From assembly GCA_000092065.1 (NCBI GenBank), contig CP000588.1: a stretch of 64,000 bases of DNA. One strand, given 5' to 3'. The stretch is from Ostreococcus lucimarinus. Lineage: Eukaryota. Position 1 is the stretch's first letter. Each line of letters begins with the position of its first letter. This document shows, piece after piece, positions 1 to 64,000 of the stretch. A program made the translations under genes and the position numbers. A model generated the notes under the pieces. That model was given only the letters and a program-made list of their open reading frames with translations, made no database searches and had not been told where the DNA came from.

Positions 1-1659
1 GTCCTCGTACTGTCCAGAGGCAGTGCTTTTCGTCTCCGTCTGGCCCATGACTCCCAAAACCTCTTCGATGTCTACTCCGCCTTCGACGCCCGTCTCATCC
101 GTGTGCTCTTGCTTAACATCATCAAGTCTGTCGTCCACTTGCGTCAAGCTCGAAATCAACCCATCGATGTCGTTCCCGTCGAAGGCGGCTGATTCATCGT
201 CGGCGAGCAATTTACGCGACTTGACGCTGTGGCGCACCGGGATGTTGTAGCGACGCTTCCACTTGTACGGCAGGGGCGGGATCTTACCCTTCTGCGCCAT
301 CACGTCCAAACGCTTCACATGCGGCTCGAAGAACGCCAACAACTCCTCGGTGGCTTCCTTGTCTTCGCTAGTCTTTGCCAACTGCGGTTGCAAATCAAAC
401 GCGATGGACGCTAGGTCGGTATCTTCCAGTGCTCCCAGGCCCGCGATTTCGTACGGGGTCAGGCTCGGGGGTAATCCGAGATACGTTTCCACCTCTTTGG
501 CGACTTCCGTGGGGTTTTCCTCGATGTCGTCAGTGTAAATTACGAGCAAATTCGGGAACTCCTTCAACCACACTTCCAAATACTCGGCGTACATGCTCCA
601 GCCCAAAACCGAATGAAAGTCCAAGCACTCTCGAGTGAGAGTACCACTATCGGCGCCGTCTGCCTCTTTCACGCATTGCTCCAAGTACTCTTTCGTCTTC
701 TTCGCCGTCGCTCCCCAAGTGTAGCCGTTTTCCTTCAACGCGCACGCGCTCAATCCCGACGCCTCCACGGGCGTCCCGTGAGGGTGATTCTCCTCCACGT
801 ATCGCGCCATCGCCCGTCCCACCGGGTCTCGCAGCACTACGATTGGCCGCAAATTTGGCATCAATCGCTTCATTGTCGACGCACAGCACGCGCAATTGAA
901 ATACGTATCACTCCAGTCCCCGGTGACGACGTCCCCGAGCTCGCGTTCAAACGCCTCGCCGTCTCGCTTCGCTTTCATCGTCTCGCTCGGATCATACGGG
1001 CTCCACGTCTCCCCGTGTCCGGCTTGCACCGCGCTAAAATACGCCTTCAGCAATAACTCCGGCGGTTCGCACATCTGCACCCCTTGCGTGGCGCCGTACA
1101 CTGGATTAAAAAAATGCATCGTCTTTTGCCCAGTCGTCAACATGTCGTGCTGCGACATCAATCGCTTCAGTCGCCGCATCCCTCCCACGTGGCTCCCGAT
1201 CACCGCGAACGACGGCAGACACGTCTGTTCGCCCGTCAGCGCCGGATCTTTGCTACACCGCATCGGTCCCGCCGCGCCGACGCTCGCCGCGCGTCGCGCC
1301 GCCCATCGGCTCACGTGCTCAAACTTCCAAATTGGGTGTTCAACGAAATACGACCCCGCGTACAGCACCATCGCGCACGCCACGAGCGCGAGCGCGCCTG
1401 GAATCAAATGCCTCACATTTCTACGTCGTTCATCGTCGTTTTCGCGCCGCGGCGCCGCGACGGCGTCGACTACGGCGCCGAAACGTCCGCCAACACCATC
1501 GTCTTCGGGCCGTCGATCGCGACGGTCGTGCGCCGACGCGACCGAGCGATCGTCGCCGTCCGAGGTGCTGGCGACGAGATTGCTGCGCTCGCTCGCCGCG
1601 CGTCGCGCGTTCGCGGACTCGCGGGCGAGCGAGGCGGCGCGCGCCGCGCGGGACCACAT
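1..1659 (-). CDS. Golgi-type carbohydrate sulfotransferase (heparan-sulfate 3-O-sulfotransferase-like); 3' end continues beyond window start
   Basis: The minus-strand reading frame is open from 1659 down to base 1 and is not in the ORF track because no stop lies inside the window. It has a type II layout: a short R-rich N-terminus, a TM helix HLIPGALALVACAMVLYAGSYFV, then the catalytic domain. The 5'-PSB-like motif is PSFAVIGSHVGGMRRLKRL (compare HS3ST IIGVKKGGTRAL). The 3'-PB motif is VVLRDPVGRAMARY (compare VVVRNPVTRAISDY). Confidence 0.6.
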   Translation of the reverse strand, partial: MWSRAARAASLARESANARRAASERSNLVASTSDGDDRSVASAHDRRDRRPEDDGVGGRFGAVVDAVAAPRRENDDERRRNVRHLIPGALALVACAMVLYAGSYFVEHPIWKFEHVSRWAARRAASVGAAGPMRCSKDPALTGEQTCLPSFAVIGSHVGGMRRLKRLMSQHDMLTTGQKTMHFFNPVYGATQGVQMCEPPELLLKAYFSAVQAGHGETWSPYDPSETMKAKRDGEAFERELGDVVTGDWSDTYFNCACCASTMKRLMPNLRPIVVLRDPVGRAMARYVEENHPHGTPVEASGLSACALKENGYTWGATAKKTKEYLEQCVKEADGADSGTLTRECLDFHSVLGWSMYAEYLEVWLKEFPNLLVIYTDDIEENPTEVAKEVETYLGLPPSLTPYEIAGLGALEDTDLASIAFDLQPQLAKTSEDKEATEELLAFFEPHVKRLDVMAQKGKIPPLPYKWKRRYNIPVRHSVKSRKLLADDESAAFDGNDIDGLISSLTQVDDRLDDVKQEHTDETGVEGGVDIEEVLGVMGQTETKSTASGQYED

Positions 1660-1742
1660 CGCGTCGTCCTCTGGCGAGGGTCAGTTTTCGTGTTCGCCTT
1701 CGACGGCGCGCCGAAGCCGCGGAACGCGCGATGGATTACAAG

Positions 1743-2714
1743 CTAACGACGCTCGGCTAAGGTGTCTAGAACGCGAGGAAATAAGGGTAAACACACGCCC
1801 AAACACTGCTTGGCCGCGTGCGGGGCGCCCGGGAGGTTGACGACGAGCGCGCCGGCGACGGCGACGCCGGCGACGGCGCGAGAGAGCGCCGCGCGCGGCT
1901 CGGCGATCGAAGTCACCGCGCGAATGGCTTCTGGAATGCCCGGGATCTCGCGCGCGAGCACGCGCGCGGTTGCTTCGGGGGTGACGTCGCGCGGCGCGCA
2001 CCCGGTACCACCGGTGGTGAGCACGAGGTCGCATCGAGACGTCAAGTCTCGAAGCGCGGCTTCGATGTCGTCGACGTCGTCGGCGACGACGACGCGCGAT
2101 GTCTCCGCGATGACCAACGCCCCAGACGCGGCGGCGTACTCACACACCGCGCGTTCAACTAACGGCCCGCTCTCGTCCGCGTACGTCCCCGCGGCGGCGC
2201 GGTCCGAACACGTCAACACGCCCACGCGCACGCTTCGCGCCGCTGCGCCGTCCCGAAGCGCGCACGCCGCCGCGACGGCGTCTCCGCCGCCACTCGACAG
2301 CTCTTCCGCGGGCGTGCAGCAAACCTCGCTCAACGCACCGCTCACACTCACGAACGGCGCGCGCGTGGCGCCCACCGCGTCGCGCGGCGTCGCCTCGAGC
2401 GCCTCCAACGCGTCGTGCTTCGCGTGCAACCGCCGTCCCGACTCAAACGCCGCCAACTGTTCCGCGCTCGCCTTTACCTGATGCTTCTTTTTCCAATCCC
2501 CGTACGGTTCGCCGTACACGTATTCACACGCTTCGTCGTACGTCATGGGATACCCCACCGTTCGCGCGCCGAGGAGCGTCCACTTGGCGCAGCAGTTTCG
2601 GCAAAAACCAGCGAGATTCATGAGGTCGATATTTTGCACGTCGTTTCGCGCGCGCATGTGCGCCAACAGGGCGCGAAAGGCGTGCGCTTCGATTTGAGTC
2701 TGTAATGACGTCAT
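1743..2714 (-). CDS. MogA/MoaB-type molybdopterin adenylyltransferase-like protein with a Cys-containing N-terminal domain (DUF1244-like)
   Basis: The C-terminal half carries the MogA/MoaB signature LVLTTGGTGCAPRDVTPEA...IPGIPEAIR. The N-terminal domain is DLMNLAGFCRNCCAKW...YGDWKKK. The first ATG (MTSLQ...) is at 2714; the track ORF extends upstream only through a non-ATG start. Confidence 0.6.
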   Translation of the reverse strand: MTSLQTQIEAHAFRALLAHMRARNDVQNIDLMNLAGFCRNCCAKWTLLGARTVGYPMTYDEACEYVYGEPYGDWKKKHQVKASAEQLAAFESGRRLHAKHDALEALEATPRDAVGATRAPFVSVSGALSEVCCTPAEELSSGGGDAVAAACALRDGAAARSVRVGVLTCSDRAAAGTYADESGPLVERAVCEYAAASGALVIAETSRVVVADDVDDIEAALRDLTSRCDLVLTTGGTGCAPRDVTPEATARVLAREIPGIPEAIRAVTSIAEPRAALSRAVAGVAVAGALVVNLPGAPHAAKQCLGVCLPLFPRVLDTLAERR

Positions 2715-2851
2715 TCGAGCGGCGATGCGCGCGCGCGCGAGGGAACGTGCGCGCGCGAGTGTGACGCCGGCGCCGAAGCGTCTGGCGTCGGGACGGCGGC
2801 GGAGGCGACGGCGACAACGCGTGGCGGTTAAATTACATCGGGCGGCGACGC

Positions 2852-3604
2852 TCAGCCCTCTGCGCCGTGAATCTGAAACGCGGCGTACTCTTTCCAGAGC
2901 GCCTCCATGTGCTTGATGTACGGCGCCGCCACATCGGGTTGGTTGCGAGCTATCAACACGTTGTCGTGATTGTCCAGCACGCCCGCCCGCGTCCAATTAA
3001 ACGAACCCGTGATGACCACGGGATCGTTCGTCTCACCGTCGATGATGGCAAATTTATGATGCATCATCCCGCGCTTATTCGGATCGTTCGAGTGCGCGTC
3101 GCATCGTACGTCTATTTTCCGCGCCTCGCTGAGCTCTCGAATATCCGAACCGAGCGAGTCCACGTTGTTCGCGTCCGTGACGATTCGCACCCTAATCCCA
3201 CGTTTCGCCGCGCGTTGAATCGCTCGCTTAATATCATCGCACGTAATCGTAAAGCACACCACGTCCAGCGTCGACGTCGCCTTGTCCAGCGTTCGTATGA
3301 ATTTCACCAGAGACGTCGTGTGGTGCGCCTTGTCGCAGTGCGCCTTCGCGCACCGATAATTCGCATCCAGCATGCTTCGACACGGCATGACGGCGTCGGG
3401 GAATATTAAGATTTCCGTGGACTGCGACGTGAAATGCGCGTGCGCCTCGTGTTCGGCCGCGCTTTCCCACGAGTTGGTCTCGGCGTTGAAGAAGGATTTT
3501 TTCGCTCTGGCGCCAACCGTCAACCGTCGCGTTCCGGTGCTCGACGTCGCGCGACGCGCGCGGCGCGGGGCGACGGGGCGCCCGAGCGGCACGGCGCGCG
3601 ACAT
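2852..3604 (-). CDS. Phospholipase D-family HKD nuclease/cardiolipin hydrolase, MitoPLD (PLD6/Zucchini)-like
   Basis: The HKD motif is GMMHHKFAIIDG...VITGSFNWT. The block LDVVCFTITCDDIKRAIQRAAKRGIRVRIVTD matches PLD6 [32 protein letters not shown]. The ATG is at 3604. Confidence 0.7.
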   Translation of the reverse strand: MSRAVPLGRPVAPRRARRATSSTGTRRLTVGARAKKSFFNAETNSWESAAEHEAHAHFTSQSTEILIFPDAVMPCRSMLDANYRCAKAHCDKAHHTTSLVKFIRTLDKATSTLDVVCFTITCDDIKRAIQRAAKRGIRVRIVTDANNVDSLGSDIRELSEARKIDVRCDAHSNDPNKRGMMHHKFAIIDGETNDPVVITGSFNWTRAGVLDNHDNVLIARNQPDVAAPYIKHMEALWKEYAAFQIHGAEG

Positions 3605-3873
3605 GCCGCGCGACGTCGCGATGGCGCGACTGCGTCTCGGGACGGATCGTTCGTGACGACGCGTCGGTTCTGGTCGGTCGGTCGGTCGGTCGGTCGAGCG
3701 GTCGAGCGGTCGAGCGGTCGAGCGGGACAGTTACTCCTCCGTCGGCGGGCGGCGTTTTCGCTCTAACGAGAGACGGCGACGGCGCTCGATCGCGAGCGAT
3801 GAGATGTTTTCGTATGAAAAGGTGGGATTTGCGTCGATCGATGTGGGTGTGCCGGCCTCGGTCGACGTCTTCG

Positions 3874-6800
3874 TCATCGCGGCGGCGGCTGGACGTACGC
3901 CGGGCCGAGCGCGGCCAACACGACGGGCAACACGACGACGGCGTGGATGAAGCTCGCGGTGAGCGTGACGACGATGAAGGTTGCGAACTTTGTGAAGAAG
4001 ACGATGGTACATCCGAGCAAGCATGCCGCGGCGGCGATGGATGAGAACCAGCCGGCGGTGATGGCGCCTCCGACGATGCGGAGCGCCGAGAGTGAACGCT
4101 CGTCCTTTGTCATGGGTTGGTTATGCGTTGATACGTACGCGACAGCGATGTGGCTGATATAATCGATGCTGAGACCGACAATAATCTGCACGCACACGGA
4201 TTCGATGATGCCCAGACGCCATCCGCGAAGCGCCATGAAGGCGACAAAGTATACTACGACGGAGGCGATGCAAAACGTCGCTGCGGCGGCGATTTTGACG
4301 CTCAAGGTGCAAAGAAATAGAACCATAAACGCCAAAACTAACGAATATACGACGGTCAACGAAGCGGCTGATTTAAGTTCGTCAACCGTATCTGCGAGAA
4401 CCCACGTATCGCTTGATTGAAACGCGCCGCGCGTCTCCGGAGGCCCAGTCGAGATCTTTGCCGCAAACCACGTTTCCCAGAAATCGTGCGCTTTTCTGAT
4501 TTCATCAGCCGTAGACACCCTGCGCGCCGACGTCGGTACCGTGATTGCTGAGTATGCGACACAGAGATCATCGCCCAGGCGATATTTGTCGCAGTCGTCT
4601 CTATTTCGTATGAAGCGCAGTAAGCCGTACGTATTCACGTGATTGGCGAACGTTCGAACGGCGTAACGAAAGTCTTGTCGAGCGATGGGTAAACCGTCGA
4701 TGTGTGCACCGAGTAATCCTCCGTCTTTGAGCCATACATCAAGATCATATATCCAACAATTGACCGTCGTTGGAGACACGATGCGATCGCGCATCGATCT
4801 AAGCTCGGCACAGAATTCTAGCAACCATATCTGAGAGTCTTCGTCGGAAAAATCATACGACGCATTCGGCTCAACGAGCCACACTGGAACGCCAGAGTAC
4901 GACAGAGACTTATCAGATATAGCGGACACGCTCGAGCGCGCGGCATCGAGGCCGAATGTGAACTGGACGAGGACGCTTTCTTCGTAGCGAGACGAGTTAA
5001 AACTCTGCGCGGCGAGCGTGTAATCGTGGATAACGTGGCCTTTTGGCCACAGAGACAGTGACTCGTCGCCGGTTTGCTTCACGATGTTGAGCCCAAGAAG
5101 CACGGCGCCGACAATCATGGCAACAAATACCACATTAAGCGTCCACTTCCAATACACGAGGCGAGTAAACGTCGCAGCAAGTAAATCCCGGCGACGACGC
5201 GACGTCCTCCGAGGTGAGAGCGCTGGAGACGTCGATGCGGACGATGCTTCATCTATCAAAGGGCGTCCTTCGACGGCAAATGATGGACGTAGTGTTAACG
5301 CAACCGGATCTAATGGTGCGGATGCCATGCGCCTATGGATGACACGACTGAGAGTTTCAGGAAAGTCACCAAAATCGATTGTCGCTCTCCGTTGCGCAGA
5401 TCCACGACGAGCCACCACAGTCGGATTTACGTCGACTACTTCCTCTTGAGAAGGCATCACGCGGTTTCTCGAGACCGCGATGCGCTTCCACTTTTCATTC
5501 AAAATCAACACCGAAGATGTCACGACGATACTGACGAGTAGGAGAAAAATAATCTGCGTCGCCATAAATGTGCCAAATAGCCGAACGGGAGGAATGGAGC
5601 TCGGAATGCTGCTTGCAAAAGCCGCCGCCGTAGTGAAAGATGTGATACTTATACTAAATGCCGAGTGACGTAGGGTCCATTGCATGCGTTCTTCTAAAGT
5701 TGCGTCCAGGCTCTCTTTTTCCTCGACGTTGTTCGCGCTCGCCTGCCAATGATCGTAAATCACGAAGACGTCGTCGGCGCCGATGCCGATAGATAGGAAA
5801 ATTCCCGCAATATGAATTATGCCGAACCATTCTCGTCTGTACACTTCATAGTAAGTCGCATGCGTGAGAAGAGTCGCACCGATTATACTAATCATGCTGC
5901 AAATGGCGAGTGAGAGCGAGCGGGTGTGCAAAGCGATGAACGCCACCGTCACACACAGCGAGCCCACGGCGAATACGCAATCCTTCGCGAGACGATCATC
6001 CAGCATCGAGTTGTACGCATTAATGTGCCGCCAGGAAGCGAAGGTTCCCGTGGAAACAGATGAGACGTCAGAGTTGAAATGTTCGATGACGTGCCGAGCC
6101 ACATTCTTAACCCAAATCGTCGACTGATCACTGTATGAAAGCCGAAACACGATGGCCATCCTGCGCGGCTCGCCTCGCTCTTGCGCCATGTTTGGCAAGA
6201 AAGCATCGTTTAATAATATTCCGAACGGTGCCCCGAAAGCCTCGATTGCGTCCCACGAGCTGGACCAGCGTAAAATCACTTCTATCCCGAGCATTGTATC
6301 CCACACAGCAACCGCATCGATTTCACGGCACGCCACCGCGTCGAGGTTTTTATTCATCTTCGCGACGGCGATTATCTCCCCGACCGTAGGATCCACGTGC
6401 TCTATAAAATCGCAAATACCAATCTTAAACTCTCCGATCATGCATCGCGCGCTACTCGTGACGTCGCAAGGATATTCGTGACACGCGGCGACGGCGTCGC
6501 ACATCGATCGATGCGCCGCCTCGACGATCTCGCGCGTAAACATTCGATATCCGCATTGATCGCGAATAAAATCCAAGCGCGCCGATACTTCTGCAAACGT
6601 CCCTTGCCCAAGCTTCTGTGCGCCTTCGAAGACGTCCCATAAACCCACCAATCGATACATATTCTCGATGTCAAAAATACTAAACGCCGCCGCGCATCCG
6701 TCCCCGTATCGATCCTCCTCGCACGTGTCCTCGTAGCCCCACGCGTGCTCGATGTTATGCTTTAAAACGCACACTTGGCGAAGTGCGTTCGCGATATCAC

Positions 6801-7338
6801 TCGGTGTGTCACCCTTGCGATCCACTCGACTGACGATGACGTGAAATTCATTCGCCCCCGTGCCGCCGTCGACGCCCGATTTCGCGTTCAATCCCAAAAT
6901 CCGCCGATCGAGACTCGACGCGAGCCTTCTCGTTGGCGGCAAACCAAGGAACGGCGGTGGTGGCGGCGGCGATGGTGGCAGCGGTGGCGGCAGCGGTGGC
7001 GGCAGCGGTGGTGGTGCGAGTCCATCGCTCGACGACGCATTCGTCACCAATAATCTCCGCCGCGCCAGTCGCCTCGATTGCAAATCCAACGGCGTCGCCG
7101 CGCTCCAGCGCTTCGCGAGCCCCACCGCCAGCGCCCTCGTCGTCCTCGGCGTCCCTCGCGCACGATACGATTCCAATGACGTGTCTATGCTCAGCGCGAC
7201 GTCTTTCGTCGCGATAGCGTACGCTGCGAGCGCGATGAGACCCAACGCGCACGCGAGCGCCGCCCAAGGCTGTTTGACCACGGTTCGAGTGAAAACTTTA
7301 ACGGGCCACGAGACGCGTGTGGGGCCGTCGCGAGGCAT
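3874..7338 (-). CDS. Patched/Dispatched-family sterol-sensing-domain (RND superfamily) membrane protein
   Basis: The 1154-aa ORF has two multi-helix TM blocks. The Patched-family motif FLSIGIGADDVFVIYDHW lies in the first TM block, and there are large extracytoplasmic loops. A proline-rich insert PPPLPPPLPPPLPPSPPPPPP is present. The ATG is at 7338. Confidence 0.65.
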   Translation of the reverse strand: MPRDGPTRVSWPVKVFTRTVVKQPWAALACALGLIALAAYAIATKDVALSIDTSLESYRARGTPRTTRALAVGLAKRWSAATPLDLQSRRLARRRLLVTNASSSDGLAPPPLPPPLPPPLPPSPPPPPPFLGLPPTRRLASSLDRRILGLNAKSGVDGGTGANEFHVIVSRVDRKGDTPSDIANALRQVCVLKHNIEHAWGYEDTCEEDRYGDGCAAAFSIFDIENMYRLVGLWDVFEGAQKLGQGTFAEVSARLDFIRDQCGYRMFTREIVEAAHRSMCDAVAACHEYPCDVTSSARCMIGEFKIGICDFIEHVDPTVGEIIAVAKMNKNLDAVACREIDAVAVWDTMLGIEVILRWSSSWDAIEAFGAPFGILLNDAFLPNMAQERGEPRRMAIVFRLSYSDQSTIWVKNVARHVIEHFNSDVSSVSTGTFASWRHINAYNSMLDDRLAKDCVFAVGSLCVTVAFIALHTRSLSLAICSMISIIGATLLTHATYYEVYRREWFGIIHIAGIFLSIGIGADDVFVIYDHWQASANNVEEKESLDATLEERMQWTLRHSAFSISITSFTTAAAFASSIPSSIPPVRLFGTFMATQIIFLLLVSIVVTSSVLILNEKWKRIAVSRNRVMPSQEEVVDVNPTVVARRGSAQRRATIDFGDFPETLSRVIHRRMASAPLDPVALTLRPSFAVEGRPLIDEASSASTSPALSPRRTSRRRRDLLAATFTRLVYWKWTLNVVFVAMIVGAVLLGLNIVKQTGDESLSLWPKGHVIHDYTLAAQSFNSSRYEESVLVQFTFGLDAARSSVSAISDKSLSYSGVPVWLVEPNASYDFSDEDSQIWLLEFCAELRSMRDRIVSPTTVNCWIYDLDVWLKDGGLLGAHIDGLPIARQDFRYAVRTFANHVNTYGLLRFIRNRDDCDKYRLGDDLCVAYSAITVPTSARRVSTADEIRKAHDFWETWFAAKISTGPPETRGAFQSSDTWVLADTVDELKSAASLTVVYSLVLAFMVLFLCTLSVKIAAAATFCIASVVVYFVAFMALRGWRLGIIESVCVQIIVGLSIDYISHIAVAYVSTHNQPMTKDERSLSALRIVGGAITAGWFSSIAAAACLLGCTIVFFTKFATFIVVTLTASFIHAVVVLPVVLAALGPAYVQPPPR

Positions 7339-7550
7339 GTCTGCGAGCGTTTACGCGAAGATCAAGATATAATACGCGCCTGGAGCGCGTTTGAGCGCGC
7401 GTGAACGCGGACGCGCGATGCGAACCGCTTTGGAGTGAGGACGCGCGCTCGCGGTTCTCCGGCGCCAACGAGGCGCGGAGTGAGCCGCGCTCGATCGGTG
7501 CGTCCGGTTACAGAGTGCTACTATGATATTGAAACAAAATATTGTATGGT

Positions 7551-8375
7551 TTAGTTAAGGCCATCGACGAATGCACAGACGGTGGATTTCAGCTCGGGAA
7601 TCACCGGATCTTTACCGACGTAACAGTCGAAGAGCGCGCGACAGAGCGAGGCGTCGGCGATGACGCTCACGCGTTTACCCTTGATGAACGTCGCGAGCTC
7701 ACCCTCGAACGTGGCGTGAAAATCCAACGAAGTCCCCTTTTTAAAACTCACACCATCGAAAATCGCCTCAAACGCCCTCAACGCCGGCGAATCGGCGTCC
7801 ATCGCCGGTCGTATGCGTTCCGCGAGTGCCTCGACGATTTTATCGCCGCCGACGTTTCGCGCGAAAACCAATCGCACCAAGCGTTCGTACGACGCCGCAT
7901 CACCATCGCGCGCACCATCGACGTCAACATAAAATCCGCACGCGTACACTTTTACGCTCAACCCTGCGATGCGTTTCACGCGGGCGCCGCGTCCCGCGAG
8001 CGCGAGCGCTTTATCGCCCGGCGTCATCGCCGCCGGCACCTTCAGCCCCGTCCTCGGCTCCGTCACCATCGCCGTCGCTTCGCTCGATGGCGTCGAACCC
8101 GCATCGCTCGGCGCGGACGTCGACGCCAGTCCCGGTCGCGCGCGCGTCGGTCGTCGTCGTCGTCGTCGTTCGGCCGACCTCGGGCGCTCGACACCGTCGA
8201 CACCATCGGCGGCATCGGCGCGCGTCCACGCGCGTCCGTCCCCGCTCGGCGCGCGCGTCGACGCGGGCGACATCTGTTCGCGCTCCGGTCGCGCGCGCGT
8301 CGTCGCGCGCGTCGCCGCGGCGCCGCGCTCTGGCGCGCGCGCGGTGCGGTCGGTCGCGCCCATGGTCTCACTCAT
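7551..8375 (-). CDS. Chalcone-isomerase-fold protein (fatty-acid-binding FAP-like), probably organellar
   Basis: LALAGRGARVKRIAGLSVKVYACGFYVD fits the CHI-fold pattern L.L.GxGxR...I....VKVYA.G.Y. The N-terminus is S/T/R/A-rich. The ATG is at 8375. Confidence 0.45.
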   Translation of the reverse strand: MSETMGATDRTARAPERGAAATRATTRARPEREQMSPASTRAPSGDGRAWTRADAADGVDGVERPRSAERRRRRRPTRARPGLASTSAPSDAGSTPSSEATAMVTEPRTGLKVPAAMTPGDKALALAGRGARVKRIAGLSVKVYACGFYVDVDGARDGDAASYERLVRLVFARNVGGDKIVEALAERIRPAMDADSPALRAFEAIFDGVSFKKGTSLDFHATFEGELATFIKGKRVSVIADASLCRALFDCYVGKDPVIPELKSTVCAFVDGLN

Positions 8376-8542
8376 GAATCATACGATTCATATTGTGATC
8401 GCCGCTGATCTGTCATGAAGTCTTCGTTTGTCCGAACTAAAACTCGACGCCGCGTCGGTTTTTAGTTCGATGCGCGAGCTCGCGCGCCTCGACCGCCGCG
8501 TCCGCCTCTTCGCGACGCGCCGACCGACGCACGCACGCAACC

Positions 8543-8604
8543 ATGGGACACAACGATATCTGGGCCTCTCACCCGGCCAACTACGGCAAGGGTTCTCGAC
8601 GATG
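8543..8604 (+). CDS. RPS29: 40S ribosomal protein S29 (eS29), exon 1
   Basis: MGHNDIWASHPANYGKGSRR matches the eS29 N-terminus MGHQQLYWSHPRKFGQGSR. It ends at a G|GTACGC donor, phase 2. Confidence 0.8.
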
Positions 8605-8893
8605 GTACGCGCGACGACGACGCGAACGCGACGCGCGCGATGGGACGACGACGCGATCGCGGGGCGAGACGACGACGACGGTCGCCGCGCGCGCGCGCGA
8701 TGCGACGGCGCGAGACGACGGCGAAGGGTGACTGGGTATTCGTGGCTTCGCGCGCGAGGACGATGATGCGCGGGAGGGCGATGCGTGGGACGTGGGACGG
8801 CGCGCGAAGAGAACCCTTGCCGACCCTAGGGCTTTGAGCCCGAGCGAGCGCGAGCGAGCGACTGACCGAGGTATTGTTTTACGATGAACGCAG

Positions 8894-9002
8894 CCGCGTG
8901 TGCGAAAACCAGTGGGCGATCATTCGCAAGTACGACTTGAACATCTGCCGTCAGTGCTTCCGGGAATACGCGAAGGACATCGGTTTCGTTAAGAACAACT
9001 AA
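8894..9002 (+). CDS. RPS29: 40S ribosomal protein S29 (eS29), exon 2
   Basis: After a CAG acceptor the frame reads [40 protein letters not shown], a near-perfect match to the eS29 zinc-ribbon C-terminus. The spliced product is 56 aa. The intron is about 289 bp. Confidence 0.8.
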
Positions 9003-9127
9003 TGTTCAAAGTGAAGACGACGCGCGCGGGTTGACGCGCCGATTAGCTAGCGGAGAGTAGACGAGGATCGTATGTGTTGTGAATGTCGATACGACCAGTT
9101 ACTTAATACAGTGTGCGAACCTACCTA

Positions 9128-12100
9128 TCAGCCGCTCAATTTTTTGCCGCTACGCGTATGACGGGGAGACGGGTCGCGCAAGAGTTTGCGTTGATCCTCT
9201 ACGTCGGACGCGAGTCTTTTTATCGCGTTTAATCGCTTGAGCTTTTTCGGCGGACCCATGACGACATCGTCTTCTCGCACTTTTTCGGCGGCTTCCCCTT
9301 CGCCGGCGGGCTCGTCGTCCTCGCTCGGCTCCGCCATTTCTTCGTCTGCGACGTCGGCGGGCTCGTCTTCTTCGCTCGCCGTCGGAGCAGGCAAACGTCG
9401 CGGCGGCGCGTCATCATCCGCGCGCATGAAACCGAAGTTATCCAGTGTTTCGTGGGTGCGCCTGACTTCTTCCATCGACTCTTCGTCGTCTACCAAGGCG
9501 CCCGTGCGCGAGAGGAGCGTGTCGACTAAAAAAGTTCCGCGATACAGACGCTCGAGACGCGAGCGATGACGCTCGGTGTACGCCCGACACGCTCTAGTGA
9601 TTTGAGAAATCTCCGGAACCTTGCTCAGTTCCTCCATGGTGTGTGTGCGGAAGATGGCGGCGAGAACGTGTTGCGCGACGTGGCACGTGCGTCCGTTTGT
9701 GTTCCACTCGCGCACGCACTTGAGCACTCGCGCGAGCTTGTCTTCGTGCAACGGCTCGACGCATTTCCGGAGTCTGGCGTCGCCATTTTCGTAGTCACTC
9801 TCCAGAAGTTTCGTCAAAACACGAAGAAGTGCACCAGGGCGCTCGAGTCTGAGCGCTAAATCGATCGCCTTCGTGACTTCGCCCGAGCGCTCGGCGTTGA
9901 AGAATGCTTGCTCGCGTTCGACGGCGAGGGCGTGCTTCTTCGCCGCATCGGCGGTGGTGCTCGACGTGGAGTCCTTCCACAGCGCCATGGACGCGTCGGT
10001 GCCCCCAGTGGCGATCCAATCGCCATCGCTTGCCACGGCCAGCGCCCAAGCTTTGTCTTCGTGCGCATCGATGGATGCGGCGCAAGACCCAGAGGTGACG
10101 TTCCATAAATTCAACAGCCCGTCGCCACCCGTGGTGACAAGCTGGGTACCTCGAGACATAAATTTAATGCTCAACACCGCTGCGGTATGACCTTCGAGCG
10201 TGCGCAAGCAAGCACCGTTGGTGTCGCTCCCAGCACGGTCATCGGCGCTCCAAATCTTCACCATCTTGTCGCCGCCCGCGGTGGCGAGTACGCGATCCGA
10301 AGGAGAAAACGCGCACGCCCAAACTCCACGACGATGGCCGCGTAGCGTGGCCAACGGAACTAAATCGGGCATTTTCCAAATCTTCGCCGTCTTATCGCTC
10401 GAACACGTGGCAACCATGCGGAGGTGCGGCGCAACGGCAACGCCGTTGAGGGACTTGTCGTGCGCCACTGTGGCCGCCGTAGCGTTCAATTCGCCGTCGC
10501 CATTTCGCCGAACTCCATCTATGTCCCATACGCGAAGCACGCGGTCGACGCCACCCGAAATGGCAAACGGTGCGCCATTTTTCGAGTTCGGGGGAAACGC
10601 TACCGCGGCAACTGCGCCGACATGGCCTTCGCCGACGGCGATGCACTCTCGCGTGGCGGCGTCCCACAGTCGTACCGTGTGATCCTTTGCGCCCGTCAAA
10701 ATGAGCGCTGTCCCGTCCGTCGTCATCGTGGCATCAACCGAGAGCACAACGGCGCTGTGACCGTTCAAAGATCCGACACATGACATCGTCGTCGGATCAA
10801 ACATACGTACCGTGGGCGAGTTGGTGACCACGGCTACTTCTCTCGGCGGTCTCGCGAGCGTTCGCTCGTCTTCATTCTCGTTCTCGTCGCTATCGCCATC
10901 GATGTTTCGCTTCTTTTGAAGTGCTTGCTCTTTCGCACCGGGTACGAACGCCAAACCGATCACTTCATCCGTATTCGCAACAATTTCGCGTTCAATCTCC
11001 AACGACGTCGTCTCTGCGTTGGCCTGGTACGTCAACAAACGCGCGTCGCCGCTCACGCCAATCAAACGGTTCCCATCGTGTGTGAGCGCACACTTCGTGA
11101 ACGTTCCCGCGGCGGCTTCAAAATCTTCGTCATTATCATCGCCTCCTTTGGTGAGCGTATTTACCGCTACGAGAGGTGCGGACTCGATCGAATGCTTCGC
11201 CGCGTTCTCGCGCCAAACTCGAACGCGTCCGCCGTCGCCGACGACGGCGAAAATGACTCCGCGCCCGCCCGGCGGCGGCTTCACCTTGCAGTCGCGAACG
11301 ATGGCTGAATCCGGACGTAAAATCACGCAATCCTCGATCGTTTCGTGAACCGCCGTCGTCGTTCGCGGATTGAGCGTGTCTAAATCAAACGTTCGAACTA
11401 TTTTGTCCCGCCCCGCGGTGAGCAACGTGTTCGATTCGACGTCGATTCGAATCGACGTCACCGCACTCACGTGCGCGTTCGCCACGAACGCGACGCAGCC
11501 ATCGGATGAGGCCTTCTTACCCTTCTTCCCGACGCCCGCCTCGCCCGTGAGCGACCACATCGCGAGCGACCCATCCTCCGCCGCGGTGAACGCTCTCGCC
11601 TCTCTAACGCTCGGATGAAACGCCGTCGCCGTCACCGCCCCTCCGTGCTTCCCGCGAAACGCGTGCGTGCAGTACCCTCGTTCGATGTCCCACACTCGCG
11701 CCGTTCGATCGGCGCTCCCCGTGCACAACAGCGTCCCCGTGACGTCCACGCACATGTCCAACACCGGCGACGTCTTGTGCGGCGACCACGCCTTCGTCCT
11801 CCGCATCGTCGTCCCCCCCCTCCCATCCTCCATCGCGTCCAACCGCACGACGCGTCCGCTCCGACTCGCGCAAAACACCTTCGTCCCGCTTCGATCCATC
11901 GCGATCGACGTCATCGCCTCCCCATCGCCCTCGTCCCGCGCGAGCGCCGTCGTCGTCGACGTCGTCGCCGCGTCGCCTCGCCGCGTCGTCGACCGCGTCA
12001 GCGACACCCCTCCCTCGCGCGTCGCGCACGCGTACACCACCTCATCCGCGCGCGTCTCCCGTCGCGCCGCGCGCGCCTTCGGCGCGCGCGTCTCGCGTCC

Positions 12101-12265
12101 GTCGCCGTCGCCGTCGTTCGTCCCGTCGCCGTCGCCGCCGCCGTCCCGCGCCGGCGTCGCGATCGCCATCGGCGCGCCGCGTCCGACGTAGAACGCGCCC
12201 AACCGCGAGGACGCCGCGACGGACGTCCGCGCGCGCGCTCGGCGCTCGCGAGACGTCGTCGCCAT
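9128..12265 (-). CDS. UTP13: U3 snoRNP/SSU-processome protein UTP13 (TBL3 homolog), WD40 repeats plus C-terminal Utp13 domain
   Basis: It has many WD40 repeats. The C-terminal VREWNTNGRTCHVAQHVLAAIF matches TBL3 VWEWNTNGRCCHAAQLILAALF. The track ORF starts at 12382 inside the upstream tandem repeat; the first plausible ATG is MATTSRER at 12265. Confidence 0.8.
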   Translation of the reverse strand: MATTSRERRARARTSVAASSRLGAFYVGRGAPMAIATPARDGGGDGDGTNDGDGDGRETRAPKARAARRETRADEVVYACATREGGVSLTRSTTRRGDAATTSTTTALARDEGDGEAMTSIAMDRSGTKVFCASRSGRVVRLDAMEDGRGGTTMRRTKAWSPHKTSPVLDMCVDVTGTLLCTGSADRTARVWDIERGYCTHAFRGKHGGAVTATAFHPSVREARAFTAAEDGSLAMWSLTGEAGVGKKGKKASSDGCVAFVANAHVSAVTSIRIDVESNTLLTAGRDKIVRTFDLDTLNPRTTTAVHETIEDCVILRPDSAIVRDCKVKPPPGGRGVIFAVVGDGGRVRVWRENAAKHSIESAPLVAVNTLTKGGDDNDEDFEAAAGTFTKCALTHDGNRLIGVSGDARLLTYQANAETTSLEIEREIVANTDEVIGLAFVPGAKEQALQKKRNIDGDSDENENEDERTLARPPREVAVVTNSPTVRMFDPTTMSCVGSLNGHSAVVLSVDATMTTDGTALILTGAKDHTVRLWDAATRECIAVGEGHVGAVAAVAFPPNSKNGAPFAISGGVDRVLRVWDIDGVRRNGDGELNATAATVAHDKSLNGVAVAPHLRMVATCSSDKTAKIWKMPDLVPLATLRGHRRGVWACAFSPSDRVLATAGGDKMVKIWSADDRAGSDTNGACLRTLEGHTAAVLSIKFMSRGTQLVTTGGDGLLNLWNVTSGSCAASIDAHEDKAWALAVASDGDWIATGGTDASMALWKDSTSSTTADAAKKHALAVEREQAFFNAERSGEVTKAIDLALRLERPGALLRVLTKLLESDYENGDARLRKCVEPLHEDKLARVLKCVREWNTNGRTCHVAQHVLAAIFRTHTMEELSKVPEISQITRACRAYTERHRSRLERLYRGTFLVDTLLSRTGALVDDEESMEEVRRTHETLDNFGFMRADDDAPPRRLPAPTASEEDEPADVADEEMAEPSEDDEPAGEGEAAEKVREDDVVMGPPKKLKRLNAIKRLASDVEDQRKLLRDPSPRHTRSGKKLSG

Positions 12266-12340
12266 CGTCGCCGTCGCCGTCGTCGTCGTCGCGCTCTGCG
12301 TCGGACGCGCGGTCGTTCTCGCGTTTTCACGCGCGTTTTC

Positions 12341-12648
12341 GCGTTTTACTGGTGGCGTGTCACTCGTTTTATCGTACACCACGTCTCGTGATCACCATGA
12401 TTGAAACGGGACCCCGCGATCGATCGCTTACTGTTTGCGCACGCGGTCGGTACGCGGTCGGTACGCGGTCGGTCGCGCGTGTTCGCGCGCGCGTGCGTTT
12501 TACTGGTGGCGTGTCACTCGTTTGAATCGTACACCACGTCTCGTGATCACCATGATTGGAACGGGTCCCCGCGATCGATCGCTGACTGTTTGCGCACACG
12601 GTCGCGCACGCGGTCGGTCGGTCGGTCGTCGCGAGCCGATCCGCGAGA
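12341..12648. repeat. Tandem duplication, 2 copies of a ~154 bp unit (~93% identical) in the divergent intergenic region
   Basis: The unit gcgttttactggtggcgtgtcactcgttt..caccatgattg.aacggg.ccccgcgatcgatcgct.actgtttgcgcac.cggtcg begins at 12341 and again at 12495. Each copy ends in (ggtacgcggtcg)n-like minirepeats. Confidence 0.8.
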
Positions 12649-12748
12649 GAATTCTTTGAATTAATTCGAATGGGAACGATTCGGCGTTCGATCGTCGACG
12701 CGCGCCGCACGGCGCGACGCGCGAGCGCACGGTGCGCTCTACCACGCG

Positions 12749-14725
12749 GTGCGAACGCCCGCGCGCGCGAACGACGGTTTACGCGACGGGACGCGCGCGA
12801 TGGCGGCGGTGATGCGGTGCGCGATGCCGACGCGCGATCGCGCGGGCGCGCGAACACGCGCGGGGATTCGCGCGCGACGCGACGGCGGCGCGGCGATGCG
12901 GGCGGCGCGCGTCGCGGGAGGGGCGCGAGGGGAGACAGCGCGCGCGATCGGGGCGCACGGCGCGATCGGGGCGATCGGGGGGGTGGGCGGGACGGCGGCG
13001 CGCGGGACGGCGCGAGGGGCGCGAGGGCGAGCGGCGAGCGACGCGGCGAGCGCGGGATCGTCGTATTGGAGCGAGGAGACGTCGAGGGAGACGGAAACGG
13101 TCGTGGAGACGACGACGGGGGGGGTGAAGGCGACGATGACGTTCGCGGCGACGGAGGAGGAGGAGGAGGACGAGGGCGCGGGCGCGGGGAAGCGAGCGCT
13201 CGGTTTGGCGGCGTTCGCCGCGGTCGTCGCGGCGTTTGCGTACAGCGATGTCAGCGCGAGCTTTCCGTTTTTAGCGCCGGCGCAGACGCTGGCGAGAGCG
13301 TTGGTCGATATGGTGGCGGCGGGGGTTGATTATTTCGTCGACGTTACGCTCGACGCGTACGACGCCGCCATTTTGGGATGCATCAACGTGTTCTCTTGGT
13401 TTCAATCGTTCCTGCTGACGCCGGGTGGAGTGATCGAGAACGGTGCGAAGGCGTCGTCGGCCGTCATGGCCGATCCGAGCACGTTCGTGTCCAAGGCGGT
13501 TGGCTTGTTGTGCGCCAAGCCGTTCATGTCAATCGCGGCGGTGTTGTTGACGCTGTCTCGAGTCGTCGCGTCGTGGACGTTTGCCGCGGCTGAGTACGCG
13601 TGCGCGCTTTTGTACGCTATGCCGGTTTACGTCTTCACGCCGACGGCGGTTTTGGCGTACTTGTACTTCAAGAAGCGGTCCATCGAAAAGGTTGAGATCG
13701 AGAAGGTGAAGTCGACCAGGAAGATGGCCAAGGCGAAAGCCAAAGCGGCGACCATCGTGTCCACTGGCTCCGCCACGGGAGCGAGTGCGAAGTGGGCCGA
13801 GCGCCTCGCCGCGGGAACGACGAGCCTTGAATCGTTCACGGCATCGGCGACGCGCTCGTCTGACGTGACTGTCATCGATTCGTCGAGCGACTTTTCGTAT
13901 TCGAGCTCGAGCTCGTACGCGAACGACGCCTCGTCCACGCCCATCGTGGCCACACCGGTCAACTACGATTCTTACTCTAGCAGCTCGTCGAGCGCGAGCG
14001 CGAGCGCGAGCTTGTCAGGTTTCACCGGTGTGTACGATTTCGAGGAATCGTATGCCAATCGCGAGGCGTTGATGGGTGGCTACAACATCGATCAGGCGGA
14101 AGTCGAGCGTCTCTACGCCGAGTTGATGCCGAAGGATGCCGGTATTCCGCTTCCGACCTTGACGGTGACTGAAAAGGTCGATGACACGGCTGAAACGAAG
14201 TTCATGGAACAGGCGAGCAGCGTGGCCACGGCGACGAAGGAGGAAGTGAAATCGACCTCGAGCGCGGCGGCGGCCAAGGCGGTGGACACGAAGACCGAAG
14301 CGGTAGTGAAGGCTGAGGTGAAGCCGACGCCGGTCACGCCGGTGAAGACATCTTCCTCGTCTTCGACGTCGACGACGACGACTTCGACGACTTCGACGTC
14401 GACGGCGAGCGCGAGCGGCACGAAGGAAGTGAAAAAGGGTGGTAGCAAGGAGGCGTTCCTGGGTTTCGTCGACAAGGTGAGCTCGATTAAACCAGAGGAC
14501 GTCACGAAGGTTGTGACGGAGACCGCGAAGGTCGTGACGTCTAAAGAGAGCTTGGATCTGGCGGCGAAACTGGCGAGTGAAGCCGCTAACAAGGTGCAGT
14601 CGTCGATCAAGAGCGTCGACGAAGACGCGGAATCCAAGTCGACGACGCTTCCAGGTGGTACGCGCAAAGTCTCGTCGCAAGACGACGACTTGAGCGAAGG
14701 TACGATGATCAAGAAGAAAAAGTAA
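12749..14725 (+). CDS. Hypothetical membrane protein with an RG/Ala-rich N-terminus, 2-4 TM helices and a long Ser/Thr/Lys-rich C-terminal tail
   Basis: It is a 658-aa ORF with codon-like periodicity. The TM segments are ALGLAAFAAVVAAFAY and FMSIAAVLLTLSRVVASWTFAAAEYACALLYAMPVYVFTPTAVLAYLYF. I recognise no family. The true start may be a downstream ATG such as MTFAATEEEE. Confidence 0.35.
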   Translation: MRTPARANDGLRDGTRAMAAVMRCAMPTRDRAGARTRAGIRARRDGGAAMRAARVAGGARGETARAIGAHGAIGAIGGVGGTAARGTARGARGRAASDAASAGSSYWSEETSRETETVVETTTGGVKATMTFAATEEEEEDEGAGAGKRALGLAAFAAVVAAFAYSDVSASFPFLAPAQTLARALVDMVAAGVDYFVDVTLDAYDAAILGCINVFSWFQSFLLTPGGVIENGAKASSAVMADPSTFVSKAVGLLCAKPFMSIAAVLLTLSRVVASWTFAAAEYACALLYAMPVYVFTPTAVLAYLYFKKRSIEKVEIEKVKSTRKMAKAKAKAATIVSTGSATGASAKWAERLAAGTTSLESFTASATRSSDVTVIDSSSDFSYSSSSSYANDASSTPIVATPVNYDSYSSSSSSASASASLSGFTGVYDFEESYANREALMGGYNIDQAEVERLYAELMPKDAGIPLPTLTVTEKVDDTAETKFMEQASSVATATKEEVKSTSSAAAAKAVDTKTEAVVKAEVKPTPVTPVKTSSSSSTSTTTTSTTSTSTASASGTKEVKKGGSKEAFLGFVDKVSSIKPEDVTKVVTETAKVVTSKESLDLAAKLASEAANKVQSSIKSVDEDAESKSTTLPGGTRKVSSQDDDLSEGTMIKKKK

Positions 14726-14781
14726 ACGCGATTGCCTAGCTAACTCTCACTAAGTGCTATAACATATACCGCTATGAATGA

Positions 14782-16896
14782 CTATTTCCTAAGCTTCGCA
14801 ACGACACGCAAAGACGCGGCGAGCTTCGCCACATCTTCAGACTTGGCCGAAAATTGAAGCGTCAAACCGTCGCACACGCCAGGCATCGCGAACACGACTT
14901 CACCTGACTTCTTTCGCAAGCACAAGATGACGCGTCCTGGTGCGATGCGCATCGCTCGTTTGCGCGTTTGCTCCGATAGTTCGTCCAAACTAATCGCCGA
15001 ACCGGACATCGTGAGAAGCGCATCCAGCTCCGTCGGCAGGCACGTCAGCCAATGCGAGGGAAGCTTTTCGTCGAGCAAGCTCCGAAGCGCGTCGACGCCA
15101 TCAATGGTGAGATTCAAGTCTTCTGTCTGGTCTTCCCACGTCGTGACAGCGTTATCGTCCCAAAAATCACCGTCGGAGGGTTCGAAGAGCACGACGCCGC
15201 CTCGCGCGAGTCGGACGCTTTCGGAGCACGTTCGATCCAAAATCGCGCTCGCCGTGACGCTCCCTACGTAAATTCGCCGACGAGAGGGATCGATGGAACA
15301 GAACGCTTTTGCACCGCAATAGCGTTCGCGAAGTGTCTTCGCGAGAGATTTGGACACACGATGCGCCGGAACGAGTCGATCGAGCGCGGCGTCTTTGTCC
15401 TCCGTCAAAGGTTTCGGCGGCGGTTTGCCAGCGGCCGCGGATGCGTCGCATCTCGCCACGAGTTCGCTTTCCACGAGCGCTGCGAACGCGCGACGAGTGC
15501 GCTCATCGTTCTTCCTTTTCAACTTTGCGACGAAAAATCCACCAGTGTTGTCATCGTGTGGCAAAAATCGCGCGCATAGCTCGAGCCTGAGCGCCTCTGC
15601 GTGAGCCGGCGCATCGAGCGGCCACATCGTCTTGACAAACTCGCTCGAGCTTTTACGAACGGCGTCGTCGAAACTGGCGAACCATTGAATCGAGACGTCC
15701 TCATCTTCGCTCGAAGCGTTGATGTGCTCGCCCACTTTCCACGAATACATCCCAGGCCGACCTTTCAGCGGTAAATCGAGCTCTTCGAGCTCGAGCGACA
15801 AATCTTGATCCATCAAAAGAGTCTGTACGACAGCCTCGTCCTCGATCGGGTTGAACGTGCACGTGGAGTACACCATGCTACCGCCGGGCTTGAGTAGTTG
15901 CGCGCACCGTCGCGCGACGGCGAGCTGCGTGGAATGAAGCGCGTTGCCTATTCCCGGATGCCAACGCACCAAGGCATCCGCATCCTTACGAATCGTTCCG
16001 TCGCCGCTGCACGGCACGTCCGCCAAGACGTGCGTGTATCCACCAATCGCGAGCAAAGCCGCGCGTCGCTTCGCATCGTCGTCCATGCCACAGATATTTT
16101 TCAGCGCGCGCTTTAGATCGCCTCCAGACACGAACAACGGAAAGTGTAAGTCCTGTCCAAACGATCGCGTCACGAAGAGCCCGGCGCGTTCGCAACCCGC
16201 CCGCGCGTGCCGATCGATCGCGTCGAGCAGCGTCCCTACTCTTCCGGGATGCGCATCGTTCGCGTGAACCACGCCCTCGCCTCCACTCGCGCCGTATCGC
16301 GCGCACTCGAGCAACTGCATCGTCTTTTGCCCCGGCGCGGCGCACACGTCCAAACATCTCGCCCCCGACGTCGCGCCGAGCGCGCGCACCGGCAGCGTGC
16401 TCACCACCTCCTGCCTCGACCCGAGCCCTCTGCTCGTGCCGAACGCAAACACATCTCCCACGTGTTCCGGCACCACCGGTCGGCCTCGCCTGTGCGTTCC
16501 CGTCGGATTCGCCGCTTCGTACACGCCGTGCGTCTCCTCCGCGTCGCCCCAGTCCCGCAGCGCCTCCAGCGCCTTCACGAGCGCCCTCTTCGCCGCGTCG
16601 CCCTCCCGCGCGCCGTGCACGCGGTACGTCGCCGGCAGCGGCGTCGCCAGCGCCTCCCACAGCGCCGCCGCGTCCACCGCGTCGCGCGTCACGCCCTGCG
16701 CGTCGTAATACCTTCGAAACAGCGTCTCCCCGCACGAAAACTTCCTGTGCGCGATCGCCGTCGCGCGATCGCGCGCGCCCGATCCGACCGCGCGCCGCAG
16801 CGCGTTGCGCCCGTCGTCGTCGCCGCGCGCGCGCTTCATCGCTCGCGTCGTCGCGCGTCGCGTCCCATCGCCGCGCTCTGCGGAGGTTTTCGCCAC
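14782..16896 (-). CDS. NSUN2: tRNA (cytosine-C5) methyltransferase NSUN2/Trm4 (NOL1/NOP2/Sun family)
   Basis: The SAM motif I is [16 protein letters not shown], motif IV is [23 protein letters not shown] and motif VI is [20 protein letters not shown]. The N-terminal [16 protein letters not shown] matches NSUN2 FMDALREPLPATLRI. The track start at 16896 is non-ATG; the first ATG is at about 16839. Confidence 0.85.
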
Positions 16897-16919
16897 TCGA
16901 CGGCGCGACGGCGCGCGGG

Positions 16920-17525
16920 ATGCGGGCGATCGCGCGCGCGTCGACGCGCGCGTCGACGCGCGCGTCGACGCGCGGCGCGCTGTCGCGCGGCGCGCGCGCG
17001 ACGGGCGCGCGCGAGGACGGGGCGACGGCGAAGGACGACGACGACGGCGCGACGGCGACGCGCTGGAGCGCGACGACGCGCGACGCGCGCGAACGCGCGC
17101 TCGAAAGCGCGACCGCGGCGGCGATGCGCGCGCGCGCGTTCGTCGTGGACGGCTCGCTGGCGTCGCGAGGGATGTTTCTGGAGCTCGAGGCGGCGGCGGC
17201 GAGGGCGCGCGCGAACGCGAAGGCGAAGGCGAAGGCGACGGCGACGGAGACGGCGGGAACGGCGATGACGTTCGATGCGTATCGCTTGGCCGAACGCGTG
17301 CTGGAATTAGACGTCGCGATCGAAGCGCCGGGAGCGGTCGGTGTCGAGGTGGAGGAAGAGGAGGAGACGACGGAGGCGTGGCGGTGCGCGACGAAGCGCA
17401 CGTATCAGCCGAGCAACTTGGTGCGAAAGCGAAGGCACGGGTTTAGGGCGCGATTACGCACGGTGGGGGGGAGAAAGGTGCTGGCGCGGCGGCGAAGGAA
17501 AGGTAGAAAACGATTGTCGGCGTGA
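16920..17525 (+). CDS. Organellar (bacterial-type) ribosomal protein L34 precursor with a long presequence
   Basis: The C-terminus [44 protein letters not shown] is an almost exact bL34 sequence. About 155 aa of Ala/Arg/Thr-rich presequence precedes it. The true ATG may be downstream, for example MRARAFVV at about 17124. Confidence 0.7.
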
Positions 17526-17588
17526 TTGCGTGATTTAATCATTAAAGTCGATCGAAAATAACAATCAAATCAAAGTCGCGCGCGGCGT

Positions 17589-20500
17589 CTAACCTCGCGA
17601 CGGCGCGGCCGCTGGGAATACGCGCGTCAGGCGGTAGACTTTCATCGAGACCTCGTTGATCTCGTGCGAACTAGCGCTCCATTTAAATGGGTTCATCATC
17701 TCAGTCGAAACGCGCACGATGCCGCACACGACAAACGTGAGCAAGCCCACGGGCACCGCCACCGCCACGCCGTACGAATGAATAAACGCGAGCGGCGACG
17801 TGAGCACAAAGACATAACAGAGCAAGTACACGGAGTACATGTAGAAGGGCGGGATCGGAGTGCTGACGATCGTTTCGCAGTTTGTCCACGCATCGAGGAT
17901 GCAGTCGATATCGTGGTAGATGCGGTAAAGTCTCTGTTCGTTGTTGACTTGACTCTTTGGGAGCGAACGCATCGCGCGCTTCAATTCGCCGCTGCACTTA
18001 CTGACACGAAACGCAGGCGCGATACCAGCGTAGGCGTTTCGCTGCTCTGCATTCATAAGATCTTTTGTCGATGGAGCGCCAAAGAAATCGTCATCGAGTA
18101 CGGTGTTGGGTGTCAACTCTTCCTTTGGTCGGAAAGTCGAGGGATATCCTACTCGAGACTCTCGAATCGATTGACGAGCGAAAGCCATGAGCGAGTTTAA
18201 CATGCTCAGCATCTTCGCGTGTGCCGCGCAATCTTCGTCAGTTTCAGACGATTGAAATGCAGTGTTCAGTTCAATGACCAAGTCTCTCCCGTAATCGATC
18301 AAGTTGTCCAAATATTCACGAGCGGTGTAGTAGCGCGTGTACGTCAAATTCAGCAAATGGGCGATGCAAAAGCCCAACACTGGGACGGCGATAGTATGAC
18401 CTTCGGGCGTGATCAATGTCTTGCATTGTCCGGTGGTGTAAAGCTCATCTTTGTCACAGACGGCTTCGGATAGGAAGTACAAGCCCATGGCGGCGGCGCA
18501 AGCGGCAAATATGAAAGGAAGCGTCGGCAAGATGAGCGTCCCACGTAGAGACACGAACTCGGTGAAAATACCAAATTTGCCACTCCTGAAGCTTCGTTGC
18601 TTCGGGAACGTCCACCCGGCCGGCATTTCGCGATCATAAGTCCAAGCAGGAGCGACCGCAGTCTGATCGACTTTTTGTCTCACTTCTTCGTAGCACTCCT
18701 TCCCAACGTCTAGGCGTTTTTCCTCGACTCGCTTCACCAAGAGAGAGATTTCCGCTTTGAGCTCATCGCTTTCTGCCAAGCTTTCGTGCGTGTGCGCACA
18801 AGATTTCCACAGAGATTGGCCCATTACGATTAAATCGTTTGAGCACATGACATCGCGCGTGAAAGGCTCTTCAAGGAGACCGGCTATGTCGATCATTCCA
18901 TACAGTGTCAAGGCAAGAATGCCGAGCGGTAGCCACGTCATGTACGTGAAGGCCACGACGATGACGCTTGCGGTCGCAAACATCCACAAAAAGAGTACAA
19001 TGTTGATCAAATGTTTCAACGAGTATGGTGCTCTCGTGTTCCTTGCGCGGGTACAACGAGAAAACGCGTGCAGAGCGGTTTGCATGCTATTCGCCATCAT
19101 CGCTGCCCCACGATTAGTTATGCATCCAGAGCTTCGGGCGGTCTCTACTTCCGCAAGAAGACGAGCGGCGATCGTAGCGACGCGTTCTTCTGAAGACGCG
19201 TCGAACAGTTTGAGGAAACTATTTTTGCCTTCTTCATCGAGAAGCGCACCCAGTAGTGATTCAGCGTCTTCATCGTAAAAGAGAGTGTGGGCGTCGCTCA
19301 GTTTCGTTTTCGTCTCGCCGTGGGCGAGATCCTTATTCAAGCTCTGACGCATGCTTGCAAAAAGTGCACAGCTCAAACGAAGAACTGCATATCGAGCTTT
19401 GCGAACAGCTTTAGCGGAGTTATCTTTGATTGGCTTCCCCGCCCTAGAAAGCTCGCGCAAGTGCGCGCAGGCTTGGATGTTGAGCGTGTACAACGAGTAC
19501 AGGAGATCGTAAATCCCCGTCTTTGCCTCGTAAAATACTCGAAACGCAAAGAAGAATCGATAGACAACCGCAAACATTGTCATACGTCCAATTATAGAAA
19601 CAGCTGCGGGCGCAAACACGACGTCGCACATCCTGTGGTCCGTAACGTCGTCGCCACAAAACTCAAGTTTGTAAAACTGCGCGCCAACGCCTATGAACAT
19701 CATGACGAACATCATCGGCCAAATATGTGGGAATACGGTGTTTCTCAATCGAAACAAGTACGAAAAGTACGACGAAGTCGAATCCACGCCACGTTGACGT
19801 CGTACTGCCTCCCAAACTGTGAGATCTCTCAGGGCTTTGGGGGCGGCCGCGCCGCTCAGAACGAGAGCATCCACGCCCGAGTGTGTTGTTTCTTCAGCAT
19901 CGCCGACGGCGCGCGCACATTTTTCATGAATGGCGATAGTCTCAGTGTACAGTGCCCAGCCAACTTTCGTTAAGTCGTGTTTAGGATCTTCCCAGCCGAA
20001 AGGATCAGCCAACAAACTCCCCAGCTCTGCGATTCCAAATAGCGATAGAGTCACCAACATTGACGGCACGACGGCGAGCCATTTGTACGAGGTGATGAAC
20101 ACAAACGGAGAAGAAAGTGCGAAGAAGAAGACGACAAAGTTCATCAAATGGATGAAAGCAAAAGGCATCGAGCTTGAGACGATTCGTTCAATATCAGCGA
20201 CCGCATTCACGCACGCCTCTATTCGACCGAGCATCTCGAATGCGCTGCGTTCGGAGATGTGTCCGAGGCGACGGCGTTCGTCAATGATGGCGATCATCTT
20301 CGACGCGCAGCACCCAACTCGCGCTCTATAATCACATTTTAAATAGCGAGCTTTTTCAGCATCTGTGAGCATAACCGATAGTGACGGCCAGCCTCGAGGA
20401 TCATCAATCATCTCTTCATCGGTAGGCGACAACTTCTTCAACGTGAAAGGCTCGACGCCGTGGCGACGCTCACGAACGGCTTGCCGCATGAACGCCATAA

Positions 20501-23444
20501 GCACGCATGATAACCGACGAATCTCCGTGACATCATCGTTAATTTCTTGCTCCAGCTCAGGAGATGATCTCCGATTCAGAGATCGCATCATCGTGCACGC
20601 ACCAAGGTTGAGACAACGCAAGCTGTTCACCATCACGCCAACCAAGCCTTTGCCGTCGTAATATCGCGAGTAAGAGAACATAAGCCTGAAAACGAGGGTG
20701 AAGCCGATTATAGAACCGCTCATAACGTGTGCTTTGTCATCAAACGTGAAACTGCATTGCGTCACATTCGAAACCGAACTCCCACACCAATGAATTTTCA
20801 AGAAGTTTGCGAGTACGGATACTGCGCCAGTCAATGCAATTTGAAGCGCAATCTGCGGCACGACTGTGTTTCGCACGTGAAACACGCATGAGACGAAAGA
20901 CCAACCCGTGCGTAGCGCCTGCATGTTCTTTATGGCACCTGTTTTAAATTCTTTCTCGTAGTTTGAGATATTCTTGACGCGGATGGAAGGTGCCGCCAGG
21001 AGTGACTTTTTACTCCGGTTTGCGCCGAGGCTCTCCCTGTAGAGGCCGCCAGCTGTGCTCAAATGATCGCCCAGAATCTTGGCTTCATCCATGAGTTTCA
21101 CCCATGTATCGTCACTGCCTCGCATCTTCATCGCGAACGCACCAAGTCGTTCATGACGAGTAAACATGCGCGAACCCATTCCGCTCAGATCGTGGCGCGG
21201 ACCGGTCCAACTGAACGGCTCCATCATACTTGTGGAAGTCTCGGCGATACCATAAAACGCGAGTGCGACGAGTATCACTGGCACGCTCGTGATCCACTGG
21301 TAGCTCACACTCAAAACAAACGGCATAGTGAAGACATAGAAGAATAGTAAAACTTGCAGCAAGTGTCGAAAACGGTTCGGCACCGGCGTCGACACGACTC
21401 GCATCAAGCCTTGCATCGCCTGCAGCGAGTTGCATACTTTTCGGTAGGCCTCAGCGCTAAAGCGCTCAGTCATAGCGCCTGATCGACCGTATTCTTCAAA
21501 AATTGCGTTTAGTCTCATCCCTACCCACGTCGGGAACGCATGCACGGGTAGAGATTTCAATTCAGGGTGCTCCGATTCTCGAACCAAATCGCAGAGTTTA
21601 CACGCGCCGCCAAACTTGTCCATCGTTAAAATATCATCGAGCTTGACTGTATTTCCCGATGGATCACGACTTATAAGCTCTCGCACGGCGATTCTCGCGA
21701 AGCCATACATGACGTTCGACAAACGCTGCACTTCTCTTGCGTCCGCTTCGACCGCACTCAGGTCGTCATTTTTTGCCGTCGTGAAAATCGCCGAGCACGC
21801 CGTCAACGAACGCAGACTGTTCTGCATACTGACAACCAACTTTTTGGAAGAAATGAAACGCTCGTACCCCCAATCAGTGTTAATGACGAGTAAGAGCGAA
21901 ATAGGCATCGCCAGTATACGATGGGCAGAGAGATCAAACGTCACAAGGCACTGCGACGAGTCAGTGACGTTCCAACCGCACACGAGTATCTTCAGCAACT
22001 GCGCGCCGATACCGACGACGGCCGCGAGGCCAATTTGACGGCCGATGTGAGGAAGCGTAGTCTTTTCCCAAGCAAAGCAATCGATCACGAACCAAAACGG
22101 ATTGCGCCATCTCCGGTAATTCATTGAATCTACCGATAGCGGTTCGTCGTCCACGTCGATGCCGACTACGTCTTTGCTCATCTTGAACGCATCCATCTCC
22201 CGTTCGATTCTTCGAGCTATGACATTCAGGGGGTGAGCCGGAAGCACCCATTTGAATGGATCTTCCAGTGTGCTCGCAATCTCATTGACGCCGTAAAATA
22301 ACCACGCAAGTGTCGCGCTCACGAGCGGCGTTCGCCAATCCATGAGCGAACTGAGCGCAAACGGCGCGGAGAAGATGAACGCGAATAGCAACACCGTCAC
22401 GGTATGAGAGTACTGTTTCGGTGTCGGTGTTTCGATTATCAGCATAGCCTGTCGATAAGCGTCGAGCGCGCGTTGAGACTCGCGAAATGCCTCCATCGCG
22501 GCGCGTTCGCTCAAAACGCCCGCGCGGTGCATGGTTTCGATGCGAGTCAGCGCGTCAATCATAACCGCATCCGGACGATTCTCGACCGCCAACTTCGCGT
22601 ACTCTGTACGTTCGTCACGTTTAGTGAGATTGGAAACGTTCGGAGTGCCGTCGTCATCGCGGTGGAGCAAAGACTCGGTCGAAACGTCGCGCTTGCCGCC
22701 GCGAACGCCGGCGTCGACGACGCCGAATCGCGATTCGCGCAAAGCTTGTCGCATGAACGCGAACGTCAAGTTGCACAATCGACGAATTTCACTCTGAAGC
22801 TCTTCTATCGTCGTCGGCGTATGGTGATCTTTGCTCGAAAACATGGACGCGATCGACCCCGACGCCGGTTCCCGCGCCTCGACGTCCGTCACCGAGGCGA
22901 GATTTCGCAGCGCGTCCTTCACGTCAATCATCGCGAATTTCCCATCCTCGAACCGCCTAAACGCCTGCACCGCGCGAAACACCAGCAAGAACGACAGCAC
23001 CGCCGACACCGCGTAGTGCGCTTCGATCGTAAAAGCGTACCGACACGTCGTCGAGTACCGCTGCGTCTCGTCGCACGCCGACAGTTTCAACCACTGCGCG
23101 CCCGCGCCGACCACTCCCGCCAGCGCGATCTGCGGCGTCACCCTCGACACGCACGCCATCCAGAGCGACACCAAAAACCCGAGCCTCCGCTCGAGATCTC
23201 GCGCGTCGCGCGCGCGTCGCGTCGCCGTCGCGCCCTTCCCGCGTTCGCCCCCTTCCTCGCGCGTCTCGCCGCGTCCAATCCATCGCGTCGTCGCCTCCCC
23301 GTCCCGCGTCGTCGTCGTCGCCGGCGCCGCGTCCCGCACCGCGTCGCGCGCCTCGCCCTCGCGTCCCGTCACCATCGCGATTCGCGTCGTCTCGACGCCG
23401 CGCGTCGTCGCGCGACGTCGACGTTCGTTACCGCGAACGAACAA
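17589..23444 (-). CDS. Giant membrane protein made of five tandem bestrophin-like (UPF0187/VCCN1-type anion channel) domains
   Basis: It is a 1951-aa uninterrupted ORF with five modules of about 330 aa spaced about 390 aa apart, at roughly residues 85-415, 445-765, 845-1175, 1222-1550 and 1615-1945. Each opens with an (R)NTVxPxI TM1 segment: VTPQIALAGVVGAGAQW, LPHIGRQIGLAAVVGIG, RNTVVPQIALQIALTG, RNTVFPHIWPMMFVMM, RGTLILPTLPFIF. Each carries a conserved FA(F/S)MRQ(A/S)(L/V)RE loop helix and closes with the bestrophin-type xxPF(K/G/S)W...(H/N)DL motif: LEDPFKW, MEPFSW...HDL, ADPFGWEDPKHDL, EEPFTRDVMCSNDL, NPFKW. Confidence 0.65.
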   Translation of the reverse strand: MFVRGNERRRRATTRGVETTRIAMVTGREGEARDAVRDAAPATTTTRDGEATTRWIGRGETREEGGERGKGATATRRARDARDLERRLGFLVSLWMACVSRVTPQIALAGVVGAGAQWLKLSACDETQRYSTTCRYAFTIEAHYAVSAVLSFLLVFRAVQAFRRFEDGKFAMIDVKDALRNLASVTDVEAREPASGSIASMFSSKDHHTPTTIEELQSEIRRLCNLTFAFMRQALRESRFGVVDAGVRGGKRDVSTESLLHRDDDGTPNVSNLTKRDERTEYAKLAVENRPDAVMIDALTRIETMHRAGVLSERAAMEAFRESQRALDAYRQAMLIIETPTPKQYSHTVTVLLFAFIFSAPFALSSLMDWRTPLVSATLAWLFYGVNEIASTLEDPFKWVLPAHPLNVIARRIEREMDAFKMSKDVVGIDVDDEPLSVDSMNYRRWRNPFWFVIDCFAWEKTTLPHIGRQIGLAAVVGIGAQLLKILVCGWNVTDSSQCLVTFDLSAHRILAMPISLLLVINTDWGYERFISSKKLVVSMQNSLRSLTACSAIFTTAKNDDLSAVEADAREVQRLSNVMYGFARIAVRELISRDPSGNTVKLDDILTMDKFGGACKLCDLVRESEHPELKSLPVHAFPTWVGMRLNAIFEEYGRSGAMTERFSAEAYRKVCNSLQAMQGLMRVVSTPVPNRFRHLLQVLLFFYVFTMPFVLSVSYQWITSVPVILVALAFYGIAETSTSMMEPFSWTGPRHDLSGMGSRMFTRHERLGAFAMKMRGSDDTWVKLMDEAKILGDHLSTAGGLYRESLGANRSKKSLLAAPSIRVKNISNYEKEFKTGAIKNMQALRTGWSFVSCVFHVRNTVVPQIALQIALTGAVSVLANFLKIHWCGSSVSNVTQCSFTFDDKAHVMSGSIIGFTLVFRLMFSYSRYYDGKGLVGVMVNSLRCLNLGACTMMRSLNRRSSPELEQEINDDVTEIRRLSCVLMAFMRQAVRERRHGVEPFTLKKLSPTDEEMIDDPRGWPSLSVMLTDAEKARYLKCDYRARVGCCASKMIAIIDERRRLGHISERSAFEMLGRIEACVNAVADIERIVSSSMPFAFIHLMNFVVFFFALSSPFVFITSYKWLAVVPSMLVTLSLFGIAELGSLLADPFGWEDPKHDLTKVGWALYTETIAIHEKCARAVGDAEETTHSGVDALVLSGAAAPKALRDLTVWEAVRRQRGVDSTSSYFSYLFRLRNTVFPHIWPMMFVMMFIGVGAQFYKLEFCGDDVTDHRMCDVVFAPAAVSIIGRMTMFAVVYRFFFAFRVFYEAKTGIYDLLYSLYTLNIQACAHLRELSRAGKPIKDNSAKAVRKARYAVLRLSCALFASMRQSLNKDLAHGETKTKLSDAHTLFYDEDAESLLGALLDEEGKNSFLKLFDASSEERVATIAARLLAEVETARSSGCITNRGAAMMANSMQTALHAFSRCTRARNTRAPYSLKHLINIVLFLWMFATASVIVVAFTYMTWLPLGILALTLYGMIDIAGLLEEPFTRDVMCSNDLIVMGQSLWKSCAHTHESLAESDELKAEISLLVKRVEEKRLDVGKECYEEVRQKVDQTAVAPAWTYDREMPAGWTFPKQRSFRSGKFGIFTEFVSLRGTLILPTLPFIFAACAAAMGLYFLSEAVCDKDELYTTGQCKTLITPEGHTIAVPVLGFCIAHLLNLTYTRYYTAREYLDNLIDYGRDLVIELNTAFQSSETDEDCAAHAKMLSMLNSLMAFARQSIRESRVGYPSTFRPKEELTPNTVLDDDFFGAPSTKDLMNAEQRNAYAGIAPAFRVSKCSGELKRAMRSLPKSQVNNEQRLYRIYHDIDCILDAWTNCETIVSTPIPPFYMYSVYLLCYVFVLTSPLAFIHSYGVAVAVPVGLLTFVVCGIVRVSTEMMNPFKWSASSHEINEVSMKVYRLTRVFPAAAPSRG

Positions 23445-23670
23445 TCACGCGCGACGCGCGCGATCGTCCGCGCGCGCGTCCGCGCGCGTCGTCCGCGCGC
23501 CCTCGCGCGCGCGTTCGACGCGTCGAATTTTGCTTCGCCCGCGTCGCCGTCGCGACGCGCGTCGTCGCCGTCGCCGCGATGTGCCGCGGCGTCGTTCGCG
23601 CGTCGCGACGGCGCGGGCGTTACGGCGCGCGCGTCGGGAGACGAGCGGACGCGACAGCGCGCCGCGCGCG

Positions 23671-23857
23671 ATGCCCGCGCGCGCGCCGACGCGCGACGGG
23701 AAATTCGCGCGATCGCGCGGCGCGTACACCGCGCGCCGGCGCGCGGCGACGCTCGAGCGACAGCGCGCGGCGAAGCGCGACGCGCTCGCCGTCGCGCGCG
23801 CCGTCGCGCGCGTCGCGACGCGACGCGACGGCGCGACGCGCGACGCGCGCGGTGCGC

Positions 23858-23897
<40 letters not shown>

Positions 23898-25083
23898 CGA
23901 TGGCCGCGGCGCGACGGACGCGGCGCGCGACGACGACGCGAGAGACGCGAGAGACGACGAAGACGCGAGAGACGACGCGAGAGACGACGCGGACGTCGTC
24001 GCGCAGCCGGAGTGGATGTGGGACGACGCGCCGGATGATTTTCGCGAGCGGTGGTACGCGCGCGCGCGACCGCGCGGGACGCGGTGCGTGGTGGTGGCGA
24101 CGCGGGGACGAACGACGGCGCGGAGCGCGCGGGACGGGACGACGCTGCGGACGTTTCAATCGGGATTGCCGGGAGGGAGCGCGCGGACGAGTCGAGGGCG
24201 GAGCGGGGAGTGCTTTTGCATACTCGATTGCGTGTTCGCGGAGGATGAGCGGGCGAGGAATGAGACGGGCGGGCGAGGGAAGGAGGCGGCGACGGCGAAC
24301 GCGCGAGGCGCGTATCACGTGTTGGACGTCATGGCTTGGAACGGGGCGGCGATGTACGATTGCGACGCGGAGTTTCGGTTTTTCTGGGCGCACACGCGAT
24401 TGACGGAGGAGTGCGACGCGTGTGAGGCGCCGAACGCGGCGCTGGGGAGAGACTTCGCGTTCGTCCCGACGCCGTGGTACGAGTGCGACGTCGACGGCGT
24501 CTCGAGAGCGTACGCGGGAGATATCGGTACCGAGATCGATGGGTTGCTGTTTTACCACAAAGAGGCGGCGTACGAAAATGGCGCGACGCCGCTCGTGTTG
24601 GCGTGGCGCGATGCGAAGACGTCGGCGTTTTTCACGCGCGACGAAGGCGCGGCGACGGTGCTCTCGCGCGCGGGCGTCGTCCTCCCGGGAGACCCCACCG
24701 CGGCGCAAATCATCACCTTGACGAAGTCGAGCGACGGAAGATTCTTCGTCACCGGTGACGATGAGCCAATGGTCATCGCCGCCGTGGATGCGGTACCGCG
24801 GGCGTCGGAGAAAGTCGCCGCGCCCGCGACGCTCGAGCCGGGCCGCTCGGGCCGTTTTCTCGTCGGTCCGTCGGGATTCGACGTCGACGTCGAAACCGCG
24901 CACGTGCGAAGCGCTGACTTGCACTATCTCGGTCCGAAACCACCGAAGCGACGCGGTGTCGATCGCGCGGACGCGCTTTCGAAGATCCTCTTCAACGCTC
25001 GAGCGCGAACGGCGCCGCTCGGCATCGACGCTCTGTTGTCCGCCGCCGCCGCGGACGCCCCCATGACCGATCACGCGCGTTGA
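23671..25083 (+). CDS. SNUPN: Snurportin-1 (m3G-cap snRNP import adaptor) homolog
   Basis: CVVVATRGRTTARSARDGTTLRTFQSGLPGG, ILDC...YHVLDVMAWNGAAMYDCDAEFRFFWAHTRLTEE and VDGLLFYHKEAAYENGATPLVLAW match SNUPN blocks IVVVCPVGKRALIVASRG...SLLPGG, ILDC...[33 protein letters not shown] and VDGLLFYHKQTHY..STPLVGW. The N-terminus is R-rich (IBB-like) with poly-Asp. The track ORF starts at 23530 with a non-ATG codon; the first ATG is at 23671. Confidence 0.75.
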
Positions 25084-25253
25084 ACACGTCGACGATCCGA
25101 CACAGTCGTACTAGTTTTAGCTTGTCATCGCTAGCGTTCATCTTAGGGAAACGTCGCGCTCGCGTCGCCTTCTGCAAAACTCGTCGCGCTCGCGTCCCGC
25201 TCGCGCTCCCGCGAACGCCTCTCCCGCGCGCGTCGCCGCACTTCGCCGCGCCC

Positions 25254-27317
25254 ATGGGTTCGTCCACGCCGAAGAAGGAGAAGAAAGAAAAGAAGGAGAA
25301 GAAAGAGAAGCGCTCGAGCGAGGACAAATCGCCGGGCGGCGGCGATGAGCGGTCGAAAAAGCAAAAAGTGCAGGACGATGGCGGCGGCGGCGAACCCACG
25401 CGCGTGCGCGTCGTTGGACTCACGAAGACCGCGAACGCGGACGGCGTGGGCGCGTTTCTGGGTTTGGACGCCGCGAGCGTCGTGGTCGGGATGTGGGGAA
25501 CGCACGGGAAAGGCCCGAAGCCACCGGGAGGGCAAGCGTTCGCGACGACGGCGTCCCGAAGCGCGGCGGAGAAGCTCGTCGAGGCGTTCGATGGAAAAAC
25601 GCTGGATGGAGTCGAGTTGAAGGTGATAGTGGATGATGGAGACGTCGCGGTGCACTCGAATGGGGGAGTGACGCCCGGGAAGGACGCGAAGCCGACGATA
25701 AAGACCATGGAGGTGCCGCGACCGCCGTTGTTCGGCGGCGGCGGCGGCGCGGCGGCGAATGTATCCGTGTCAAACGCCGATACCGCGCCTTCGATGTCGC
25801 CGCATGATGTACGAGCGGACGATTGGTCGTGTGGGGCGTGTGGGTGTAGTAACTTTGCACGGCGAACGTCGTGCTTTAGGTGTGCGGCGCCGAAGAGCGC
25901 GACGACGAGCGGGGCGCCGGCGACTGCGGTGAACACCGCGGCGGCGCGCGCGTCAGCGCAAGGAAACGCACAAGATGGGTATGAGGTGTTTTTGAAGTAT
26001 TTGCCGCACAGCGCGAACGAAGAGGAGGTGACCAAGTATTTCGCCGACTGCGGCGCCATGGTCAGTCAGGCGCGTCTGTTGCGCGACCCGCAGTCGGGTC
26101 AACCCAAAGGAGCGGGATTCATCACGTTCGTAGACGAAGCGGGCAGAAACGAGGCGTTGAAGCGCGACGGTGCGCGATTCGGCGGTCGCAACGTGTCCGT
26201 GACGGTGGCGAAAAAGAGCACGTTCGGCGTGCGCGCCACGGATCAGGCGTACGGAACGCACACGCCGGCGATGTTAGCGGAAACCATCGCGGCTCTCGTC
26301 GCCCCTGATCGCTCGGGCGTGTACGTGGACGGAACTTTCGGACGTGGAGGTCACACGCGCGGAATTCTCGCCGCGCTTTCCGCCGAGGGTCGCTTGCACG
26401 CGTTCGACATGGATCCAGAGGCGATCAAGGTGGGCAAGGAGCTCGAAAGAGAAGACTCCAGGTTTAAGATTCACCACGCCCCGTTCGGATGCATGGCGGA
26501 CGTTTTGAGACCGCTCGGCGTGAAACCGTCTGGAGTATTCTTAGATTTAGGGATTTCTTCGCCCCAATTCGACGACTCGTCGCGAGGGTTCCGACCCGAG
26601 CAAGACGGTCCGCTCGACTTGCGCTTTGACGTCGAGCGCGGCGTCCCCGCGAGCGAGTATCTCAGACTCGTTTCGCGCGAAGAACTTCGACGGGTGATTC
26701 ACGAATACGGTGAGACCACTGATCCAATCGCCGCCCGTCGAATCACGGACGCCATCGTGCTCGCGCGTGAAAACGGTTCGCTCCCGAGCACGACGAAGGA
26801 ATTCGCCGCCCTCGTCGCCAAGGCCAAAGGCAAAGAATACCAGATGATGCATCCCGCCAAGCTCACGTTCCAAGCTTTACGCATCGCGCTGAACCAAGAG
26901 TTTGACGAGATGCGACGCGGTATGCACGCCGCATTCGATATCATGCCCGAACACGGACGTTTGGGCATCCTCACCTGGAAGCACAGCGAGTGCGCCATCG
27001 TCGTCGACTTTTTCCGCGACTACGAAGTCATCCGCGACGACTTCCCCCTCTACGAGTGGGCGCTCAAGAACCACGCCGATAAGTGCTCGAAGAAGCTTGA
27101 ACGCAAGTGGGGCATGCACATGGACGACGCTCAGCGCCCGAGCGAGCAAGAGATGCGTCAAAACAGCCGTTCGCGTTCCGCGACGCTTCACGTCCTCCGC
27201 AAGCGCGAAGCCGTGCGCATCGCCGACTTGGAGCGCCTCTCGTACAAGCTCAAGGGTTGGGGCAAGATCCCAGACGCGAAACCGGCGCCACCGGTGACGT
27301 TCAACTACAAGATATAG
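25254..27317 (+). CDS. Fusion protein: K/E-rich N-terminus, RRM-like domain, RanBP2-type zinc finger, RRM, and an RsmH/MraW-type rRNA N4-cytosine methyltransferase domain
   Basis: The RanBP2 zinc finger is DDWSCGACGCSNFARRTSCFRCAAP. The RRM has RNP2 VFLKYLP and RNP1 KGAGFITF. The RsmH motifs are YVDGTFGRGGHTRGIL, LGISSPQFDDSSRGF, and a C-terminal cap domain. The first ATG (MGSSTPKKEKKEKKEK) is at 25254. An upstream in-frame S/T/R-rich stretch starting at a TTG at 25080 could be part of a presequence. Confidence 0.75.
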   Translation: MGSSTPKKEKKEKKEKKEKRSSEDKSPGGGDERSKKQKVQDDGGGGEPTRVRVVGLTKTANADGVGAFLGLDAASVVVGMWGTHGKGPKPPGGQAFATTASRSAAEKLVEAFDGKTLDGVELKVIVDDGDVAVHSNGGVTPGKDAKPTIKTMEVPRPPLFGGGGGAAANVSVSNADTAPSMSPHDVRADDWSCGACGCSNFARRTSCFRCAAPKSATTSGAPATAVNTAAARASAQGNAQDGYEVFLKYLPHSANEEEVTKYFADCGAMVSQARLLRDPQSGQPKGAGFITFVDEAGRNEALKRDGARFGGRNVSVTVAKKSTFGVRATDQAYGTHTPAMLAETIAALVAPDRSGVYVDGTFGRGGHTRGILAALSAEGRLHAFDMDPEAIKVGKELEREDSRFKIHHAPFGCMADVLRPLGVKPSGVFLDLGISSPQFDDSSRGFRPEQDGPLDLRFDVERGVPASEYLRLVSREELRRVIHEYGETTDPIAARRITDAIVLARENGSLPSTTKEFAALVAKAKGKEYQMMHPAKLTFQALRIALNQEFDEMRRGMHAAFDIMPEHGRLGILTWKHSECAIVVDFFRDYEVIRDDFPLYEWALKNHADKCSKKLERKWGMHMDDAQRPSEQEMRQNSRSRSATLHVLRKREAVRIADLERLSYKLKGWGKIPDAKPAPPVTFNYKI

Positions 27318-27414
27318 CGCGTCGTCGTTCGTCGCATTCTAGCTTTGTCCCGTTGTCAATCGTCGCCTCGACGAAGTCTTTCCCAGCTCGCGCCGCACTC
27401 CCGCGCGCCGCACC

Positions 27415-27786
27415 ATGCGCGTCGGCGTCCCGTCGACGCGCGCGCCGTCGACGCGCCCATCGCCATCGTTCGCGCCGTCCGCGTCGTCGTCGTCCGCGCG
27501 CGCGTCGCGCCCCGCGCGCGCGAACACCGTCTCGACACTCTTCGCAACCGGCGACGACGCGCGCGGCGACGCGTCGCGTCGCGCCGATCCCGCGCCCGAG
27601 ACGCGGTGTCCGGTGTGCCGCGGCACGGGCTGGAAGCCGTGCGGGCAGTGCGAGGGCACGGGGATCAACCCGAGCGACGCGTTCGGGGGCAAGTTTAAAG
27701 CCGGCGACGCGTGTTGGCTGTGCGAGGGCAAAAACGGCGCGCGGACGATGTGCGGGAACTGCGTCGACCTCACGGACACGTTTTGA
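27415..27786 (+). CDS. Small DnaJ-type zinc-finger protein (BSD2/PSA2-like), probably plastid-targeted
   Basis: An Ala/Ser/Arg-rich presequence is followed by CxxCxGxG repeats: CPVCRGTGWKPCGQCEGTG ... CWLCEGKNGARTMCGNC. Confidence 0.5.
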   Translation: MRVGVPSTRAPSTRPSPSFAPSASSSSARASRPARANTVSTLFATGDDARGDASRRADPAPETRCPVCRGTGWKPCGQCEGTGINPSDAFGGKFKAGDACWLCEGKNGARTMCGNCVDLTDTF

Positions 27787-27858
27787 GCGCGCGCGTCGTC
27801 TCATCCACCGACGTTTTGTCTTCTATTCGTCCTGATCTAATCTACCGACGTTTGTTTT

Positions 27859-28587
27859 CTACTCGTCTCTCTCTCTCGCGCGCGCGCGGCGTCGACCCGC
27901 CTCGCGACCGTTGACGTACTCGGCGGTTTCGACGAGCTCGCGCAGAAACGCGTCGACGCCCGACGCCCCGTCGTCGTTCTCCAACACCTCCAGCATGAAC
28001 TCCCGCTGACGCCGCGTGACGAACGCGATGCACTTCTCGGGACATCGCTCGCTCGCGCACCACTCGGCGTACGCCAGCGCCGACGTCTCGTCCGCGCTCG
28101 CGTCCCCGAAGTCATCCCGCTCGATCCATCGCGCCTTCCCGGTCGTCGCGTCCGCGACGAACGACCTCGGCGCCGCCTCGACGCAGCTCGACGCGCACGC
28201 CGCCGCGCCACGACACCGCGTCGCCGCGACGAATCCGTGTCGCGCGCCGTCGAACGTCCTTGCGAGCGTCTTCGCCGCGAACGCGTCGCCGTCGCCGTCG
28301 CTCGCGCTCGCGAGCGTCCCGTCGCGCGCTGACGCCATCGCGCGCTCGTACGCCGCGCGCACCGCGAGCGCGCGCGCGGTCGACCCTCGCGCGGCGTCCG
28401 GGTGCGCGTCGCGCATCGTCGCGCGGTACGCGTCGCGCACGTCTCGCTCGGTGAGCGTCGCGGCGTCGCGCGCGTCGAGCCCGAGGCGTCGCAGCGCCGA
28501 CGCCGCGTCGTCCGAGGACGACGCCGCGACGCGCGACGCGCGGCGCGGCGGCGGAAAACGCGTCGGCGCGAATCCGAGCGCGCGCAT
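27859..28587 (-). CDS. J-domain protein with C-terminal Cys-rich ferredoxin-like domain (CDJ3-5/DjC-Fd-like)
   Basis: The J-domain LGLDARDAATLTERDVRDAYRATMRDAHPDAARG...AAYERAM has the HPD tripeptide. The C-terminus has CRGAAACASSC ... ERCPEKC. The longer 532-aa ORF in the track (27837..29435) is antisense to the SpoU gene and is rejected. Confidence 0.5.
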   Translation of the reverse strand: MRALGFAPTRFPPPRRASRVAASSSDDAASALRRLGLDARDAATLTERDVRDAYRATMRDAHPDAARGSTARALAVRAAYERAMASARDGTLASASDGDGDAFAAKTLARTFDGARHGFVAATRCRGAAACASSCVEAAPRSFVADATTGKARWIERDDFGDASADETSALAYAEWCASERCPEKCIAFVTRRQREFMLEVLENDDGASGVDAFLRELVETAEYVNGREAGRRRARARERDE

Positions 28588-28658
28588 CGAAGTGCGGCGC
28601 GGATTCGACGCAAAACGCGACGCGACGCGGCGCTAAAGCGCGTCGCGAGTCCCGCGAA

Positions 28659-29670
28659 CATGCGCGGCGCGTCGCGTCGCGCCGCCGCGGTCGTCGCGCG
28701 CGCGCCGGGGCGCGCGGCGTCCCAGTCGCGCGCGCGTCGAATCCGCGAATTGCACTTTTCGGGCGACGAAAACGCCGCGCACCGCGCGCCGCGCGCGCGA
28801 ACGGCGCGCGCGAGCGCGCGAGACGGTCGACGCGCGCACGCCGCCGATGCGGACGGCGTCGAGCGCGTGTCGAGCGCGGAGAACGCGACGGTGAAGCACT
28901 TTGTAAAGTTGTGCAAGAGCAAGGCGTACCGGGACGAGCGCGGGACGGTGGTGCTGTCGTCGAGCGTGCTCATGCGCGAGTGCTTCGGGCGCGCGGGAGA
29001 GGGGCGCGAAGCGAAAACGCTGTTCGTCGCGGATTGGGCGGAGGCGCCGGCGGGAATTCGGGCGAAGAGGGTGATTCGGGCGCCGGCGAGCGTGCTGAAA
29101 AAGTGCGCGGGGGTGAACAACGCGGACGGGTTGGACGCCGTGGGGGAGTTCGCGTCGCCGGTGATCATGAACGCGCGCGAGTTCGTCGATGGTGCGAAAC
29201 AGAGGGACGTCGTGCGCGTGCTCGCGGTGGAGGGGGTGCAAGATCCCGGGAATTTGGGAACGCTCACGCGCACGGCGGTGGCGTTCGGTTGGGACACCGT
29301 GGCTTTACTTCCGGGAACGTGCGATCCGTTCAACGACAAGGCGATGCGCGCGGCGCGTGGGGCGACGTTTCGAGTCGATTTCGTCGCCTTCGATTCGTTC
29401 GACGATCTCGCGAGCGCTGGAAGAGAATTGAACATGGAGTTGTACGCCGCCGAGCCGAGCGCGAAAGAAGACGTCGACCCCGAACGGGCAAAGGCTGTGG
29501 CGAAGGCGTGTCTGGTGCTCGGTACCGAAGGTCAAGGATTGAGCGACGATGCCTTGCGCGCGTGCAAGCCGGTGGCGATTCCGATGTCGGGGGAGATGGA
29601 AAGCTTAAACGTCGGCATCGCGGGTGGCGTTCTGATGTATTTGATGCAGGCTACTACGAAGACCCGATGA
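28659..29670 (+). CDS. SpoU/TrmH-family RNA 2'-O-ribose methyltransferase (RlmB-like), probably organellar
   Basis: The SPOUT motifs are VEGVQDPGNLGTLTRTAVAFG, LVLGTEGQGLS and IPMSGEMESLNVGIAGGVLMY. The first ATG is at 28659; the track ORF extends upstream from a non-ATG start. Confidence 0.8.
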
Positions 29671-29756
29671 ATTAGAAGAAACTAGCTACGTGCGTGTGTG
29701 ATAAAATATAGCGCAGAAATAGTACAGTGGCGGTTGCTTCGTTCGTTCGACGTGCC

Positions 29757-30668
29757 TCAAATCGTCATCCCAGTCGCGTGCGGGACGACCCGCGAAAGGA
29801 ACGCGTACGTGCCTCCGGCGACGAGCAAAAAGCCGCTCGTCGGATTCACCCACGCGCTCTTCTCCCGCAGCGCCATCACGGATTTCAACCCATCCGTCGC
29901 CGTCGCGGCGAATAATAACGGTGCGACATACCCCGACGTGTACGTCAACAGCAACGTCCCCCCCGACAACGGATCACCGCTCGACGCCGCGTACGCCAAC
30001 AACGTCGCCAAAATCGGCGTCGCGCACGGCGACGCCGCCAGCGCGAACACCGCCCCCGCGATGTACGCCTGCAGCACCGGCGACACTCGCACAGACTTTG
30101 GATCGAAATTCGCCCCGAACGACGGAAAGCTCACCTCGACGACGTCTAACAGGTTCAATCCCATGGCGACGGCGAGCGCCGCCGCCGCCGTCGGCAATCC
30201 GTCGCCCAAGCCTTGCCCGTACGCCGCTCCGAAGCTCGCCGCTACCACTCCTAACGCCGCCAGTGTGCTCGCTAATCCTCCGGCGAACGCGACGCTCGCC
30301 ACGCGCACCGTTTTCGCGCGCTCTTCCGCGCTCGGCGCTTCGCCCGCGCCGCCGCCGCCGCCGTACCCGCCGATGTATCCAATCGTCAGCGGCAACACGC
30401 TCAGCGTGCACGGCGATAGCGACGTGAACACCCCCGCGGCGAGGACGGTGACGTACGTCGTCGCGCCGACGGTGCCGCCGCCGAGGACGTCGGCGCCGAT
30501 CGCCGCGTCGAGGGACTGCGTGGCGTCGTAGAGCGCGACGTCGAGCGACGCGAATGCGCGTCGATCGCGCCGCGCGCGGCGATCGGAAGCGCGTCGAGGG
30601 CGCGGCGCGCGCGCGAGTCGCGAGTGACGCGCGAACGCGCGGCGCGCGGGCGCGGACGTCGAGCGCAT
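29757..30668 (-). CDS. CCDA: CcdA thiol-disulfide transporter (cytochrome c-type biogenesis, DsbD family), plastid type
   Basis: It has six predicted TM helices. The two conserved Cys motifs are SLSPCTLSVLPLTIGYIGG and ASPCATPILATLLAY. There is an R/A-rich presequence. Confidence 0.8.
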   Translation of the reverse strand: MRSTSAPARRAFARHSRLARAPRPRRASDRRARRDRRAFASLDVALYDATQSLDAAIGADVLGGGTVGATTYVTVLAAGVFTSLSPCTLSVLPLTIGYIGGYGGGGGAGEAPSAEERAKTVRVASVAFAGGLASTLAALGVVAASFGAAYGQGLGDGLPTAAAALAVAMGLNLLDVVEVSFPSFGANFDPKSVRVSPVLQAYIAGAVFALAASPCATPILATLLAYAASSGDPLSGGTLLLTYTSGYVAPLLFAATATDGLKSVMALREKSAWVNPTSGFLLVAGGTYAFLSRVVPHATGMTI

Positions 30669-30755
30669 GGCGTCGACGAGTGCGGGGCGCCGGGACGGCG
30701 GACGAAGCGAGTCGCTGAATAATGTTACACGTGTTGCTGTTCAACCGATTGACGA

Positions 30756-32187
30756 TCACGCGCGGACGATGACGGAACCCGAACGCGTGTGGTAACGCAC
30801 GCCTTGCGTCGGCTTGTACTTTTCGTTGCGGACTTGTAAGGTTTCGACCTTGATGCCGCTGACGCCGGCGCCGGGAACGCGGAAGGAGGCGGTGATGTCG
30901 ACGACTTCTTGCAGTTGCACGCGACGCTGTGCGACGGCGACGGCGGGCTTGGCGGCGATTGCGTTGGAGGCGTTCGTCGCCGTCGTCGTCGGTTCGTCGT
31001 CGTCGTCGGCGCGCATGGTGACCTGGACGGATAAGCACGGCGTCTTGTCCGCGGGGAACTTTTCGATGACCCAGTGCACGGTGTTGCTCGTGACGTCGAA
31101 CGTCGCGTCGCCGTGCGTGGACGTAGGATCGGCACCGATGACGCGCGATGGTAAGCGCACGTCCAAGGTGACCGACTCGACGGGTTTCTCGAACGCGGGC
31201 TTGGAGCCGACGACGACGCTCACGCGTCCTTGCTGCGCGCCGAACGCGCACTGCGGACGAATGTACAGCGGTAACGGCACCGAACTCAGGTTATCGCTAT
31301 TCGCCGTCTTCAACCACGGATTGGCTTTGATGTATCGCGGTTGCCACTGATCGACGTCTTGCTTGCTCGTCGGCGGTCGAACCTTGTACGACATCAACAC
31401 GCTCGAGCCGTCGGCGGGAACGAAGGACACCACGCGATCGCTCGCGAAGCGCGACAGACGCACGCTCGGGTGAAAGCTGTACTCCTCGATCAAGTGCGAG
31501 TTGCTCAGGGTCAGGTTGATGTCCGGCATCCCGCTCAATCGAGAGTTGACTTCAATCCTCCCGTACACCGCCGACGACAGCACCTTGCCCTCCGCGTCAA
31601 TCGTCGCGTCGATGGTTTCGATGAGATCCAAATAAATCTCATTGCTCGTGTACTTGATATTATTCGGGCGCCACGGCAACGGGAGCAACTTGAGCGGATC
31701 TTGATCGCTCACGATGACGCCTTGATTCCCCATCACCGTCGCCGTGACGCGATTGTACAAGTTCGGCGGCGGCACCAGCACCTTCAACCCCCCCGCGTGC
31801 GTGTTCACCGGTATCCCACTATCCAGCATCTCATCCAACAACTGATACAGCGTCACGTGGTGCTCTTGCAGCGTCGTCTCCGTGACGCTCTCTCCGAAGT
31901 ACGCGCGCAGCACGTCGTACAATTGCGACAAGAATTCGATCACCAACAACGGCGCCGTCTCCCTCGAGCACGTCGCCACGTACGTCACCTCGCCTCGCGT
32001 CAAGAAGAACCCGTACGACCCTTGATCGACGCACGCCGCGTCGCCGTCCACGCCCTCGCGCTGTCCCCGTCGATGCGCTTCGAACACCCTTTCGCAAATC
32101 TCGCTCCCCGCGATCGCGCCCCAGTGCTTCACCGCGATCAGCGATTCCGTGCGATTGTTCACGACGAACAGCGAGTCGATCCCCATC
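30756..32187 (-). CDS. AP3M: AP-3 adaptor complex mu subunit
   Basis: MGIDSLFVVNNRTESLIAVKHWG...PLLVIEFLSQLYDVLRAYFGESVTETTLQEHHVTLYQLLDEMLDSGIPV aligns with AP3M1 HWKSVVSQSVCDYFFEAQ...PLFVIEFLHRVADTFQDYFGECSEAAIKDNVVIVYELLEEMLDNGFPL. The mu-homology domain contains SFVPADGSSVLMSYKV. The track ORF (to 32768) carries about 190 codons of upstream non-coding extension. Confidence 0.8.
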
Positions 32188-32264
32188 GCGCGCGTCGACG
32201 GCGGCGCGGTCGCGGCGCGGTGCGCGCGAGGAGCGTCGCGAGTGACGCGGGGTAGCGTCAAAGT

Positions 32265-33836
32265 GTGACGCTCTCGGCGGGCGCGCGGCGCGCCATGTCG
32301 ACCGCGAGCGTCGACGTCGCGCGCGTCGCGACCATCGTCGCCGCGCTCGCGCTCGTCGCGCACTGCGCCTGGGTCGCGTGCGTCGAGCGCGCGGTGCGCG
32401 CGGCGCGATCGTGCGCGAGCTGGTTGCGGCGAGAAATCATCCTCACGACGGGCGGCGCGAAGCAAGCGGCGCGCTACGTCCCGGTACTCGGACACACGGT
32501 GGCGCTTTTTAAGGCGGTGGGGTCGTATCCGTGCACGTGGGACCTGTTCGCGCGATGGGGGGCGAGCGCGGCGCCGAAACCGGCGCGAGTGCAAATCTTT
32601 CAGAGACACTGCGTCGTCGTCGCGGATCCGGATCTCGTCAAGCGCGTGATGCAGGTGAATTTGAAGAATTATAAAAAGGACACGGAGTTTTCGTACGAAC
32701 CGTTCCTGGAGATATTGGGCACGGGGCTGGTGACGAGCGAGGGGGAGACGTGGCGGGAACAGCGACAACGGATATCGAGCGCGTTGCGGGTGGAGATTTT
32801 AGACGACATCATAGCCATCGCGACGCGCGCGGTGGACAGATTGTCGGAAAAGTTGGAACGGGTGCGTGGGAAGAATGAACCCGTGGAGCTCGCGGAGGAG
32901 TTCCGATTGTTGACGTTGCAAGTGATCGCGGAGGCGATTTTGAGCCTCACCCCAGAGCAAAGCGACGAAGTCATGCCGAATTTATATTTGCCAATCATGG
33001 AGGAGTGCAATCGACGTAGCTTGGAGCCGTGGCGCAAGTATTTGCCCACGCCAGAGTGGTTCGCGCATCGCAAGCGCGTGGCGATGCTGAATGAGTACAT
33101 CGTCAATCTCATTCGCGGTCGATGGAAGAAGCGCACGTCGGGTGAGGCGAATGAAAACCCGGACATTCTCGATCGCGTGCTCGCGTCCGTGGAGGTCGAG
33201 GACTACGGCGCGGACATCGAGGAGCAAATGTGCTATGAGATTAAAACTTTTCTGCTCGCCGGTCACGAAACGAGCGCGGCGATGCTGATATGGACGACGT
33301 GGGAGTTGGTGAATAACGAAGAAAAGATGGCGAAAGCCGTCGCGGAGGCAAACAAGGTACTCGGCAAGGTGAAACCCGGTCGACTTCCCACGCGAGACGA
33401 GCTCGCACATCTTGATTACAACGTTTCCGCGCTCAAGGAATCGCTCAGGCTGTACTCGGTCGTTCCAGTGGTCACCAGACGCGCCATCGCTGACGACGTG
33501 TTGGGCGGATGCCGCATTCCAAAGGGCACGACGGTTATCATTAGCTTGCAAGGCGTGCATCATCGCGAGGATTTATGGCCAAACCCGTTATCTTTCGAAC
33601 CTGAACGCTTCTTAGACGGTAAGAACGACGAACTCGGCAACTACGCGTACTTGCCATTCATCCAAGGACCGCGTAACTGTCTGGGACAATATCTGGCGCT
33701 GCTCGAGGCGCGCGTCGTGCTCGCGACGCTCATCAGACGATTCAAGTTCAAGAGCGCGAGCACGAAGAACGGTGCTAAGCACACGAAAGCGATTCCCATC
33801 GCCCCCGCGGATGGTATGTGGTTTACCGTGGAGTAG
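32265..33836 (+). CDS. Cytochrome P450 monooxygenase (CYP4/CYP97-clan-like)
   Basis: The I-helix is FLLAGHETSAAM, the K-helix is ESLRLYSVVP, the PERF motif is FEPERF, and the haem loop is PFIQGPRNCLGQYLAL. Confidence 0.85.
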   Translation: MTLSAGARRAMSTASVDVARVATIVAALALVAHCAWVACVERAVRAARSCASWLRREIILTTGGAKQAARYVPVLGHTVALFKAVGSYPCTWDLFARWGASAAPKPARVQIFQRHCVVVADPDLVKRVMQVNLKNYKKDTEFSYEPFLEILGTGLVTSEGETWREQRQRISSALRVEILDDIIAIATRAVDRLSEKLERVRGKNEPVELAEEFRLLTLQVIAEAILSLTPEQSDEVMPNLYLPIMEECNRRSLEPWRKYLPTPEWFAHRKRVAMLNEYIVNLIRGRWKKRTSGEANENPDILDRVLASVEVEDYGADIEEQMCYEIKTFLLAGHETSAAMLIWTTWELVNNEEKMAKAVAEANKVLGKVKPGRLPTRDELAHLDYNVSALKESLRLYSVVPVVTRRAIADDVLGGCRIPKGTTVIISLQGVHHREDLWPNPLSFEPERFLDGKNDELGNYAYLPFIQGPRNCLGQYLALLEARVVLATLIRRFKFKSASTKNGAKHTKAIPIAPADGMWFTVE

Positions 33837-33894
33837 ACGCAAAGTAGATGAGATGGCGCGTGTTTTAATTGCAACTCAGATTTCCAGATTTAAC

Positions 33895-34953
33895 TCACTC
33901 GTCGTCGGGCTTGCCCAGGTACCCGTATGGATTCGCGCTCGCCCACTTCCACTGATCTTTGCAGCAGTCTTCGATAGTGCGCTCGGCGCGCCAGCCGAGA
34001 ACTTCAAACGCCTTTTGCGTGGCGCCGTACACCTCCGCGGCGTCGCCCTCGCGACGCGCGACCATCTTGCACGGAATCTTTTTCCCAGACGCCTTTTCAA
34101 ACGCGGCGACGAGCTCCAACACGCTCGTGCTCGTCCCCGTCCCGAGATTCACGGTGATCAACCCCGCGTTAGGATCGGTGGTGAGCTTTTTCACCGCCGC
34201 GACGTGCCCATCCGCCAAATCGACGACGTGAATGTAATCCCGTCGTCCCGTGCCGTCCTTCGTCGGATAGTCGTTTCCGAACACGCTCAACTCCGCTCTT
34301 CGCCCCACCGCCACCTGCTGCACGAACGGCATCAAATTATTCGGAATCCCCTTCGGATCCTCCCCCAGCGTTCCGCTCTCGTGCGCGCCGACCGGATTAA
34401 AGTACCTCAACAGCGCCACTCGCCACTCGCCGTCGCTCTTTTGCAAATCGCTCAGAATGTGCTCGATGAACAATTTCGTCCGTCCGTACGGATTCAGCGC
34501 CGCCGTCGGGAAATCCTCCGTGCACGGCACCGACGCCGGTTCCCCGTACACCGTCGCGCTCGAGCTAAAGCACAGCGTCTTGCATCCGTGCCTCGCCATC
34601 GTCTCGCACAGCGTCAGCGTGCTCCGAATGTTATTCTCATAGTACAGCAGCGGCTTCGCCACGCTCTCCCCCACCGCCTTGAGCCCGGCGAAGTGGATCA
34701 CCGCGCGCACCGTCCCGCACGTCGCGAACACGTCCTCCAGCGCCTCGGCGTCGCGGCAATCGCACTCGCGAAACGTCAACCGCGCGGCGCGCCGCTCGCC
34801 GACGATCGCGCGCACGCGCTCGACCGCCTCGGCGCACGAATTGTCAAAGTTATCGATCGCCACGACGGACGCGCCGGCGAGCAGGAGCTGCACGCACGCG
34901 TGCGTGCCGATGTACCCGGCGCCGCCGGTGACGAGGACGCGGACGTCGTCCAT
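33895..34953 (-). CDS. GALE: UDP-glucose 4-epimerase (GalE/UGE)
   Basis: The Rossmann motif is [13 protein letters not shown], the catalytic YxxxK is [12 protein letters not shown], and the characteristic [12 protein letters not shown] is present. The ATG (MDDVRV) is at 34953. Confidence 0.85.
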
Positions 34954-34967
34954 CGCGCGCGCGATCG

Positions 34968-36419
34968 GTGGACGCGCGTCGAAGTGCGGATGGCAACGTT
35001 TGGATAACGCGACGCGACGCATCGTCGACGACGCGCCGTCGACGACGCACCGTCGACGACGCGCGGGCAAAGCGACGCGCGCGCGCGATGGCGTCGGCGT
35101 CGGCGTTCATGGCCGTGCCGTCGTTCGACGGCGACGGCGACGACGTCGCGTGGGCGCCGCCGGCGGCGGGACGCGCGGCGACGCGCGACGACGACGACGA
35201 CGCGACGGCGGTGGCGCGTCGCGACGGGCGCGGCGACGCGAGAGACGCGCGCGTCGCGACGGCGTCGACGGCGGCGCGCGGGAAAACGACGCGGAAGCGC
35301 GGCGCGAGGAGAGGGGAGGGGAGGGAGGACGACGCGCGGGACGCGCGCGGGCGGGAAGACGCGCGCGGGAGGGACGACGAGGGCGCGGCGTCGACGAGCG
35401 GACGAGCGCGGGAAGGGAAAGGCGCGAGCGTGAGCGGGAAAGCGCTCGGACGCAGGCGACGGGCGGCGGAGAAACGGCGGAGGTTGGCGGAGGCGAAACG
35501 CGCGGCGCGGGACGACGGCGACGACGGCGCGAGAGCGAAGAGGGCGAAGCGCGAGGAGAAACGCGTCGTCGAACGCGCGCCGGCGGCGGTCGAGGACGCG
35601 GAGTCGAGCGATTACGACGAGGAGTTGCTGCCCGAACCCGCGATGGCGCCGAATGAGCCGGTGAGCGATGATGAGTCGGCGTCGGCGTCGCGAGACGCGA
35701 GGACGCGCGCGCCGGCGGCGACGGCGTCGTCCGCGTTTATGAATAAGATGCGCGCCAAGCTGAGCGGTGGGCAGTTTAGGATGCTGAACGAACGCTTGTA
35801 TACCACCACGGGGGACGAGGGGTTGGCGCTCGTGAAGGACTCGCCCGAACTCTTCGAGGCCTACCACGCGGGCTTTCGTTCGCAAGTCGAATCGTGGCCG
35901 ACGAAGCCCGTGGACGTCATCGCCGGCGCGCTTAAAAAGTCCCCGAAATCTTGGGTCGTGGCCGATTTCGGATGCGGCGACGCCGAGCTCGGGCGCGTGA
36001 TCGAGCAAAAGTGCCACTCTTTCGACTTACAAACCCCGGAATGCGCTCCCGAAGTCATCGCGTGCAACATGTCCGACGTCCCGCTCGGCGACGCCTCCGT
36101 CGACTGCGCCGTGTTCTCGCTCAGTCTCATGGGCACCGACTACGGCTCCTTCCTCGAGGAGGCCCATCGCGTGTTAAAACCGGGCGGTTTATTATGGATC
36201 GCCGAGGTTCGCTCCCGATTCGACGGCAAAAACGGCGCCGCCACCGTGTCTTCCTTCGTCGCCGCCCTCGGCGCGCTCGGCTTCAGGCTCGGGCGCGACC
36301 CGGACGAGCGCAACACCATGTTCTTCACCGTCGAGCTCTTGAAGACGTTCGCCACCCCTCGCGCGTCTGCTCCCATTCGTTGGCCTCCTTTGAAGGCGTG
36401 TTCGTACAAGCGTCGATGA
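34968..36419 (+). CDS. RRP8: rRNA-processing protein 8 (RRP8/nucleomethylin, 25S rRNA m1A methyltransferase)
   Basis: The C-terminal methyltransferase domain contains [15 protein letters not shown]...[21 protein letters not shown]...[12 protein letters not shown]...[12 protein letters not shown]. The N-terminus is basic, acidic and low-complexity. The start may be a downstream ATG. Confidence 0.75.
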
Positions 36420-36587
36420 TCCATCGTTGTATTCCCAGCGACTCGCGCGTCGTCCCGCCGCCAGCGTTTTATCCACGCTGGCGCTCGCGGTTCGCGCGTC
36501 GCCATCTCGCGGCGTCGCGCGCCGCGCACCGCGCCTCGCCTCGGAGCGCGACGCGCGAAACGCGCCCGTCGTCGTCGTCGACGCGCC

Positions 36588-36676
36588 ATGTCGCGTCGCC
36601 TCGCGCGCGTCGCGCGCTCGAGCGCGCGCGCGCTCGAACGCGCGCGCGGCGGCGACGCGAACGCCGCGCGCGCGCT

Positions 36677-36707
<31 letters not shown>

Positions 36708-37445
36708 CGCGCGATGGCGACGCGCGACGGTGATTCCGCGACGGCGCGCCTGCTGCGGGAGGACGAACGCGCGCGAATCGCGCGAGATTTGCGCGCGATG
36801 GCGACGCGGAAGCTGGACGGCGACGCGTCGGCGCACGGACGACGCGTCGCGTTGGTCCCGCTGGGCACGTATAACGAAGATCCGTGCGTGGTGGTGACGG
36901 TGAGCGAGGATATGATGCGACGGGGGAGGGCGTGCGCGCTGCCGAGCGCGGCGGTGGAGGAGTGGACGCTGTTGGAGAGCGCGAGCGTGGCGACGACGAG
37001 CGCGGCGAAGCGAGCGAAGGAGGCGTTGTTCGGGAAAGACGATAAGACGGTGGTGGAGATGTTGGGGGCGACGCACGACGTGTTAGACGTTCGTGGTCGA
37101 ACGGTGGTGACGCCCGTGTTGGCGTACATGGGCGAGATTGGAGAGAAAGTTCGTGGAAGGAGCGACGTGGCGGCGATTTCGTTGTCGACGCTCATGTCGC
37201 TCGACGGCGTGGCGCCGGATGCGAAGAACGGCGGCGTGCGGTTCATCGGCACGCTCGCGGCGGCTGGATTGGAGGGGTACGAAGCCGCTGCGCTGCACGC
37301 CGCGCTGCGCGTCGTCGCGGGTCCGCGTTTGGAGTACAAAGAGGCGCTTTACGATCAATTCGTCGCGGGATACAAACGCCGAGCTCCGCCGGCTCCGCCG
37401 GGGGCCAAGCCATCGACGCCCGAGGACGACCGCGCCACGGGTTGA
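36588..37445 (+). CDS. Hypothetical protein (no family recognised); its last ~25 codons plus 3' flank form copy 1 of a 113-bp direct repeat
   Basis: The ORF shows codon-like GC3 periodicity, while the opposite-strand ORFs are low-complexity antisense reads. It ends ...GYKRRAPPAPPGAKPSTPEDDRATG. Confidence 0.35.
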
Positions 37446-37478
37446 GCGCGTTGAATTATTGAGTTTATGACTTCAGCC
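37364..37478. repeat. Direct repeat copy 1 (~113 bp), identical to 40264..40378
   Basis: The repeat is gcgggatacaaacgccgagctccgccggctccgccgggggccaagccatcgacgcccgaggacgaccgcgccacgggttgagcgcgttgaattattgagtttatgacttc. It also shows up as two track ORFs with identical tails ...DTNAELRRLRRGPSHRRPRTTAPRVERVELLSL. Confidence 0.85.
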
Positions 37479-37816
37479 ACGGGCATCACGGACTGAAATC
37501 ACGGAAACTTTTTTTTGAAAACGGAACAGCTCTTCGGGAAAAATTTCAAGCTTCGTTTGCAAATAAACAAGGTCTCGGGATTGCATGATTCGGGTTGCAG
37601 GATGATTGATGATGAAATGTCAGTGAGCTCTTATGAAAATTGGGGCAATAGCAACACTTGTAAATCATATTTCATTACGCGTTTCGGTTAAATATAAGTT
37701 GCTTGAATTTTGGATTTCCGTGGGACACCAAGTGCTCGAAGCGGTTGTTAGATCAGTTTCGGAGCCTGCAATAAGTTGCACGCGGTTGTTGCAGTACATA
37801 CAATAAGAGGCTTTCG

Positions 37817-38310
37817 CTATTTGAAGCCTGCGTTGGAGAGCTGCTTGCACCAGTTCTTTGCACGTTCTTCACTCTTGTGACTTTCATTGTCTTCATCAAG
37901 AGGGAGACCAATAAACACACCATCAACAAGAGCCTTACTGTCGGCGAAATCGTAGTCATCTTTAGAGACGTTTCCACCGCACATTTCTGCGCCAGTATCT
38001 CGGAAAGCCGAGTGAAGTTCTTCGATGGCGTCGCAAAAGTATTCACCGTAAGCAGAACTGTCACCAACACCAAAAACAGCAACTTTTTTGCCGCTCAAAT
38101 CTAGCGACCGGATATCACCGTACGCTTCATCCCATGCGGTTCCACTTCTTCCTTCGTCAGCACCAGTATGCCAGGTCGGGGCTCCAACAATGAGAGAATC
38201 GTAACTTGACAGATCACTCACAGCAACGTCCGCAATGTCCATTGGTTCTGTGATCTCTCCATAGGGTTCGAATGAACTTTGGATCCATTCCGCACAGTAT
38301 TCGCAGTTTC
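37817..38310 (-). CDS. Flavodoxin (long-chain, FMN-binding), exon 2
   Basis: After a TAG acceptor the frame reads (G)NCEYCAEWIQSSFEPYGEITEPMDIADVAVSDLSSYDSLIVGAPTWHTG...VAVFGVGDSSAYGEYFCDAIEEL...DDYDFADSKALVDGVFIGLPLDEDNESHKSEERAKNWCKQL. This aligns along its length with cyanobacterial and algal flavodoxins. Confidence 0.75.
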
Positions 38311-38383
38311 CTAAGGCGTCAGTTGCACGTCAGTCGTTGAGCAAGTTGGAATTAGAACAATTCAACAAAGTTGAGTAACTTAC

Positions 38384-38636
38384 CCGAAGTCGTACTGAAG
38401 AAGAGCCCCACTTTAGCCTGTGGTGCTTTGGTGTACACTGTTCGCCGGTCGTTTGTGCGCGCTTTTGGGCGCGCCCCGAAAAAGCTCGATCGCGTAAGAA
38501 AGCTATTCGTCTGGAACATATCCGCGGGAATTGCTGTGGCGCCGTTGTGTGTGCGCAAATGAATGTTCACTCGCCGATTAGTCGTAAATAACAGACGCGT
38601 GTCGGAGTGTGCTTGGCACGCGCCCATCGAGAGCAA
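38384..38636 (-). CDS. Flavodoxin, exon 1 (S/T/R-rich transit-peptide-like leader plus FMN phosphate-binding loop)
   Basis: It reads MLSMGACQAHSDTRLLFTTNRRVNIHLRTH...KAPQAKVGLFFSTTSG, with GLFFSTTSG matching the flavodoxin P-loop GLFYGSTTG. It ends at a CGG|GTAAGT donor in phase 1. The intron is about 38311..38383. Confidence 0.7.
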
Positions 38637-38716
38637 TCACCCAGCCCTAATTACTAAACCCTATAATTACATATTTTCGCTCAGGTTCCACTAGAAGCGT
38701 GTAAAAAATGGACCTT

Positions 38717-38762
38717 TTCTGAAACACGTGTCCTTCTGAAACACGTGTCCTTCTGAAACACG
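38717..38762. promoter_or_regulatory. Tandem 17-bp repeat (about 2.6 copies) with two CACGTG G-box/E-box palindromes, 90-110 bp upstream of the flavodoxin ATG
   Basis: The sequence is ttctgaaacacgtgtcc ttctgaaacacgtgtcc ttctgaaacacgaagg. Calling it a promoter element is inference. Confidence 0.3.
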
Positions 38763-39089
38763 AAGGCGAGAAAACATTTAGCACAACTTACATGCCAGGA
38801 GTTGGTCCTTCGCTATGGTTTGTCAAGCAAATAAGCAAGGAACACGACTAAACAGTAGTGTTCGCGGTTTTCTTGCGCAGCGAGTTCGGCAATGGACGCT
38901 TTCGCGATTATCGTTGCGTTGCGCTTCGTTTTGTTAGCCTTCATCTATGGCAGATACTCGGCGTTGAACGTTTCAGGGTCCTTCATCTTTTTGATTGTCA
39001 AATACTCGCTGAACTTGGGCGTATGCGTGCCCCGTGGAAGAAAAATGCACAGTAGTGGATGATGCCTGAAAAGTGCGTGTATGTTATGT

Positions 39090-39941
39090 TCATGGATAAG
39101 GAATAACAAATAGTAAAACTAGGAAAGGTATTGAGCAGCAGTATGCTAGGATCCATTCAGTATCGATGCTCACGTTGCAAGAATTTGTTGGGGCCACGTT
39201 GGTTGTCTCTTGAGGCGAAAGCTCTGAAACATTTTGCGAATCGTACTTTGTGCGAGCCGGGATTTTCTTCGGTACGCGAGAAGCCAATGCCACCGCGCGT
39301 TCGTCCTTAGTATCTCGGAAGATTTTCCAGCGTAGCAATGGCACACAGTCCTCGTTCATTTCAGCGGCAATTAATGCAAGTCGATACGCTCTCTGCAGAC
39401 GATCTGCCTTGAGTTCTCGTAGTGCCAACAGTTGAATAAATAATCCCGATTTTTCGTGGTCGTGCACACTTACGGCTGCACCACGCTGCAATGCTCGTCG
39501 GCTTGCTTTTGTATCGCCTAAGTTTTCCTCGAGCATTCGAGAATAGGAGATCCATACCACAGGTTCATCTATGTGCACTGCACATGCCTCTTCAAAGCGA
39601 CTTATCATCTTCTTTCCCTCATGTTCAAACGCACGTAAATTGCCTGCTTTCTTTAAGGCCCGCGTTCGATGCGCGCTTCTACGTGCCGTTTGATAATGCT
39701 CACAGTTGCTCAAACTGTAGCTACGTCTGTCGTCGAGGTGTACGGCTTGGTGCGATTTTGCATACCGCACGGTGGACACTTTGTGGGTCACCTCGATTGT
39801 GTCAATGTGTGCGCGCGGCTGCTTGTTCCAATTTTGACACAACTTCATTCGATTCGCCGTCCCCTGCGACATCGGGGCGCCGTCGTCTAACGTTACTAGC
39901 AAACGGATGTCGAGGTGAAACGACGCGCGCCTGTCGGCCAC
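39090..39941 (-). CDS. ORF with HAT/TPR-like half-repeats (possible exon(s) of an RNA-processing HAT-repeat protein); gene model uncertain
   Basis: WISYSRMLEENLGDTKASRRALQRG and LLRWKIFRDTKDERAVAL resemble HAT repeats. The N- and C-terminal parts of the ORF look like read-through non-coding sequence. It lies inside the low-GC island, where short AT-rich introns are likely. Confidence 0.25.
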   Translation of the reverse strand: MADRRASFHLDIRLLVTLDDGAPMSQGTANRMKLCQNWNKQPRAHIDTIEVTHKVSTVRYAKSHQAVHLDDRRSYSLSNCEHYQTARRSAHRTRALKKAGNLRAFEHEGKKMISRFEEACAVHIDEPVVWISYSRMLEENLGDTKASRRALQRGAAVSVHDHEKSGLFIQLLALRELKADRLQRAYRLALIAAEMNEDCVPLLRWKIFRDTKDERAVALASRVPKKIPARTKYDSQNVSELSPQETTNVAPTNSCNVSIDTEWILAYCCSIPFLVLLFVIPYP

Positions 39942-40263
39942 GCGCTCGTTGAATGCAAAGTAAAACGACCCTTAGCGAAACTATCGCGTATAGTAAATAC
40001 GATGAGAGTATGAAATATTACTATTTTTCTCGATATGTAGCTTAAATGAAAAATTGGCGCGTGGCGCTGCCACGGGTTCGGAAGATGCCAGTCAAACGCA
40101 GATTGTGTAATCCGAACGTCGCGCGAACGTCATCTCAGGCAAGAAACCCGAGCTTACCACCGTTAGCTTTTGCTCGTCGAATCAGTGATTGCTTCATCTT
40201 CGTATCGATCCCGAACTCGGTACAGAAATCTCCGATGACTTGGGAGTGTAGTGCGATTGCTTT

Positions 40264-40378
40264 ACCGCGGGATACAAACGCCGAGCTCCGCCGGCTCCGC
40301 CGGGGGCCAAGCCATCGACGCCCGAGGACGACCGCGCCACGGGTTGAGCGCGTTGAATTATTGAGTTTATGACTTCGC
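40264..40378. repeat. Direct repeat copy 2 (~113 bp), identical to 37364..37478
   Basis: Same sequence as copy 1. Here it is not attached to a coding region. Confidence 0.85.
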
Positions 40379-40425
40379 CACCGTTCGCGTGTACCTACTG
40401 ATGTTTGTTTAATTTCTACCGTTTT

Positions 40426-41190
40426 CTAGTCCATCCCGAGAAGTCGCTTCGCCTCGTCGACGCTCGACTGAATTTCATCCACGCGCGACACGACGCGCGA
40501 CAACCGCTCGCTCAGCGACTTCCCTCGCACCGCGTCCCGCGCGCTCACCGCGGGAATCGACGCCATCGCGAGCTCTACGTCCCCCCGCCGCGTCCCGAAC
40601 GCGTCCGCGAGCGTCGGCGTCGCCCTCGACCGCTCGCGCCCTCGTCTCGGCGCCTCCACCTCATCCACGTACCGCGCGCGCCACATCTTCGGCGCGTCCC
40701 GCGCGCGCATCGCCGCGCCCGCGTCGCCGTCGTCTCCATCGCGCGCGTCGCCGTCGCGCGCGTCCATCGCGCGCGTCGTCGCGCTCGCGCCGCCGTCGCG
40801 CGCGTCCATCGCGCGCGTCATCGCATCCAGCTCCGCGTCCAGCGCCGCTTCTTCGTCGTCGAGCGCGCGCGCGTCCGTCGCGTCCGTCGCGAGACGTCTA
40901 CCCGGCGTCGCGTCGTCGTCGTCGTCGTCGTCGTCGCGCGTCGACGCGGCGCCGCGCGCGCGCGACCGCGCGAACGATTCGACGGTTCGAGCCGCGTTCG
41001 CGCGCGCGCGCGTCGTCGTCGCGCGCGCGCCGCGATTTTTCGTCAGCGCGCGAACGACGTCGCGCACGCTCTCATCGTCGTCCATCTCGCGCGCGCGCGC
41101 GCCGCGGCGCCGTCTCGCGCGCGCGCGCGACCCGGCGACGCGCGCGCGCGCGCACATCAATCTACACGCGCACTGTTTGTACATACACAC
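40426..41190 (-). CDS. Hypothetical acidic low-complexity protein (Asp/Ala/Arg-rich), coding status uncertain
   Basis: It has an ORF only, with poly-Asp and repeated MDARDG(D/G) units and no recognisable domain. Confidence 0.25.
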   Translation of the reverse strand: MCMYKQCACRLMCARARVAGSRARARRRRGARAREMDDDESVRDVVRALTKNRGARATTTRARANAARTVESFARSRARGAASTRDDDDDDDDATPGRRLATDATDARALDDEEAALDAELDAMTRAMDARDGGASATTRAMDARDGDARDGDDGDAGAAMRARDAPKMWRARYVDEVEAPRRGRERSRATPTLADAFGTRRGDVELAMASIPAVSARDAVRGKSLSERLSRVVSRVDEIQSSVDEAKRLLGMD

Positions 41191-41423
41191 TCAAATCTAT
41201 ATACACACACACTCAAACATACATACCCGCATGTCCGAAGTGTATACATATATCGAGCCTCATCCCGACGCGTCGCGCGCATACAGGCCGACGCGGAGGC
41301 GATGTGCGCGCGCGCGCGCGGCGCCGCCGGACGACCGCGGAACGCCGCGCGCGCGATTCCGCGTCACCCGCGCGCGCGCGTGACGCGAGCGCACACGCGG
41401 GCGACGCGACGAGGACGAACCGA

Positions 41424-42887
41424 ATGTCGCGATGCGCGTCGGCGCGCGCGCCCGCGCGCGACGCGCGACGACGCGACGCGCGCGCGTGGACGCGTCGCGC
41501 GCGGACCCTCGCGACGACGACGCGACGACGCGACGGCGCGCGCGCGACGCGACACCGCGCGACGACTCGAGCGCGCGCGACGACCGGGGATGATCCCGAC
41601 GCGCCCACGGCCGGGTTCGCGGCCGTCGCGGACGCGCTCGAGGACGTGGCGAAGGGGAAATTCGTCGTCGTGCTGGACGACGAGGACAGGGAGAACGAGG
41701 GGGACTTGATTGGGGCGGCGGATAAGATGACGGCGGAGTCGCTGGCGTTCATGATTCGACACACGAGCGGGTTGGTGTGCGTGAGTCTTGAGGATTCGAG
41801 GGCGGACGCGCTGGATCTGCCGCTGATGGTGGATTCGCAGAGTAATAAGGATGCGATGAAGACGGCGTTTACGGTGAGCGTGGATTTGGCGACGAGCACG
41901 ACGGGGATATCGGCGAGCGAAAGAGCGATGACGATCAACGCGCTGGGATCGGATGAGACGACGGCGGCGGCGTTCGTGAGACCGGGACACGTGTTTCCGT
42001 TGAGATATCGCGCGGGTGGGGTGCTGAAACGGGCGGGACACACCGAGGCGGCGGTGGACTTGGCGCGCATGGCGGGGTCGTCCCCCGTGGGCGTGTTGTG
42101 CGAAATCGTCAACGACGAGGATGGGTCCATGGCGCGGTTGCCTCAGCTCAAAGTTTTCGCGGAGAAGCATGGGTTGAAGATGGTTCTCATCTCTGATATG
42201 ATTCGGTATCGTCGCGCGCGAGAAAAGATGGTTGAGCGCACCGCCGTCGCGCGGTTGCCCACCGAGTACGGCAACTTTACGTGCGTGTCTTACAAGAACA
42301 CTCTCGATGGTCACGAGCACGTGGCTTTTCTGTACGGCGAGCACGAAGGCGACGTATCCGGTGCTGTGGGTGAAGACATGCTCGTGCGCGTGCACAGCGA
42401 GTGTTTGACTGGGGATATTTTCAAAAGCGCGAGATGCGACTGCGGCAACCAGCTCGACATGGCGATGCGACGCATCGCCGGCGAGGGCAAAGGGTGCATC
42501 GTGTACTTGCGCGGACAAGAAGGTCGTGGTATCGGTCTCGGTCACAAATTGCGCGCGTACAACTTACAGGATGAAGGACGCGACACGGTTCAGGCGAACG
42601 AGGATCTCGGCTTTCCCGCAGACACGCGCGAGTACGGCGTCGGCGCGCAAATTTTACAAGATCTCGGCGTCACGTCTCTTCGCTTGATGACCAATAATCC
42701 GGCCAAATACAACGGTTTGAGCGGTTACGGTTTGAAAGTCACCGGTCGCGTGCCGCTTTTCGCTCCAGTCACGATGGAAAACAAGAGATACATCGACACG
42801 AAGAGAATGAAGATGGGTCACTTGTTCGAGATGCTCGAAGGCGTCGAACCGTCGCAAGCGGAGTCCGAACAAAAGCCGTCGCGATGA
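41424..42887 (+). CDS. RIBA: Bifunctional riboflavin biosynthesis protein RibBA (3,4-dihydroxy-2-butanone-4-phosphate synthase plus GTP cyclohydrolase II), plastid-targeted
   Basis: The RibB half has DEDRENEGDLIGAADKMTAESLAFMIRHTSGLVCV and RPGHVFPL. The RibA half has RVHSECLTGDIFKSARCDCGNQL (zinc-binding Cys triad), VYLRGQEGRGIGL and QANEDLGF. There is an R/A/T-rich presequence. The first ATG is at 41424. Confidence 0.85.
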   Translation: MSRCASARAPARDARRRDARAWTRRARTLATTTRRRDGARATRHRATTRARATTGDDPDAPTAGFAAVADALEDVAKGKFVVVLDDEDRENEGDLIGAADKMTAESLAFMIRHTSGLVCVSLEDSRADALDLPLMVDSQSNKDAMKTAFTVSVDLATSTTGISASERAMTINALGSDETTAAAFVRPGHVFPLRYRAGGVLKRAGHTEAAVDLARMAGSSPVGVLCEIVNDEDGSMARLPQLKVFAEKHGLKMVLISDMIRYRRAREKMVERTAVARLPTEYGNFTCVSYKNTLDGHEHVAFLYGEHEGDVSGAVGEDMLVRVHSECLTGDIFKSARCDCGNQLDMAMRRIAGEGKGCIVYLRGQEGRGIGLGHKLRAYNLQDEGRDTVQANEDLGFPADTREYGVGAQILQDLGVTSLRLMTNNPAKYNGLSGYGLKVTGRVPLFAPVTMENKRYIDTKRMKMGHLFEMLEGVEPSQAESEQKPSR

Positions 42888-43066
42888 GGAGGGGAGAGAG
42901 TTTAAAGCACAAAATTATTTTTTAATAACGCTTCCTTGCTTGCTTCCTTGCTCGCTTGCTGGCTTGCGTAACGTACTTTAGTAGATGATTTGTGAAGGAA
43001 GTTACTATATTACAAAAACGTTTCGAATGTCGGCGTCGCGAAAAATTGAGGCGATAGCGTGGTCGT

Positions 43067-44452
43067 TTATTTTGACAAATACCGCGACCCTTCGTGCCAA
43101 GACGACGCTACCATATTGTTGCTGATACTCAGCGATCTACGTATGCTGCTGGCTTCGTGTTCGTGTCGATCTACGGACACGCGCGAAGCCGAGTTAGGGT
43201 GTACCTGAGACTTGTCGCCTCCGCTACTTGCGGGCGAAATGGACGCGTTGAGCGAACGCAGCTCTTTGGACAGCGAAGAAAATCCTAACATTCCGCCACC
43301 CGCTTTCACCACCTTCGATATTTCATCGGATTTCGGCGTGGGCGAGCGCGGTGGGGTAGGAATTCCGTTGGGGTCCTTTTCCGAGCCGAGCTCGGACAGG
43401 CTCCCCGTGCGCCGAACAGCTTTCTTCGTCGGCGAAAGCGCTGGATGCATGCCTTCGAGATTCACCTCGGACGACGTTCTCGCGCTTTTATCGAAACTTA
43501 AGATCGTGTCGCAAAGTTCTTCGAGACATCTGAACTCGATCTCCAACACCGGCGAGTCGCTCGAGTTCGGTCTCTTGGACGGCGAGCACGGCTCGTGCAT
43601 GGGATCGCCCGGGCGTTTGCCTTCGTTCAGACTTCGCAATAAATCTTCTCGCGTGCATCGTCCTTTGGTCGGTCTCGTCGGATGAGCGACAATCATGCAA
43701 TTCGGTGGGCACAGCTGCCAGTTTGCCAGTCCCGTCATGCTCAGCGGTTCGCTCGAAACCAACAGCGACTGCGTCGCAAAAATCTTCTTTTGCAGAATGG
43801 TTTGGAAAGCCGGATTTCGGCGCTGACGCGGACCGCCCGTATTTCTGTGAATGTCCCTATCGACCAAACGATCGAACCCGGCTAAACCTTCGGCGTTATC
43901 TAAATCCCAAGCCTTCTCCCCCGGCATCGGACCGAGGTGAAAATACAAACTCGGCGGCTCCTCGTGCGACGAGTTGCGATAACGCGTGGCGATGATGGTT
44001 TCCCCATCCGTCAACGCGATATTTATCGAGTTCGCCTGCCCTTTGTTCGCCTTGATGATGATGCATATCGCCTTAAACACCGCTTTCTCCAACGTCTTCG
44101 GCTCACACTTTTCGTACACGCTTGGCAGCTCGTTCAAAATCAAAGAAAACACCAACTCGCTATCCGTCGTGCCGCTGATTTGATCAAACAAGTCGTCTCG
44201 CAGGTGCCCTAACAGTTTCCGCCGAATCGACTTAAACTCCGCCACATCGCCGTTGTGCATGAACATGTACCGTCCCCTGACGAAAGGATGACAATTATAC
44301 TGATGCACGCTCGCCCCCGGCCCCGCCGCGCGCACGTGTCCGAACAACAACGACGCGTTGAGCGACTTGCTCAGCGACCTCAAATTTCTATCGTGCGACG
44401 GCGCGCACACCGTCGTGTACACCGCCGGCCTGCAGTACGCGTCCAATCCGTT
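43067..44452 (-). CDS. Class-II (Ntn-hydrolase) glutamine amidotransferase, YafJ/EgtC-like, exon 2, with a long Ser-rich C-terminal extension
   Basis: It has HVRAAGPGASVHQYNCHPFVRGRYMFMHNGDVAEFKSIRRKL (the R..N.HPF...HNG core) and SELVFSLIL. The track ORF starts MVDKNG with no upstream Met-Cys, so exon 1 is needed (next feature). The acceptor AAG|AACGGA is approximate. Confidence 0.55.
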   Translation of the reverse strand, partial: NGLDAYCRPAVYTTVCAPSHDRNLRSLSKSLNASLLFGHVRAAGPGASVHQYNCHPFVRGRYMFMHNGDVAEFKSIRRKLLGHLRDDLFDQISGTTDSELVFSLILNELPSVYEKCEPKTLEKAVFKAICIIIKANKGQANSINIALTDGETIIATRYRNSSHEEPPSLYFHLGPMPGEKAWDLDNAEGLAGFDRLVDRDIHRNTGGPRQRRNPAFQTILQKKIFATQSLLVSSEPLSMTGLANWQLCPPNCMIVAHPTRPTKGRCTREDLLRSLNEGKRPGDPMHEPCSPSKRPNSSDSPVLEIEFRCLEELCDTILSFDKSARTSSEVNLEGMHPALSPTKKAVRRTGSLSELGSEKDPNGIPTPPRSPTPKSDEISKVVKAGGGMLGFSSLSKELRSLNASISPASSGGDKSQVHPNSASRVSVDRHEHEASSIRRSLSISNNMVASSWHEGSRYLSK

Positions 44453-44745
44453 CTTATCCACCATCCCACACCGCGTCGCCGCGTACCATCCGATCCCTGT
44501 TCACCGTCGTCGCGCGTCGCGTTCGTCAGTCCTTCGTCCCTCGCCTTCGTCCGTCCTTCGCTCGCGCGCGCGTCCCGCCCCCGTCCCGCGTCCCGCGTCC
44601 CATCCTCGTCCGTCGTCCCGCCGTCATCGCGCGCTCGCCGAGCGCTCGAGCCGCGCGACGCGGAGTCTCTCCTCGCGTTCGCCCCGTCGTTTTCGCGCGC
44701 GCGCGCCTCGTCGTCGCGTCACGCACCGCATCCGTGCACGTTCAC

Positions 44746-44886
44746 CTCGTGATTCCGCTCGGCGTCGCGCGCGCATCCCGGCGTCCATCCCGCGCTGTCC
44801 GCCATCGTCGCCAGCCCGTGGGAGGCGCCGTAGATGAGCTTGGAGATGCACACCTCCTCGCCGTAGTAGAAGATCCATCGGCACAT
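44746..44886 (-). CDS. Class-II glutamine amidotransferase, exon 1 with the catalytic N-terminal Cys
   Basis: The minus-strand frame reads MCRWIFYYGEEVCISKLIYGASHGLATMADSAGWTPGCARDAERNHE, the Met-Cys start typical of Ntn amidotransferases. It is followed by a GTGAAC/GTGCGT-type donor. Splice positions are approximate. Confidence 0.45.
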
Positions 44887-44954
44887 CGCGCGCGCGGCGG
44901 CGAGTGCGGGCGCGGCACCGTCGGCAGAGCGCGACGCGGCGCGGCGCGACGACG

Positions 44955-44960
<6 letters not shown>

Positions 44961-45024
<64 letters not shown>
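44961..45024. repeat. (GAC)n microsatellite, about 18 units, in the divergent promoter/5'UTR region between the GATase and SURF2 genes
   Basis: It reads gacggcgacggcgac(gac)n. Confidence 0.8.
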
Positions 45025-45026
<2 letters not shown>

Positions 45027-45049
45027 GGACGCGCGACGCGACGCGCGCG

Positions 45050-45895
45050 ATGCGCGAGGCCGAGGACGACGCCGCCGTCGCGCGACTTCGGCGCGAGTTC
45101 CCGCGCGCGACGCTCGCGATGCGACGCGACGGCGACGACGACGACGCGCGGACGACGGTGACGTGCGAGGAGACGTCGCACGCGGTGTCGTGGACGGGCG
45201 AGACGCGCGAGGTCGGGGAGCGAGCGATGCGCGCTCACCTGGGCGGGAAAAAATTCGCGAAGGCGACGGCGAGGGCGGCGCGCGAGGCGGATTTGAAGCA
45301 GTACGAACCGCACATCGTGCCGAGCGCGTACAGGAGTGGATACGTGTTTTGTAGACTCACGGGAGCGCGCGTGCGGGCGAGCGAGGAGGCGGTGGTGAGA
45401 CACGCGAGCGGACGGCGGTTCGAACGAGCGCACGCGGCGGCGGCGGCGGGACGGACGACGCCGTTGGAGGAGAAGGATCCGGTCGTCGAGGAAGCGGCGC
45501 GCGAGGCGGATCGAGAGGCGCAACTCGCGCGGGCGAGTGTGAATAAGGCGGCGAAGGAGGCGCGCGCGGAGAAGATGCAGATGGAGAAGGAGGCGAAGAA
45601 ATCGGAGAAGGAGGCGGCTCGCAGACGCAAGCGCGAAGCCGGCGGCTTCGACGACGAGATGGGGTGCTGGGTGCCGCCGAGTCACGTTATCGACAGCGAA
45701 GACGACGACGAGAGCGAAGACGACGACGAGGACGACGAGGACGAGACGCACGGGCAGAATGATTTAGAGGATGACTTTTACGAAGACGCGAGCGATTCGA
45801 GCGACGAAGACGACGACGACTTAGCCGCCATCGTGGTCGCCCCTGGGTCGAGAAAGCGCGCTCGCGAGACGACTACAACAACGGCGAAAAAATAG
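45050..45895 (+). CDS. SURF2: Surfeit locus protein 2 (SURF2) homolog
   Basis: VARLRREFPRATLA matches SURF2 VRAFLREHPSLRLQ. YEPHIVPSAYRSGYVFCRLTG...VRHASGRRFERA matches EFEPHIVPS...FCKLT...LRHTQGRRYQRA. The C-terminal tail is acidic with poly-D/E. Confidence 0.7.
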   Translation: MREAEDDAAVARLRREFPRATLAMRRDGDDDDARTTVTCEETSHAVSWTGETREVGERAMRAHLGGKKFAKATARAAREADLKQYEPHIVPSAYRSGYVFCRLTGARVRASEEAVVRHASGRRFERAHAAAAAGRTTPLEEKDPVVEEAAREADREAQLARASVNKAAKEARAEKMQMEKEAKKSEKEAARRRKREAGGFDDEMGCWVPPSHVIDSEDDDESEDDDEDDEDETHGQNDLEDDFYEDASDSSDEDDDDLAAIVVAPGSRKRARETTTTTAKK

Positions 45896-46051
45896 TCGCG
45901 ATCGATTGTCATGCGCGCAGCGCGCGCCGGTGTGGAGGTAGAACTTCATGAATAGTATCGCGACGCCTCGTAGAAATTTCTTCAACCGCTTCGCATTCGC
46001 GCGTCTCCTCATTCCGCTGCGCGCCGACCGCGCCGACGGCGGACGCGCGCG

Positions 46052-49000
46052 ATGCGTCTAGACGAACTGCGCGTCCCGCCTCTCGGCCTCGTCCTCGCCT
46101 TGGGGCGTCCAGATTTGCACGAAGAGTGCGCGCGCGTTCTCAGAAATCTCAAGCCTCCGCTCGGATTAACGACGCGCGACGACATCGCGGACGCCCCCGA
46201 TGCGTTGAAAGCGCGCGCGCGCAAGCGATCCGTCAAGGTGTCGCTGCGCGAGCGCGTCGGGCCGGGCGGCGGGGCCTCCGGTGATGCGCTGCAGTCGTCT
46301 GGTAGGGACGATCGCGGCGCGGCGACGGCGACGGCGACGACGACGGCGAGCGGCGGATTCCGTCGAACACCCGCGCTTCCGGGAATGATAAAGCGGTCGT
46401 GGTTGAAGAAACATAAAGATGAACGCCCGGTTGTGGTGATGGCGCTGATCGATAACGAGGCGTTGGAAAATTCGTCGACGACGAGACGAGCGCTGGAGAG
46501 CTCGCTGGAGAAGCTGTACGGATACGCGCACAACGCAGGGGCGTCGTGCTGCGTCGTCGTAGTAGCGTGTGGGCCTGGATTGCCGGAAACGTTACCGGAG
46601 GATAAAGCGGCGGTGATTCGACGGGTGCTACGCGTGGAAAATCGCGCCATCGTGACGCTGAATACGGCGCACGGTCGCGACGCGGCGTGGAGCAAAGCGG
46701 CGAGGGTGGCACAAGAATTGGCGGTGAAGAATTATGAGAGCGAGTGCGAACGTCTGACATTGCTTGCAAGTGAGTCGACGTGTCCTCGGGGGTTGAAAGT
46801 GCGGTACGCGTTCAAAGCAGGAGTGTACGCGGAGTTTAGACAGGATTGGACCACGGCTGTTCGGCGATATCGCTTGGCGTATGATTCCATACCAGACGTG
46901 ACTCCAGACGTGACGCCGCAAGATGTGATTGAAACACTTGAAGTGAGCCAAGTGCTACACGTGAAACTGTGCGTTCTACTATTACACAGTGGTTCGTCGG
47001 TGGAGGCTGTGCATCAAATCGAGGAGCACATGCGCCGATGGTCGACGGCGCCTCTCAAGGCGTTACCGCGAGAAGCTTTGCCGACGTTTCACCGCTGGCG
47101 CTCTCACCAGTACGACGTGTTCGGTGATTTGCTTAATGGACGTTTACCCGCACCAGCTCCCGTTGGTACACCGCGCACGCATTTGCCGGCGTTTTACTTT
47201 CACGCCGCAGCGCACTGTTCCATTGAGCGTCGACAAGCTTTCGACGACGTAGTCGACTCGAACGAAGTGCCCGAGATGGAAGTGAAGGTTGAACATGCAT
47301 CATTCGTCGGGCAATTAAAAGTCGCCGGCACGGACGATGAGCCTTTGACTGCAGAGCAATACATGACGTACCTTCGTGTCAAGGACACGCGCGACGACAT
47401 CTCTCGCGAGACGATCGAACTTTTGACCAAAGCACATGATCATTACAAGACAAACTCGGCGGGTACCGCGGGTGGACGCACGTTCGCAACGCTCATTCGC
47501 GAACTCGCAAACGAGTATTTGCACGCGGGAGACTATGAAAGCGCACTCAAGCTGTTCAAAACCGTTGCCGTGGTGTATAGACGCGAAAAGTGGAACGAGT
47601 TGCTGTGCTCTGTGCTCATGAATCTCAAGACGTGCGCCAAAGCGCTTCGAGACAACGAAGAGTACTTGAACATTTGCCTCGAGATGGCTGCTTTGCACGA
47701 AGCCACCGACGAGCACGCGCCTTCTGCGTTTGCGGCTGCGCTCGCGGCTATGAACGAACCGCGCGGGGAAGATGAAGACGCGCCGACGATTACCTGCGAA
47801 GACAACCTCAGCCATACATTCATACTCAAGGCTGGCTTCTCGACGAGCGATTGCGTCCCGGGAGAGCCGGTCAAGTTCCACGTCGCCTTAAGATCAAACT
47901 TTGCGGGTGATCTGGACGTCACTCACATCGATGTTGATTTCACCGAACTGGACGCGTACGAATTGAGCGATGCAACTCCTCGAACGTTGCGCTCGAATGA
48001 ATGGTTGAAAATCGATTTCGAAGTCATCCCAAAGTGTGGGTACGTGTGCGAGGCGAATTCTTTGACGATCACGACGGTGTCAGGGTACGAACTAGTTCTT
48101 CCGTTCACAACGCAAACGAGCGATTGTTCAGTGATGAATGCAGATTACGAATCCCTGCCTGCGTCAGTGCTCAAGATGAAAATCAAGACGCACATCCTGG
48201 ACGTGAGCGACGCACCTCCGCGTGCGTCGATTTCAATGAGAACGCCTGATGGTCCGGCGCTCGTGGGTGAGATGTCGCGTGTAATCATCACCGTTTTAAG
48301 CGTTGCGGATGAAATCGAGGAAGGTGAACTCGCGTTGGTCGTCATAGAAGGCGACAAACCGTCTAAGAATGTTCAGATTCTTACGGACTCAGGCGACGTG
48401 ATTAAGGATGGTAAAATTATCGTCGGCGACATCGCACTTCGCGAGAAATGGACAGGGATGATTTGTTTGCGATGGACAGGTGAATGTCCGCCCGCCGCCC
48501 TACACGCGTCGCTCACGGCGAAACGAACAGGGGCGCGAATGACGGAGCTCTTCAAGGACAAGCCGCGCACGGCGCCCGTGGAGAATGTGGCGCAAATATC
48601 TTGCGATGCACCTTTCACTGTCAAGCGCGCGTATCTTCCGGCGTACCGACAATCGCCATTAGTCCTTCAGGAAGACAAGTGCTCCAAGTCGCCGCCGGTG
48701 GGTGTCATGCTCGCCACGCTTCACGTCGGCGGACCAGCTGAGATAACCCTCGACGGCGTACAGAGTCACGACACCAAGGATCCCACAAACACGATGGCGC
48801 TCGCAACGACGGAGACGAGGTCTGACGCCACGCTTTACGATGGCGATGCATTCTTGCACGTGATCCCGCTCCGTTCACACGAACACGGCGAAGACGCTAT
48901 TCGCGTCATGTGGCATCGCACTCACGGAGATTCCAGATGTGTGAAAGGCGTTCCGACGGTAATTTTAAACGAGTACTGCTTGCCAAACGTCACTGGTTCG

Positions 49001-49330
49001 CAACCGCCCCTTGTGGTGGAGCTCAGGTGTCCGCCAAAACTTTTCGTTGGCGATCCATTCACGTACGAAGTACGCGTCTCGAACGCCACGACGGCGAACT
49101 ATGACATTAAGATATCCGTTACGGATAGCACGGGGTTTGTGTTCGCAGGAATAAAGCGCGGTACAATGTACGTGCCTCCGTTGTCCACGGCGTCGTTTTA
49201 CTTTTTACTTGTTCCGATTGTCACCGGAAGCGCCATCCTTCCCGAGTTGTCGCTCGGCGCCGAGCGCTTCTCCGCGACATTCGTGCCGCCCATCGAATCG
49301 CGTCGAGTGATCGTGCGGCCGAAGTACTAG
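46052..49330 (+). CDS. TRAPPC11: Trafficking protein particle complex subunit 11 (TRAPPC11, Foie-gras/Gryzun) homolog
   Basis: The N-terminal WLKKHKDERPVVVMALID...VRRYRLAYDSI matches GWMNKHLNLVPALVVVF...LKNYRTAYNLV. GDYESALKLFKTVAVVYRREKWNELLCSVLMNLKTCAKAL matches TRAPPC11 [40 protein letters not shown]. Confidence 0.8.
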   Translation: MRLDELRVPPLGLVLALGRPDLHEECARVLRNLKPPLGLTTRDDIADAPDALKARARKRSVKVSLRERVGPGGGASGDALQSSGRDDRGAATATATTTASGGFRRTPALPGMIKRSWLKKHKDERPVVVMALIDNEALENSSTTRRALESSLEKLYGYAHNAGASCCVVVVACGPGLPETLPEDKAAVIRRVLRVENRAIVTLNTAHGRDAAWSKAARVAQELAVKNYESECERLTLLASESTCPRGLKVRYAFKAGVYAEFRQDWTTAVRRYRLAYDSIPDVTPDVTPQDVIETLEVSQVLHVKLCVLLLHSGSSVEAVHQIEEHMRRWSTAPLKALPREALPTFHRWRSHQYDVFGDLLNGRLPAPAPVGTPRTHLPAFYFHAAAHCSIERRQAFDDVVDSNEVPEMEVKVEHASFVGQLKVAGTDDEPLTAEQYMTYLRVKDTRDDISRETIELLTKAHDHYKTNSAGTAGGRTFATLIRELANEYLHAGDYESALKLFKTVAVVYRREKWNELLCSVLMNLKTCAKALRDNEEYLNICLEMAALHEATDEHAPSAFAAALAAMNEPRGEDEDAPTITCEDNLSHTFILKAGFSTSDCVPGEPVKFHVALRSNFAGDLDVTHIDVDFTELDAYELSDATPRTLRSNEWLKIDFEVIPKCGYVCEANSLTITTVSGYELVLPFTTQTSDCSVMNADYESLPASVLKMKIKTHILDVSDAPPRASISMRTPDGPALVGEMSRVIITVLSVADEIEEGELALVVIEGDKPSKNVQILTDSGDVIKDGKIIVGDIALREKWTGMICLRWTGECPPAALHASLTAKRTGARMTELFKDKPRTAPVENVAQISCDAPFTVKRAYLPAYRQSPLVLQEDKCSKSPPVGVMLATLHVGGPAEITLDGVQSHDTKDPTNTMALATTETRSDATLYDGDAFLHVIPLRSHEHGEDAIRVMWHRTHGDSRCVKGVPTVILNEYCLPNVTGSQPPLVVELRCPPKLFVGDPFTYEVRVSNATTANYDIKISVTDSTGFVFAGIKRGTMYVPPLSTASFYFLLVPIVTGSAILPELSLGAERFSATFVPPIESRRVIVRPKY

Positions 49331-49385
49331 AATAGCAGTTTAGACATAGTGTAGCGATAGTATCACACGCGTCCGTAGAGGTGTT

Positions 49386-50600
49386 CTACGCGAATTCGAC
49401 GAAAGCCGTGACGCCAGTTTCAGTGGGACTCGCGATGACGACTTCGCCGTCGACGTTATTAGCTCTAGAAGCCGCCATCATGGCGTCGGCGACCATGGAC
49501 GCCTTAAACGTGCCTGCGGTATCGTTTTCGACCGATCCACCGTGCCCGCCGACGACGGCTAACACCGTCGGACCCGCGCCGCTCATGAAGCAACCCTGCG
49601 CGCCCGCCTTGAGCGCCGCGTCGATCAAGCCGTCCAAACCGAATGGCTTCCCGCGAATGGGCTGGTGAATCACGTCTTGCGTGGCGTATCGCAACAACTC
49701 GAGGTTGCCCGTCGCGAACGCGTTCACGAGTAAACCCGCGCGCGCGATGTTGTGCACCGCGTCCGCGATGGGAAGCGTCGGCGACAGTTGCGCGCGCGTC
49801 TCCGCCGTGAGCGATTGAAACTTGGGAATAAAAAGCACCGTTTGCACATCCTTCGGGCACGACACGCGTTGCGTGATCCATTGATTATCGTCGTTGATGC
49901 TGATTTGGAATCCGCCGTAGATGGCCGGCGCGACGTTGTCCGGATGCCCCTCGATGTCGCTCGCCAAATTTAACAAAATTTGCTTCGTGCGCGGTGCATC
50001 CACATCCATCCCCCCCAGCGCGAGCCCGCACGCGAGCCCGCTCACGAGCGCCGCGCTGCTACTCCCGAGCCCTCTCGCCGGCGGGATTCGATTCACGCTC
50101 GTGAATCGCAAATCCTTCGGCAATTTCATCCCCGGTCGCGCCGCCTCGAACCCCGCCCGCACCGCGTCGTAAATCGCGTTCGTCTCATCCCTCGGCAATT
50201 CCTCCCTTCCCTCGCCCTCGATCTCGATCGCGAACGTCCCTCGCTCGACGATCAATTCGTTTCGCACGTCCACCGCGAATCCAAAGCAATCGAATCCCGG
50301 TCCCATGTTCGCGCTCGTCGCCGGCACGCTCAGGATCAGTCGCTCGCCCGCCTCCAGCGCGCAGTCCGACCCCTCGATCACCCACGCGTCGACGTCCGTG
50401 GACCATCGGTGCGCGGCGATCGTGCTCTTCGTCGTCCCGCCCGCGCGCGCGACGTGCAGCGCGCCGCGCGCGCGCGCGACGGAGACGGAGACGGCGCGCG
50501 GCGGCGTCGAGGTTGAGGTTTTCGTCGCGGACGCGCGACGGCCGAGCGCGGCGCGAGGCGCGCGAGGCGCGGCGCGAGGACGCGCGGCGAGCGATGGCAT
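49386..50600 (-). CDS. THRB: Homoserine kinase (ThrB, GHMP kinase family), plastid-targeted
   Basis: It has PATSANMGPGFDCFGFAV, the GHMP motif PPARGLGSSSAALVSG, and the C-terminal GKPFGLDGLIDAALKAGAQGCFMSGAGPTV. The first ATG (MPSLAARPRAAP, a presequence) is at 50600. The track ORF (to 51419) has a long Arg-rich non-ATG upstream extension. Confidence 0.8.
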   Translation of the reverse strand: MPSLAARPRAAPRAPRAALGRRASATKTSTSTPPRAVSVSVARARGALHVARAGGTTKSTIAAHRWSTDVDAWVIEGSDCALEAGERLILSVPATSANMGPGFDCFGFAVDVRNELIVERGTFAIEIEGEGREELPRDETNAIYDAVRAGFEAARPGMKLPKDLRFTSVNRIPPARGLGSSSAALVSGLACGLALGGMDVDAPRTKQILLNLASDIEGHPDNVAPAIYGGFQISINDDNQWITQRVSCPKDVQTVLFIPKFQSLTAETRAQLSPTLPIADAVHNIARAGLLVNAFATGNLELLRYATQDVIHQPIRGKPFGLDGLIDAALKAGAQGCFMSGAGPTVLAVVGGHGGSVENDTAGTFKASMVADAMMAASRANNVDGEVVIASPTETGVTAFVEFA

Positions 50601-50746
50601 GGCGCGCGGCGCGCGGGCGCGGCGTCGCGGCGCGCCGAGGCGGCGGCGTGTGCGGCGCGACTCGGACGCGGCGACGGCGGCGAAGCGGCGAAGCGCCGCG
50701 GCGGCGAAGCGAACGCGCGGGGATGCGTGCTGATTCACAGACCGAG

Positions 50747-51913
50747 TCACGCGTCGCGAGCGCCGGTTTCGAGGGCGACGACGTGGCGCAGACGCGCGCG
50801 GAGCGCAGACGCCGCGCGCGGGTCGTCGAATGTGAACAAACGCCTCTGGACGGCGACGTCGGCGGACGCGTCGGCGGCGTCGGCGTACCAAGACGGGTCG
50901 ATGCCCGCGCGCGCGCGGTCGTCGTGATTGAAAGGACCGCGCAGCGCGTCCGGCGCGAGACGTTGAATGTACGCGCGGAACGTCGCGGCGGCGACGTCGT
51001 CCGCGCGCGCGTCGTCGTCGTCGTCGCCGAGCGCGGCGCACACGGTGCGAAACCACGTCGCGCCGACGGCGACGTGTGCAATTTCCTCCTCGCTGATCCT
51101 CGCGACGATCGCCGCGCTGCGCGCGTCGCCGTGCCCGACCAACCGCTCCACGAGGCGCGGACCGGCGTCCAACCCGCGCGCCTCCTGCATGCACGGCACC
51201 ACCGCGAGCCGCGCCAGCGGGTCGTCGCGCGTCGCCTCGCACCCCTCCCACAGCACGTCGTGCGCCGCCACGTCCCCGTACGCCACCCCGAGCTCCTCCA
51301 GCCGCTGCAGGCACCACAGCAAGTGCCTCGACTCGTCGTCCGCGACGTGCGCGAAGTCCACGAAGAACTGATCCGGCAGCGCGCCTCGCAAATCCGCGAA
51401 CCGTCCCACCGTGTCCCACGCCAAATCGATCGCGTTCAGCTCGATGTGCGTCACCGTGTGCATCGCGTGCGCCGCCGCCCCCAGCGGCGAATTTTTCGGC
51501 GACGGCACCTCTTTCGGCGGCACCAGTCTCGGTTTCGCCGGTCGCGCCGGTCGCGTCGGCATGTCGCTCGCGCGCGTCGTCGCGTCCGCGATGTCAATCT
51601 TCCCTCTCACTAATAACCCATACGCCACATGGCTCAGTCGCGCCTTCTCTCTCGGGCACGCCGTCGCGACGATCTCGCGCGCGCGGCTCGCGAGCGCGCG
51701 CGCGTCGCCCCCGTCGTCGCGCGCGCGCGCGTCCGCCGTCGTCGTCGGTTCGTCGCCGTCGCCCCACGCGCGTCGCGCGTCGAGCGCTTTTTCGCGCCAT
51801 CGCTCGAGCCCGTCCCATTGCGCGCGCGACCGCGCGCGTCGGCGCCGTCGCGCGCCGTCCGCGGCGCCGTGACGCGCGGTCGCGACGACGCCGCGCGACG
51901 CCGCGCGGCGCAT
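50747..51913 (-). CDS. DUF455-family ferritin-like (di-iron fold) protein
   Basis: The C-terminal part reads EKARLSHVAYGLL...AAAHAMHTVTHIELNAIDLAWDTVGRF...HVADDESRHLLWCLQRLEELGVAYGD...VVPCMQEARGLDAGPRL. The track ORF (to 53044) is extended upstream through antisense of the WDR70 gene. The ATG is at 51913. Confidence 0.5.
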   Translation of the reverse strand: MRRAASRGVVATARHGAADGARRRRRARSRAQWDGLERWREKALDARRAWGDGDEPTTTADARARDDGGDARALASRAREIVATACPREKARLSHVAYGLLVRGKIDIADATTRASDMPTRPARPAKPRLVPPKEVPSPKNSPLGAAAHAMHTVTHIELNAIDLAWDTVGRFADLRGALPDQFFVDFAHVADDESRHLLWCLQRLEELGVAYGDVAAHDVLWEGCEATRDDPLARLAVVPCMQEARGLDAGPRLVERLVGHGDARSAAIVARISEEEIAHVAVGATWFRTVCAALGDDDDDARADDVAAATFRAYIQRLAPDALRGPFNHDDRARAGIDPSWYADAADASADVAVQRRLFTFDDPRAASALRARLRHVVALETGARDA

Positions 51914-52022
51914 GCCTGCCGCGCGCGCCGATCGCGCGCGTGCGCGGCGTCGTCGAGTGGCGAACGAACGCGTCGTCGACCGCACTCGACGGCGCGGATC
52001 GCGGCGCGCAGTGGGACGGACG

Positions 52023-52274
52023 ATGCGGGACGACGACGACGACGAGGCGCTTCGCGCGCTCGCGCGACGGCGCGCGATGGCGCGCGTGGCGATGCGCGCG
52101 AGCGACGGCGGCGCGATGGCGGCGCTCGTGCGAAGGCAACGCGCGCTCGAGGACGACGCGGATCGAGCGCGCGCGGCGTTTCCGACGGCGTTCGGGCGAG
52201 GCGGGGGGGCGGGCGCGACGGCGAGGGACGTCGTGGACGACGGCGCGCGCGCGACGGCGGCGCTGGGCGCGAGG

Positions 52275-52325
<51 letters not shown>

Positions 52326-53921
52326 GCGGACCGGGGAAGCGGCGAGGAGGAATACGAGGAAGAGGACGCGATTCCGCGCGCGGCGGAGGCGGTGATGGAG
52401 GGATTTAAGAAACCGGCGACGTGCTGCGCGGTGGATCGATCGGGGGCGCGAATGGCGGCGGGATCTTCGGACGGCGTCGTGCGGTTGTACGATTTCAACG
52501 GGATGAAGCGGGATTTACAACCGTTTCGGTCGATCGCGCCGCGCGAGGGGTACCCGATACACGCCGTCGATTGGTCGCCGACGGGGGACATGTTCGTCGC
52601 GGCGAGCGGGAGCTGGCAGCCGACGGTGCACGACAGAGATGGGGTCGAATTGGGGGAATTCGACAAGGGCGACATGTACATCAGAGATTTGAGGAATACC
52701 AAAGGACACGTCGCGGCGACGACGGACGTGAAGTGGAACCCGCTGGATAAGGAGACGATTTGCACCGCGGGAGAGGACGGTGCGCTGCGTTTGTGGGACG
52801 TCACGTACCTGGGCGACGCGCGCGGGTCGCAAAAGGCGGTGCTCAAGCCGCAGCAAGTCAAGCCGGGGCGCGTGCAAGTGACGTCGTGCGCGTACTCGCA
52901 CGACGGAGATTTGATCGCGGGTGGAATCACGGACGGTAGCGTGCAAATCTTCTCGTCCAAGGGCTCGCAGTATAAATCCGCAACCATCGGCTTGGTCCTA
53001 CCGCCTTCGCAGCAGTGCAAACTCGACAACCACTGGACGTTCAACGGACGACCGAGTCATCTCTTCAAAGGCGCGCATCCGGCGGGCGAGGAGGTGACGT
53101 CGCTTTCGTTCGGTAGGGACGGTCGCACGCTGCTTTCGCGTTGCGAAGACGGTACGCTAAACGTGTGGGATCTGCGCAACGTCAAGGCGCCCTTGAAGCG
53201 GTTCGAAGATTTACCGACGCGCCACAGCGAAACCACGGTGGGTTGGTCGCCAAACGACGTGTACTTCTTCACCGGCGTCGACGCCGAGCGCGACTCGCGC
53301 GGCGGTAACACGCAGGGCGGTCTCTGTTTCTTCGACAGAGAAAAGCTCGAGATGGTGCATCGCGTTTCGACGCCGACGAATTGCATCGCGGCGACTTGGC
53401 ATCCGCGTCTGAACCAAATCTTCGTCGGCTGCGGCGACGCCAAAGGCGGGGAGTTGCGCGTGCTCTACGACCCCAAAAAGTCCATGGGCGGCATCACGCA
53501 GGCTGTGGGTAAAGCGGTGCGTAAAAAGGCGGATGATTTCGTCCGCATCGATGTGCAAGAAATTTCTTACACCCCGAACGCGCTACCAGCGTTCAAGGAA
53601 CAAATGCCGGGCAAACGCAAGCTCGACTCGACGGACATCGCGCGCCAGGCTCTGCGAAAGAACCCGAGCAAGGCGGTGACGAATATGGACAAGAGCGGTG
53701 TGTTGACCGGGGGCACGGGAGCATCGCTTCTCACGCAGCACATAATGCACAACAACGAAGAGCTCGGCGAAAAGAACTGGATGAAGACGGACGCGAGAGA
53801 GTCCATCCTGCGGCACGCCGAGAAAGCCGCCGCGAATCCGATGTTTACGAAAAAAGCTTACGAGCACACGCAGCCGAAAGAAATCTGGCGCGAGGAAGAA
53901 AAAGAAGGAGATTCCGATTGA
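52023..53921 (+). CDS. WDR70: WD repeat-containing protein 70 (WDR70) homolog
   Basis: RLYDFNGMKRDLQPFRSI...HDRDGVELGEFDKGDMYIRDLRNTKGH matches WDR70 KFWDFAGMDASFKAFRSL...IDRDGFEVMECIKGDQYIVDMANTKGH. The C-terminal TWHPRLNQIFVGCGD...VLYDPKKS...YTPNALPAFKE...REAILRHAEKAAANP also matches WDR70. Confidence 0.8.
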
Positions 53922-54006
53922 TTAGCGCGAGGAGAATCCGATTGATTAGCTTGGCCTAGCGCGCGTGGTAATTTACACATTCTTCTACAGCGACTCGAAT
54001 CGCTTC

Positions 54007-55071
54007 TCAGCGCCGACCCATCAGATGGCCCATGAGTTTGTTCGTGACGGCAGCCTTCTTTTGCGCTTGCGTCTTTTCGGGCTCGGCGTCATCCAACGCG
54101 AGATTCGATCCATTTTCTACGACCCGCACGGTTGGTTTCGCGGGTTCCGCCGCGAGCGCTATCAAGTCGGCGCGCAACAGCGCCTCGGCGTCTCGCGCCG
54201 ACGCGAAGGACGTCGCGCCCTTCGCTCCCACGCGCACGCGCGCCGCGGGCGCCATCCCCGCGCTCAGCAGCGTCGCATCGTCGTTTCGAGAGAAAACGCG
54301 CTTTGGTGGCGTCACGAACAATTCCACGCTCTCGGCCACCGCTCGATCGCGCGCGCATCGCGCGACGAACTCGTACAAGTCTCGCACGCGCTCGCTCGCC
54401 GCGAACGACGCCTCGACGACCAAATCGCTCGGCGGTGGCAGCGTGAACCGAATCGCCGCGCGCGTCGGTTTCGGCTTCCCCATCGCCGCCGCTTCTCGCA
54501 TCTTCTTCGTCATCAACACCGGCTCTTCCCTCGACCTTTTCATCAGCGCCGCCGCGTCCGTCGTCGTGAGCTCGTAAAACGCCTCGGGCAGGTCCTCCCC
54601 CGCGTCGTTCGGCCCCTCCTCGATCTCCACCTCCCGACGTATCACCCTGAACGCCCGTCCCAGCGCGTCCAGCGCGCGCGCATCGCCCGTCCCATCGCCC
54701 GTCGCCTCGACCGCCTTCTCCGTCGTCGTCGTCGTCGTCGTCGTCGTCGCGCGTCTCGCCGTCGTCGCGCGTCTCGCCGTCGTCCGCGCGCCCTCCTCTC
54801 GCCGCCGCGCCTCCACGCGCGCGCCTCGCGGGTGATTGAGGTACCGAATCGCCGTTCGCAGGTCGTCGCTCGACGCGCGTGCGCCGTCGACGGTGACCTC
54901 GTGCGTCGGCGCCGCGCCGTCGTCGGTCGTCTCGATCGTCATCGTCGTCGTCGCGCCGCGCGTCGCGCGCAGCTTCGCCGCGCACGCCGCGACCGCGTCG
55001 CCGAGCGTCATCATCGGCGTCGCGTCGACGACGACGCGCGCGCCGTCGACGCGCGCCTCGAACGGCGGCAT
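54007..55071 (-). CDS. ASPSCR1/TUG/Ubx4-like protein (N-terminal TUG-UBL1 domain plus C-terminal UBX domain)
   Basis: The N-terminal MPPFEARVDGARVVVDATPMMTLGDAVAACAAKL has the TUG-UBL1 pattern. The UBX-like domain is AAIRFTLPPPSDLVVEASFAASERVRDLYEFV. There is a poly-Thr tract. The ATG is at 55071. Confidence 0.6.
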   Translation of the reverse strand: MPPFEARVDGARVVVDATPMMTLGDAVAACAAKLRATRGATTTMTIETTDDGAAPTHEVTVDGARASSDDLRTAIRYLNHPRGARVEARRREEGARTTARRATTARRATTTTTTTTTEKAVEATGDGTGDARALDALGRAFRVIRREVEIEEGPNDAGEDLPEAFYELTTTDAAALMKRSREEPVLMTKKMREAAAMGKPKPTRAAIRFTLPPPSDLVVEASFAASERVRDLYEFVARCARDRAVAESVELFVTPPKRVFSRNDDATLLSAGMAPAARVRVGAKGATSFASARDAEALLRADLIALAAEPAKPTVRVVENGSNLALDDAEPEKTQAQKKAAVTNKLMGHLMGRR

Positions 55072-55199
55072 CGCGTCGCGGCGTGCGTCGTCGAGTGCGG
55101 ATTCGGATTCGGCGACGCGCCGCAGATTCCGACGCCGCGCGCGACGGCCCGCGACGACGCGCGCCGCGACGCGCACCGCGACGCGCCGCGCCGCGCGCG

Positions 55200-55341
55200 A
55201 TGGCCAAGCTCGGGAAGCGCGCGAAGAAGTTTCAGCGGAAACACCTCGACGCCGAGCTCCGCCGCCGGAAGACAAGGAAGATTAAAAAACAGCGCGATGG
55301 CGCGCGCGCGCGACGCGCGGAGGCGCGAAAGAGCGATGAAG
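55200..55341 (+). CDS. NOC2: Nucleolar complex protein 2 (NOC2), exon 1
   Basis: MAKLGKRAKKFQRKHLDAELRRRKTRKIKKQR matches yeast Noc2 [32 protein letters not shown]. It ends at a G|GTGCGT donor, phase 1. Confidence 0.8.
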
Positions 55342-55456
55342 GTGCGTCGGCGCGATGCGGCGAACGAATCGCGGGCGCGGACGGGGACCGGACGCGGGGG
55401 GGGCGAGGGATGGGTGACTGACGCGAGGGACCGGGTTCGGGGCGACGCGCGAACAG

Positions 55457-57807
55457 AGAGCGACGACGACGAGGAGAGCGAGGAGAGCGACGCGAGCGAG
55501 GGCGAGGCGCCGGGGGGGGGTGGGAAGAAGAGGGTTGAGGATATGTCGATCGATGAGTTTTTGAATCAGAGCGATTTCGAGGACGAGGACGAGGAGGAGG
55601 AGGAGGAGGAGGACGACGAGGCGGCGGCTGAGAGCGAGAGCGAGAGCGAGAGCGAGGACGCCGGGACGGATGAGGACGAGGAGGAATCTTCGGATGAGGA
55701 CGAGGAGGACGATGATTTGAAAGGGGTGACGCGTGAGAACGGTAAGATGCGGGAGGACGTGAAGTCGCACAAAAAATCGTTGGAGAAGCTCAAGGAGACG
55801 GATCCCGAATTTTATGAGTTTTTGCAAGAGGAGGATCAGGACCTGCTCGAATTTGACGAAGACGAAGACGAGGACGATGAGGACGATGAGGACGAAGACG
55901 AAGATTCTGGTGATGAACGTGCAGAGCGAAAGAAGAAAAAGTTGCGAACGCTCACGACGGAAATCGTCAAGAAGTTGTGCGCCAACGCCGAAGGAGGGAA
56001 ATCTCTGGGCGGCGCGAAAGCTTTATTCCAGGCGTATAGAGCGGCGTGTCACTTTGGCGACGATGAAAACGATGGTGATGAGTCGAGCGTGCGTTTGGCA
56101 TCTTCGAGCGCGTTTCATGAACTCGTTCAATTCACTCTGATGAATGGCGACGGCATCCTCAGAGCATTGCTCGGGGTACAGGACGACGAAATCGACGACG
56201 GAAACCGGTCTTTCAAACCTCACACCAACGCCAGATGGAAGAAAGTTCAACCGTTAGCGAAATCGTTCGTTGGAAATACTTTGCACTTGCTCGGCAACCT
56301 CACCGATGCCGAAATGACGGGCATGGTGCTCCGACAACTGAAAGCTTCAACTCCATTCATGGCGACGTTTGAGCGTTTAATCAAACGAGTCACGCGTACT
56401 GCGTTACACTGCTTCGGTAGTGGTGAACCTTCCGTGCGAGTTCAAGCTATTTTACTCCTTCGAGCACTAGCGGTTGGCTTGCCACCGCCGGCTCTGGAGC
56501 GAGTCGCCAAGGGTGTTTACAGAACGTTTGCATCAAACGCCAAGTTTGTCAACGCCGAGTCTGTGGAGCATATCGCGTTCATGTCGACGTGCGTGGTCGA
56601 AATCTTTGGTCTCGATCAGCAACAATCCTATCCGTTAGCGTTCACGTACATAAGACAGCTCGCTTCTCTTCTTCGCGGTGCGCTGACTGCGAAGAGTAAG
56701 GAAGCTTTCCGAAACGTGTACTGCTGGCAATACGTGAACTGCCTGGAGTGTTGGGAACGCGTGTTAAGCGCACACGCGCGAAGCGAGGATGCCCCGTTGA
56801 GACCTTTAGTGTATCCTTTGGCTCAAGTCGCCCTCGGTGCCGCGCGTTTGTTGCCTTCGGCTCGTTATGCTCCGCTTCGGTTGCGACTCGTGGCTTTGCT
56901 CAACCGTTTGGCGGCGAGCACCGGGCGTTTCATCCCGATTGCGCCTTTGCTCATGGAACTTCTTACTTTTAGCGAGCTCACAAAGCCGCCGGTGTCATCC
57001 AAAGCGCACCCTCCGGATTTCACGATAGTGCTTCGCCTAGCGAAGCAAGATTTGCGTCTACCAGGAGTCCAGGACATCATCGTTGAGTCGTCCATGGAGG
57101 CGCTCGCTGAGCACTTACACCAAAACGCCTACTCTCCAGCGTTTCCTGAGCTTGCGCACATCCCGACGCGAGAGCTTAAGAAGTTTTGCAAATCTGTCAC
57201 GGTCACTCGGTTCAAAAAGTCTGCTCGAGCGGTTATCGATGCAGCTGAGCGGACGAGTGACTGGGTCATTCGCAAGCGCGACAACGTCGACTTTGCGCCG
57301 AAAGATTTAGCAAAGGTGCAAAACTTTTTGAGCGCTGAGAAAGCCGAAGGCAAAGCGCCAGTGTCTCGTCTGGCTAAGACGCTTCATGAGAAGGCTGCAC
57401 AACGCATTGCTGCGCAGCAAGCGACGGAAGTGAAGCTCACGCGCGGTCAGAAAGCATCCACTGGCGCATCCGATAGCGATGAAGACAACCAAGACGAAGA
57501 CGAGCCGGCGGACGAACCGATGGACGGTAACGACGACGAAGAAGACGGAAGCGAGGAGTTTGGCGGCAGTGATAGCGATTCCGACGATGTCATGATCGAC
57601 GGTGACGAGGCGTACGCGGAATTCAAGAAGCGCAAATCCAAGACAAGCGACCACGACGACCTCCAAGGCGACGAGGACAAAGTCGAGGACCTGCAGCTTT
57701 CGTCGGACGACGACGAAGATGACGACGACGCGCCGCCGCGTAAGTCCTCGAAGTCGGCTTCGAAGTCGGCTTCGAAGAAGTCGGCTTCGAAGAAGCGGCG
57801 ATATTGA
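55457..57807 (+). CDS. NOC2: Nucleolar complex protein 2 (NOC2), exon 2
   Basis: After an ACAG acceptor the frame reads ESDDDEESEE...VEDMSIDEFL...HKKSLEKLKETDPEFYEFLQEEDQDLLEF...QLASLLRGALTAKSKEAFRNVYCWQYVNCLECWERVL...LRPLVYPLAQVALGAARLLPSARYAPLRLRLV...FIPIAPLLMELL, which aligns with NOC2L throughout. The 5' part of the 1280-aa track ORF (53965..55199) is antisense to the UBX gene and is rejected. Confidence 0.8.
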
Positions 57808-57948
57808 AAATCGTAGTTTTGTAATTATGAATTTGTGAATTCCTGAGGAAGAAAACGAAAAGGGAGACGGCGGGACGCCCAGAAACGCTCGCACGCGCGC
57901 CGTCGCCGCACAGCGTCGCGCGCCGTCTACCGAGTCCGAAGAATCATC

Positions 57949-59331
57949 ATGCATCTACGTAGACGCGCGCGCAGCGCGATCGTCCTCATCGTCGCGCTCG
58001 CGCACGTCGCGCGCGCGACGGCATACCAATCGCCGTTTCGACGCCACCTCCTCGAGGAGCGCACGTGGCTAATGAACAAGTTCGGCGTGCCGCCCGGCGA
58101 AGAAACGTCGTGCGTGGAAAAGCCTTATAGGTCCACGTGCACTTTGGGCATTAATTGGGACGTAATGTGCGCGCACAGAGTGGATGTCGGCTCGTCGACC
58201 GATCCCACGGAGTGCATCTGCACGCACTGCCCGACCACGTGCGCAGACGTGAACGGGGTGACGGACAGTGCTGATTCGCTGACGGGCACAGTCGACACGT
58301 GCACTGAGATCTATAACTGTACGGAGTTTCTGATGGGTATGAATTGGCATCTCATCGGAAATCCGGACAGTTACCCGTGGAATGAAACTGATTCGTACGG
58401 TTGCGGATGCGGCGTGAGCGTTTGTCCAAGCCCGCCGCCGAGTCCGCCGCCGAGCCCACCGCCGAGTCCGCCGCCGAGTCCGCCGCCGAGTCCGCCGCCG
58501 AGCCCACCGCCGAGCCCACCGCCGAGCCCACCGCCGAGCCCACCGCCGAGCCCACCGCCGAGCCCACCGCCGAGCCCACCGCCGAACCCACCGCCGAGCC
58601 CACCGCCGAGCCCACCACCGAGCCCACCGCCGAGCCCACCACCAAGCCCACCACCGAGCCCGCCAGTGCCAATCGACCGCATTGTTAACGCGACATCCAC
58701 GCTCGTGGGCTATTCATCAAGCGATTTTGACGCGAGTCGGCGCGCGTTCTTTCGCGTGGGTATTGCTAGCGCTCTGTCCGCAATCGACTCGGATGATGTT
58801 GGAATCACGAGCATTACGGATGTCATCGCTAAACGCAGAAGGCGCCTACTCCAATCCATGGCTGTGGATATAGATTACTACGTCTTTGTCGATTCCTTGA
58901 CCAATACGACACTCGTAGAAGTCTCGTCGACGCTAAACACGGCACCACTGCTCACATCTTTACAATCTAGCGGATTGGTTGCCGTGACGGCGGTATCGAC
59001 CGCGGTGCGTGCGCTTCCTTCACCGCCGCCATCACCGCCTCCGGCGCCATCAATCTCTGGTTCCGCCTCGCAAAACATTTCTGCGAACGCTACTTTGACG
59101 GTTGCTGAACAAGATCCTGACTTTTCCGGAGCGCGTGTGGCCGGACTATTTGCCGGTGCGGCCGCAATGTTGTTCACATCCGTCGCGTACCAGTACAGAC
59201 AAAGCATGTTCAACTTATTTCAAACGCGTGCGTCCAAACCAACCAACACCGCCGGCGGTTCGAGAAAGTCCGCATTCGACGATAAGTCATCCAACGCCGC
59301 CGAAGACTTCATCACAAAGGCCTGCGAGTGA
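57949..59331 (+). CDS. Secreted/membrane-anchored hydroxyproline-rich glycoprotein (extensin/pherophorin-like) with (SPPP)n repeat and C-terminal TM anchor
   Basis: It has a signal-peptide-like N-terminus SAIVLIVALAHVARATA, a Cys-rich N domain, about 22 SPPP repeats, a globular C-domain, and the TM helix GLFAGAAAMLFTSVAYQY. Confidence 0.6.
   Translation: MHLRRRARSAIVLIVALAHVARATAYQSPFRRHLLEERTWLMNKFGVPPGEETSCVEKPYRSTCTLGINWDVMCAHRVDVGSSTDPTECICTHCPTTCADVNGVTDSADSLTGTVDTCTEIYNCTEFLMGMNWHLIGNPDSYPWNETDSYGCGCGVSVCPSPPPSPPPSPPPSPPPSPPPSPPPSPPPSPPPSPPPSPPPSPPPSPPPSPPPNPPPSPPPSPPPSPPPSPPPSPPPSPPVPIDRIVNATSTLVGYSSSDFDASRRAFFRVGIASALSAIDSDDVGITSITDVIAKRRRRLLQSMAVDIDYYVFVDSLTNTTLVEVSSTLNTAPLLTSLQSSGLVAVTAVSTAVRALPSPPPSPPPAPSISGSASQNISANATLTVAEQDPDFSGARVAGLFAGAAAMLFTSVAYQYRQSMFNLFQTRASKPTNTAGGSRKSAFDDKSSNAAEDFITKACE
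58434..58670. repeat. 12-bp coding minisatellite (agcccaccgccg / agtccgccgccg)n encoding (SPPP)n
   Basis: Direct reading of the sequence. Confidence 0.9.
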
Positions 59332-59523
59332 TTGCTAATGAATGAAATAATCAAGACATTTTATTAATAACACGCCGGAGAGCCATGGCGGCTCCCAGAA
59401 CGAAAGAATAGAGATCGAAATACATATATGCGCGCCAAGCTCGATGGTGTTAAAAGTAAAAGGCGGTATACAACTCTTCTGGAAGAGAATTCGGAAAATT
59501 GAATTTATTGATTTGTGACGGTT

Positions 59524-62190
59524 TTAGTTCGGTGGTTCGGAAGATCCACCACCCAAGGTGTCCAATGCCTTCATGAACGCCTCGTGGGCCTGAGGCGTTC
59601 CCGGTCCACGTGACGGGGCGCCGCTCGGCTGAACGCTAGAACCAAAACGATTCATCATCGATAGCCAAGCTGGGTTCATGGGCTGATTCATCATCGGGTG
59701 GGCACCAAACATGTTCATAGCCATTCGCGGTGCTGCCATGGATGGTGTAAAAGCACTTGTCAAGGCGGGTTGAAATCCAGACGCGGATGATACTGGAGTC
59801 ACGCGCGAGGTTTGCCCTTGCGTCCAAGGCATGGCGGATGCGTTGCTTGCTCCAGAACCTTGAGGCTGCGGTTGCGAGCCGCTCGCCGACGGTCTTTGCA
59901 CGGTCACTGCGCCCACTCTCGCACTCGCAGCTTGACGGGCGTTCCCATCATCTACGTATTGCAAGTCATTCAGCCAACGTTGCGTCACCTGCGTCTGCAG
60001 TGCCTGAACGCTCGCAACAGTAGCTGGTTCAGCCTTGACTCCGGTCAAGGTGGAATTGGACTTCGCACTCGTCGCGCTCTTTCCACCATTTTCACCCGTT
60101 CCGCCAGAGCCTCCAGAGTCAGAGTCGTTCGTCGGCGATTTCCTCGAAAGTTCCATAGTTTTCACCTGTTCGGAAACCTCGCGAACAAGCGCGTTGGCCA
60201 AAAATGGCAACTGCGTGGAAATCAAAGACGCAATCTCGGCCTGATTCAAGCCTTGACTTACTGCAGCGGTGGCGACAGCTGAAACGGATATTCCGATGCG
60301 CCATCCCGTGGTTTTGGCTAATGTCACAGCGATTTCTATCGCTTCTGAGCTATGACCAAGATTTTGGAGCACGATTTGCGCGACTTCTTCTCCAGCGCGC
60401 GACGCTACCATCCCGGCGTTATTCGCCGCATGGTCCACATCGAAGCCGACAACTTGAGTCATGAGTACCAATATCGCGCGTTGCATCTCGTTTTGTGCGT
60501 TGGCACCGTGCGCGATAGCAGCGGCGGTACTCAAAGCGTTTTTCTTCGCGGCATCTTTCACGGGAGCGGTGAGCGCTGCCGCACCGTCGGGTCGTTCTAC
60601 CCTTCTGCGACCACTTCCCTTTGGTAAATTGCGCTGCGTTCCGCCCTCGGTCCAGTACCTTTGGCACGATCGACAGTAATGTCGAGGTTGTGTCGGTAAC
60701 CCATTGTTGTAGTAACAAAATCGTGTCTTTTCCGAACCGCATCTTGCACACGGGCGATGCGAACTTTCCACCGGCTTGGAACCCGCGTCGACGGCGTTGA
60801 CGCCAGTCGTCGTTCGATCCTGCGTCGTAGTCGTTTTCCCCATCGCTTCCGCAGCAACTGCTGTGTCGGTTTTTGTTGACTCGTGCGCTTTCGTCCCCGT
60901 CTGCGTGCCTCGCGCCGGTGATAGCTGTTTTGTCGTGTTCCTGTCCGCCGGAGCCGCCTTATCCACTGTGCTCTTTTCTTCTGCGTCGTCGGCGACACCT
61001 TGTCTCGAGGCGTCGCTCGAGCCGTTGTTGCTGTTACCACCACTACCATTGTCACTCGTACCGGTCTTTTTCGGTGCGACCGCTGTCGCACCAGACGCGG
61101 TAGCGCCCGGTCGCTTCGAACTATTGCAAGGCCCGTCGGCGCGCTGCGAGACGTATCGTTGTTCGTTACCCGAATCCCCGCTCGATCGCGCGTCTGGATC
61201 TGCGTCGCTATTCGATCCCTTGCGACCGTTTTGGTCGCTTGACCCATCGTTAGAGCCGCCGTGTTTGCCATCGTCCGAAGTCGTGTCGCTGCTCGACACC
61301 GGCAGGTGCGAACGCTTCGTCCCGTGAGGATCCAGCTTTGCGGCGTTCGCCGCGCCGATGGCTTGCAACTCGGCGGCACTCAAGCTCGGCGCCATGCGCA
61401 TGGATTCAAAAATCGTGGCCAGCTTGGACATTGAAGTCGGTTTATCGACGTGACAGTCAAATGCCACAGAACTGGCGTGTTCTTTGAGCTCTTGGTCCGT
61501 GAGCGACGTCACGGCGATGATGGGCATACGCCTGAGCGCCTGCTTCTCCTCCATCGCTCGAATCCCCGTCGCGATTTCGTATCCATCCATCGTGGGCATC
61601 ATCAAATCCATCAAAATCCCTTGAATCTCCGCGTGATTTTCTCCGTACAATCGCAACGCCTCCGCGCCCTCGCCCGCCTCTATGCTTTGATAACCCATCT
61701 TTCCGATTTGCCCCGCCTGAAACTTTCGCACCGACGCCACGTCGTCCACGATCAACACCGACTTCCGATCATCCGTAGTCGTCGTCGCCGTCGCCGTCGC
61801 GCGCGTCGCACGTCTCCCCGTCGAAACCACGGGCGTCGTCATCGCCACCTCTCCCGTCCCTTTCCCTCCTTCCTCCTCGCGCGTCGGCAATCGCCCCTCG
61901 TCCCTGAGCGCCGCGAGCGCGTCTCGCAGCCGCCCGAGCGCGAAGCTCCCTCGCCCCTCGGGATCGACAATCTTTTCGCACCGTCGCAGCATATCGTCTT
62001 CGTGCGCCCCCACGTGCGCCCCGAGCGCTCTGACGAGCGCTCCCACGCGCGACGTCGGAATCTCCCCTCGCCGCGCGCGCGCGCCTCCGCGCGCCCCCGC
62101 GCTCGACCCCAACAGCGTCGCCGCCGCGCCGTACGCCCCCGCGATCTCGCGTTCGCTCGGCGCCTCTCCGACATCGCTCGCGCGCGCCAT
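59524..62190 (-). CDS. Response-regulator receiver (REC) domain fused to a Dof-type C2C2 zinc-finger DNA-binding domain; C-terminal Q/M/P-rich tail
   Basis: The REC domain (aa ~143-255, nt ~61428-61764) is [12 protein letters not shown]...[23 protein letters not shown]...IIAVTS...DCHVDKP, with the DD, phospho-acceptor D, T and K residues in place. The Dof domain (aa 479-530, nt ~60603-60756) is [46 protein letters not shown]. The C-terminal [21 protein letters not shown] looks like an activation region. The ATG is at 62190. Confidence 0.75.
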
Positions 62191-62632
62191 GACGCCGCGA
62201 AATCATTTCTCCCTGTCTCCACCGATCGCGCGTCGCCCTCACCCCGTCGCGCGTCGCGCGCCGCCGTCGAATCGAATCGAATCCCCGACGCTTTTCGCCC
62301 GTCGCGCGGGTGCCGCGGACGAATGAATGCGCGCGCCTTCCCGCGCGCGACCGCCGTCGCGCCCGCGCCGATCCCTGAATCCGACGCGTGAATCTTTTCT
62401 CCGCGCACCGTCGCGTCGTCGCGTCGTCGTCGCGCGTCGCGCGTCGCGCGTCGTCGTGTGCGCGGTGACGCGCGCGAAAAAGCGCGCGCCGCGCGCGCGC
62501 GACCACGAAAAAGCGCGCGCGATCGCGCGCGCGCGAGATTGTCGTCGACGGCGTTCGCGCGTGTCTTTATACGAGTCTTTATCCGCGCCGAGCCATCCGA
62601 GCCCGTGCGATCTCATCCGATCGCGGCCGCGT

Positions 62633-62708
62633 CGAGACCCACGCGTGGCGACGCGCGGAGACCCACGCGTGGCGACGCGCGTCGAGACCCACGCGTGGCG
62701 ACGCGCGT
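62633..62708. promoter_or_regulatory. Three tandem ~25-bp repeats, each carrying the 10-bp palindrome CCACGCGTGG (ACGCGT core), in the divergent promoter between the REC-Dof and ArgRS genes
   Basis: The sequence is gagacccacgcgtggcgacgcgcg x3. Two GCGCGAAAAAGCGCGC (E2F-like TTTCGCGC) copies lie at about 62470-62520. A regulatory role is inference. Confidence 0.3.
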
Positions 62709-62775
62709 CGATCGACGCGCGGCGGCGCGCGCGAGACGGCGACGCGCGACGCGCGACGCGCGCGAGACGGCGACG

Positions 62776-63501
62776 ATGACGGCGCGCGCGGACGATGCGA
62801 TCGAAACGCTGGACCTCGCGGACGGCGCCGACCCGCTGCGCGCGGTGCTCGACGCGTGCGATCGCGAACTGCGCGCGTTCCTGACGCGAAAGTACGCGAG
62901 CGAAGCGCTCGACGCGTTTCCGAGATGCGCGCGGACGAAGAGCGCGGACGCGTGCGTGCAGTGGGCGCAGTTCGCGTCGAAGCGGAAGATGAATCCGAAG
63001 GAGGTGGCGGAGGAGGTGGCGAGGGAGTTCGGGGAGGAGGTGGCGAAGCGGCCGCGGCGAGGCGCGATCGTCGGGTGCGAGGCGGCGGGGGTGTACGTGA
63101 ACTTGAAAATGAATCGACCGATGGTGTTCGAGGCGACGATGAAGGCGGTGGCGAGACGGGGAGGAAAGTTTGGGCACACCGATGCGGCGAAGGGGAAGCG
63201 GGTGATCATCGAACACACGAGCTCGAACCCGAACGCGCCGCTGCACATCGGCAACCTGAGAAACGTCATGATCGGCGCGCACTTGTCGAGGATGATGAAG
63301 GCGTGCGGACACGACGTGAAGGAGGCGTTTTACGTCAATGATTTGGGCGCGCAAATCGGGTTGACGGCGTTGGCGTATTCGAGGATTTATGACAAGATGA
63401 CGCCATTCATGAAGATTGACCACTGGATCGGGGCGATGTACGCGGTGATGAACACGTGTCAAGAGTTGCAACAAGTGGGCGTGAAACCGGGCGAGCTCGA
63501 G
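62776..63501 (+). CDS. RARS: Arginyl-tRNA synthetase, exon 1 (N-terminal domain plus start of catalytic core)
   Basis: IIEHTSSNPNAPLHIGNLRNVMIGAHLSRMMKACGHDVKEAFYVNDLGAQIGL matches ArgRS [24 protein letters not shown]...YVNDWGTQFG, with HIGN in place of HVGH. It ends at a GAG|GTGCGT donor, phase 0. The first ATG is at 62776. Confidence 0.75.
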
Positions 63502-63736
63502 GTGCGTGCGCGATCGAGATGCGCGTGATGTGCGTTCGCGTCGCGTGTACGGCTATGATTAATGTGTTTTTTAACTCTCTTTCTTACTTGAACCGTGGAG
63601 AAAAACCATATTCACCTCTGACAATATGAGCCGTCGACGCGTCGCGAGACGAGGCGAACCGTTATGCGGACGAGTCGGGCCTTGACGAGAAAAATGTTTT
63701 TGACTAACGATGAATACGTTTTCGATATCACCGCAG

Positions 63737-64000
63737 GACGCGTGCAAAGCCGGGCAAGAAGCGGTGGACGCGCTCTTGAAGACGTCGCTCGCGGCGGTGG
63801 CGGGCGACGAGAAGAAGGAGAAGGGCGTCGCTGAATACTTTGATATTTACCAAGATCTTCGCGGACGATTCGAAAAGATGATGGTCGTCATGCTCGAAGA
63901 CATTCGCACGATCGACGATATCAAGGTTGAGGCCGGTAAGCTTAACTTGGCGTACGAGAAGCAAGAGCCTTGGGCTATTAAGATTTTCCGCAAAATGGTG
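63737..64000 (+). CDS. RARS: Arginyl-tRNA synthetase, exon 2 (continues past window end)
   Basis: After a 235-bp AT-rich intron ending CCGCAG the frame stays open to the window edge: DACKAGQEAVDALLK...YFDIYQDLRGRFEKMMVVMLEDIRTIDDIKVEAGKLNLAYEKQEPWAIKIFRKMV. This exon is only about 48% GC. Confidence 0.65.

What the first reader, a model, noticed from the sequence alone, without database searches (positions are those of the whole stretch)
25254..27317. Novel domain fusion: RRM-like plus RanBP2 Zn-finger plus RRM attached to an RsmH/MraW-type rRNA m4C methyltransferase
Bacterial RsmH and its eukaryotic organellar descendants (METTL15 in mitochondria, CMAL in chloroplasts) are single-domain enzymes as far as I know. 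Here the RsmH catalytic and cap domains (YVDGTFGRGGH, LGISSPQFDDSSRGF) are preceded by a lysine/glutamate-repeat tract (KKEKKEKKEKKEK), a degenerate RRM, a RanBP2-type zinc finger and a canonical RRM (RNP1 KGAGFITF). This suggests substrate recruitment through extra RNA-binding modules. A possible S/T/R-rich presequence lies upstream in frame.
Basis: partly seen in the sequence, partly recalled or inferred. Interest (0 to 1): 0.5.

Follow-up and report, generated by a model that had tools for sequence, protein, structure and literature searches.

The report
RNA-binding RsmH methyltransferase in an alga
A marine green alga encodes, as one gene, a bacterial-type ribosomal-RNA cytosine methyltransferase (RsmH) joined to three eukaryotic RNA-binding modules; it belongs to a widespread but unstudied algal family that looks nuclear rather than organellar, so bacterial-style m4C marks may exist outside organelles.

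Summary
Window 25254-27317 (+) is one 687-aa ORF. It encodes a Lys/Glu tail, an RRM-fold domain (visible only by structure prediction), a RanBP2-type zinc finger of the RNA-binding subclass, a canonical RRM and a complete RsmH/MraW methyltransferase with all SAM-contact residues conserved.

The claimed upstream presequence is not supported: it has no ATG, it is not conserved in orthologues, and it overlaps the 3' end of the upstream gene.

The fusion is real but not unique. RRM+RsmH is a monophyletic family (100/100 bootstraps) found in mamiellophytes, some Chlamydomonas, haptophytes, dinoflagellates and an ochrophyte, including single transcripts. The zinc finger and N-terminal RRM-like module are lineage-specific additions.

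The family is closer to bacterial RsmH (39% identity to E. coli) than to METTL15 (33%).

Members lack room for transit peptides and almost all carry Lys/Arg-rich NLS-like tails. The neighbouring chloroplast gene BSD2 shows what a transit peptide looks like in this genome.

I found no paper describing the family.

Best reading: an active, probably nucleo-cytoplasmic RNA m4C methyltransferase tethered to its substrate by RNA-binding modules. The target is unproven; the 18S decoding-centre cytidine is the leading candidate. New variant of a known kind; moderate interest.

The parts
25254..27317 (+). Complete CDS (687 aa plus stop) of the multidomain RsmH-family protein, with no intron
   Evidence: It is a continuous ORF from the first in-frame ATG. 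The identical protein is called as one gene on metagenome contigs in 208 collection blocks. GC3 is 0.62-0.84 in every segment.
25084..25253 (+).
   Evidence: There is no ATG in frame. It lies directly after the stop of the upstream snurportin gene (25081-25083). Upstream extensions of orthologue ORFs are not conserved.
25254..25388 (+). Disordered Lys/Glu-rich N-terminal tail (aa 1-45) with KKEK x4 and KKQK (aa 35-38); proposed nuclear/nucleolar localisation signal or non-specific RNA-binding tail
   Evidence: pLDDT is below 50. It has 13 Lys and 10 Asp/Glu in 45 aa, with K[KR]x[KR] motifs at aa 7, 10, 13, 16 and 35. Equivalent basic tails occur at the N- or C-terminus of almost all 93 family members examined. 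The localisation role is inferred.
25389..25637 (+). N-terminal RRM-fold (quasi-RRM-like) domain, aa 46-128, with degenerate RNP motifs
   Evidence: Pfam gives no hit. AF2 predicts beta-alpha-beta-beta-alpha-beta at pLDDT 85-94. Foldseek top hits are all RRM or qRRM domains. It is conserved in mamiellophyte orthologues and recognisable in P0027, P0055, P0059 and P0065. A matching segment lies at the C-terminus of P0061 by my reading of its sequence.
25638..25811 (+). Disordered Gly/Ala/Pro-rich linker (aa 129-186)
   Evidence: pLDDT is about 30. Its length and sequence vary among orthologues but always stay in frame.
25812..25898 (+). RanBP2-type zinc finger (aa 187-215): W-x-C-x2-C-x3-N-x6-C-x2-C, with NFARRTSC
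   Evidence: Pfam PF00641 scores 28.7 bits against a gathering score of 27. PDB matches are RBM10 1.3e-8, RBM5 2e-6, ZNF265/ZRANB2 2e-5, FUS and TAF15. pLDDT is about 83. It is conserved in Micromonas- and Bathycoccus-type orthologues.
25980..26207 (+). Canonical RRM (aa 243-318), with RNP2 VFLKYL and RNP1 KGAGFITF; this is the family-defining partner of the RsmH core
   Evidence: Pfam RRM_1 E=2.9e-13. pLDDT is 87-96. F246, L250, G286, T291 and F292 are nearly invariant across 93 members.
26256..27218 (+). RsmH/MraW SAM-dependent methyltransferase core with its helical insert domain (aa 335-655)
   Evidence: Pfam 2e-65 and TIGR00006 208.6 bits. It is 39% identical to E. coli RsmH. The model superimposes on 3tka with TM 0.90 and rmsd 2.7 A. 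The SAM-contact residues T361, H367, D385, D431, Q438 and E552 are conserved.
27219..27314 (+). Family-specific C-terminal helix (aa 656-667, R..DLE..AY....W) and a mamiellophyte-specific PPVTFxY tail
   Evidence: The helix is predicted at pLDDT above 90. E660 and W669 are nearly invariant in the family. This segment is absent from E. coli RsmH. The tail is shared with the MMETSP transcript P0164.

Best explanation
This is a single, intronless nuclear gene of a Micromonas-like mamiellophyte green alga. It encodes an active RsmH-type, SAM-dependent RNA cytosine-N4 methyltransferase, and it belongs to a conserved, uncharacterised eukaryotic RRM-RsmH family.

Proposed mechanism:
- The catalytic half binds SAM and methylates N4 of a cytidine, as bacterial RsmH does.
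- The canonical RRM immediately upstream is present throughout the family, and a family-specific C-terminal helix follows the core. Together they provide substrate docking that stand-alone bacterial RsmH lacks.
- In mamiellophytes a further RRM-fold domain and an ssRNA-binding-type RanBP2 zinc finger add affinity or specificity. The N-terminal cassette then resembles RBM5/RBM10 (RRM1-ZnF-RRM2).
- The Lys/Glu tail serves as a nuclear or nucleolar targeting signal.
- The enzyme therefore most likely acts in the nucleo-cytoplasmic compartment rather than in plastid or mitochondrion.
- Its most likely substrate is the small-subunit rRNA decoding-centre cytidine in helix 44 (E. coli C1402 equivalent) of pre-40S particles.

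Shown here: gene integrity, domain identities and folds, conserved catalytic residues, family membership and distribution.
Inferred: catalytic activity, compartment and substrate.

My component confidences: fusion real 0.95; catalytically competent 0.85; non-organellar 0.6; 18S h44 as the target 0.3.
For: Gene integrity.

Catalytic core:
- Pfam and TIGR00006 match above the curated cut-offs.
- It is 39% identical to E. coli RsmH end to end.
- The fold superimposes on 3tka at TM 0.90.
- The METTL15 SAM contacts listed in PMC10828496 map to T361, H367, D385, D431, Q438 and E552. The first five are invariant in 93 homologues and E552 is the majority residue.

RNA-binding modules. The ZnF-RRM pair aligns collinearly with RBM5 (9ze0, query 187-296 against 181-285).

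Family:
- It is monophyletic in 100/100 bootstraps.
- Members are 50-60% identical across green algae, haptophytes and dinoflagellates, and one cluster includes a protein assigned to the ochrophyte Pseudopedinella elastica.

Non-organellar indications:
- Most members start 8-20 aa before the RRM.
- Almost all have KKKK/KRKR-type tails.
- The N-terminal 45 aa here contain 10 acidic and 13 Lys residues. The chloroplast protein BSD2, 100 bp downstream, has 0 acidic, 0 Lys and 16 Ser/Thr.
- Neighbouring-clade paralogues carry WW and SH3 domains.

Stable-RNA substrate: other members are fused to a TrmY-like SPOUT methyltransferase and to a pseudouridine synthase.
Against: - No experiment and no dedicated targeting predictor was available. 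Localisation rests on composition and motif heuristics.
- I could not test whether this genome also encodes separate organelle-targeted RsmH paralogues. If it has none, an organellar role becomes more likely.
- All named carriers are algae or belong to plastid-bearing groups, which would also fit a plastid-linked function.
- The h44 cytidine carries only Cm in the three non-bacterial ribosomes tabulated (P. abyssi, yeast, human), and m4Cm is marked bacteria-specific (PMC7005279 Table 4). So 18S m4C has no precedent.
- RRM proteins also occur in chloroplast ribosomes; cS22 is among the PDB hits of the RRM.
- The motif equivalent to bacterial FHSLEDR is diverged here (WKHSECA).
Confidence: 0.5

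Rival explanations
1. Organellar enzyme. The protein is the functional equivalent of CMAL or METTL15, imported into plastid or mitochondrion to make m4C at the C1402-equivalent of organellar SSU rRNA. The RRMs would replace accessory factors such as RBFA.
For: - It matches the RsmH equivalog model strongly and has a complete catalytic site.
- The known eukaryotic RsmH homologues I found are organellar: METTL15 and the T. brucei mt-SAF14, and CMAL.
- All named taxa with the family are algae or belong to plastid-bearing groups.
- The RRM also matches the chloroplast ribosomal RRM protein cS22.
- I could not show that a separate organellar RsmH exists in this genome.
Against: - The N-terminus is Lys/Glu-rich with 10 acidic residues in 45, unlike the BSD2 transit peptide in the same window.
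- There is no upstream ATG or conserved extension.
- Most family members start 8-20 residues before the RRM, which leaves no room for the bipartite signals needed in haptophytes and dinoflagellates.
- NLS-like tails are nearly universal in the family.
- The family is not close to METTL15, and no plant CMAL appears before gamma-proteobacterial RsmH in the ranked hits.
Confidence: 0.25
2. Nuclear m4C writer for non-ribosomal RNA (pre-mRNA, snRNA or tRNA). The RBM5/RBM10-like RRM-ZnF-RRM cassette would select single-stranded motifs, and the RsmH domain would be retargeted away from the ribosome.
For: - The zinc finger belongs to the RBM5/RBM10/ZRANB2/FUS subclass. From my own knowledge of the literature, these bind GGU-type ssRNA in splicing factors.
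- The order of the cassette matches RBM5.
- Related paralogues carry WW domains.
- One fusion partner elsewhere in the family is TrmY-like, and TrmY is a tRNA enzyme in archaea (the function is from my own knowledge).
Against: - Only the single RRM is family-wide. The zinc finger and extra RRM are confined to some lineages, so the core function cannot depend on them.
- The RsmH core is under very strong constraint, 50-60% identity across distant algal lineages. That suits an invariant substrate such as rRNA.
- The searches I ran for m4C in these algae or in eukaryotic cytosolic rRNA returned nothing relevant.
Confidence: 0.15
3. Catalytically dispensable or inactive ribosome-assembly factor. 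The RsmH fold would serve as an RNA chaperone or placeholder, as reported for METTL15's methylation-independent role and for T. brucei mt-SAF14.
For: - PMC11197891 (title and abstract seen) reports that METTL15 catalysis is dispensable for mitoribosome biogenesis.
- mt-SAF14 is an MraW-like assembly factor.
- The FHSLEDR-equivalent motif has diverged.
Against: Every SAM-contact residue, the DLGISSPQ motif and RGF...DGPLD are conserved or invariant across 93 sequences. That pattern is expected only if catalysis is under selection. mt-SAF14 matches far more weakly, at 41 bits.
Confidence: 0.07
4. Annotation artefact. Two adjacent genes (an RNA-binding protein and an RsmH) happen to be in frame in a GC-rich genome where long spurious ORFs are common.
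For: The region has many long overlapping spurious ORFs on both strands. No cDNA from this exact organism was examined.
Against: - The frame is maintained through variable linkers in more than 20 orthologues at 20-98% identity.
- The RRM-RsmH junction is conserved family-wide, including complete ORFs from MMETSP and EukProt transcriptomes.
- The P0164 transcript carries the whole cassette plus RsmH.
- No ATG-initiated RsmH-only ORF is conserved.
- GC3 is uniform across segments.
Confidence: 0.02

Closest known systems
Bacterial RsmH/MraW (E. coli RsmH, PDB 3tka; 16S rRNA m4C1402 methyltransferase)
   Same: The catalytic core and helical insert domain match: 39% identity over 325 aa, TM 0.90, all SAM-binding and signature motifs conserved, and a score above the TIGR00006 equivalog cut-off.
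   Different: The bacterial enzyme is a stand-alone protein of about 313 aa encoded in the mraZ-rsmH-ftsL cluster. Here the core is preceded by 334 aa of eukaryotic RNA-binding modules and followed by a family-specific helix. The gene is a eukaryotic nuclear gene flanked by snurportin and BSD2.
METTL15 (mitochondrial 12S rRNA m4C839 methyltransferase)
   Same: It is a eukaryotic RsmH homologue with the same fold (TM about 0.8) and the same SAM contacts.
   Different: Identity is only about 33%, and it scores 104-112 bits against 188 for E. coli RsmH. It is an outgroup in the tree. METTL15 is mitochondrial and docks through the RBFA C-terminal helix (PMC10828496); from my own knowledge it has a mitochondrial presequence. 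This protein has no presequence and carries its own RNA-binding domains.
CMAL (Arabidopsis chloroplast MraW-like, 16S rRNA m4C1352)
   Same: It is a plant-lineage RsmH homologue acting on SSU rRNA (PMC7102989).
   Different: CMAL is plastid-targeted. Here the N-terminus is unlike a transit peptide, and no land-plant protein appears among the family or before gamma-proteobacterial RsmH in the ranked hits. I had no CMAL sequence, so I made no direct comparison.
RBM5/RBM10 RRM1-ZnF1-RRM2 cassette, and ZRANB2/ZNF265 RNA-binding RanBP2 fingers
   Same: The module order is the same: RRM, RanBP2 ZnF, RRM. RBM10 and RBM5 are the best PDB matches of the finger, and NFARRTSC is identical to ZNF265. The ZnF-RRM pair aligns collinearly with RBM5.
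   Different: It has none of the OCRE, second zinc finger or G-patch elements of RBM5/10 (from my own knowledge of those proteins; none detected). The first RRM is degenerate and escapes Pfam. The cassette is attached to an enzyme rather than to splicing-factor domains.
Other multidomain eukaryotic RsmH proteins (dinoflagellate WW-RsmH, WW-RsmH-SH3, Polarella 'RanBP2-type domain-containing protein' A0A813HSP7)
   Same: Each has an RsmH core embedded in a long eukaryote-type multidomain protein. They form the neighbouring clade in the tree.
   Different: They are only 34-47% identical in the core. They have different partner domains, and no RRM was detected in the ones scanned.

Membership tests
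RsmH/MraW (Pfam PF01795, NCBIfam TIGR00006) | Full-length match to the family profile above the curated threshold | tested here: met
   PF01795 scores 221.7 bits (cut-off 27) over profile positions 3-308 of 309. TIGR00006 scores 208.6 bits (cut-off 154.3).
RsmH/MraW (Pfam PF01795, NCBIfam TIGR00006) | SAM-binding residues and signature motifs (TFGxGGH, acidic residue after beta2, DLGxSSxQ, RGF...DGPLDxR, N-x-R-x-RS) | tested here: met
   T361, G363, R364, G366, H367, D385, D431, G433-Q438, R444, G445, D455 and R457 are invariant in 93 homologues. They map onto the METTL15 SAM contacts T96, H102, D119, D169, Q176 and E298. The FHSLEDR-equivalent motif is diverged (WKHSECA).
RsmH/MraW (Pfam PF01795, NCBIfam TIGR00006) | Two-domain fold: Rossmann methyltransferase domain with an inserted helical domain | tested here: met
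   The AF2 model has pLDDT above 90 across aa 335-655. Foldseek to 3tka gives TM 0.90 and rmsd 2.7 A; 1wg8 gives TM 0.90.
RsmH/MraW (Pfam PF01795, NCBIfam TIGR00006) | Catalyses N4-methylation of the h44 cytidine (C1402 equivalent) of SSU rRNA | not testable with these tools
   This needs enzymology or RNA mass spectrometry.
METTL15 (mitochondrial orthologue group) | Closer to METTL15 than to bacterial RsmH | tested here: not met
   It scores 104-112 bits against METTL15 and 188.6 against E. coli RsmH. Identity is 33% against 39%, and METTL15 lies outside the family-plus-bacterial cluster.
METTL15 (mitochondrial orthologue group) | N-terminal mitochondrial presequence | tested here: not met
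   The first 45 aa have 10 Asp/Glu and 13 Lys, which is not presequence-like. There is no upstream ATG. This is a heuristic only; TargetP and PredAlgo were not available.
CMAL (plastid orthologue group) | N-terminal chloroplast transit peptide | tested here: not met
   The contrast is BSD2 in the same window, with 0 acidic, 0 Lys and 16 Ser/Thr in 45 aa. Family members in haptophytes and dinoflagellates start 8-20 aa before the RRM.
CMAL (plastid orthologue group) | Orthology with plant or cyanobacterial RsmH | tested here: inconclusive
   No CMAL sequence was available. No land-plant protein appears among the 120 best hits of either search, and gamma-proteobacterial RsmH follows directly after the family.
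RRM (PF00076) | Beta-alpha-beta-beta-alpha-beta fold with RNP2 and RNP1 aromatic motifs | tested here: met
   For aa 243-318: Pfam E=2.9e-13, RNP2 VFLKYL and RNP1 KGAGFITF, fold at pLDDT 87-96. For aa 46-128 the fold is met but the RNP motifs are degenerate and Pfam gives no match.
RanBP2-type zinc finger (PF00641), RNA-binding subclass | W-x-C-x(2,4)-C-x3-N-x6-C-x2-C, with an aromatic-A-R-R RNA-contact segment | tested here: met
   The sequence is WSCGACGCSNFARRTSCFRC. Pfam gives 28.7 bits against 27. The best PDB matches are the RNA-binding fingers of RBM10, RBM5, ZNF265/ZRANB2 and FUS. RNA binding itself was not tested.
Eukaryotic RRM-RsmH family (defined here) | A canonical RRM immediately N-terminal to the RsmH core, the C-terminal R..DLE..AY....W helix, and membership of the 100%-supported clade | tested here: met
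   See the alignment of 93 members, the tree and the architectures.

The most novel reading that the evidence does not exclude
These algae install the 'bacteria-specific' m4C (probably m4Cm) mark on the decoding-centre cytidine of helix 44 in their cytosolic 18S rRNA, or on another nuclear-encoded RNA. The writer would be a nuclear/nucleolar RRM-RsmH enzyme. That would make this family the first non-organellar eukaryotic RNA m4C writer, and it would mean the cytosolic ribosomes of a large part of marine phytoplankton carry a modification thought to be absent from eukaryotic cytosolic ribosomes.
Probability: 0.3. Interest if true: 0.8.

Novelty: new variant of a known kind. Interest (0 to 1): 0.55.

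Why it matters
RNA N4-methylcytidine in eukaryotes is currently attributed to organellar ribosomes (METTL15 in mitochondria, CMAL in chloroplasts). At the equivalent decoding-centre position, the archaeal, yeast and human cytosolic-type ribosomes tabulated in PMC7005279 carry only 2'-O-methylation.

A strongly conserved RsmH subfamily exists in mamiellophytes, haptophytes, dinoflagellates and other algae. It has eukaryotic RNA-binding domains, nuclear-type basic tails and no transit peptides. That points to an unrecognised m4C pathway outside organelles in ecologically dominant phytoplankton.

The idea can be tested directly by nucleoside mass spectrometry of purified 40S subunits and by protein tagging in Ostreococcus or Micromonas.

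The family also shows how a bacterial rRNA enzyme that normally recognises an assembled subunit can acquire modular RNA-binding domains. Fusions elsewhere in the family to a pseudouridine synthase and to a pseudouridine-N1-methyltransferase-like domain suggest a physically coupled RNA-modification module.

Tried and rejected
- **Upstream presequence.** Rejected: no in-frame ATG between the upstream stop region and 25254, overlap with the 3' end of the snurportin gene, and no conservation among orthologue extensions.
- **Two-gene artefact.** Rejected.
- **Bacterial contamination or recent HGT.** The gene sits among eukaryotic nuclear genes. A scan of 185,579 prokaryotic genomes with peptide patterns from the catalytic half found only a 32%-identical Rhodococcus RsmH. 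That scan is pattern-limited, so it gives weak evidence.
- **Pfam on the N-terminal 189 aa.** It found nothing, so the question was settled by structure prediction. PF28441, precomputed for some homologues, is not in the local Pfam copy. It probably corresponds to the N-terminal RRM-like domain, but I could not verify this.
- **Literature.** Searches for RsmH/MraW with RRM, for CMAL phylogeny, and for m4C in 18S rRNA or in algae returned nothing on this family. The CMAL supplementary figure listing algal orthologues is not held.
- **Separate organelle-targeted RsmH paralogues.** The mid-length RsmH representatives with N-terminal extensions carried no informative names apart from Polarella. 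Whether this alga also has a CMAL- or METTL15-type gene remains untested.
- **Model-organism orthologue.** A search from the Chlamydomonas sp. UWO 241 member found C. eustigma but no C. reinhardtii, Volvox or land-plant orthologue. The search scores only word-sharing candidates, so absence is not proven.
- **RNA genes.** Rfam and tRNA scans of the window found nothing.


Full report
**1. What is in the sequence**

Window 25254-27317 (+) is an uninterrupted ORF of 687 codons starting at the first in-frame ATG. Domain results:
- Pfam calls Methyltransf_5/MraW at aa 335-650 (E=2e-65), RRM_1 at aa 245-314 (2.9e-13) and Zn_ribbon_RanBP at aa 187-215 (28.7 bits, gathering score 27).
- NCBIfam's RsmH equivalog model TIGR00006 is passed with 208.6 bits against 154.3.
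- The zinc finger's marginal Pfam score is backed by PDB sequence matches to the RNA-binding RanBP2 fingers of RBM10 (1.3e-8), RBM5, ZNF265/ZRANB2 (NFARRTSC identical), FUS and TAF15.

Pfam sees nothing in the first 189 residues. An AlphaFold2 model built on 93 homologues predicts aa 46-128 as a beta-alpha-beta-beta-alpha-beta domain with pLDDT 85-94. When that segment is modelled alone (pLDDT 81), all its best PDB matches are RRMs or quasi-RRMs: Fox1, ESRP1 qRRM2, Glorund qRRM and RBM12, with TM about 0.65-0.75.

The rest of the model is disordered: tail 1-45 and linkers 130-188, 216-239 and 322-334. The exception is a well-predicted helix after the methyltransferase, at aa 656-667.

**2. The presequence idea fails**

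- The frame upstream of 25254 is open but contains no ATG, only a TTG at 25080.
- It runs into the stop codon (25081-25083) of the upstream snurportin gene.
- Where metagenomic gene callers extended orthologues upstream of the conserved MGSSTPK start, the extensions are unrelated to one another.

**3. It is one gene**

- The identical 687-aa product is called as a single gene on contigs in 208 blocks of the assembly collection, always with the same eukaryotic neighbours: bestrophin, snurportin, BSD2, a SpoU methylase, DsbD_TM, an AP mu subunit and a P450.
- Orthologues from 98% down to about 50% identity keep the reading frame through linkers that vary in length and sequence.
- GC3 is 0.62-0.84 in every segment.
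- A transcriptome-derived relative (MMETSP, P0164, 906 aa) is 62% identical over aa 180-685, including the PPVTFxY C-terminus. It carries the RRM-like domain, a weak zinc-finger match, the RRM and RsmH on one mRNA, plus an additional KH domain.

**4. The catalytic half looks active**

- It is 39% identical to E. coli RsmH from end to end.
- The model superimposes on the E. coli crystal structure 3tka with TM 0.90 and rmsd 2.7 A.
- The residues that PMC10828496 lists as SAM contacts of METTL15 (T96, H102, D119, D169, Q176, E298) align with T361, H367, D385, D431, Q438 and E552.
- The first five are invariant in 93 homologues, as are the DLGISSPQ and RGF...D.R.D motifs.
- One classical motif (FHSLEDR) has diverged to WKHSECA, but in a family-conserved way.

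**5. It belongs to a large, unstudied eukaryotic family**

The full-length search returned 179 proteins at E<=1e-5, and nearly all of the 120 listed carry RRM_1 plus Methyltransf_5.

Named members:
- Bathycoccus prasinos
- Prymnesium parvum ('RRM domain-containing protein')
- Symbiodinium microadriaticum and S. pilosum ('rsmH')
- Tisochrysis lutea
- Chlamydomonas sp. UWO 241
- From a second search, Chlamydomonas eustigma
- One cluster includes a EukProt protein assigned to the ochrophyte Pseudopedinella elastica

Many members are complete ORFs from MMETSP or EukProt transcriptomes. Identity over the RRM-RsmH portion is 50-60% between green algae, haptophytes and dinoflagellates.

In a neighbour-joining tree of 85 RsmH domains the family is monophyletic in 100 of 100 bootstraps. 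Its neighbours are a dinoflagellate-rich set of long multidomain RsmH proteins, bacterial-sized RsmH lies outside these, and METTL15 is a distant outgroup. The neighbouring set includes WW-RsmH, WW-RsmH-SH3 and a Polarella protein that UniProt names 'RanBP2-type domain-containing'.

The canonical RRM and the C-terminal helix are family-wide. The zinc finger and the N-terminal RRM-like domain are found in the Micromonas and Bathycoccus clades and a few others, and a matching RRM-like segment lies at the C-terminus of P0061 by my reading of its sequence. So the fusion is real but is not a one-off, and the RRM-RsmH core is ancient relative to the mamiellophyte-specific additions.

I found no paper on any of this. 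No C. reinhardtii, Volvox or land-plant orthologue appeared, which may explain why it has not been studied.

**6. Which compartment?**

The known eukaryotic RsmH homologues I found are organellar, but this family does not look organellar.
- Of 93 aligned members, most begin only 8-20 residues before the RRM. That leaves no room for a transit peptide, and still less for the bipartite signals of haptophytes and dinoflagellates.
- Almost all carry a Lys/Arg-rich tail with KKKK or KRKR runs, at the C-terminus in most lineages and at the N-terminus in mamiellophytes.
- In the window protein the first 45 residues contain 13 Lys and 10 Asp/Glu, with K[KR]x[KR] motifs at aa 7, 10, 13, 16 and 35.
- KKE/D repeats are a hallmark of nucleolar snoRNP proteins such as Nop56, Nop58 and Cbf5, and acidic residues are depleted in algal transit peptides and presequences. 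Both statements are established knowledge, not tested here.
- The window supplies its own control. BSD2, a chloroplast chaperone encoded 100 bp downstream, starts with 45 residues containing no acidic residue, no lysine and 16 Ser/Thr.
- The accessory domains also fit. RanBP2 fingers of the RBM5/RBM10/ZRANB2 type, and the WW domains of the neighbouring clade, are typical of nuclear RNA-processing proteins (my own knowledge).

This is circumstantial. No targeting predictor or experiment was available, and I could not determine whether the same genome also encodes conventional organelle-targeted RsmH paralogues.

**7. Which substrate?**

Nothing here tests the substrate directly.

Points favouring a stable, invariant RNA:
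- The catalytic core is extremely conserved.
- Other family members are fused to a SPOUT domain matching MJ1640/AF_1056. From my own knowledge, that is the TrmY pseudouridine-N1 methyltransferase family.
- Another member is fused to an RluA/RsuA-type pseudouridine synthase.

RsmH and METTL15 both act on the helix-44 decoding-centre cytidine of the small subunit, so the equivalent cytidine of 18S rRNA is the most economical guess.

That would be unprecedented. The comparative table in PMC7005279 marks m4Cm1402 as bacteria-specific, with only Cm at that position in Pyrococcus, yeast and human. I rate this sub-claim at about 0.3.

Alternatives are organellar rRNA despite the termini (0.25), non-ribosomal nuclear RNA selected by the RBM5-like cassette (0.15), and a non-catalytic assembly role (0.07).

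**8. Comparison and verdict**

The protein meets every testable defining feature of the RsmH family. It is not a METTL15 orthologue. It shows no CMAL-type transit peptide, though I made no direct sequence comparison with CMAL. Its N-terminal cassette resembles the RRM1-ZnF-RRM2 of RBM5/RBM10 in order and in zinc-finger type.

It is best classed as a new variant of a known kind: an uncharacterised eukaryotic RRM-RsmH subfamily, of which the mamiellophyte form is the most elaborately decorated.

Interest is moderate at 0.55. The domain calls are solid and the family is large and ecologically prominent. The exciting part, non-organellar m4C, is still inference.

Noticed in passing
window 27415-27786 (+): A small gene encodes a BSD2-type cysteine-rich domain protein (Pfam BSD2_CRD, 1.4e-15). 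Its N-terminus looks like a textbook Ser/Thr/Arg/Ala-rich transit peptide. I used it as an internal control for plastid targeting in this genome.
   Followed up: partly
window 27859-28587 (-): This 242-aa ORF is called as a gene in all metagenome copies but has no Pfam hit. By eye it has a J-domain-like HPD motif (MRDAHPD) followed by a Cys-rich segment (CASSCVEAAP...ERCPEKCIAF), and its N-terminus looks like a transit peptide. It may be a DnaJ-plus-ferredoxin-like plastid protein.
   Followed up: partly
window 28660-29670 (+): A SpoU-family (SPOUT) RNA 2'-O-methyltransferase gene with an Arg/Ala-rich N-terminus lies about 1.3 kb downstream of the RsmH fusion. This is probably coincidental proximity in a compact eukaryotic genome. 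It is worth noting because bacterial m4Cm1402 needs both an N4- and a 2'-O-methyltransferase.
   Followed up: no
window 23500-24100 (both strands), 5' part of the snurportin gene (23671-25083 +): GC content is extreme (0.76-0.82 in 300-bp windows), there is a poly-Asp run, and several overlapping ORFs of more than 270 aa occur on both strands. Nearly all must be spurious. ORF length alone is not evidence of coding in this genome.
   Followed up: partly
P0018 (Bathycoccus prasinos, NCBI model, 650 aa) compared with P0009/P0011 (metagenomic ORFs): The NCBI Bathycoccus gene model lacks the zinc-finger core (DWT|ARRGKYGE instead of DWTCEKCGGENFARRETCYKCAAGKYGE) and the last strand of the RRM-like domain. 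These are probably mis-predicted introns, and they hide the full architecture in the public annotation.
   Followed up: partly
P0046, P0024, P0035, P0040 (Symbiodinium and relatives); P0061; P0065/P0164; P0027: Other family members add further modules. These include a TrmY-like SPOUT methyltransferase with a weak CCHC-knuckle match, a pseudouridine synthase with what looks like a C-terminal copy of the RRM-like domain, a KH domain, and three extra RRMs. These fusions link m4C to pseudouridine and m1-pseudouridine chemistry.
   Followed up: partly
P0115 (Chlamydomonas sp. UWO 241) compared with P0118/P0171 (Pseudopedinella cluster) and P0323 (C. eustigma): The protein from Chlamydomonas sp. UWO 241 (an Antarctic strain, from my own knowledge) is 57% identical to the dictyochophyte-assigned cluster but only 41% to the other Chlamydomonas member. 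This hints at horizontal transfer among algae or at contamination in one data set.
   Followed up: no
window 1-64000: The whole 64-kb window has no tRNA gene and no Rfam family at gathering threshold.
   Followed up: yes

Follow-up and report, generated by a model that had tools for sequence, protein, structure and literature searches.

A predicted response regulator with a Dof zinc-finger output and two further conserved domains in Ostreococcus lucimarinus

Results

The REC-DOF gene

The window analysed here, a stretch of 64,000 nucleotides from Ostreococcus lucimarinus, carries on its minus strand a single-exon gene that encodes a receiver domain and a Dof zinc finger on one polypeptide. The features of the locus are the following:

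59524..62190, minus strand: REC-DOF coding sequence, 888 codons plus stop, one exon (from the ATG-to-stop ORF listing)
61891..62157, minus strand: N-terminal domain (aa ~12-100), conserved, with a weak likeness to EF-hands (alignment of six sequences)
61411..61758, minus strand: receiver (REC) domain, aa 145-260 (Pfam PF00072 match)
60760..61395, minus strand: Ser/Asp/Gly-rich inter-domain linker, aa 266-477, predicted to be disordered (composition, alignment)
60595..60759, minus strand: Dof C2C2 zinc finger, aa 478-532, followed by a basic RRR stretch (Pfam PF02701)
60136..60498, minus strand: conserved C-terminal domain (CTD), aa ~565-685, a predicted family-specific bundle of long helices
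59527..60135, minus strand: low-complexity tail rich in Ser, Ala, Gly, Pro, Gln and Met, aa 686-888 (composition, alignment)
62191..62775, no strand: intergenic and promoter region, divergent, common to REC-DOF and the arginyl-tRNA synthetase (ArgRS) gene (sequence, Tandem Repeats Finder)
62628-62737, no strand: 24-25 bp tandem repeat of ~4.4 copies with ACGCGT cores (Tandem Repeats Finder)

The published gene Ol08g01600 of O. lucimarinus (chr8 286,190->283,524, 2667 nt, one exon; PMC12704426) agrees with the window coding sequence in its length of 2667 nt and its single exon, and its printed sequence is identical to the window ORF over the 399 nt and 399 aa compared, counted from the start (399/399 in both cases). 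The exact window protein is also found in a Logan contig, surrounded by the same neighbours. Judged by its sequence, the window ORF is Ol08g01600, the “REC-DOF” of O. lucimarinus chromosome 8, which was published under this name in ISME J in 2025 (PMC12704426). Its O. tauri orthologue had been named OtDOF2 in 2017 and described as having a receiver domain with a “DDK” motif (PMC5508029); the corresponding protein, XP_003080741.1, is also listed in a multi-omics study (bioRxiv 10.1101/293704). Since both the O. tauri protein and Ol08g01600 have been published, the REC-Dof architecture and the phosphorelay hypothesis were already known, and the novelty that the original prediction had implied for this fusion must be given up. 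To the published gene we add two more conserved domains, the loss of an intron, a phyletic range that is narrow, and numerical evidence that the fusion is one coding unit under selection.

The receiver domain

The original prediction saw in this ORF a single protein combining a canonical receiver with a plant-specific Dof finger. This is borne out by the 888-aa sequence, in which both Pfam matches exceed the curated cut-offs and all of the peptides quoted in its support are present: LIVDD (D149, D150), ILMDLMMP (D195), AVTS (T228), VDKP (K250) and the Dof finger (C481, C484, C506, C509). The Response_reg match (PF00072, aa 145-260) has an E-value of 2.2e-15 and 57.2 bits for a cut-off of 30.2, and spans profile positions 1-109 of 111. 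We found 131 PDB receiver chains matching REC at E<=0.01, the closest sequences being bacterial (the RcsC receiver, T. maritima RR468 and CheY), and a (beta/alpha)5 fold is predicted from sequence homology. In the BLASTP alignment with E. coli CheY, residues D149, D150, D195, T228 and K250 correspond one by one to D12, D13, D57, T87 and K109, D149 and D150 forming the acidic pocket and D195 being the phospho-acceptor, along with T228 and K250. This catalytic quintet is invariant in 18/18 orthologues, and in Bathycoccus prasinos it can be read as VVDD, LLDIMMP, AVTA and IEKP in the sequence printed in the supplement of PMC12704426. The dN/dS ratio of REC is 0.12-0.22. By its sequence, REC has every residue needed for Asp phosphorylation, with D195 as predicted phospho-acceptor, an intact quintet alone being no proof of phosphorylation. 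REC-DOF is not of the plant PRR/TOC1 type: D195 is present and invariant, and Pfam gave no CCT domain at E<=1.

A receiver that is canonical in sequence could nonetheless go unphosphorylated in vivo and serve as a constitutive interaction or dimerisation module, like those of plant PRRs, the activity of the Dof finger being then set by transcription and turnover. We regard this as unlikely, while noting that no experiment on phosphotransfer to REC-DOF, on DNA binding by its Dof finger or on a mutant phenotype was found in the literature searched. The OtDOF2 mRNA is strongly diel-rhythmic with a peak at ~ZT21 (PMC5508029), and such a rhythm could suffice for regulation. Moreover, O. tauri has just a pair of histidine kinases (LOV-HK plus Rhod-HK) and one HPT (PMC4343026); with five receiver proteins, REC-DOF among them (PMC12704426), for a single HPT, some of these need not be genuine targets. 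Retention of the whole quintet is however hard to explain without catalysis, and therefore counts against a receiver that is never phosphorylated: it holds across the 18 orthologues, whose deeper comparisons are saturated at synonymous sites, and extends to the printed B. prasinos sequence. The plant PRRs on which such a reading is modelled have lost the acceptor Asp (PMC3041508).

The Dof finger

The zinc finger is canonical and matches Zn_ribbon_Dof (PF02701) at aa 478-532 with an E-value of 7.2e-23 and 80.9 bits for a cut-off of 26.6, over profile positions 3-57 of 59. The CX2CX21CX2C spacing of its cysteines (C481-X2-C484-X21-C506-X2-C509) is intact, and the flanking motifs FCYYNN, QPR and RYWT.GG as well as the basic tail are all present in the residue alignment with Arabidopsis CDF1 (8xuf_C), the closest solved structure (E=3.6e-19). 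In the orthologues, C481 and C484 are invariant, and C506 and C509 are at least 90% conserved, the sole exception being a truncated gene model (P0020). REC and Dof are both under strong purifying selection across all Ostreococcus clades, and the finger is still 84% identical in Bathycoccus-like contigs.

Plant Dof domains are reported to mediate protein interactions besides DNA binding, and the O. tauri orthologue is annotated merely as a “putative zinc finger”. On these grounds the finger could be chiefly a protein-protein module, or REC-DOF could act outside transcription and be no DNA-binding transcription factor. This we find very improbable: the finger and its basic region are 60-65% identical to those of land-plant DNA-binding Dofs, the CDF1 segment included, and dN is 0 in the comparison with the closest relative (L002). 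In addition, the promoters of rhythmic gene clusters of O. tauri are enriched in Dof-type motifs (PMC12216367), an indirect hint that the finger may bind DNA with an AAAG core.

One coding unit

REC and Dof belong to one gene and are under selection as one coding unit. No orthologue has its frame interrupted between REC and Dof, even in lineages at just ~50% identity, and the order REC-Dof-CTD is retained in Bathycoccus-like contigs. The linker that joins the two domains contains conserved acidic and Ser-rich motifs (e.g. GSN[DE]GS...), and its invariant columns comprise G312, S313, N314, G316, S317, R335, S336, S337, G338, S340, G341, N342, R360 and P361. In comparisons with L002 and L004, its dN/dS is 0.41 and 0.38, respectively, and its indels relative to the closest relative (12, 3, 9 and 18 nt at the DNA level) are all multiples of 3. 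By our own rough estimate, 212 codons would remain stop-free by chance with a probability of ~5e-4 at this base composition. In the full-length AF2 model (18-sequence alignment, mean pLDDT 36.5), the linker is without secondary structure, at low confidence; because of its low pLDDT the model was set aside, and nothing was concluded from it on how the domains are arranged.

Altogether, the linker motifs, a dN/dS of ~0.4 and the in-frame indels exclude a two-gene artefact. The alternative that two adjacent genes, one for a receiver and one for a Dof, look like one ORF because stops are rare in G+C-rich DNA has a negligible chance of being true: the linker is indeed of low complexity and predicted to be disordered, and spurious long ORFs are frequent in the window (e.g. 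antisense ORFs of 313 aa and 411 aa adjoining REC-DOF), but besides the evidence above there is no conserved internal Met start in the linker ahead of the Dof finger, and the manually checked gene models of PMC12704426 are a single CDS in five species.

N-terminal domain, CTD and tail

The domain anatomy of the original prediction was right for REC, Dof and the low-complexity tail; it had missed two conserved domains, one N-terminal to REC and one between Dof and the tail. Both are new, as published descriptions mention REC and DOF alone.

The N-terminal domain is kept in O. tauri, RCC809, O. mediterraneus and two further lineages (L003, L004), with 22 invariant positions in the six sequences. 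It has no Pfam match, EF-hand included. Its top seven PDB profile matches are all to troponin C or calmodulin, and they are weak (E=0.027-0.19). In the putative loop, D1, G6 and the hydrophobic residue at position 8 are invariant, and position 12 is Lys or Arg in 5/6 sequences in place of the canonical Glu. The similarity is not significant and the EF-hand assignment is suggestive, a lead; if the domain is a relative of EF-hands, it probably does not bind calcium. Other lineages have this domain on a first exon of its own. The genes of O. tauri, RCC809, O. mediterraneus and B. prasinos have two exons, with the intron directly ahead of “...LRDEGRL”, and the comparison of gene structures indicates that O. 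lucimarinus has lost it.

The CTD and the Dof finger are equally constrained, and the CTD is predicted by modelling to be a three-helix bundle. No Pfam match was found for it, and a fold search returned generic helical bundles alone, with no specific fold match. An AhpD or carboxymuconolactone decarboxylase-like identity was considered and rejected, as neither the sequence nor the fold of the CTD resembles CMD/AhpD helical proteins at a significant level. A query made of Dof and CTD retrieved the CTD solely in fragments of the REC-DOF family, which leaves a REC-less Dof-CTD ancestor without support. The tail that follows has a conserved SGGSGGT motif, a short conserved W-L...RFG element at its C-terminal end, and a dN/dS of 0.23 against L002.

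Distribution and genomic context

REC-DOF has a narrow distribution: in a set of 1.84 billion proteins, the matches listed form only six clusters when grouped at 50% identity. In a HMMER search with a full-length profile, multi-receiver bacterial hybrid kinases fill the list below the REC-DOF family, and the search covers REC-Dof proteins scoring at least ~124 bits; the Bathycoccus orthologue is absent from its best 150 matches. The listed orthologues are ostta08g01730 (O. tauri), Od08g01660 (RCC809), Ostme16g00320 (O. mediterraneus) and Bathy08g01970 (B. prasinos). Among the genera in which orthologues had been expected, Ostreococcus and Bathycoccus do have the gene, while Micromonas has no REC-DOF orthologue (PMC12704426) and Chlamydomonas has solely a stand-alone Dof (PMC5508029).

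The genes for ubiquitin-L40, ArgRS and REC-DOF adjoin in four lineages (L001-L004), and those for ArgRS, REC-DOF and Noc2 in two Bathycoccus-like ones (L005, L006); in the window, Noc2 lies at 53965..57807. As the long-read assemblies L005 and L006 contain frameshifts, tblastn segments covering Dof and CTD were used, the REC part being unrecovered from them by tblastn at E<=1e-3. The Bathycoccus evidence is thus composite, with REC residues from the B. prasinos sequence in the supplement and Dof and CTD from the related contigs; put together, these sequences show that the Bathycoccus lineage carries the REC, Dof and CTD modules as Ostreococcus does.

The ArgRS gene is a neighbour of REC-DOF in all lineages, and in the window its start is predicted near 62776 from the ORF translation. 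The Evening Element AAATATCT is absent from the REC-DOF promoter, with just two matches window-wide, at 16092 and 48594.

Discussion

We consider it highly probable that REC-DOF is, as a whole, a Bathycoccaceae gene for an orthodox response regulator with a Dof output, namely a nuclear transcription factor under phosphorelay control. As in OtDOF2 of O. tauri and its orthologues, the window gene begins with the N-terminal domain, continues with REC (DD-D-T-K), the acidic linker and Dof, and then has the helical CTD; its synteny with ArgRS is likewise shared. It differs from the two-exon genes of the four other species by its missing intron, and from the B. prasinos model, which begins at REC and is without the N-terminal domain.

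Among known systems, type-B ARRs (REC with GARP/Myb) and the REC-GARP proteins of Mamiellales also have a phospho-accepting receiver N-terminal to a plant-type DNA-binding domain, with a presumed feed by HPt. In type-B ARRs, the DNA-binding domain stays locked by the receiver as long as the latter is unphosphorylated (PMC10801921). By analogy, ARR-B would be the best model for how REC-DOF may work. The outputs differ nonetheless, GARP being a helix-turn-helix domain and the output of REC-DOF a C2C2 Dof finger behind a disordered linker of ~210 residues; so do the inputs, which are cytokinin receptors for ARR-B and, for REC-DOF, likely light-sensing histidine kinases. Ostreococcus TOC1 (REC with CCT) and plant PRRs likewise combine a receiver with an output of clock or photoperiod type. 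O. tauri TOC1 has kept its acceptor Asp and was proposed to act downstream of LOV-HK, Rhod-HK and HPT (PMC4343026). However, the output of TOC1 and PRRs is CCT where that of REC-DOF is Dof, and land-plant PRRs are without the acceptor Asp whereas REC-DOF has the full quintet.

Stand-alone Dofs (Arabidopsis CDF1-5, Chlamydomonas CrDOF and Ostreococcus OtDOF1) have the same finger as REC-DOF and are tied to diel or photoperiodic control of CONSTANS-like genes (PMC5508029). They differ from it in having no receiver, in being controlled by transcription and degradation or by partner contacts, and in that the CTD is found in none of them. Bacterial response regulators of the OmpR/NarL type, for their part, also carry receiver and DNA-binding output on one polypeptide; unlike them, REC-DOF has a eukaryote-specific zinc finger as output, long disordered regions and, presumably, HPt-mediated phosphorylation.

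The phosphorelay pathway to REC-DOF is put forward here as a hypothesis, as it is in the source papers. Light-sensing histidine kinases would pass phosphate via the single HPT protein to D195, and phosphorylation of D195 would alter how active the factor is; by comparison with other response regulators, dimerisation or relief of an intramolecular inhibition is the most plausible route. The helical CTD is a candidate surface for oligomerisation or for binding partners. In this way, light quality would control the binding of the Dof finger at AAAG-core promoter sites, and hence diel or photoperiodic expression. CONSTANS-like genes are the proposed targets. Metatranscriptomes show co-expression of REC-DOF with COL/CMF genes, and its co-expression partners vary between genera (PMC12704426), which makes the link to CONSTANS a weak one.

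More tentatively, REC-DOF may be a four-module integrator in which two lineage-specific domains, the N-terminal degenerate EF-hand-like domain and the C-terminal three-helix bundle, each have specific functions; we see this as possible, though doubtful. If the four-module reading is true, the CTD could be an oligomerisation surface dependent on phosphorylation, or dock TOC1 or CONSTANS-like proteins, and in the smallest free-living eukaryotes REC-DOF would be the direct molecular link from the two light-sensing histidine kinases to photoperiodic output.

For the green lineage, a fusion of receiver and Dof is unusual. Through it, a plant-specific Dof, a type of domain that in plants and in Chlamydomonas is connected with the photoperiodic regulation of CONSTANS, would be subject to a presumed His-Asp phosphorelay whose sensors in these algae are solely blue- and green-light histidine kinases. 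REC-DOF is an attractive and tractable test case of how light quality may reach transcription in a minimal eukaryote, a point already in print (2017, 2025).

As a minor observation on the surroundings of the gene, long antisense or overlapping ORFs lie nearby, for example 61450..62391 on the plus strand and 62239..63474 on the minus strand. Their translations are Arg/Ala-rich and of low complexity, and they are a usual by-product of ~60% G+C.

REC-DOF, a known gene with a canonical receiver and Dof finger

We found that a receiver domain (REC) and a plant-type Dof zinc finger are combined in one ORF of the window, as the original prediction had proposed. Indeed, both Pfam domains score above their curated cut-offs (30.2 bits for PF00072 and 26.6 bits for PF02701), every REC and Dof peptide quoted in that prediction was found in the ORF, and the reading as a REC-Dof fusion is supported.

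59524..62190, minus strand: REC-DOF ORF, 888 codons, ATG to stop
aa 145-260 of REC-DOF: Response_reg PF00072, E=2.2e-15, 57.2 bits
aa 478-532 of REC-DOF: Zn_ribbon_Dof PF02701, E=7.2e-23, 80.9 bits

This architecture is already in print in two papers, and REC-DOF is thus an already known feature: De los Reyes et al. reported the O. tauri orthologue in 2017 (PMC5508029), and the ISME J 2025 paper (PMC12704426) gave the family its name and both named and drew this exact gene. In the supplement of the latter, Ol08g01600 is a single-exon gene of 2667 nt on chromosome 8 (286,190->283,524). Our ORF has the same total length and is identical to it over the sequence starts printed there (399/399 nt and 399/399 aa). 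The window therefore belongs to O. lucimarinus chromosome 8, and from the published gene coordinates we infer that it spans about positions 224,001-288,000. We noted that the O. tauri gene IDs differ between the two papers, the receiver-containing OtDOF2 being ostta04g02850 in 2017 and REC-DOF being ostta08g01730 in 2025. The 2025 assignment is favoured by the printed ostta08g01730 sequence and by gene IDs that place the orthologues of O. tauri, RCC809 and O. lucimarinus alike on chromosome 8.

The receiver is orthodox, with the acidic pocket, phospho-acceptor Asp, Thr and Lys that had been read from it. In BLASTP, D149, D150, D195, T228 and K250 align with D12, D13, D57, T87 and K109 of E. 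coli CheY; this quintet is invariant in an 18-sequence alignment, which rejects a PRR-type pseudo-receiver. For B. prasinos, the sequence given in the PMC12704426 supplement shows the quintet too, as VVDD, LLDIMMP, AVTA and IEKP. Moreover, the domain matches more than 100 receiver chains with solved structures, including the RcsC receiver, RR468, CheY, CKI1 and AHK4. The C2C2 finger is likewise confirmed: C481, C484, C506 and C509 have the spacing CX2CX21CX2C, and the best solved-structure match of the Dof part is Arabidopsis CDF1 (8xuf_C, E=3.6e-19). The finger shows dN=0 against the closest relative (L002, 91% identical), and Bathycoccus-like DNA encodes a finger of 84% identity.

One gene, not two

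That REC and Dof might be separate genes joined by artefact is ruled out for practical purposes by a shared frame, a conserved linker and synteny. The two domains lie in one reading frame in 18/18 orthologues from metagenome and assembly collections. The 212-residue linker is of low complexity, and the 18-orthologue alignment reveals invariant motifs in it (GSN.GS, RSSG.SGN, N..KRP, SDASRQG and EEKST). At the codon level, linker dN/dS is 0.41 against L002 and 0.38 against L004, a contig of a further lineage; all indels separating L002 from the window DNA are of 12, 3, 9 or 18 nt. The order ubiquitin-L40, arginyl-tRNA synthetase (ArgRS), REC-DOF is kept in four lineages, and ArgRS, REC-DOF and Noc2 stay together in Bathycoccus-like contigs.

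A family probably restricted to Bathycoccaceae

Among 1.84 billion cluster representatives, an exhaustive HMMER search recovered six full-length REC-DOF representatives and a few fragments. Below the family members, scores drop from >900 bits to ~210 bits; highly divergent members below ~124 bits could be masked by the mass of receiver matches. The nine lower-scoring candidates examined were multi-receiver proteins, mostly hybrid histidine kinases, apart from a single plant protein carrying four Dof domains. Orthologues are reported in Bathycoccus prasinos, O. tauri, Ostreococcus RCC809, O. lucimarinus and O. mediterraneus (PMC12704426). A Micromonas orthologue, suggested as a check by the original prediction, is absent from the two species covered by the same paper. 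Together with the HMMER result, this points to a family confined to Bathycoccaceae (Ostreococcus and Bathycoccus).

The sole Dof-driven match among the best 150 of the search, P0186 (609 aa), lies outside the window and has an unusual architecture of four tandem Dof fingers plus DUF724, presumably from a plant. In the P0002 cluster of the family, P0135 (MDA9766712.1, 749 aa) is labelled 'response regulator [bacterium]' in NCBI nr and several members are named 'CheY-like chemotaxis protein' by JGI. Such entries are probably eukaryotic contigs that were taken for bacterial in metagenome data, through mis-binning or mis-annotation.

Two further conserved domains

The papers' descriptions of REC-DOF include neither an N-terminal nor a C-terminal domain, and the remaining value of the locus lies in these two conserved domains, not described in print.

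61891..62157, minus strand: N-terminal domain, aa ~12-100
aa ~565-685 of REC-DOF: C-terminal helical domain (CTD)

O. tauri, RCC809 and O. mediterraneus all have a conserved version of the N-terminal domain, encoded there by a separate exon. The same holds for contigs L003 (~4400-5000) and L004 (~4600-5000), in which it lies upstream of the called starts with an intron before '...LRDEGRL'. In O. lucimarinus and L002 it is fused in frame, the intron having been lost. Because of the separate exon in other lineages, prokaryote-style gene callers cut most metagenomic orthologues to a start at MLRDEGRL. A Pfam search with this domain found nothing. The seven best matches of its profile against the PDB are all troponin C/calmodulin, at weak E-values (0.027-0.19), and its putative loop keeps D1, G6 and hydrophobic-8, with Lys/Arg at position 12 in 5/6 sequences. 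The domain may be a degenerate EF-hand pair.

The CTD is under constraint equal to that of the Dof finger (dN=0 at dS=0.23 against L002; dN/dS=0.036 against L004) and is 40% identical (E=3e-20) in the Bathycoccus-like contig L005. An AF2 model of the CTD alone has three long helices (aa 585-611, 615-645 and 650-677; core pLDDT 82-90), preceded by a less confident one. In a Dof+CTD homology search, it was matched solely in REC-DOF-family fragments; land-plant Dofs followed, by the finger alone.

A possible light-dependent switch

At the level of sequence, REC-DOF is established as one polypeptide with an intact, selected REC, an intact, selected Dof and two further selected modules. The only histidine kinases of O. 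tauri are LOV-HK (blue) and Rhod-HK (green), with a single histidine phosphotransfer protein (PMC4343026); five receiver proteins, REC-DOF among them, could in principle take phosphate from these (PMC12704426). The O. tauri gene has a diel rhythm (PMC5508029), and promoters of rhythmic gene clusters are enriched in Dof-type motifs (PMC12216367). In type-B ARRs, the receiver blocks the DNA-binding domain until phosphorylated (PMC10801921). By this analogy, REC-DOF would most likely be switched by light-dependent phosphorylation of D195, while the CTD would be a candidate surface for oligomerisation or partner binding.

Gene neighbourhood and other features of the window

53965..57807: Noc2
57949..59331, plus strand: ORF of 460 aa, hydrophobic at the N-terminus, TM-like at the C-terminus, containing a long perfect run of (SPPP)n
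62458..63528 onward, plus strand: ArgRS (PF00750 and PF05746)
62628..62737: tandem repeat, intergenic between REC-DOF and ArgRS, period 24-25 bp, ~4.4 copies
17589..23444, minus strand: 1951-aa ORF, five matched stretches of Bestrophin_2 (PF25539), E=4e-117

The 460-aa ORF, which has no Pfam match, resembles an extensin/HRGP-like surface protein. It separates REC-DOF from Noc2 in O. lucimarinus, whereas the two directly adjoin in Bathycoccus-like contigs. ArgRS is called as two successive ORFs in every lineage examined (L001-L004), suggesting a conserved intron or frame break. Each copy of the tandem repeat in the divergent promoter contains an ACGCGT palindrome (MluI-box-like core); exact copies are absent from L002 and present in the conspecific contig L001. 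Finally, the 1951-aa ORF, in a low-GC part of the window (0.51), is suggestive of a tandem fusion of several bestrophin channel domains.
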